In this document: in pieces, positions 1 to 24,000 of the stretch
Layout of the letters: each line of letters begins with the position of its first letter
How positions within the stretch are numbered: the stretch's first letter is position 1
From: Pseudomonadota bacterium
Lineage (GTDB): Bacteria > Myxococcota_A > UBA796 > SXON01
DNA: 24,000 bases
Assembly: GCA_005778355.1 (NCBI GenBank)
Contig: SXON01000226.1
Span: 18,926 to 42,925 of the forward strand
Reading direction: 5' to 3'
The notes under the pieces: generated by a model
Seen by the model: only the letters and a program-made list of their open reading frames with translations
Told to the model about the DNA's origin: nothing
Database searches by the model: none
Program-made: the position numbers and the translations under genes

Positions 1-2
1 CC

Positions 3-1544
3 ACCGACGTGCACCCGCCCGGCTACTTCGGCCTACTCCGCCTCTGGGGCCACCTCGCCGACCACGGTGACAGCGCCCTCCGCGTACCATCCGCGCTCGC
101 AGGCCTCGCGACGATCCTGGCCACGGCGCTCCTGGCGCGCAGGCTCGCGGGCGACCGCGCGGGTGTGATCGCCGCGTGGCTCGCCGCCGTCGCCCCCTTC
201 CTCGTGACGCTCGACCGAGAGGCCCGATCCAACGCGACCCTCGCCGCGCTCGCCACGTGGGGGCTCGTCTGCCTGGTCGCGCCCACGCCCCGCCGCTGGA
301 TCGCCTACGCGGCCGTGGCGGTGGCGCTCCCGTGGGTGCATGTTTTCGGTCTCTTCGTGCTCCTGGCCCACGCGCTCTACGTCGCGGCGGAGTGCGCCAC
401 CGGCCACCGGGCGCGGGACGACCTGAGGCCAATGGCGCTGTCGCTGCTCGCCGCCGCGCTGGGCCTCGCACCCTGGTTGCCGCGCTTGCTCGGCCAGGCG
501 CAGACCTACACCGAGGCGCCGTGGTACCCCGAGGGTTCCGCCGACAGCGTCGCCGCGACCTGGATGGCCCTCGCCTCGAACACGACCACCCTCGCGACGG
601 CGTTGGCGGCCGGTGCCGTGCTCGCGCTGGCCCGCGCCGGCGAGCGCGTGGCGCCCTTGCTCGCGTCGCACCTGCTCGCGCTGGTCCTGATCCCGCAGCT
701 CGTGGGCTGGATCGCGGCGCCCATCCTCAGGGACCGCAACGCCATCGCGCTGCTCCCGGTGATGATCGCCTGCGGCGCCGCAGGGATCGCCAGCCTCCGT
801 CCCCTCGCGGCCTGGACCCTCGCCGGCCTCGGGCTCGCGGCCAGCGCGGTGGTCGCGACGCGCGGCAGCTTCGTCGACCCCCCGGGCGAGGCCTGGCGCG
901 AGGCCGCGGCCATGCTCACGCGAGAGTCGTCACCCGGCGACGTGGTGGTGGCGAACCACCCCAACCTCTGGCGTCACTACTTGCCAGCCGACGTGCGCAT
1001 CCAGAGCGCCACCGACCCCATCCCCACGCGCGACGGAGCCCGTCGCCTGTGGCTGGCGCAGGCCCACCAGGTCCATGACGAGTGGATCGCGGCCCACGGC
1101 GAACGCAACCTCCTCTTGCAAGAGTGGAGCTTCCCCGGGGCCCGGGTGGCGCTCTTCGACCTCGCCGCGTACCCGGCGCCCCTGGCCTACGATGTGCCCG
1201 GCGACTTGCGAGAGGGCGACATCATCCACTTCTGGTGGGGCGCCCGCGTGCACACGCTGCCGGTGGAGTTGCACGGCCGCTGCGCCATGGTGCTGGTGGG
1301 CTGGTCGGACGGGGCCGGGGGCGAGGCGGCCCAGATCGAGGTGCACGCGGACCCCTACGTGGCGGAAGTGGCCTTGCCCGCGACGCTAGGTGTGGTACGC
1401 GGACCGCGCTGGCCACTCGAAGGCGACACCGTGGCGGCGCTTCGTTTCGTCAACGACGGCAAGGTGGGCGAGGTCGACCGCAACGCCCACCTCGTTCGCG
1501 CCGGTTGGGACTGTCAGAGCTCGGAACAGGCTTCCGAGGAGTAG
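3..1544 (+). CDS. GT-C fold membrane glycosyltransferase (family 39/83, PMT_2/ArnT-like), 5' end cut by the window edge
   Basis: The frame is open from nt 3 (TDVHPPGYFGLLRLWGHL...). The D-x-HPP-x-Y motif followed by many hydrophobic helices (about aa 1-290) and a soluble ~220 aa C-terminal domain is typical of PMT/ArnT-type enzymes. Codon position 3 is strongly G/C-biased in this frame. Confidence 0.8.
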   Translation, partial: TDVHPPGYFGLLRLWGHLADHGDSALRVPSALAGLATILATALLARRLAGDRAGVIAAWLAAVAPFLVTLDREARSNATLAALATWGLVCLVAPTPRRWIAYAAVAVALPWVHVFGLFVLLAHALYVAAECATGHRARDDLRPMALSLLAAALGLAPWLPRLLGQAQTYTEAPWYPEGSADSVAATWMALASNTTTLATALAAGAVLALARAGERVAPLLASHLLALVLIPQLVGWIAAPILRDRNAIALLPVMIACGAAGIASLRPLAAWTLAGLGLAASAVVATRGSFVDPPGEAWREAAAMLTRESSPGDVVVANHPNLWRHYLPADVRIQSATDPIPTRDGARRLWLAQAHQVHDEWIAAHGERNLLLQEWSFPGARVALFDLAAYPAPLAYDVPGDLREGDIIHFWWGARVHTLPVELHGRCAMVLVGWSDGAGGEAAQIEVHADPYVAEVALPATLGVVRGPRWPLEGDTVAALRFVNDGKVGEVDRNAHLVRAGWDCQSSEQASEE

Positions 1545-2290
1545 TAGCTGGCGTCGTCGCCCCAGGCCCAGCAGTTGCCACTCGAGTCGCCGAGGAAGTA
1601 GGTAATGTTCGACTCCAGCTCCTCGGGGAAAAGCGTGTAGCCGTCACGCACGTCGCCAATCTCCGGGTAAACCGAGGAGACGAAGCCGCCGGTGGCCCCG
1701 AGCGTGTGACACACGTCCCAGCCGTAGTCGTCGTAGCCCCAGGGCTCGCTGCCGATGATGCAGCTCTCGCCGAACCAGCCGGGGGCGCCCGCGCCCGTCT
1801 CCGACATGCCGAAGTCGTAGTCGCCCTTCCCATCGGTGATGCTGACCGTCACGCCGTCAGCGCTCCAACTCACGGTGAAGCTCGCCGCCTTCACGTCCTC
1901 GTCGATTTCGCCGTCGCAGTCGTCGTCCACCTCGTTGAGCGTCTCCTCGGCGCCGGGGAAAACCTCGGCGTCGGTGTCGTCGCAGTCACCCCCGTTGTCG
2001 ACGAAGCCCTCCACGGGCTCGCAGAGCGAGGTGGCGCCCTCCGGGTCGCCGAAGCCGTCGCCATCGCCGTCGCGGTAGTAGGTGCTGGCGAGGCCCTCGT
2101 CGGTGAAGCCGTCGCAGTCGTCGTCGATGCCGTTGCATTCTTCCACGACCTCGGCGCAGTCCTCGGCCGTGTCGAGCGGCGTGCTGGTGTCGGCGGTGTC
2201 GAGAGCGTCGAGGCTGCTGTCGCCAGGGTCCTTGGTGCTGTCCTCGCCGGGGATCGGGGGGCAGCCGAAGAGGAGCAGGATCATCGCCAT
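1514..2290 (-). CDS. Secreted acidic lipoprotein with MopE-like putative metal-binding motifs (CNGIDDDCDG ... DDDCDGEIDE)
   Basis: ATG start. MAMILLLFGC has a lipobox. ECNGIDDDCDGFTDEG...YYRDGDGDGFGDPEG...CDDTDAEVFPGAEE...DDDCDGEIDE matches the CxxxDDDCDG motif common in myxobacterial secreted proteins. The C-terminal half has no family I recognise. The gene overlaps the convergent glycosyltransferase by 31 nt. Confidence 0.85.
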   Translation of the reverse strand: MAMILLLFGCPPIPGEDSTKDPGDSSLDALDTADTSTPLDTAEDCAEVVEECNGIDDDCDGFTDEGLASTYYRDGDGDGFGDPEGATSLCEPVEGFVDNGGDCDDTDAEVFPGAEETLNEVDDDCDGEIDEDVKAASFTVSWSADGVTVSITDGKGDYDFGMSETGAGAPGWFGESCIIGSEPWGYDDYGWDVCHTLGATGGFVSSVYPEIGDVRDGYTLFPEELESNITYFLGDSSGNCWAWGDDASYYSSEACSEL

Positions 2291-2310
2291 CGGCTAATCC
2301 ACGCGCTTGC

Positions 2311-3306
2311 GTGCTGCCCACGGCGGGACAATACTGGTCCGTGCTCGCGCTCCTCCTCCTGGCATGTGATCCCGACCCCGTGGCCCCCGGCGACTCGACC
2401 GAGCCCACCGACACGGGCGTGCCCGACCCCATCGGCGACCCGCTCACCATCGCCTTGCTCGGGGAGTGCCCCCTCGAGACACACTTCGGTGCCTTCGTCG
2501 TGGAGGCCTACGAGGACTACGCCATCGTGGATGGCACCGTGAGCAACGGCGTGGTGCCTGTCACCGTGCTGGAAGACGTGGCCACGGAGGGCGACTGTTC
2601 GCTTCTGAAGCGCAACAACCCTTACTGCGATCCCACCTGTGAGTCTAAGGAGACCTGCGACTTCGACGGCACCTGCATCGAGTACCCCGTGGCGCAGGAC
2701 CTCGGGACGGTCACGATCGCTGGACTCGACCCCGCCGCGGTGATGACCGCCACCTCGCCCGGCTATCGCTACTTCAAGACCGACATGAACTTCCCAGGCT
2801 GGACGCCCGGAAAGCTGATCGAGTTGACCAACACCGGCGCCACGGTGGAGCCCTTCACGCTCCACGGCGTGGGCCCCGATCTCCTCGAGCCCACCAGCAC
2901 AACGTGGACGGTCGGGAGCGGTAGCGACCTCCTGGTGTCCTGGGACGCGCCCACGCTGGATGTGCGCACCAAGGTGCGACTGTCGCTCAACATCGACCAG
3001 CACGGGCAAACACCGATCACCCTGGTGTGTCACTTCGACGACGACGGCGAGGCCACCGTGCCAGCAAGCGTGATCGACGCGGTGATGGGCGCGGGCGTCA
3101 CCGGCTACCCGAGCGCCAGCTTGCGACGGCAGACGGCCGACAACATTAGCCTCGTGGGCGGAACGGCCACTGGTGGCTGCGTGGATCTGCTCGTGGCCCA
3201 CGAGCTCGCCATCGACGTGGAGGTTGAAGGCCACACGCCCTGCTCCAGCAACGCCGACTGCCCGCAGGGACACCCGTGCGACCTGGCCACGCAGACATGT
3301 TTGTAG
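2311..3306 (+). CDS. Hypothetical secreted lipoprotein with Cys-rich segments
   Basis: GTG at 2311 (alternative GTG at 2341 would give MLALLLLAC). The LLLLAC lipobox is followed by DPDP. There is an EGF-like Cys cluster (CSLLKRNNPYCDPTCESKETCDFDGTC) and a C-terminal CSSNADCPQGHPCDLATQTC. Position-3 G/C bias is coherent. No family recognised. Confidence 0.8.
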   Translation: MLPTAGQYWSVLALLLLACDPDPVAPGDSTEPTDTGVPDPIGDPLTIALLGECPLETHFGAFVVEAYEDYAIVDGTVSNGVVPVTVLEDVATEGDCSLLKRNNPYCDPTCESKETCDFDGTCIEYPVAQDLGTVTIAGLDPAAVMTATSPGYRYFKTDMNFPGWTPGKLIELTNTGATVEPFTLHGVGPDLLEPTSTTWTVGSGSDLLVSWDAPTLDVRTKVRLSLNIDQHGQTPITLVCHFDDDGEATVPASVIDAVMGAGVTGYPSASLRRQTADNISLVGGTATGGCVDLLVAHELAIDVEVEGHTPCSSNADCPQGHPCDLATQTCL

Positions 3307-4760
3307 CCCTTCTCGCCGCCTGCGACCCCGCTGAACCGCAGGTTGATGTGAAAGGTGGTCGCGACAGTGTAACAGCCGACACTGCCGACAGCGCCGAGCC
3401 CGAGTCCTGTGGCGAACCCGCCGCCCTACCGGTGAGCGCGAGCTACCTCTCCGGTTTCCAGGGCTCAGAAGACTTCGCTTTCGACGCCGATGGTTACCTC
3501 GTGGCCCTCGACGCCCAGGGCACGCTCGTGGGCATCGACCAGCTCGGGCAGCAGCAGGTGATCCTCCCCAACGCCACCAACTTTGGCGCCGGGATGCGCT
3601 TCTTGCCCGGGGGCGATCTCGTCTTCGCCGACGCCGAGAAAGGCAATCTCTCGCGCGTGAACCCGGCGACCGGGGAGCTGACAGTGGTGCTCAGCGGGCT
3701 CGAGTACCCCAACGGCCTCGATGTCGACTACGACGGCTTTGTGTACGTGTCCGAGCAGAACGCCGGTCGTGTACGCCGCATCGATCCGGACAGTGGCGCT
3801 TACACGGTCGTGGCGAAGAACCTGTACAACCCAAACGGGGTCACGTTCTCAGTGGGTCACGACACTCTCTTCGTCGGGAGCTTCGGCGCCGGGGTGGCCT
3901 GGGCGGTGGACCGCGAGGGCGACGACTGGGCCGAGCCGCGCATCTATGGCACCACCCCGGAGGCCCCCGGGGTGCCGCCCGACTGGTGCGAGATGTACGG
4001 CGAGGGCTCGGAGTGCCCGGTGTACTACGGCTACGGCATCGGCACCTGCGCCACCGACGAGGAGGGCGACCTCGGTTGCGCGTTGGAATACGACACTGCG
4101 GCTTGCGATGGTCTCGCCGCGGGCGACAGCTGTGTGACGACGCGATTCGATGCGACGGTGAACTCCTCGTGTACCGAGGGAGACGCCGGGCTCTTCTGTC
4201 CCCACACCAACGCCGAGTGGATCGATGCCTGCGACGGCGTGCGGCAGGGCGAGAGCTGCGAGGTGCACGGCGTGGTGGGCGCCTGCTACACCTCCTACGA
4301 GGGGGTGGTCGCCTGCCACGACTGGCAGGCCTACTACGACAGCATGGAGGCGTCGTGTGTTGAGAAGGCCGTCGGCGACACCTGCCAGATCGACCACGAG
4401 ATCTTCCCGTCCGTCGGCCTCTGCGGCGATGGTACCGCCTATGGACTGGGCACCAACGTTTGCCTGCCCGGCGGTTACACCTACTCCGAGCACGGCGGGC
4501 TCGACGGCATCAACGTGGATGCGTGTGACAACCTCTACGTCACCGAGTACATCCAGGGCCAGGTGTGGCGCTTCGACGCCGAGGGGGCCGAGCCCCAGCT
4601 CGCGGCGAAGCTTCGTTCCGCCTGGATCCCCAACCTGCACTGGGGCAACGGCATCGGGGGCTGGGAAAACGACGTTCTCTACGTGATGGACCGCGACCGT
4701 GGCGGCGTGTTCGCGCTGCCGGTGGGCCTCGAGGGCCACGGCGACGCTTACTCGCCGTGA
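3297..4760 (+). CDS. Lipoprotein with an SMP-30/gluconolactonase/LRE-like (SGL, six-bladed beta-propeller) fold interrupted by a Cys-rich insertion
   Basis: ATG at 3297 (MFVALLAAC lipobox) overlaps the upstream stop by 10 nt. An alternative GTG at 3276 would add MRPGHAD. Propeller motifs: YPNGLDVDYDGFVYVSEQNAGRVRRIDPDSG, LYNPNGVTFS, and after the insert DACDNLYVTEYIQGQVWRFD and DVLYVMDR. Confidence 0.85.
   Translation: MFVALLAACDPAEPQVDVKGGRDSVTADTADSAEPESCGEPAALPVSASYLSGFQGSEDFAFDADGYLVALDAQGTLVGIDQLGQQQVILPNATNFGAGMRFLPGGDLVFADAEKGNLSRVNPATGELTVVLSGLEYPNGLDVDYDGFVYVSEQNAGRVRRIDPDSGAYTVVAKNLYNPNGVTFSVGHDTLFVGSFGAGVAWAVDREGDDWAEPRIYGTTPEAPGVPPDWCEMYGEGSECPVYYGYGIGTCATDEEGDLGCALEYDTAACDGLAAGDSCVTTRFDATVNSSCTEGDAGLFCPHTNAEWIDACDGVRQGESCEVHGVVGACYTSYEGVVACHDWQAYYDSMEASCVEKAVGDTCQIDHEIFPSVGLCGDGTAYGLGTNVCLPGGYTYSEHGGLDGINVDACDNLYVTEYIQGQVWRFDAEGAEPQLAAKLRSAWIPNLHWGNGIGGWENDVLYVMDRDRGGVFALPVGLEGHGDAYSP
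3987..4463 (+). repeat. Four tandem 4-Cys modules (C-x8-C-x8..12-C-x8..12-C) inserted in the propeller; protein-level repeat
   Basis: The modules are CEMYGEGSEC..C..C, CDGLAAGDSC..C..C, CDGVRQGESC..C..C and CVEKAVGDTC..C..C. That is 16 Cys in about 160 aa. Each first pair is spaced exactly 8 residues, with G-[DE]-[ST] (GSE in module 1) before the second Cys. Confidence 0.6.
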
Positions 4761-4789
4761 GTTGCCTGCTCTGAGTTAGCACCGGCCCG

Positions 4790-5398
4790 ATGCCGCTCGC
4801 CCCCCTGCTTCGCCGCCCCGACGCCACCTTCGACGACGTTCGCGCCCTGCTCGATGGCCTCGACCACGAGGCCCGGGTGGCGGCCACCCGGGAGTGTGGC
4901 CTCGCCGACCTGTCGCGACTGTGGGAGTTGTCGGTGCAGGGCGATCCCATCGACGCCGCGCACTTCGTCGGCGACAAGGGGCCGTTACAGCCGGTAGCCC
5001 ACGACGGTTGGAACTCTCTCCCCCTCCCCGCCTTCGCGCGTCGTTTCCAAAAGGTCTTCTGCCGCCCGGCCGAGGCCGCGGACTCCCGCCTTTTCGGCTT
5101 CAACGAGGGCGACGCCAAGGGCGTGATCGGGCCGGGCTACTTCCAGCTGGTCCCCACCCTTGGCAACACCGCGTGGGAAGCGCGCGGCGCCTGGGTGGTC
5201 GACTACTACCAGGTGCCCGACGCCCCGGTGCCCGAGGGCTGGCCCAAGGTGGTGCCCAACTGGTGGGGCCTCCAACTCTTCGTCTACAACGGCACCCGTG
5301 ACTTCATGCGGCGCGTGTCGTCTCACGTGTGCATCGGCAAGCCCTGGGCCCGCGAGATGGAGCTGCCCTTCTGCTTCGTCCTGGTACGGAGAGACTAG
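4790..5398 (+). CDS. Hypothetical protein without a signal peptide; the C-terminus weakly resembles DUF4334-type proteins
   Basis: ATG start. The stop TAG (5396-5398) directly abuts the ATG of the amidase gene (TAGATG). The tail ...LFVYNGTRDFMRRVSSHVCIGKPWAREMELPFCFVLVRRD resembles the DUF4334 C-terminal pattern from memory only. The coding call rests on the frame's G/C3 bias and operon context. Confidence 0.7.
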   Translation: MPLAPLLRRPDATFDDVRALLDGLDHEARVAATRECGLADLSRLWELSVQGDPIDAAHFVGDKGPLQPVAHDGWNSLPLPAFARRFQKVFCRPAEAADSRLFGFNEGDAKGVIGPGYFQLVPTLGNTAWEARGAWVVDYYQVPDAPVPEGWPKVVPNWWGLQLFVYNGTRDFMRRVSSHVCIGKPWAREMELPFCFVLVRRD

Positions 5399-7855
5399 AT
5401 GTGGCTCGTCGCGCTCGCGCTGGCCGCACCGCCCTTTCCCCTCGATTTGCCGGGGGAAAGCGACGGCGCGCTGGCGGGGACGGAGGTGTACCTTTCGCAG
5501 TGTCACGGCTGGATCTGGTACGACAGCCTTGACGACTTCTCCACCCAGCGCGGCAACCTCTACGACACCGTGGAAGACTTCCACAACCCCGAGGCCACCA
5601 ACCAGGCCCTCGCGCCCTTCCTACACAACGCCGGCGCCGACGTGTGGATGGTGAAGGAGCGCGACCACGGTGATCGCTGGGCCATCGCCGACAACGACGA
5701 CGGCAACACCTACGCCGAGTCGGGCAGTGGTTTCGGCACCGGCGACGACGGTTTCGCCGACTGGGGCACCTGGGCCTTCGGCGAGAACCCCTTCGAGTCT
5801 GGCTCCACGCGGCTCGTTCCCACGGGCTCGGTTGCGACATTCACCCTGCGCGCGCCGCAAGCGGGCTGGCAGGCGGTCTACGTGGCCTACGACGCCGATA
5901 GTTCGCTCACCACCGAGGCGCTCTACACGCTGTCCGCGCGCGGCACCGACCTCGAGCGCGTGATCGACCAGACGGCACACGGGTCCACCTGGCGCTACCT
6001 CGATACCCTCTACTTCGAGCCGGGCGACACGCTCACCGTCACGCTCACGCCCCTGTCAGGAACCGCCAGCGCCGACGCGCTGCGCATCGGCGGCGGCACC
6101 GGCGTGATCGAGCGCCAGGGGGAAACGACCGGCCGTCCCCGGTGGGAAGAGGGTGCCATCCTCGCCACCCAATTCAACGGCGCGCCCGAGTCGGTCTACG
6201 ACCCCTACGGCGACGGCAACGGCTCCGATCCCTCCTCGCGCGCCCTGTGGGCGGCCTGGGAGCACCCCTCCCGGGCCGACGCGCTCTACGTGTCCTGGCA
6301 CAGCAACGCCTGCGACGAGTGCGACGCCCGCGGCACCGGCGTGTACGTGTACGACCGCGACTGCTCGTCCGGGGCCCCCACCGAAGGCAGCGAGCTGCTC
6401 GCCGAGCTGCTCCAGGAAGAGATCGTGGCGGTGGGACGGGCCTGGGACCCCGAGTGGCAAGACCGGGGAACGAAGTCCGACTGCTTCTCCGAGGTGAATC
6501 CCAGTCTCAACGACGAGATGCCGGCCGCGCTCATCGAGATTGCCTTCCACGACACCGAGGCCGACATCGAGATCCTGAAGGACCCCGCCTTCAGGGTCGA
6601 CGCGTCACGCGCGATCTACCGGGCCATCGCCCGCTACTTCGAGGGTGACAACGTGCGCTTCTTGCCGGAACCGCCGCTCTACCCCTCGCTGCGCAACACC
6701 GACAGCGGCTTGCACTTGAGTTGGACACCGGGATGGTCCGGCGACCTCTGGGGTGACTCGGCGGAGCATTACCTGGTGCAAACCTCGACCGATGGTCGCG
6801 CGTGGACGGCGGGAACAAAGGTTGATGGCACCGAGTTCGACATCGATGCCGCCACGGGGGACCTAGTGTTTGCCCGCGTGGTGGCGGTGAACGACGGGGG
6901 TGTCAGCTTCCCCTCCTCGGTGGTGGCGGCACGGCGAGGTGACGGGCCGCCGCTGTTGCTGGTCAACGCCTTCGACCGCCTCGACACGGGCCTCTTGCCC
7001 TGGGAAGACCTCGGCGGCAGCGTAGGCGAGGTGCGTCGCATGGACCTGCAACGTCTCAACGCCGGCGACATCCTCGTGCCCCATGCGCTCGCGGTGGCCG
7101 CCCTCGGCTGGCCGTTCGACAGCGTGGAAGACGAGTCCCTCCCCGCGCTCGACGACTACCGGGCCGTCGTGTGGGCCACCGCCGAGGAGAGCACGGTCGA
7201 CGCGAGCTTCTCCGACGCGCAACAAGCCACCATCCGCGCCTACGTGGAGGGCGGCGGTGCGCTCTGGGCCACCGGCGCCGAGATCCTCTGGGATCTCGAC
7301 GCCAAGGGCGACGCCGACGAGCAGGCCTTCGCGGAAGAGGTGCTGGGCGCCCGCTACGCGAGCGACGACTGCGAGTGCACCCGAGCCACCGGTCGCGACA
7401 TCCTCGCGGGGGTGGAGATGAGCTTTACCGAGGTGTACCCGGTGGAGTACGCCGACGCACTCGACCCCGAGGGCACCGTCATTGCCGAGTACCCCGACGG
7501 CACCGCCGCAGCGGCGCTGCACGGGACGGTGGCCCTCTTCGGCTTTCCCTTCGAGGCCATCGACGACGAGGCGGTTCGCGCGGAGGTGGCCGCCGCGGTG
7601 CTGGGCGCGTTGGTGCCCGGCTACGAGCCACCGGTCGACACCGGCGACGGCGACGAAAGCGCTGGCGGCGAGGCTGGCAGCGGGGATCCCCCGGGGACGC
7701 TCGCGCGTCCCGAGGCGCCGGGAGCATGCGGGTGTGCGACCGGAAGCGCGGCGCCCTGGTTCGGCGTCGCGTCCGCGGTCGCTCAGCTCTGGCGGCGTCG
7801 CGCCAACAACAGCGGCGCCATCAGGCCAAGCACTAGGCTGCCCGCGCCCGATTGA
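5399..7855 (+). CDS. Large secreted N-acetylmuramoyl-L-alanine amidase (Amidase_3 family) with an inserted beta-sandwich domain, an FN3-like domain, an unassigned alpha/beta domain and a MYXO-CTERM-like tail
   Basis: The N-terminus has a short signal peptide, [12 protein letters not shown]. Amidase_3 motifs: [56 protein letters not shown]. An insertion at about 5670-6105 ends ...[10 protein letters not shown] (golvesin-C-like pattern). FN3-like segment: LHLSWTPG...[13 protein letters not shown]. The tail is [27 protein letters not shown]. Confidence 0.9.
7721..7801 (+). other. MYXO-CTERM-like tripartite sorting signal of the amidase (Gly/Cys motif, hydrophobic helix, RRR)
   Basis: [27 protein letters not shown]. 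It is atypical in being followed by 17 more residues before the stop at 7853-7855. Confidence 0.6.
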
Positions 7856-8955
7856 CACGTCGCGGCACCGCCCATGAGCGCGTCGAAGTCGCAGAGATCG
7901 CCCTTGCCATCGAGGTCGCGGTCGGGCTGGTCGGCGTCGCTCACCGTGGGGCACACGTCGCAGGCGTCGCCCACCCCGTCGCCGTCGGTGTCGGTGTTGT
8001 CGGCCACGCCGAGCTCCGGGCAGAGGTCGCAGAGGTCGCCCACGCCGTCCTCGTCGGCGTCGAGCTGTCCCGGGTCGGCCACGGTTGGGCAGAGGTCGCA
8101 GGCGTCGCCCACGTTGTCGAGATCGACGTCGGCGTTGCTCGCGTCGAGCTCGAGCGGGCAGAAGTCACACTCGTCGCCGAGGCCGTCGGCGTCGCTGTCG
8201 AGCTGGTCGCGGTTGTACACCTCGGTGCAGTTGTCGCAGTTGTCGCCGAAGCCGTCGTAGTCGGGGTCGTCGCCGTTGTCGGGGTCCGACGGGCAACCGT
8301 CGCAGGCGTCGCCCACGCCGTCGGCGTCGGCGTCGGCCTGGTCGCTGTTGCCCACGTTGGGGCAGTTGTCGCAGTCGTCGCCCTTCCCATCGGCGTCGAG
8401 ATCGTCCTGGTTGTTCTCGAAGCCGTTGCAGTTGTCGCACTCGTCGCCCGCGCCGTCGCCATCGCTGTCCACCTGGTCGGGATCGGCCACGAAGGGGCAC
8501 ACGTCGCACTCGTCGCCGAGCTCGTCGGTGTCGGAGTTGGTCTGCTCGTGGTTCTCCACGCTCACGCAGTCGTCGCAGGCGTCGCCCACGCCGTCGCAGT
8601 CGGTGTCGATCTGGTCGGCGTTGACGGTGGTCGCGCAATTGTCACACGCCAGGGTGACGGTGATGTCAGGGTAGGCCACGTCTTCCGGGAAGTCCATGGT
8701 CCCGGCCGAGAAGCCGTCGCCATCGACGTCGAGCGGCACGAGCAGGTAGCTACACCCGAAGCTGTAGTAGTCGTAGTAGTAGTCGGCGTTGGGGTAGGGC
8801 TCGCCGGTGTTGGGGTCGACGTTGGCGGCGCAGGTGGGATCGGAGAGATCCACGGCGCCCTCGTTGGCCGCGTCGACGTTGTTGCAGTTCACGTCTTGCG
8901 TGATCCCATCGTGACACTCGTCGGCGAGTGCGAGGCTGAGGAGGAGAGTGATCAT
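7783..8955 (-). CDS. Secreted thrombospondin type-3 repeat (calcium-binding) protein with a MYXO-CTERM-like C-terminal sorting signal
   Basis: The ATG overlaps the upstream OmpA-gene stop (ATGA). The N-terminus has a signal peptide, [12 protein letters not shown] ~100 aa N-terminal Cys-containing domain is followed by 11 DxDxDGxGDxCDxCP repeats. The tail is [29 protein letters not shown]. Confidence 0.9.
7786..7875 (-). other. MYXO-CTERM-like sorting signal of the TSP3 protein
   Basis: GGAATCQSG (Gly/Cys motif), [15 protein letters not shown] (hydrophobic helix), RRRQS then stop. Confidence 0.6.
7888..8646 (-). repeat. Array of 11 tandem TSP type-3 repeats (22-26 aa each), also visible as degenerate ~66-78 nt DNA periodicity
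   Basis: Repeats run from C104 ([26 protein letters not shown]) to D356 ([23 protein letters not shown]). The plus strand shows recurring gtcgcaggcgtcgcccacgccgtc-type strings. Confidence 0.9.
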
Positions 8956-10457
8956 TCGTCGTCTTCCTCGAAGTGCGACTTGTCGATGTCGAGATCATCG
9001 CCCTTCGGGGGCATCGGGCGCGGCGCGGGGGCAGGCGGGGGCTGGTCGGGCGGCGGGGCGGACACGGGCGCGGCGGGGATCGTCTTCGCATCGCCGTTCC
9101 AGGGCAGCTTGATCTCGGTTTCCCAGCCGGGATTCGGCTCGCCCACGGCGAGGCGGCGCGCGATGGCGAAGACCACGCGGCGGTTGGCGGCGTCGTCGCC
9201 CTCCTTCACCGGCATCACCTCGCCGTAGCCTCGGATCGCCAGGCGCGACGGGTGCACCCCGGACTCCACGAGGAACTTGAACACCGCCAGGGCGCGGTCG
9301 ACGGAGAGGGCGTAGTTCGACTCGAAGGTGCCCTCGCCCGAGGCGTGTCCCTCGATGATGAGCGTCTGGATGTCGGCGTTCTCGTTCATCAGCTGGGCGA
9401 CGAACTCGAGGGTGGGCATCGACTCCGGCAGGATGATGTCTTTCGCGGCGGCGAAACGAAGGGCGTCGCGGATGACGATCTCCTTCTGGGTCACCACCGC
9501 GAGCGGCTTCTCGGGCTCGGGCTCGGGCTCGGGCTCTTCCTCGATGATCTTGTCGAGCTCGGCGTCGGTCACCTCGGCCTGGTAGACCGGCGCGAGCACC
9601 TCGACGGGCTTCGGGTCTTCCGGCACCCGCTGGTAGGTGACGGCGAGAACTGCTCGCGCGTCGGTGGCGCCGTAGCCGGCGGTGAGTCCCTTGCCCCCGT
9701 AGGCGTCGATCCACCACTCCTTGTGAACCCCCACCTGCGCACCCCCGAGCAGCTCCACCGGGAAGGTGGAGTCGCTCGCGACGTCGGCGGTGAGGCCCAC
9801 GCGGGCGAGGGCGAGCAAGTGCGGCCGCAGGCGGCCATCGAGCAGACCGTAGGAGATGTCGGCCGCCGTGGTGAGCTCCTGGCCGAGTCCCAGCGTTTCC
9901 TGGGTGGGCACCACGCCGCGAAGCATGAAGCTCGCGTCGACCTCCACGCGGAAGTCGCCGGGGGAGAGCGCGAAGGCCACGCCGGGCGCGAAGCGGAGGC
10001 TCGCCTCGCCGAGGTACGAGGCGGGACGCGCAATCGGCACGTAGAGGTCGCCATGCGCACCGAGCGCCAACAGATCGGTCTCCACGAGCTCGAAGCGCAG
10101 ACCGGCCGACAGGTCGCCGGCCCCGAAACCATCCGCGGCCAGAGCGTCGAGTTCGCTGCCGAAGGTGAAGGCCACCGGCAACGTCGCCCGCACCGCCACC
10201 CGGCGACTCACGTCGACGCTGGCCCCCGCGTGAACCGCGAGGCGATTGCCCACGACCGAGCCGAGCTCCTCGCCCTCCACGACCAGGACCAGCGGGTTGG
10301 ACTGGTACTGCACGACGGCCCCGGCGGTGACCGCGCCCTGCTTCTGCACTTCCGGCGCGTCGATGCCGGGCGGCGCGCCGGAGAAGCCCGGGCGAACCAG
10401 CTCGATGTCGAGCGAGTAGCCCTCGGCGAGGGCTAGAGGGAGGAGCGCGAGGATCAC
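8952..10457 (-). CDS. Outer-membrane beta-barrel protein with an OmpA/MotB peptidoglycan-binding domain and a Pro-rich acidic tail
   Basis: GTG start; the N-terminus has a signal peptide, [11 protein letters not shown]. About 270 aa show an alternating hydrophobic beta-strand pattern. After an [13 protein letters not shown] linker comes the OmpA_C-like region: [50 protein letters not shown]...NRRVVFAI. The tail is [17 protein letters not shown]...EEDDE. Confidence 0.9.
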
Positions 10458-10492
10458 GTGGGGACCAGGGTCGGGACCACCCTGCTATCGCA

Positions 10493-13177
10493 TCAGAAGC
10501 TCACCGTGCCTTCGACGTACGCGGTGCGTCGCGGCTGCGGCAGCTCGGCCATCAGCACCTCGTCGCCGCCGGGGTAGCCGTAGTTCCAATCGAGCACGTT
10601 CTTCACGCCCATCGCCCAGTCGAGGCTGAACGAGGGCACCGCGCCGCTGAGCACGAGGTCCCAGAGCACGAAGGGATCGGTCGTCGCGCCGGTGGTGGTG
10701 AGCCGGCCCGTCTCGAAGCGCACCCGCGTGGACCCCGTCATCTGGCCCGGGAGCAGCGGCGCCGCCGCCTTGAGCGAGGCGAGGTAGGCCGGGGAGTTGG
10801 TGAGCTCGTCGCCCGCGAGGAGGTCGCCCTCCCGGGTGTGCTGGTAGCCCTGCGTCACCGCGCACATCCAGCCGCCGCGCCAGTCGCGACGCAGCTCCAG
10901 CTCGGCGCCAGCCGCCTGCACGACCTCGCTGGTGTTCTGGTACTGCAAGACGCCGTCACTCCCGACGTTGCCGAGGTCGACCAGGGCATCGATCTGGTTG
11001 TAGTAGGCCGACAGGACCGCTGAGCCCACCTCGGTGAAACGCCAGGTGTACTCGGCCTCTCCGGTGATGATGGTCTCAGGCAAGAGCCCGGTCGCCGTCA
11101 CCTGGGTGTAGCCGTCGTCGTTGTAATAGAGCTCGTAGGGCGAGGGCGCTCGAAAGGCCCGACCGCCGAGGAGCTTCACCGTGTGCGCCTCGCCGGGGCG
11201 GAGGATCAGGGCGGCCCGGGGGTTGATCGAGAGGCCGAAGCTACTGAAGTAGTCCACGCGGCCGCCGACGCTGGCGGTGAGCCACTCGCCCGCGTCGGCC
11301 TCCGCCACCGCGTAGGCTCCGCCCGACTGGTAGCTCGGCGACTCGTCGAGGTAGGGGCCAGCACGATCTTCGCCGTGAAGCTCGGCCTGGAGGTGGGCGT
11401 CCACCGCGAGCCCGCCGGTGAGGCGGAACCAGGTGGAGGGGCTCCCCACGACGCGGGCCTCGGCCCCGGTCCAGGTGCCGTGCCAGGTGTCGGCCACGAA
11501 GTCGCCCACGTAGGGGTAGCGCCCGGCAAAGTCGTACCGGTCGACGTAGGCCCGGCTGTAGAGTTGGACGTCCTTCGACAACTCGGGCTCGAAACGAAGC
11601 TCGGCGAAGGCGCGGGTATCGGCGCTGTGCGCGTCTTCGTCGGCGAGCACGGTGTCGTAGGCGCCGGTGGGGATGCGCTTGTCGCGATGGTTTCCGTAGG
11701 CCATCACCGTCCACGGGCCCGACCACAGCTTGCCCCGCGCGCCCGCCGAGCCGAAGCCGTCTGCCCCCTCGCTCTTGCCGTCACCCGTGGCCTGCTCGAT
11801 GGCCTCGAACTCGAAGTCCTGGCCGCGCGAGAGCGCCCCACCGGCGGAGAGCCACCAGCCCGCGTCGACGCCCATCGTGCCCGAGGCGCTGGCCCTCGCG
11901 CGTGCGGTGCCGTGCCCCAGTGCCCCGAGGGACAGGTGGGAGGGCCGGGTGCTCTCGCGTTCCCGCGTGACGACGTTGATGACCCCGAGGAAGGCGTTGG
12001 TGCCGTAGAGCGCCGAGCCGGCGCCGCGAACCACCTCGATGCGCTCCACGTCGCCGAGGTCTTGCGCGAAGTCGAAGCCCATGTAGGAGGCGCCGAGCTG
12101 ATCGTCGTTGAGCGCGTGACCGTCGAGTGTCAACAAGATTCGATTGTTGTAGTCGCCCGGGCGGGCGAAGCCGCGCACGCCCACGTACTCGTACACCCGG
12201 TCGTTGCTCTGGAACAAGCCGCGGGTGCCCCCGAGCGCGTCGTACACCGTCTCGTAGCCGAAGGCCCGGATCTCCTCGGCGGGGATCAAGCTGACACTCG
12301 CCGGGGCGTCTTCGACCTCTTGCGTGGTACGGCTCGCCGCCGTCACCTCCTGGAGCGGGCGCAGCTGGGCGGTCACCGCCACCCGCCCGTCGGCTTCGAC
12401 CTCCACCTCGGCCTCGAAGGGCCGGTAGCCTGGCAGCGACACCCGCAGCCGGTGTTTGCCGGCGGAAACAGCGGGGAGCACCGCAGGCGTGAAGCCTGCC
12501 GCCTCGCCGTCGATCTCGATGAGCGCTCCCTTCTCGAGGGCGTCGACCACCACCGCCCCGGTGATGAGCGGCAGCTCGACGACCGCCTGCACCGAGCCGT
12601 CGGCCGCCACCGACACCAGCTGCCGCGCGGTGCGGTAGCCGGGCGCGTCGACAATCAACATGTGTGAGCCCGGCGAGAGCCGCAGGGCGCCCGGGATGGT
12701 GGCCACCGGCTCGCTGTCTTCCACGTCGACTCGCACCCGGGCGCCCGCGGGCTGGCCGGTGAGCTCGACCGTGCCGAGCACCGGCTCCAACTGCAACCGG
12801 ACGCCGCTCTCCTTGCCCACGGTGGCGCTCACGTTGGTGCGCTGCGCCTCGTGAAACCCGTCGCGACGCAGGATCACGGTGTGGTCGCCCGGGTCGAGCG
12901 CGAGGATGAGCGGGGTCTGCCCTCGGCTGCCGAGATCCACGCGGTCGACGAAGACCTGCGCCCCCGGCGGGTCGCTCTCCACGTTGACCAGGGCCACGCG
13001 CGGCCGGATGCGCGCGATCGCCTCCTCCGCGCCCTGTCGACGGGCGGGGTCGGTTTCGACCGAGAGGTAGTCCCGGTAGTGCCGGAAGGCCTCGGCGAAG
13101 CGCCCGAGCTGCTCGTAGGCGCGGGCGATGTTGAACACCACGTTGCGGTTGGGAACGAGGCGGTTGCTGGTCAGCAA
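10493..13177 (-). CDS. TonB-dependent-receptor-like outer-membrane protein with an N-terminal TPR + 3x PEGA extension; coordinates are the minimal TTG-start ORF and the true start is probably upstream at 13309 or 13324
   Basis: TPR-like helices: NIARAYEQLGRFAEAFRHYRDYL. Three PEGA-like domains lie at 12353-12997. Plug motifs: VTAASRTTQEVEDAPASVSLIPAEEIRAFGYETVYDALGGTRGL...IEVVRGAGSALYGTNAFLGVINVVTRE. A long barrel ends ...YVEGTVSF with a terminal Phe. The frame stays open upstream to 13327 and there encodes a signal-peptide-like PLFFLASFWASFALAAEP. Confidence 0.9.
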   Translation of the reverse strand: MLTSNRLVPNRNVVFNIARAYEQLGRFAEAFRHYRDYLSVETDPARRQGAEEAIARIRPRVALVNVESDPPGAQVFVDRVDLGSRGQTPLILALDPGDHTVILRRDGFHEAQRTNVSATVGKESGVRLQLEPVLGTVELTGQPAGARVRVDVEDSEPVATIPGALRLSPGSHMLIVDAPGYRTARQLVSVAADGSVQAVVELPLITGAVVVDALEKGALIEIDGEAAGFTPAVLPAVSAGKHRLRVSLPGYRPFEAEVEVEADGRVAVTAQLRPLQEVTAASRTTQEVEDAPASVSLIPAEEIRAFGYETVYDALGGTRGLFQSNDRVYEYVGVRGFARPGDYNNRILLTLDGHALNDDQLGASYMGFDFAQDLGDVERIEVVRGAGSALYGTNAFLGVINVVTRERESTRPSHLSLGALGHGTARARASASGTMGVDAGWWLSAGGALSRGQDFEFEAIEQATGDGKSEGADGFGSAGARGKLWSGPWTVMAYGNHRDKRIPTGAYDTVLADEDAHSADTRAFAELRFEPELSKDVQLYSRAYVDRYDFAGRYPYVGDFVADTWHGTWTGAEARVVGSPSTWFRLTGGLAVDAHLQAELHGEDRAGPYLDESPSYQSGGAYAVAEADAGEWLTASVGGRVDYFSSFGLSINPRAALILRPGEAHTVKLLGGRAFRAPSPYELYYNDDGYTQVTATGLLPETIITGEAEYTWRFTEVGSAVLSAYYNQIDALVDLGNVGSDGVLQYQNTSEVVQAAGAELELRRDWRGGWMCAVTQGYQHTREGDLLAGDELTNSPAYLASLKAAAPLLPGQMTGSTRVRFETGRLTTTGATTDPFVLWDLVLSGAVPSFSLDWAMGVKNVLDWNYGYPGGDEVLMAELPQPRRTAYVEGTVSF

Positions 13178-13327
13178 GTGCTCTAGAGCACCAAGATAGT
13201 CACGACGCTGGTAGGCCGCGACGCCGAGCTCGAACTGGATGTCGGCCTCGTCGGCGAGGTCGAGCGAGGGCTCGGCGGCGAGGGCAAACGAGGCCCAGAA
13301 CGAGGCCAGGAAAAAGAGCGGAATGTC

Positions 13328-14962
13328 TCACCTCTCCAGGCGAATGTCGTCGCCCGAGCCGCCGACGGGCGGCGTGCTGGGTCGCGCCGAGCGCGGGATC
13401 TTCTCGAGTTCCACCGCGAGCGCGCCGTCGTCGTCGGGCCCGTCGAGGCTCAGGGTGCGCACCCGGTAGCCGGGTTGGCGCACCTCGAGTTGCGATGGCC
13501 GCGCCGGGTCGTAGCCCAGCTCCACGGGGCTCGGCCCGACGAGCTTGCCGTCGAGGTACACGCTCGCGCCCTCGGGGATCGTCGTCACCCGGAGGGTGCT
13601 GGCGGTGGCCGGCACGGCAGGCTTCGGTGCGGCCACGCCGTCGGCCATGACCCGGAGCGCCTCGTCCACGGGGACCTCGGGCGGTGGCTGCGTCGCGACC
13701 ATGTCGCCACTGGTGCTGTACCACCAGATCCCCAACACGATGAGCGCCAGCGCGAAGAAGAGGAAGACCCCGGCGCCGGCGCCAAGAGCCAACCAGCGGC
13801 CAGTGGCGGGGGCCGCGGGCGGTGCGACAGGCGGCGTTGGCCCGAGGCGCACGCCCGCGTTGGCCAGCGAGCGCGTGATCTCCGGGGAGGCCAGGACCGT
13901 GGGCGAGGTGGGCAGGCGCGTGTCGACCGGGCTGGGGGCCATGTCCGAGGGCGACCAGGTGCGCGCGGCGGCCTGCGGCTTCTCGTCGGTGGCCGACTCG
14001 TCTTCCAAGGGGAGGTCGACGGTGGCCTCGGGCAGGTCGGATACCGGCAATAGCCGCGTGGCCCGCAAAGCGAGGATCACCGCGTCGGCGTCGGCGTAGC
14101 GAGCGCGCGGGTCTTTCTCGAGGAGACGACGCAGGAGCGCTTCGAGTTGCGACGGGACGCCCTCGGGCGCGTGTAGGGCCGGCACCGGGTCGTTCAGGTG
14201 CATCAAGAGCGTCCGCACCGGCTCGCTCGACGAGAAAGGCGGCGCCCCCGACAACATCTCGAACATCATCACGCCGAGGGCGTAGAGGTCGGCGCGACCG
14301 TCAATCTGCTCCTGCCTTACTTGCTCCGGCGCCGTGTAGCGGGGCGAGCCCACGAAGCTGCCGTCGGTGGTGAGCGACTCGGCGCCCTCGGCCATCACCT
14401 TGGCCACGCCGAAGTCGAGCACCTTGACCGCCTCGCCTTCCTCGGTTTGCGCCAGCATCACGTTCGACGGCTTCAAGTCGCGATGCACGATGCCAGCCCG
14501 GTGGGCCTCGCGAAGGGACCGGCAGATCTCGTGGGCCACGCGCACCGTGCGCGCGGCGGAGAGCGGACCCTCGCTCCGCATCGCCTGGGAGATCGTGCGC
14601 CCGCGAACGAACTCCATCACCATGTAGAAGGTCTGCTCGCCAGCCACGTCGATCGAGCCATAGTCAAAGACGGTCACGGTGTTGGGGTGACGGAGCCGGG
14701 CGCAGGTGGCCGCTTCCAAGAGGAATCGTTTCTCCAGCGCCACGTCGTCGAGCGCCGTTCCCATCGCCGGGCGGGTGAGGATCTTCAGCGCCACCTCGCG
14801 ACCGAGAGGCGCCTGTTCGGCCCGATAGATGCGCCCCATCCCCCCGCGCGCCACGAGCTCGATCACGTGGTACTTCCCGGCGACCACGGCACCGACGAGC
14901 GGATCGTTCACCGCAGACGGTGGCGGACTCCCGGGTGGTGGCAGCCCTTGGGCGCTCGACAC
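13328..14962 (-). CDS. Hanks-type Ser/Thr protein kinase with one TM helix and a periplasmic PEGA domain
   Basis: The preferred start is GTG 14962 (MSSAQGLPPPGS...). Kinase motifs: GGMGRIYRA, VALKIL, HRDLKPSNVM, DFGVAK, GSPRYTAPE, DLYALGVMMFEMLSG. The TM helix WLALGAGAGVFLFFALALIVLGIWWY is at 13718-13795. The PEGA domain LRVTTIPEGASVYLDGKLVG...YRVRTLSL is at about 13397-13594. The 645-aa ORF reaching 15265 adds an Arg/Glu-rich extension overlapping the divergent gene, so I rejected it. Confidence 0.9.
   Translation of the reverse strand: MSSAQGLPPPGSPPPSAVNDPLVGAVVAGKYHVIELVARGGMGRIYRAEQAPLGREVALKILTRPAMGTALDDVALEKRFLLEAATCARLRHPNTVTVFDYGSIDVAGEQTFYMVMEFVRGRTISQAMRSEGPLSAARTVRVAHEICRSLREAHRAGIVHRDLKPSNVMLAQTEEGEAVKVLDFGVAKVMAEGAESLTTDGSFVGSPRYTAPEQVRQEQIDGRADLYALGVMMFEMLSGAPPFSSSEPVRTLLMHLNDPVPALHAPEGVPSQLEALLRRLLEKDPRARYADADAVILALRATRLLPVSDLPEATVDLPLEDESATDEKPQAAARTWSPSDMAPSPVDTRLPTSPTVLASPEITRSLANAGVRLGPTPPVAPPAAPATGRWLALGAGAGVFLFFALALIVLGIWWYSTSGDMVATQPPPEVPVDEALRVMADGVAAPKPAVPATASTLRVTTIPEGASVYLDGKLVGPSPVELGYDPARPSQLEVRQPGYRVRTLSLDGPDDDGALAVELEKIPRSARPSTPPVGGSGDDIRLER
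13331..13337 (-). promoter_or_regulatory. Shine-Dalgarno-like GGAGAGG inside the kinase 3' end, 6 nt upstream of an in-frame ATT (13322-13324) that could start the TBDR-like gene
   Basis: The minus strand reads CTGGAGAGGTGAGACATTCCG. GGAGAGG, TGAGAC, ATT. There is no ATG, GTG or TTG in frame between 13327 and 13178. Confidence 0.4.
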
Positions 14963-15019
14963 GCGCGAAGCGTAGCATGCTGGCCAAGGGCGCCCGCGGC
15001 GTGTAGGGTTCTGGTGTCG

Positions 15020-15625
15020 ATGCACGACGAGCACGCCACACCCCGCTTCGTCGCCGCCCTCGACCCCGGGCAGCTCAGGCTCGGACCGATGCTCCTGCGG
15101 CTCGCGGCCGCGATCGGCGCAATGGTCCTGGGTGTCTTGGCCCTCGCCTACTGCTTCCGCGCCCCGCTGGAGGCGGCCGGCAACGCGCTCGTCGCGGCCA
15201 CCGGCATCGGCGGCATCGCGGCGGTGGTGCTCGCCCTCGATCCGTTGCCGGGGCTCGGCTTCCAACCTGGACTGGTCCTGGGCACGGCGGCTGGGGTGTC
15301 GGCCTGGCCGCTCTTCTTCACCGCCTCGCTGGCCTCGATGGGCTCTTCGGTGCTCGGCTGGGCGCTGGGGCGCTGGGGTCGTCGCCTGCGCTGGCTGGAG
15401 CGCATCCTGCTGGTCTCCGGTGCCGCCGCGGCCGTTACCCGCTGGGGTGGCCGAGCGGTGGCCATCGCGGGCGTCACCCCGATCCCCTTCGGTCTCGCCA
15501 CCGTCGCTGCCGGCGCCGTCGGCATGCCGCTCGACGTCCTGGCCCTCGCCGCCACCGCACGGTGGATCAAGATCGGGCTTTCGCTGCTGGCAATCTCGCT
15601 CGGGTGGGACGCCGCCACCGGGTAG
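15020..15625 (+). CDS. Polytopic membrane protein, DedA/YqaA (VTT/SNARE-associated domain)-like
   Basis: ATG at 15020 lies in the frame of the 14198-15625 ORF. There are 4-5 hydrophobic helices. WGGRAVAIAGVTPIPFGLATVAAGAVGMPLDVLALAATARWIKIGL resembles the YqaA/DedA C-terminal pattern. The gene is divergent from the kinase across a 57-bp gap. Confidence 0.65.
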   Translation: MHDEHATPRFVAALDPGQLRLGPMLLRLAAAIGAMVLGVLALAYCFRAPLEAAGNALVAATGIGGIAAVVLALDPLPGLGFQPGLVLGTAAGVSAWPLFFTASLASMGSSVLGWALGRWGRRLRWLERILLVSGAAAAVTRWGGRAVAIAGVTPIPFGLATVAAGAVGMPLDVLALAATARWIKIGLSLLAISLGWDAATG

Positions 15626-15631
15626 CGGCGC

Positions 15632-17542
<1,911 letters not shown>

Positions 17543-17569
17543 GGCGCCGATCTACCATGCGGCGGCACT

Positions 17570-17576
17570 AAGGAGG
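17570..17576 (+). promoter_or_regulatory. Strong Shine-Dalgarno AAGGAGG, 4 nt upstream of ATG 17581
   Basis: The sequence reads ctAAGGAGGcacgATG. It is the clearest ribosome-binding site I saw in the window. Confidence 0.7.
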
Positions 17577-17580
17577 CACG

Positions 17581-17844
17581 ATGTGGATTGTCCTGGCCCT
17601 GGCTTGCACCGTCGACGAGGGCGAAGCCGAGCAGGCGCCCGTCACCTGCGACGAGGGCGCGGCGCTCTTGCGCGATGTCTGCGACGTGGAGGGCGTGGTC
17701 ATCGACCTCGACACCGAGACGGCTGACTGCCAGTCGCGACCGGAAGAATGGCAGGAGTGCTGGCTCCAGTGCGTGTTCGACGAGCGCGATGCCGGTTGCG
17801 ACCCCGCGATGCTCGACTGCGCCGACGCCTGCGTGACCGAGTAG
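17581..17844 (+). CDS. Small (87 aa) very acidic Cys-rich lipoprotein
   Basis: An ATG with a strong SD. MWIVLALAC has a lipobox. The mature part has 8 further Cys and many Asp/Glu. G/C3 bias is strong. No family recognised. Confidence 0.75.
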   Translation: MWIVLALACTVDEGEAEQAPVTCDEGAALLRDVCDVEGVVIDLDTETADCQSRPEEWQECWLQCVFDERDAGCDPAMLDCADACVTE

Positions 17845-17883
17845 GCCAGCGGATCGCCACGAGTTCGATTACAACCGCCGGTC

Positions 17884-19788
17884 ATGCGCTACAGCCCATT
17901 TCTCATCGGCCTGCTCGCTTGCTCCGACTTCAACCTCGAGGGCCTCGACAACAAAGACGCCAACACCGACGGCGACGACACCGCCTTCGACCCCGAGGAA
18001 GAAGACCTCGGCGCCTGTGACCCGGAGGAGTTCGAGCCCGAGTCGGTGGCGCTGTCGGACACCTGCCACTTCGACATCGGCGGCTTCGAGCCTGTGATTT
18101 CCTGGGAGGCCGAGGGCAATGCCTGCTCGCTCCCCGCAGTGGGCGACATCAACGGCGACGGCATGCCGGAAGTGGTGATCACCTGGGGCTGGTTGTTCGA
18201 GCCCTTCGGCGAGTTCGCCGCCTACTCGGGCGACGGGAGCGGTGAGCTGTGGCGAACCAGCGGCGCGAGCATCGGCTACGGCTCGGGCCCCACCCTCGCC
18301 GACCTCGATGGCGACGGGCAGGCCGAGATCCTCGGCGTGAAGCTCCACGAGTACAACCTCATCGCCAACAACCCCGTCAGCATCGTCATGTACGACAGCG
18401 AGGGCAACTTCCTGGCCGAGTCCGACACCTACTCCGACGGCGAGTTCGACCACGTCACCGGCATCGTCGTGTCCGACATGGATCACGACGGCCACGCGGA
18501 GATCATCGCAGGGCGCGTGATCCTCAACGACGACCTCACCGAGCGCGGCGTGGGTCGCGATGGCCGCGGCTGCGACAACTACTTCGGCGTGGGCGGGCTT
18601 TACGGGGAGGGCGCAACGCCCGCCGTGGCCGACATGGACCTCGACGGCGTGGAGGAGGTGATCGTCGGTAACGCCTTCTACGATCCCGATGGTTACTCGA
18701 TCATGGAGGTGCGCGGTGGGCCCGACGGTGCACCGGCGATCGGCAACTTCGACGGCGACGCCGAGGGCGAGTTCGTGCGCGCCACCTACAGCGAACTCGT
18801 CGCCTACGACACCGATGGCACCGAGATGTGGACCTACGCGCTGCCCGGCGGCGGCGGCGACAACTCGGGCATCATGTCGGTGCCCACCGTGGGCGACATC
18901 GACGGCGACGGCCTCCCCGAGGTCGTCGCGGCGCGGGCCAACAACATCTGGGCGGTGAACGGGGAAGACGGCTCGGTGCTGTGGAGCGCGCGGGTGACCG
19001 ACACCACCGGCGCCTCGGGCGCCTCGCTGTTTGACTTCGAGGGCGACGGCATCCAGGAGGTGGTGTACTTCGACGAGGTGGCGGTCTACGCCTTCGACGG
19101 CACCAACGGCGACGTGAAGTTCAAGTCCGACGAGCATGCGTCGGACACGATGTACGACTACCCGGTGATCGCCGACGTCGACGCCGACGGCCATGCCGAC
19201 GTTGTCGTGACCCACGACGGCAACTTTGCCGGCGGGGCAGGCTTCTCGGTGTACCGCGACGTGAAGAACTCCTGGGCACCGGCGCGATCGGTGTGGAACA
19301 TGCACGCCTACGACATCACCCACGTCAACGACGACCTGACGATCCCGACCACGGCGGTGCAGAACTTCAGCAGCTACAACAACTTCCACTCGGCGTTGGC
19401 GCTGGCCCCCGGCGAGGCCCTCGGCGACGAGCTGTCAGCCGAGATCCTGTCTACCTGCGAGGACGACTGCGACCGCGGCTGGTACCTCGTCACCGCGCGA
19501 GCGCAGAACACGGGCTCGGCCAACGTGGCGGCCGGGGTGTCGCTCTCGCTCTACGCGGAGATCGACGGCGCGCTGGTCAACCTCGCCACGGAAACCCTCA
19601 CCGACGCGGTGCCCTCGGGCATGACCTCGGAGGCGGTGATCTTCGCGGTGGAGTCCAGCGACATCGAAGACGCCGACGCGCTCTGGGTATACGTCGATGA
19701 CAACGGCAGCCGCACCGGCTTCGTGTCGGAGTGCGACGAGACCAACAACGGGGCGATGGTGAAAAAGCCCTTCTGCAGCAGCAAGTAG
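17884..19788 (+). CDS. Acidic lipoprotein with an 8-blade FG-GAP/VCBS (integrin-alpha-like) beta-propeller and a C-terminal CARDB-like domain
   Basis: MRYSPFLIGLLAC has a lipobox. There are eight DxDxDG calcium-loop repeats: VGDINGDGMPEVV, LADLDGDGQAEIL, VSDMDHDGHAEII, VADMDLDGVEEVIV, IGNFDGDAEGEFV, VGDIDGDGLPEVV, LFDFEGDGIQEVV, IADVDADGHADVV. The C-terminus (GWYLVTARAQNTGSANV...ECDETNNG) is typical of CARDB. Confidence 0.9.
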   Translation: MRYSPFLIGLLACSDFNLEGLDNKDANTDGDDTAFDPEEEDLGACDPEEFEPESVALSDTCHFDIGGFEPVISWEAEGNACSLPAVGDINGDGMPEVVITWGWLFEPFGEFAAYSGDGSGELWRTSGASIGYGSGPTLADLDGDGQAEILGVKLHEYNLIANNPVSIVMYDSEGNFLAESDTYSDGEFDHVTGIVVSDMDHDGHAEIIAGRVILNDDLTERGVGRDGRGCDNYFGVGGLYGEGATPAVADMDLDGVEEVIVGNAFYDPDGYSIMEVRGGPDGAPAIGNFDGDAEGEFVRATYSELVAYDTDGTEMWTYALPGGGGDNSGIMSVPTVGDIDGDGLPEVVAARANNIWAVNGEDGSVLWSARVTDTTGASGASLFDFEGDGIQEVVYFDEVAVYAFDGTNGDVKFKSDEHASDTMYDYPVIADVDADGHADVVVTHDGNFAGGAGFSVYRDVKNSWAPARSVWNMHAYDITHVNDDLTIPTTAVQNFSSYNNFHSALALAPGEALGDELSAEILSTCEDDCDRGWYLVTARAQNTGSANVAAGVSLSLYAEIDGALVNLATETLTDAVPSGMTSEAVIFAVESSDIEDADALWVYVDDNGSRTGFVSECDETNNGAMVKKPFCSSK

Positions 19789-20375
19789 TGCGACGAGGCT
19801 GGATCGTTGGCGCCGCGGTCGGGGCGCTTGCGTTAGCCGGGCTGTCGCGACAGGTCGCCTACGTGCCCGACGGCGAGATGGCGCCCAGCTACTTGCGGGG
19901 CGACCTGCTTCTGGTCTTGCCGCTCGAGCCCCGCGAGGGCGACGTGGTGGCCCTGCGCGACCCCCTCGACGCCTCGCGCTGGACACTAAGGCGCGTGGAG
20001 GGCATCGGCGGCGCCGCGCGCTACTCCTCGGCGGGCGTGCACACCTCGAACCGTCCCAAGTCGAGACTGCTCGACATGGGCGAGTTCGACGGGGAGGCGA
20101 TTCGCCTGGAGGGTGAACATCTCGTGTCGCGACGACTCGACGAGGTGACCCGCTACGAGCACGACGATGTCGGCATCCCCGACGACGCCGCATACCTCTC
20201 GGCCGACTCGCGGGACCGCGCGATCGACAGTCGCTGGTGGGGCCCGGTGCCGCTCGACGCGCTCGGGGGCGTGGTCGTCTTCCGGCTTGGCGCCCCGGCC
20301 ACGCCCTGGCGAGGCTGGACCGGCGGCCGGAGCGAGGGCGTGGTCATTCCGCAGTCCACCGAGGCGGCGGGCTAG
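19788..20375 (+). CDS. Signal peptidase I (S26 family) homologue with a substituted catalytic dyad; probably non-catalytic
   Basis: GTG 19788 overlaps the upstream TAG by 1 nt (TAGTG). The N-terminal TM is RRGWIVGAAVGALALAGL. Box B-like VPDGEMAPSYLRGDLLLV has Glu where the nucleophile Ser is expected. Box D-like TLRRVEGIGG has Arg where Lys is expected. Box E-like ADSRDRAIDSRWWGPVPLDALGGVV is present. Confidence 0.8.
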   Translation: MRRGWIVGAAVGALALAGLSRQVAYVPDGEMAPSYLRGDLLLVLPLEPREGDVVALRDPLDASRWTLRRVEGIGGAARYSSAGVHTSNRPKSRLLDMGEFDGEAIRLEGEHLVSRRLDEVTRYEHDDVGIPDDAAYLSADSRDRAIDSRWWGPVPLDALGGVVVFRLGAPATPWRGWTGGRSEGVVIPQSTEAAG

Positions 20376-20989
20376 TCCTTTTCCTGGTACGAATACCGCT
20401 CTTCCAACCAGGGGTCGGCGCGATTGTGGTACCCGCGCTCCTCCCAGAAGCCCCGGCGATCCGCGGGCAGGAACTCGAGCCCACACACCCACTTGGCGCT
20501 CTTCCACGCGTAGAGGTGGTGAACCACGAGGCGGATCGGTCCCCCGTGCTCGGGGGTGAGCGGCGCGCCGTCGTGTCGCAAGGCGAGGAGGTTGTCGTCC
20601 CTCGCGAAGTCGCCCATGGGCAGGTTCGTCGTGTAGTCGATGCTGTCGTAGCAGTGCACGAGCACGTGGGTAGCGGTGTCGCGCGGGCGCGCGAGGTCGA
20701 TCATCGTCTTGACCGACACCCCTTCCCAGAGGTTGTCGTAGCGCGACCACGTGGTGACGCAGTGAAAGTCACGGGTAACCGCGATCTTCGGCAGATCGTT
20801 GAGCTCGGCCCAGCTGAGCTTGACCGGGTTTTCCACGTCGCCCCACACCCGGAAACGCCAGGTGGCGGCATTGAAGTCGGGGATGGGTCCCTCGTGCAGC
20901 ACGGGGAAGCCCTTCACCAGCTTCTGGCCCGGGGGCAGGCGCTCTGTCGACCGTGCCTTCGCCTTGTCCTTGCCGGGTCGCCAGAGCAT
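20372..20989 (-). CDS. Small cytoplasmic sulfite-oxidase-family molybdopterin oxidoreductase (YuiH/MsrP catalytic-domain-like)
   Basis: The protein reads ...WRFRVWGDVENPVKLSWAELNDLPKIAVTRDFHCVTTWSRYDNLWEGVSV...LALRHDGAPLTPEHGGPIRLVVHHLYAWKSAKWVCGLEF...GFWEERGYH. The Cys ligand context HCVTTWS is retained. There is no twin-arginine signal. The ATG lies 1 nt after the upstream stop (TGAGATG). Confidence 0.88.
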   Translation of the reverse strand: MLWRPGKDKAKARSTERLPPGQKLVKGFPVLHEGPIPDFNAATWRFRVWGDVENPVKLSWAELNDLPKIAVTRDFHCVTTWSRYDNLWEGVSVKTMIDLARPRDTATHVLVHCYDSIDYTTNLPMGDFARDDNLLALRHDGAPLTPEHGGPIRLVVHHLYAWKSAKWVCGLEFLPADRRGFWEERGYHNRADPWLEERYSYQEKD

Positions 20990-20990
20990 C

Positions 20991-21776
20991 TCAGGCGCCC
21001 GTGAGCTGGAGGGTGGAGAAGCCGAAGCGCACCTTCAGGGTCATCTCGTCGTCGCTGATGTCGAGAGCCACGTCGTCGACGCCCATCTTCACGCGCAGGG
21101 GCCCACCGGCCGGCGCCACCATCTCCTCCACCTGGTCCTTGCGCAGGATGGGCACGGGGTTCACCTTGTCGACCTGGTCGTGGAGCAAGCGCTCCACCCC
21201 TCGCGACAACATCTGCAGCACGAAGGACTCGCCGAGATCCACCTCGACGTCTTGCAGGCGGCCGATGAGCGCGCGCTTCTCGCGGTCGTAGTGAATGTCG
21301 GCGAGCGCCGCCTCGGCGCCGATGCGCTTCTCGAGCACGAAGGGGATCTCGATGTTCTCGCGCAGCAAGTACACCTTGCCCGTCGCGACCGCCTTCACGT
21401 GCGCCTCGACGCCGAAACGCTGCGCCGCGTACTTGAAGTCCGAGCCGTCGCGGTCGACCATCACCTGCCAGTCGCCCTGCACCTTCACCAGCTCGTCGAC
21501 CACTCGCCACACCGTTTCCCGGCGGTTCTCCCACACCTTCACCGCGGCGTCCTTGCCGCGCACCACCACCGGCGGGAGCTGCACGTTGCGATCTTCCAGG
21601 AGCCCGCGCACCTTCTGCCGCACGCCGAGCTGCTTCACCCCCACGCGCACCTGTTGCACGAGGTCAAACGTGCCCTTTCCCACCTCGAAGGGGAGGCCCA
21701 CCCCGAACAGGTCGTTCCAGAGGGCCTTCCCGATGGTGAACTTCAGGTGGTAGCCGTCGCCAATCTGCTTGCTCAT
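20991..21776 (-). CDS. Hypothetical cytoplasmic protein (261 aa), translationally linked to the molybdoenzyme gene
   Basis: ATG start and good G/C3 bias. The composition is balanced rather than the Arg/Gly/Ala-rich shadow-ORF type. No motif recognised. Confidence 0.75.
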   Translation of the reverse strand: MSKQIGDGYHLKFTIGKALWNDLFGVGLPFEVGKGTFDLVQQVRVGVKQLGVRQKVRGLLEDRNVQLPPVVVRGKDAAVKVWENRRETVWRVVDELVKVQGDWQVMVDRDGSDFKYAAQRFGVEAHVKAVATGKVYLLRENIEIPFVLEKRIGAEAALADIHYDREKRALIGRLQDVEVDLGESFVLQMLSRGVERLLHDQVDKVNPVPILRKDQVEEMVAPAGGPLRVKMGVDDVALDISDDEMTLKVRFGFSTLQLTGA

Positions 21777-21848
21777 CCGCGCTCCGCGAGCGGGGAGTGT
21801 AGCAGGGGCGAGGCGCTCGCGGGCCCAACCCAGGTCGCGCCCGCCTGC

Positions 21849-22265
21849 CTAGAAGATCTCGTGCTGCGGGAACCAGTAGCCAATCTCGCGGACGGCGCTC
21901 GCGTCGCTGTCGGAGCCGTGCACCGCGTTCTCGCCCTTGCTGCGGGCGAAGAGCTTGCGCAGGGTGCCGTCGGCCGCCTGGGCGGGATCGGTCGCGCCCA
22001 TGAGCTCCTCCCGGTAGCGGAAACGAACGTTCTCGCCCTCGAGCACCATCAGCACCAGGGGGCCCGAGACCATGAAGGTGATGAGCTCGCCGAAGAACCC
22101 ACGCTCGCGGTGCTCGGCGTAGAAGCCCTCGGCCTCGCGGCGGGTGAGCTGCACCATCTTCATCGCCGCCACGCGCACGCCGCGCTCCTCGAGGTAGGCG
22201 ATGATCGCCCCGATCTTGTTGTCCTTGACGGCGTCGGGCTTGATGATGGCGAAGGTCTGGTTCAT
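21849..22265 (-). CDS. ndk: Nucleoside diphosphate kinase
   Basis: [48 protein letters not shown] and NAVHGSDS (active-site His) are all present. The length is 138 aa. Confidence 0.97.
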
Positions 22266-22313
22266 GGGGGTCTCCGGGAAGGGCCGGCTTCTATCGGAGC
22301 CCCCGCGTCGCGG

Positions 22314-23288
22314 CTACTCGCGCCAGGGCACCAGCTGCGTGAGCACCAGGGGCGCCGGGCTGGGGCAGGTGCCGCATCGAAGCGCGAGCAGGTAGGTGCC
22401 CTCGGCCTCGAAGCCGGTGAAGGCGCTCCCATCGCTGGCGTCGAGCAGGAGCGACAGGTCGGCGGTGGTGCCGCCTGCGTGCTCGAGGGTCCACGTGCGG
22501 TCGGCGAGCAGCTCGATGTCGAGGAACTGGGTCTCGAGGTCGGCCATCGTGAGCTCGGCGTAGTAGGCGAGCATCACCGAGGTGACCTTGGTATCGACCA
22601 GCTCGGTCGCCTGCCCGGTCTGCGTCGCGGCGGTCCAGTCGAGTGTCCACGGTCCCGACGGCAACACCGCAAGGGGCTTGAGCGAGGTGAGGTCCGCCTC
22701 GTAGTCGAGCACCGAGCAGCCATCGTCGAGAACGCCGCTGGTCGAGGTCTCGCTCGCGCTCGGCTCGAGGAAGCCGATCATCCGGGCGCCACTCCCCACG
22801 GTGGTGCCGCTGGTGAGCAACACAAGGAAGCTGCCGTTGCCTTCCTTGAACTCACCCTCGATCTCGGGGTCGGTCCCGAAGAAACTGAGGTCGGACAGCC
22901 GAAAGCTCGTGGCATCGCCCGGCTCGTAGGAGATGTATAGGCTCATGTCGGCCATGGCCAACGAGTCGGTTGACAACCCTGCTTCCACCTCCGTTTCAGT
23001 GAGGTAGCGGAACATCAGGAGCGCGACATTGTCGATGTCGGCCACGGGGTCGAGGTCGTGACACTGGAGGTCTTTGTCGAGGTCCGCGAAGTCGATGGTG
23101 GCGTCGGACTCGGCGGCCAGGGAGATCGTGGGCCCGTCGAGGCGACCGTCGAAGGCGTAGTTGTTGTCGTCACCCAGCGTGATCAGCCCCGAGGCGTCGG
23201 GAGGATCGATTGTTTGACCGACCTCCGCCGTCTCGGCCGTGTCGGCGCTACCCACTACACACCCGAGGATAAGGCTACTCGTCAGCAT
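22314..23288 (-). CDS. Hypothetical acidic lipoprotein
   Basis: MLTSSLILGC has a lipobox. The ATG overlaps the upstream ASST-like gene by 14 nt. G/C3 bias is coherent. No family recognised. Confidence 0.8.
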   Translation of the reverse strand: MLTSSLILGCVVGSADTAETAEVGQTIDPPDASGLITLGDDNNYAFDGRLDGPTISLAAESDATIDFADLDKDLQCHDLDPVADIDNVALLMFRYLTETEVEAGLSTDSLAMADMSLYISYEPGDATSFRLSDLSFFGTDPEIEGEFKEGNGSFLVLLTSGTTVGSGARMIGFLEPSASETSTSGVLDDGCSVLDYEADLTSLKPLAVLPSGPWTLDWTAATQTGQATELVDTKVTSVMLAYYAELTMADLETQFLDIELLADRTWTLEHAGGTTADLSLLLDASDGSAFTGFEAEGTYLLALRCGTCPSPAPLVLTQLVPWRE

Positions 23289-24000
23289 AGAAACTCTGGA
23301 AGGGTTGCACGAAGGTCATGGCCTGGCCGAGGTCGGCGTTGAGCTGCCACAGCAAGCCGCCGGCCTCGTCGACCAGCTGGATCTCGCCCGAGGTCGACCA
23401 GGTCACCTGCGTGCTCCCGTCGCCGAAGCGCTGCACGTCGCCCTTGGCGTACACGTAGACCGGCGGCACGCGGATGTACTCCCAGAGCTGTTCGGCATCG
23501 AGGGTGCCCTCGTCGAGCTCAAGCTCCACGGCGCGGGAGTAGCCCCGCTCCGTGGCGCCGTTGTCGAAGATGAGCATGTGCCCGGGCTCGAGGACCTCGA
23601 ACTGGTGTTGCATCGCGCCCACCTCGGTGCCCTCGGGGAAGTCGAACTGGTTGAGCATGCCGTTGAGGAACCAGTGCGTCTCGCCGGTCGACCGCGAGAT
23701 CTTCGCGATGCTGCCAATCTCCTTCATCGAGAGGTAGTAGCAGTCCTCGCTGGCCTCGTACTCGATGCCGTTGCTGTGGGTCCAGTTGGAGCGCCCCTCG
23801 AGACCAAGGCCCGCCGGGTCGATCGCGTCCCATGCGTTCCAGATGGTGCTCTCGTTGCCGAGGGTGTCCATCTCCACGAGTCTGTCCGCCGCCCAGGCGC
23901 GGCCGTCGTCCATGGTGCGCTGCTCCACCACGATGAGCCCGATGTTGCCGTTCGGCAGTTCCACGAGATCGTGGTCGAAGTACGGGGCGGGCACACCAAC
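23275..24000 (-). CDS. Arylsulfotransferase (ASST)-family beta-propeller protein, N-terminus beyond the right window edge
   Basis: The frame is open to nt 24000. YFDHDLVELPNGNIGL, SNWTHSNGIEY, HQFEVLEPGHMLIFDNG and YSRAVELELDE resemble the Arylsulfotran_2/ASST pattern. Confidence 0.8.
   Translation of the reverse strand, partial: VGVPAPYFDHDLVELPNGNIGLIVVEQRTMDDGRAWAADRLVEMDTLGNESTIWNAWDAIDPAGLGLEGRSNWTHSNGIEYEASEDCYYLSMKEIGSIAKISRSTGETHWFLNGMLNQFDFPEGTEVGAMQHQFEVLEPGHMLIFDNGATERGYSRAVELELDEGTLDAEQLWEYIRVPPVYVYAKGDVQRFGDGSTQVTWSTSGEIQLVDEAGGLLWQLNADLGQAMTFVQPFQSFYADE

Follow-up and report, generated by a model that had tools for sequence, protein, structure and literature searches.

A Hanks-type kinase and a TonB-dependent receptor with a TPR-PEGA arm are encoded side by side in Myxococcota: a possible trans-envelope signaling pair

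How does a cell with two membranes learn in its cytoplasm what is bound at its outer surface? TonB-dependent transducers signal through pairs of anti-sigma and ECF sigma factors. To our knowledge, most Hanks-type receptor kinases of bacteria have no known input, and we know of no kinase partner for the TonB-dependent receptors Oar or SusC. In other settings, TPR domains bind C-terminal peptides, as in the recognition of EEVD-COOH by Hop, of SKL-COOH by PEX5, and of an Ile-Arg tail by APC/C Cdc27. Here, we describe a locus in a 24,000-nt stretch of DNA (the window) where a receptor-type Hanks kinase and a TonB-dependent receptor with an unusual periplasmic arm lie next to one another. The conservation of the two side by side points to an undescribed route by which a signal could pass from the cell surface to the cytoplasm. 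A literature search found no published description of such a receptor-kinase pairing or of PEGA domains in connection with TonB.

The receptor-type Hanks Ser/Thr kinase is encoded on the reverse strand at 13328..14911 (527 aa, coordinates including the stop). It is a called gene in NCBI record SXGS01526895.1; its annotated product (P0123, 527 aa, 100% identical) begins at the GTG at 14911, not at 14962, where an earlier note on this DNA had placed the end of the span. The region from 7400 to 15700 is 70% GC. The cytoplasmic catalytic domain (14093..14872, reverse strand; Pfam aa 31-290 of a 544-aa reading) scores 159.9 bits against the Pkinase model (cut-off 31.7) and is modeled by AF2 with pLDDT >90. 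Residues K43, H143-R144-D145, N150, and D166-F167-G168 are invariant across 75 kinase homologs; these supply the Lys, HRD, Asn, and DFG needed for catalysis and place the protein in the Hanks-type Ser/Thr class, with phosphotransfer activity predicted, and the invariance argues that kinase activity is under selection. A disordered juxtamembrane linker rich in Pro, Ser, and Thr follows (13805..14026, reverse strand; aa 296-369, AF2 pLDDT <50), with a mean conservation of 0.92 bits over aa 276-371, and then a single transmembrane helix (13718..13798, reverse strand; RWLALGAGAGVFLFFALALIVLGIWWY; AF2 helix aa 371-401). Beyond it lies one PEGA beta-sandwich (about 13397..13600, reverse strand; aa 455-500 of the 544-aa reading), which contains a literal IPEGASVYLDG, scores 36.6 bits in Pfam, and is modeled by AF2 as a beta-sandwich at aa 438-505 (strands at aa 438-501) with pLDDT about 96. 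Pfam and AF2 thus bear out the anatomy first read from the sequence (i.e., a Hanks catalytic domain, one transmembrane helix, and a single C-terminal PEGA domain), and the predicted topology is consistent with a periplasmic C terminus. The PASTA kinase model NF033483 reaches 289.8 bits against a cut-off of 450 and covers only the kinase domain, and Pfam gave no match to PASTA repeats in this protein.

The receptor gene (10493..13324, reverse strand; 943 aa, coordinates including the stop) encodes a TonB-dependent receptor with a periplasmic N-terminal extension. A short signal peptide (13277..13324, reverse strand; IPLFFLASFWASFALA followed by AEP, AF2 pLDDT <50) is recognizable as a hydrophobic stretch ending in ALA/AEP, and receptor homologs have equivalent N termini. 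The TPR domain (12998..13255, reverse strand; aa 24-109), described earlier simply as TPR helices, is more precisely two repeats plus a capping helix: AF2 builds five helices with pLDDT about 90, TPR_2 scores 27.5 bits against a cut-off of 27, and the region matches consensus-TPR designs in the PDB (E down to 2e-8, 1na0) and, weakly in sequence, Hop. It is also the best-conserved part of the extension, at 3.02 bits. Three tandem PEGA beta-sandwiches come next (12365..12997, reverse strand; aa 110-320), with AF2 strands at aa 111-319, pLDDT about 88, and hhalign E values of 1e-11 to 4e-15 against one another. Because CarboxypepD_reg domains can occupy the same place in such receptors, the choice between the two families mattered for the stretch 12353-12997; Pfam favors PEGA (109.1 bits, in 3 stretches) over CarboxypepD_reg (47.2 bits). 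No match to the STN domain (PF07660) was found in the receptor by Pfam at E up to 1.

The whole extension (aa 17-320) stands ahead of a TonB-box region, PLQEVTAASR (12329..12358, reverse strand), which aligns with the VVTASS region of Cir and sits in a linker of lower AF2 pLDDT (68-73). Across 83 receptor homologs R332 never varies, and conservation reaches at least 90% at E326, V327, A329, A330, and S331. The plug (11981..12316, reverse strand; PF07715, 64.6 bits, cut-off 23.9) can be aligned to Cir, PhuR, and FhuA, and the beta-barrel (10496..11959, reverse strand; PF00593, TonB_dep_Rec_b-barrel, 84.5 bits, cut-off 27; AF2 pLDDT >90) ends in Phe as ...TVSF. Its best Foldseek matches are PqqU and BtuB (E 5e-29 to 4e-28; target-normalised TM up to 0.87, and 0.81-0.87 when normalised to BtuB), and the mean pLDDT of the receptor model is 90.7. 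The proposed fusion of TPR and three PEGA domains to a plug and a Phe-ending barrel therefore holds in both Pfam and AF2. Judged by its plug, its modeled 22-strand barrel (target-normalised TM 0.85 to BtuB) with a C-terminal aromatic residue, and its TonB box, the protein classifies as a TonB-dependent transporter. It does not classify as a SusC/RagA- or Oar-type receptor, given that CarboxypepD_reg scores below PEGA and the SusC/RagA model TIGR04056 gives 30.1 against a cut-off of 368.25.

How is the receptor translated? Its gene lies on the strand of the kinase gene and in the same frame, as was first noticed, with the TGA at 13330-13328 as the sole intervening stop. Between that stop and position 13177 there is no ATG, GTG, or TTG, so the signal peptide can be produced only from a non-canonical start, a qualification that the original reading of a signal-like peptide did not carry. 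The best candidate, and the probable start, is an ATT (13322..13324, reverse strand), codon 2 after the kinase TGA; a CTG at 13309 is the alternative. A Shine-Dalgarno-like GGAGAGG (13331..13337, reverse strand) lies within the last kinase codons, 6 nt ahead of the ATT. At the equivalent position other loci carry ATT or ATC (L001, L002, L003, L005, L010, and L034), ATG (L006), GTG (L008), or CTG (L009), and GGAGAGG is retained in the loci with ATT, ATC, or GTG; ATT or ATC after GGAGAGG occurs in seven genomes of the window's clade. The NCBI annotation of the receptor begins at the TTG at 13177 and so leaves out the signal peptide together with the first helix of the TPR domain. In many loci the stop codon of the kinase and the start codon of the receptor overlap or almost touch, an arrangement from which the two genes are evidently translationally coupled. 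Two other accounts of the junction were rejected. A frameshift or sequencing error at a T5 run, where the -1 frame has a GTG overlapping the TGA, does not fit the recurrence of ATT/ATC in seven genomes and of ATG or GTG in two others. Stop-codon read-through to a kinase-receptor fusion is rejected because distant loci have the two genes in different frames, with ATGA-type overlaps.

Is the pair kept together in other genomes? Among 62 related loci with at least 2.5 kb of upstream DNA, 53 (85%) have a same-strand kinase ending less than 400 nt before the receptor, and the adjacency persists at 39-91% receptor identity. By tblastn, 57 kinase matches were adjacent, and 21 further ones lay elsewhere in 1.29 Mb of locus DNA. 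The complete genome of Sandaracinus amylolyticus carries the pair with a 22-nt gap. Neighbor clusters from 80 loci contained no other neighbor conserved beyond 14 loci and no conserved cytoplasmic substrate, phosphatase, or regulator near the pair; FecR-type anti-sigma and ECF sigma genes were likewise absent from these conserved clusters and from the window genes scanned. In about 10% of receptor loci (L062, L063, L069, L071, L080, and, in part, L079) there is no adjacent tail-bearing kinase, but the receptor still has its TPR and PEGA domains. The otherwise invariant TPR residue E72 is lost in three or four of these six receptors, a hint only, from a small sample that is probably a single clade. 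The proposed kinase-receptor synteny is thus strong, and comparative genomics gives good support to the view that kinase and TonB-dependent transducer form a functionally coupled unit.

The conservation within the kinase is uneven. Its C-terminal tail, DDIRLER-COOH (13331..13351, reverse strand; family motif D-I-[RK]-x-x-R-COOH), averages 2.96 bits per position, compared with 3.01 for the catalytic domain and 1.94 for the PEGA domain; R527 is invariant and I523 at least 90% conserved across the 75 homologs. The tail Arg is encoded by many different codons among the loci, a synonymous variation which argues that selection acts on the protein. Every receptor-linked kinase has the tail and no other kinase in these loci does, and 81 of the best 120 kinase homologs bear it. 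Only 69 of 1,461 ORFs in the loci end in the motif, 57 of them kinases and the remainder mostly truncated kinases. The tail is also kept where the kinase gene is divergent from the receptor gene (L047 and L073) or downstream of it (L068). In L079, a 195-aa protein with a zinc ribbon, a transmembrane segment, a PEGA domain, and the tail clusters with a STAS protein, a kinase, and a SpoIIE phosphatase, the receptor gene coming last; a metagenome scan found no relatives of this protein. Used as a query against a set of 5.8 billion proteins, the C-terminal 164 aa of the kinase returned 2 matches only. In the AF2 monomer the tail is disordered (pLDDT <50), which suggests that it would be free for binding in trans.

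Do the PEGA domains link the two proteins, as the earlier note had supposed? Both proteins exceed the cut-off of 20.8 for PF08308, and the receptor repeats are homologous to the kinase ectodomain, as anticipated (hhalign probability 95-97%). The kinase PEGA is no nearer to the receptor repeats than those repeats are to one another, and among the folded parts of the pair it has the lowest conservation. It is present in 44 of 56 linked kinases. In the other 12 it is missing in any frame and there is no folded ectodomain, just a low-complexity linker and the tail; linkage and tail are retained, which weakens the argument from matching PEGA modules to the point where it is unsupported, and which leaves the tail alone for sensing in these kinases. 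PEGA has been described as peptidoglycan-associating (PMC7159879), so these domains may anchor the proteins instead of signaling. Of the proposed FecA/FecR-like pair, then, the coupled unit stands on synteny and the mediation by PEGA is left unsupported.

The data show the domain anatomy, the linkage of the genes, their translational coupling, and the pattern of conservation; what we infer is a contact, its site, the direction of signaling, a ligand, and substrates. Kinase and receptor would meet in the periplasm and act like FecA and FecR. When a ligand binds at the outer membrane, the plug, the TonB box, and the arm would shift; the kinase would sense this movement and alter the phosphorylation of cytoplasmic targets, with no sigma/anti-sigma pair involved. 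The best candidate for the contact is docking of the kinase tail on the receptor arm, most plausibly on the TPR domain, a pairing suggested by conservation and by analogy, and the PEGA domains may serve as spacers, giving the two partners together enough reach to bridge the periplasm. When tail positions were compared with columns of the receptor arm over 56 pairs by mutual information (with APC), no domain stood out as enriched. We hold the whole proposal (i.e., a module of two co-translated genes, conserved in Polyangia-type Myxococcota, that forms a trans-envelope, FecA/FecR-like unit with phosphorylation output and a tail-arm contact) to be evenly balanced between right and wrong. That the receptor passes a ligand-dependent signal to the inner-membrane kinase is suggested by synteny. 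The broader claim, that this is a new class of cell-surface signaling in which a TonB-dependent transducer reports ligand occupancy directly to a Hanks kinase tethered by its tail to a TPR-PEGA arm, is tentative and falls a little short of an even chance.

Could the two proteins serve one pathway without touching? Both might sit at the peptidoglycan through their PEGA domains, the kinase being an independent envelope or cell-wall sensor like the PASTA kinases, tied to a nutrient transporter by co-expression only, perhaps with transcriptional control over it. The peptidoglycan association described for PEGA fits this account, as does the continuation of the operon, in the window's clade, into an OmpA-type peptidoglycan-binding protein. 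However, the dozen linked kinases that have neither PEGA nor any folded ectodomain, the specificity of the tail for receptor-linked kinases, and a linkage that outlasts gene rearrangements all count against it, and we consider it unlikely. Somewhat less probable again is control from the inside out, with the periplasmic tether of the kinase gating, positioning, assembling, or stabilizing the receptor, whether by a signal from cytoplasm to outer membrane or by a kinase that is a structural anchor only. Translational coupling suggests stoichiometric co-assembly, and the succession of transmembrane helix, Pro-rich linker, and terminal binding element is reminiscent of how TonB is built; the invariant catalytic residues and the position of the arm ahead of the TonB box, which known outside-in transducers share, speak instead for the reading that we prefer, in which the receptor signals to the kinase.

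The genes downstream raise another alternative, that of an Oar-like receptor for export or for a surface complex, with the kinase as an accessory regulator and the downstream proteins as partners. An OmpA-family outer-membrane protein is encoded at 8952..10457 (reverse strand; Pfam OmpA 56.9 bits), 35 nt downstream of the receptor, and a thrombospondin type-3 repeat (TSP3) protein at 7783..8955 (reverse strand; Pfam TSP_3 58.3 bits), its ATG overlapping the stop of the OmpA gene. The first of these shows similarity to TraB (115.6 bits) and the second to MtsC (153.7 bits), and the receptor does have an N-terminal beta-sandwich detectable by CarboxypepD_reg. Yet both similarities lie far under the NCBIfam cut-offs of 700 and 350, the receptor fails the SusC/RagA model, its barrel has its closest counterparts in BtuB, PqqU, and Cir, all of them small importers, and OmpA and TSP3 are operon members only in the closest relatives (syntenic in 12 and 7 loci, respectively, by ORF clustering, and in 10 and 9 by tblastn), so we regard this account as improbable. 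Simple inheritance of gene order with no functional coupling is strongly disfavored and, to us, hardly credible: all loci do come from one phylum, and Myxococcota genomes encode very many Ser/Thr kinases, but the adjacency stays high over a wide span of receptor divergence while every other neighbor turns over, the linked kinases have in common a tail motif of their own, and the pair is kept in rearranged loci.

What would receptor-to-kinase signaling mean, if true? It would be the first pathway from outer membrane to cytoplasm whose output is phosphorylation and not a sigma/anti-sigma pair; it would demonstrate that the transducer principle is open to rewiring toward phosphorylation, and it would supply a defined, testable input for one family of receptor kinases in bacteria. 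Through such a conserved module the fields of transducers and of Hanks kinases would be joined. With two genes and a seven-residue motif, the module is compact; S. amylolyticus, which is in culture and has a complete genome, carries it, and it yields sharp predictions in the form of peptide-domain binding and tail-deletion phenotypes.

Among known systems, FecA-FecR-FecI offers the closest likeness: an outer-membrane TonB-dependent receptor has a periplasmic extension before its TonB box, and the gene beside it codes for a protein that crosses the inner membrane once, with a periplasmic C-terminal part and a cytoplasmic N-terminal signaling domain. Here, however, the extension is TPR plus three PEGA domains rather than STN, the partner is a Hanks Ser/Thr kinase rather than an anti-sigma factor, with no ECF sigma gene nearby, and contact is proposed to run through a peptide tail at the C terminus. 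Oar of Myxococcus xanthus and SusC/RagA share the same general kind of beta-sandwich before the plug, whereas this receptor has three copies that score much higher as PEGA, together with a TPR domain. Like PknB/PrkC-type PASTA kinases, the kinase combines a Hanks domain, a disordered juxtamembrane linker, one transmembrane helix, and an extracytoplasmic sensor region; unlike them, it has no PASTA repeats, the family's ectodomain is one PEGA or nothing, and the presumed input is an outer-membrane receptor instead of muropeptides. The plug and 22-strand barrel resemble BtuB, Cir, and PqqU, but at 16-18% identity, and the 300-residue N-terminal arm is absent from all three. Finally, a conserved extreme C-terminal motif matched by a highly conserved canonical TPR on a genetic partner recalls, by analogy, Hop, PEX5, and Cdc27, although here the candidate TPR has only two repeats and a cap, and the setting is periplasmic.

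How widely is the Hanks Ser/Thr kinase gene found beside the TonB-dependent receptor gene? The receptor architecture is itself widespread: a word-indexed search matched at least 1,548 proteins, the best 120 of which have the same length and domains throughout. A query with only the receptor arm, the ~300-residue N-terminal extension that holds a TPR domain and three PEGA domains, returned 430 clusters at 50% identity with E values of 1e-30 or better, and the full-length arm matches among the best 150 were all N-terminal, in proteins of about 950 aa. We examined 80 receptor-gene loci from related genomes (L001 to L080), one per species-level genome, with receptors 39% to 91% identical to that of the window; where the records name a taxon, it is mostly Sandaracinaceae, Polyangiaceae, Labilithrix, Myxococcales or Myxococcota. 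The Myxococcota-type loci L003, L007, L013, L022 and L080 come from MAGs titled Klebsiella, Enterobacteriaceae or Enterobacterales, labels that look wrong.

A same-strand Hanks kinase ORF ends <400 nt before the receptor match in 53 of the 62 loci having at least 2.5 kb upstream, so the synteny of the pair, named as a check when the link was first proposed, held in related genomes. In tblastn, 57 kinase hits lie next to a receptor, and the fetched locus DNA, 1.29 Mb in all, contains only 21 others. Several apparent exceptions also carry the kinase, broken by a frameshift (L027), in divergent orientation (L047 and L073) or downstream of the receptor (L068); an adjacent partner kinase is absent only from L062, L063, L069, L071 and L080, and partly from L079. 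In the complete genome of Sandaracinus amylolyticus the kinase and receptor genes lie 22 nt apart, at about CP070225.1 10,559,843-10,564,382. ORF clustering over the loci found no other neighbour common to more than 14. Taken together, the comparison argues for a real, conserved functional pairing of kinase and receptor. The pairing appears to be undescribed: a full-text search, with coverage incomplete and absence not proof, found no description of it or of PEGA with TonB-dependent receptors. At L069 the kinase-less receptor adjoins a DnaB helicase gene (5436-8165, minus strand) whose intein carries a LAGLIDADG homing-endonuclease domain.

The other genes of the window are less faithful companions. 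After the receptor lie OmpA-family and thrombospondin type-3 repeat (TSP3) genes (7783-10457, minus strand; stop and start overlapping), whose synteny is limited to the closest relatives. Their best NCBIfam matches, TraB for the OmpA-family protein (115.6 bits) and MtsC for the TSP3 protein (153.7 bits), fall far under the cut-offs of 700 and 350. By eye only, the TSP3 protein has a MYXO-CTERM-like C-terminus (C-x-S-G-A-G-S, a hydrophobic stretch, RRRQS). Upstream of the kinase gene on the same strand is a hybrid histidine kinase gene (PAS, HisKA, HATPase, receiver; 15635-17542), and between the two a divergent gene (15020-15625, plus strand), whose 201-aa product gives a weak VTT/DedA-like match, leaves only about 108 bp of intergenic DNA before the kinase start. 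Window genes at 5399-7852 (+), 17884-19785 (+) and 20375-22313 (-) include those for an 818-aa protein that combines Golvesin_C and Amidase_3 domains, a 634-aa protein of FG-GAP repeats, and a molybdopterin oxidoreductase, after which comes an unannotated 261-aa ORF; a nucleoside diphosphate kinase gene is also present in the window. None of these five is conserved beside the pair outside the closest relatives.

The kinase gene (14911..13328, minus strand) encodes a 527-aa product identical to the database protein P0123 (NCBI record SXGS01526895.1, assembly GCA_005801925.1). In Pfam it matches a protein kinase domain at 159.9 bits and a single PEGA domain at 36.6 bits, above the cut-off of 20.8; between them lies a hydrophobic helix, RWLALGAG...WWY (13798-13718, minus strand). 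An AF2 model built on 75 homologs (mean pLDDT 79.9) has a confident kinase fold, a disordered linker (aa 296-369), a TM helix (aa 371-401), a confident beta-sandwich (aa 438-505, pLDDT about 96) and 11 disordered residues at the end. Since an ATP-dependent domain is joined to a single TM helix, the C-terminal 129 residues must be periplasmic on topological grounds, as the earlier note argued.

The receptor shares the kinase reading frame, the sole separator being a TGA at 13330-13328. Pfam assigns it TPR_2, PEGA in three stretches (109.1 bits), Plug (64.6) and a TonB-dependent barrel (84.5); CarboxypepD_reg, against which the PEGA assignment was to be checked, scores below PEGA at 47.2. The AF2 model (83 homologs; mean pLDDT 90.7) contains five helices (aa 24-109), three beta-sandwiches (aa 111-319), a lower-confidence linker (aa 321-340), the plug and the barrel. 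In Foldseek, plug and barrel come closest to PqqU, BtuB and Cir (target-normalised TM as high as 0.87). Within the linker, PLQEVTAASR can be aligned with the VVTASS region of Cir and is nearly invariant across the receptor family, which places the 300-residue arm N-terminal to the TonB box. The coordinates first assigned to these features were right to within a few codons, and the anatomy read from both proteins, with their common strand and frame, was confirmed.

Where does the receptor begin? No ATG, GTG or TTG occurs from the kinase stop to 13177, where NCBI places a TTG start; the resulting 894-aa product loses the first TPR helix and the signal peptide, which receptor homologs have. A candidate non-canonical start is the ATT at 13324-13322 (minus strand), the second codon after the kinase stop and 6 nt after GGAGAGG; a CTG at 13309 is the other candidate. 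At this position relatives have ATT or ATC (L001, L002, L003, L005, L010 and L034), ATG (L006), GTG (L008) or CTG (L009); a frameshift in a T5 run, considered as a reason for the absent start, is disfavoured because these codons recur across genomes. GGAGAGG precedes the start in the window's clade, inside the last kinase codons, and in remoter loci the two genes overlap by ATGA or TGATG or lie a few nucleotides apart. Their translation appears to be coupled. The operon's three exported proteins (7783-13324, minus strand) all have very short signal peptides of about 11-16 residues that carry no positive charge in the n-region and end in L/F-A-L-A (FALA|AEP, LALA|EGY, LALA|DEC).

What, then, links the two proteins? 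The earlier note proposed matching periplasmic PEGA modules. By hhalign, the kinase PEGA is indeed a homolog of all the receptor PEGA domains (95-97%, E 2e-8 to 3e-11), and is no nearer to them than those repeats are to one another (E 1e-11 to 4e-15). PEGA is missing in any frame from 12 of 56 linked kinases (L038, L039, L042, L044, L045, L049, L060, L061, L064, L072, L074 and L076), whose periplasmic parts are 90-130 residues of Ala/Pro/Thr-rich low-complexity sequence with the same terminal tail; their receptors have lost neither the TPR domain nor any of the three PEGA domains. What stays invariant in the link is therefore the tail rather than matching PEGA: the functional pairing stands, but PEGA-PEGA matching was not borne out, and the emphasis shifts to the kinase C-terminus.

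This tail, DDIRLER-COOH in the window (13351-13331, minus strand), follows a motif, [DE]-[IL]-[RK]-x-x-R-COOH, that terminates every receptor-linked kinase, is absent from other kinases in the same loci and occurs in 81 of the 120 best kinase homologs. The loci hold 1,461 candidate ORFs, of which 69 have the motif at their end; 57 of these are kinases and most others are kinases truncated at a contig end. The final Arg never varies, and many different Arg codons encode it. The motif is retained even where no receptor start comes after, which argues that it is a protein feature, not a ribosome-binding site. Per position, the tail (2.96 bits) is conserved like the catalytic domain (3.01), above PEGA (1.94) and the periplasmic linkers (1.2-1.5); in the receptor, the TPR domain (3.02) exceeds PEGA1-3 (2.5-2.9) and the barrel (2.56). 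As a single case, L079 encodes a 195-aa protein in which the periplasmic module of the linked kinases is joined to a non-kinase, zinc-ribbon-like N-terminus: a single TM helix, PEGA and the tail PDIMDER follow. Its same-strand cluster (2447-12886) also encodes a STAS-domain protein, a tail-less kinase of 899 aa, a SpoIIE/PP2C phosphatase and an unknown protein, and ends with the receptor gene; it resembles a split form of the module, or one with an alternative output. A metagenome scan found no relatives of the 195-aa protein.

The reading we favour, at about even odds, is a trans-envelope unit that resembles FecA/FecR and has a kinase as its output. From the outer membrane the receptor arm would extend inward, and the kinase tether outward; the tail would dock on the arm, and ligand would move the plug, TonB box and arm, altering kinase activity. 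The preferred candidate docking site is the TPR domain, for four reasons: its conservation exceeds that of every other arm segment and extends to Asn, Arg and acidic residues (N54, R55, N59, N61, N65, E71 and R81); it is a canonical TPR; binding of C-terminal peptides is well established for TPR domains, as in Hop, PEX5 and the APC/C IR-tail; and the tail is unstructured on its own. Covariation across 56 kinase-receptor pairs enriched no domain. The invariant Glu of the TPR motif Y-E-Q-L (E72, 944-aa numbering) is Ala in the kinase-less receptors L062, L063 and L069 and Gln in the L079 receptor; these probably form one clade, a sample too small to interpret.

PEGA has been described as a peptidoglycan-associating domain (PMC7159879), and kinase and receptor might simply be co-expressed without contact; the linked kinases without PEGA speak against this, and we consider it unlikely. 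Control could instead run inside-out, from kinase to receptor, which we rate slightly lower; a purely structural role for the kinase is opposed by the invariance of the catalytic residues in its family. It is improbable that the receptor belongs to an Oar-like surface complex together with the OmpA/TraB-like and TSP3/MtsC-like proteins encoded downstream, whose synteny is restricted to the window's clade, and mere inherited gene order is the most remote of these alternatives, since all other neighbours turn over.

How does the proposed trans-envelope unit compare with known systems? Its kinase is classed by sequence as a Hanks kinase, not a PASTA kinase, the PASTA-kinase model giving 289.8 against a cut-off of 450. 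The receptor falls outside the SusC/RagA family, scoring 30.1 bits where the cut-off is 368; its plug, barrel, TonB box and C-terminal Phe mark it as a bona fide TonB-dependent transporter. It is not a FecA-type member, because Pfam detects no STN domain and no anti-sigma or ECF sigma partner lies among the scanned window genes or the conserved neighbours of the 80 loci, yet it is predicted to work like a TonB-dependent transducer: in known transducers the extension lies N-terminal to the TonB box, and the arm of the window receptor has the same placement.
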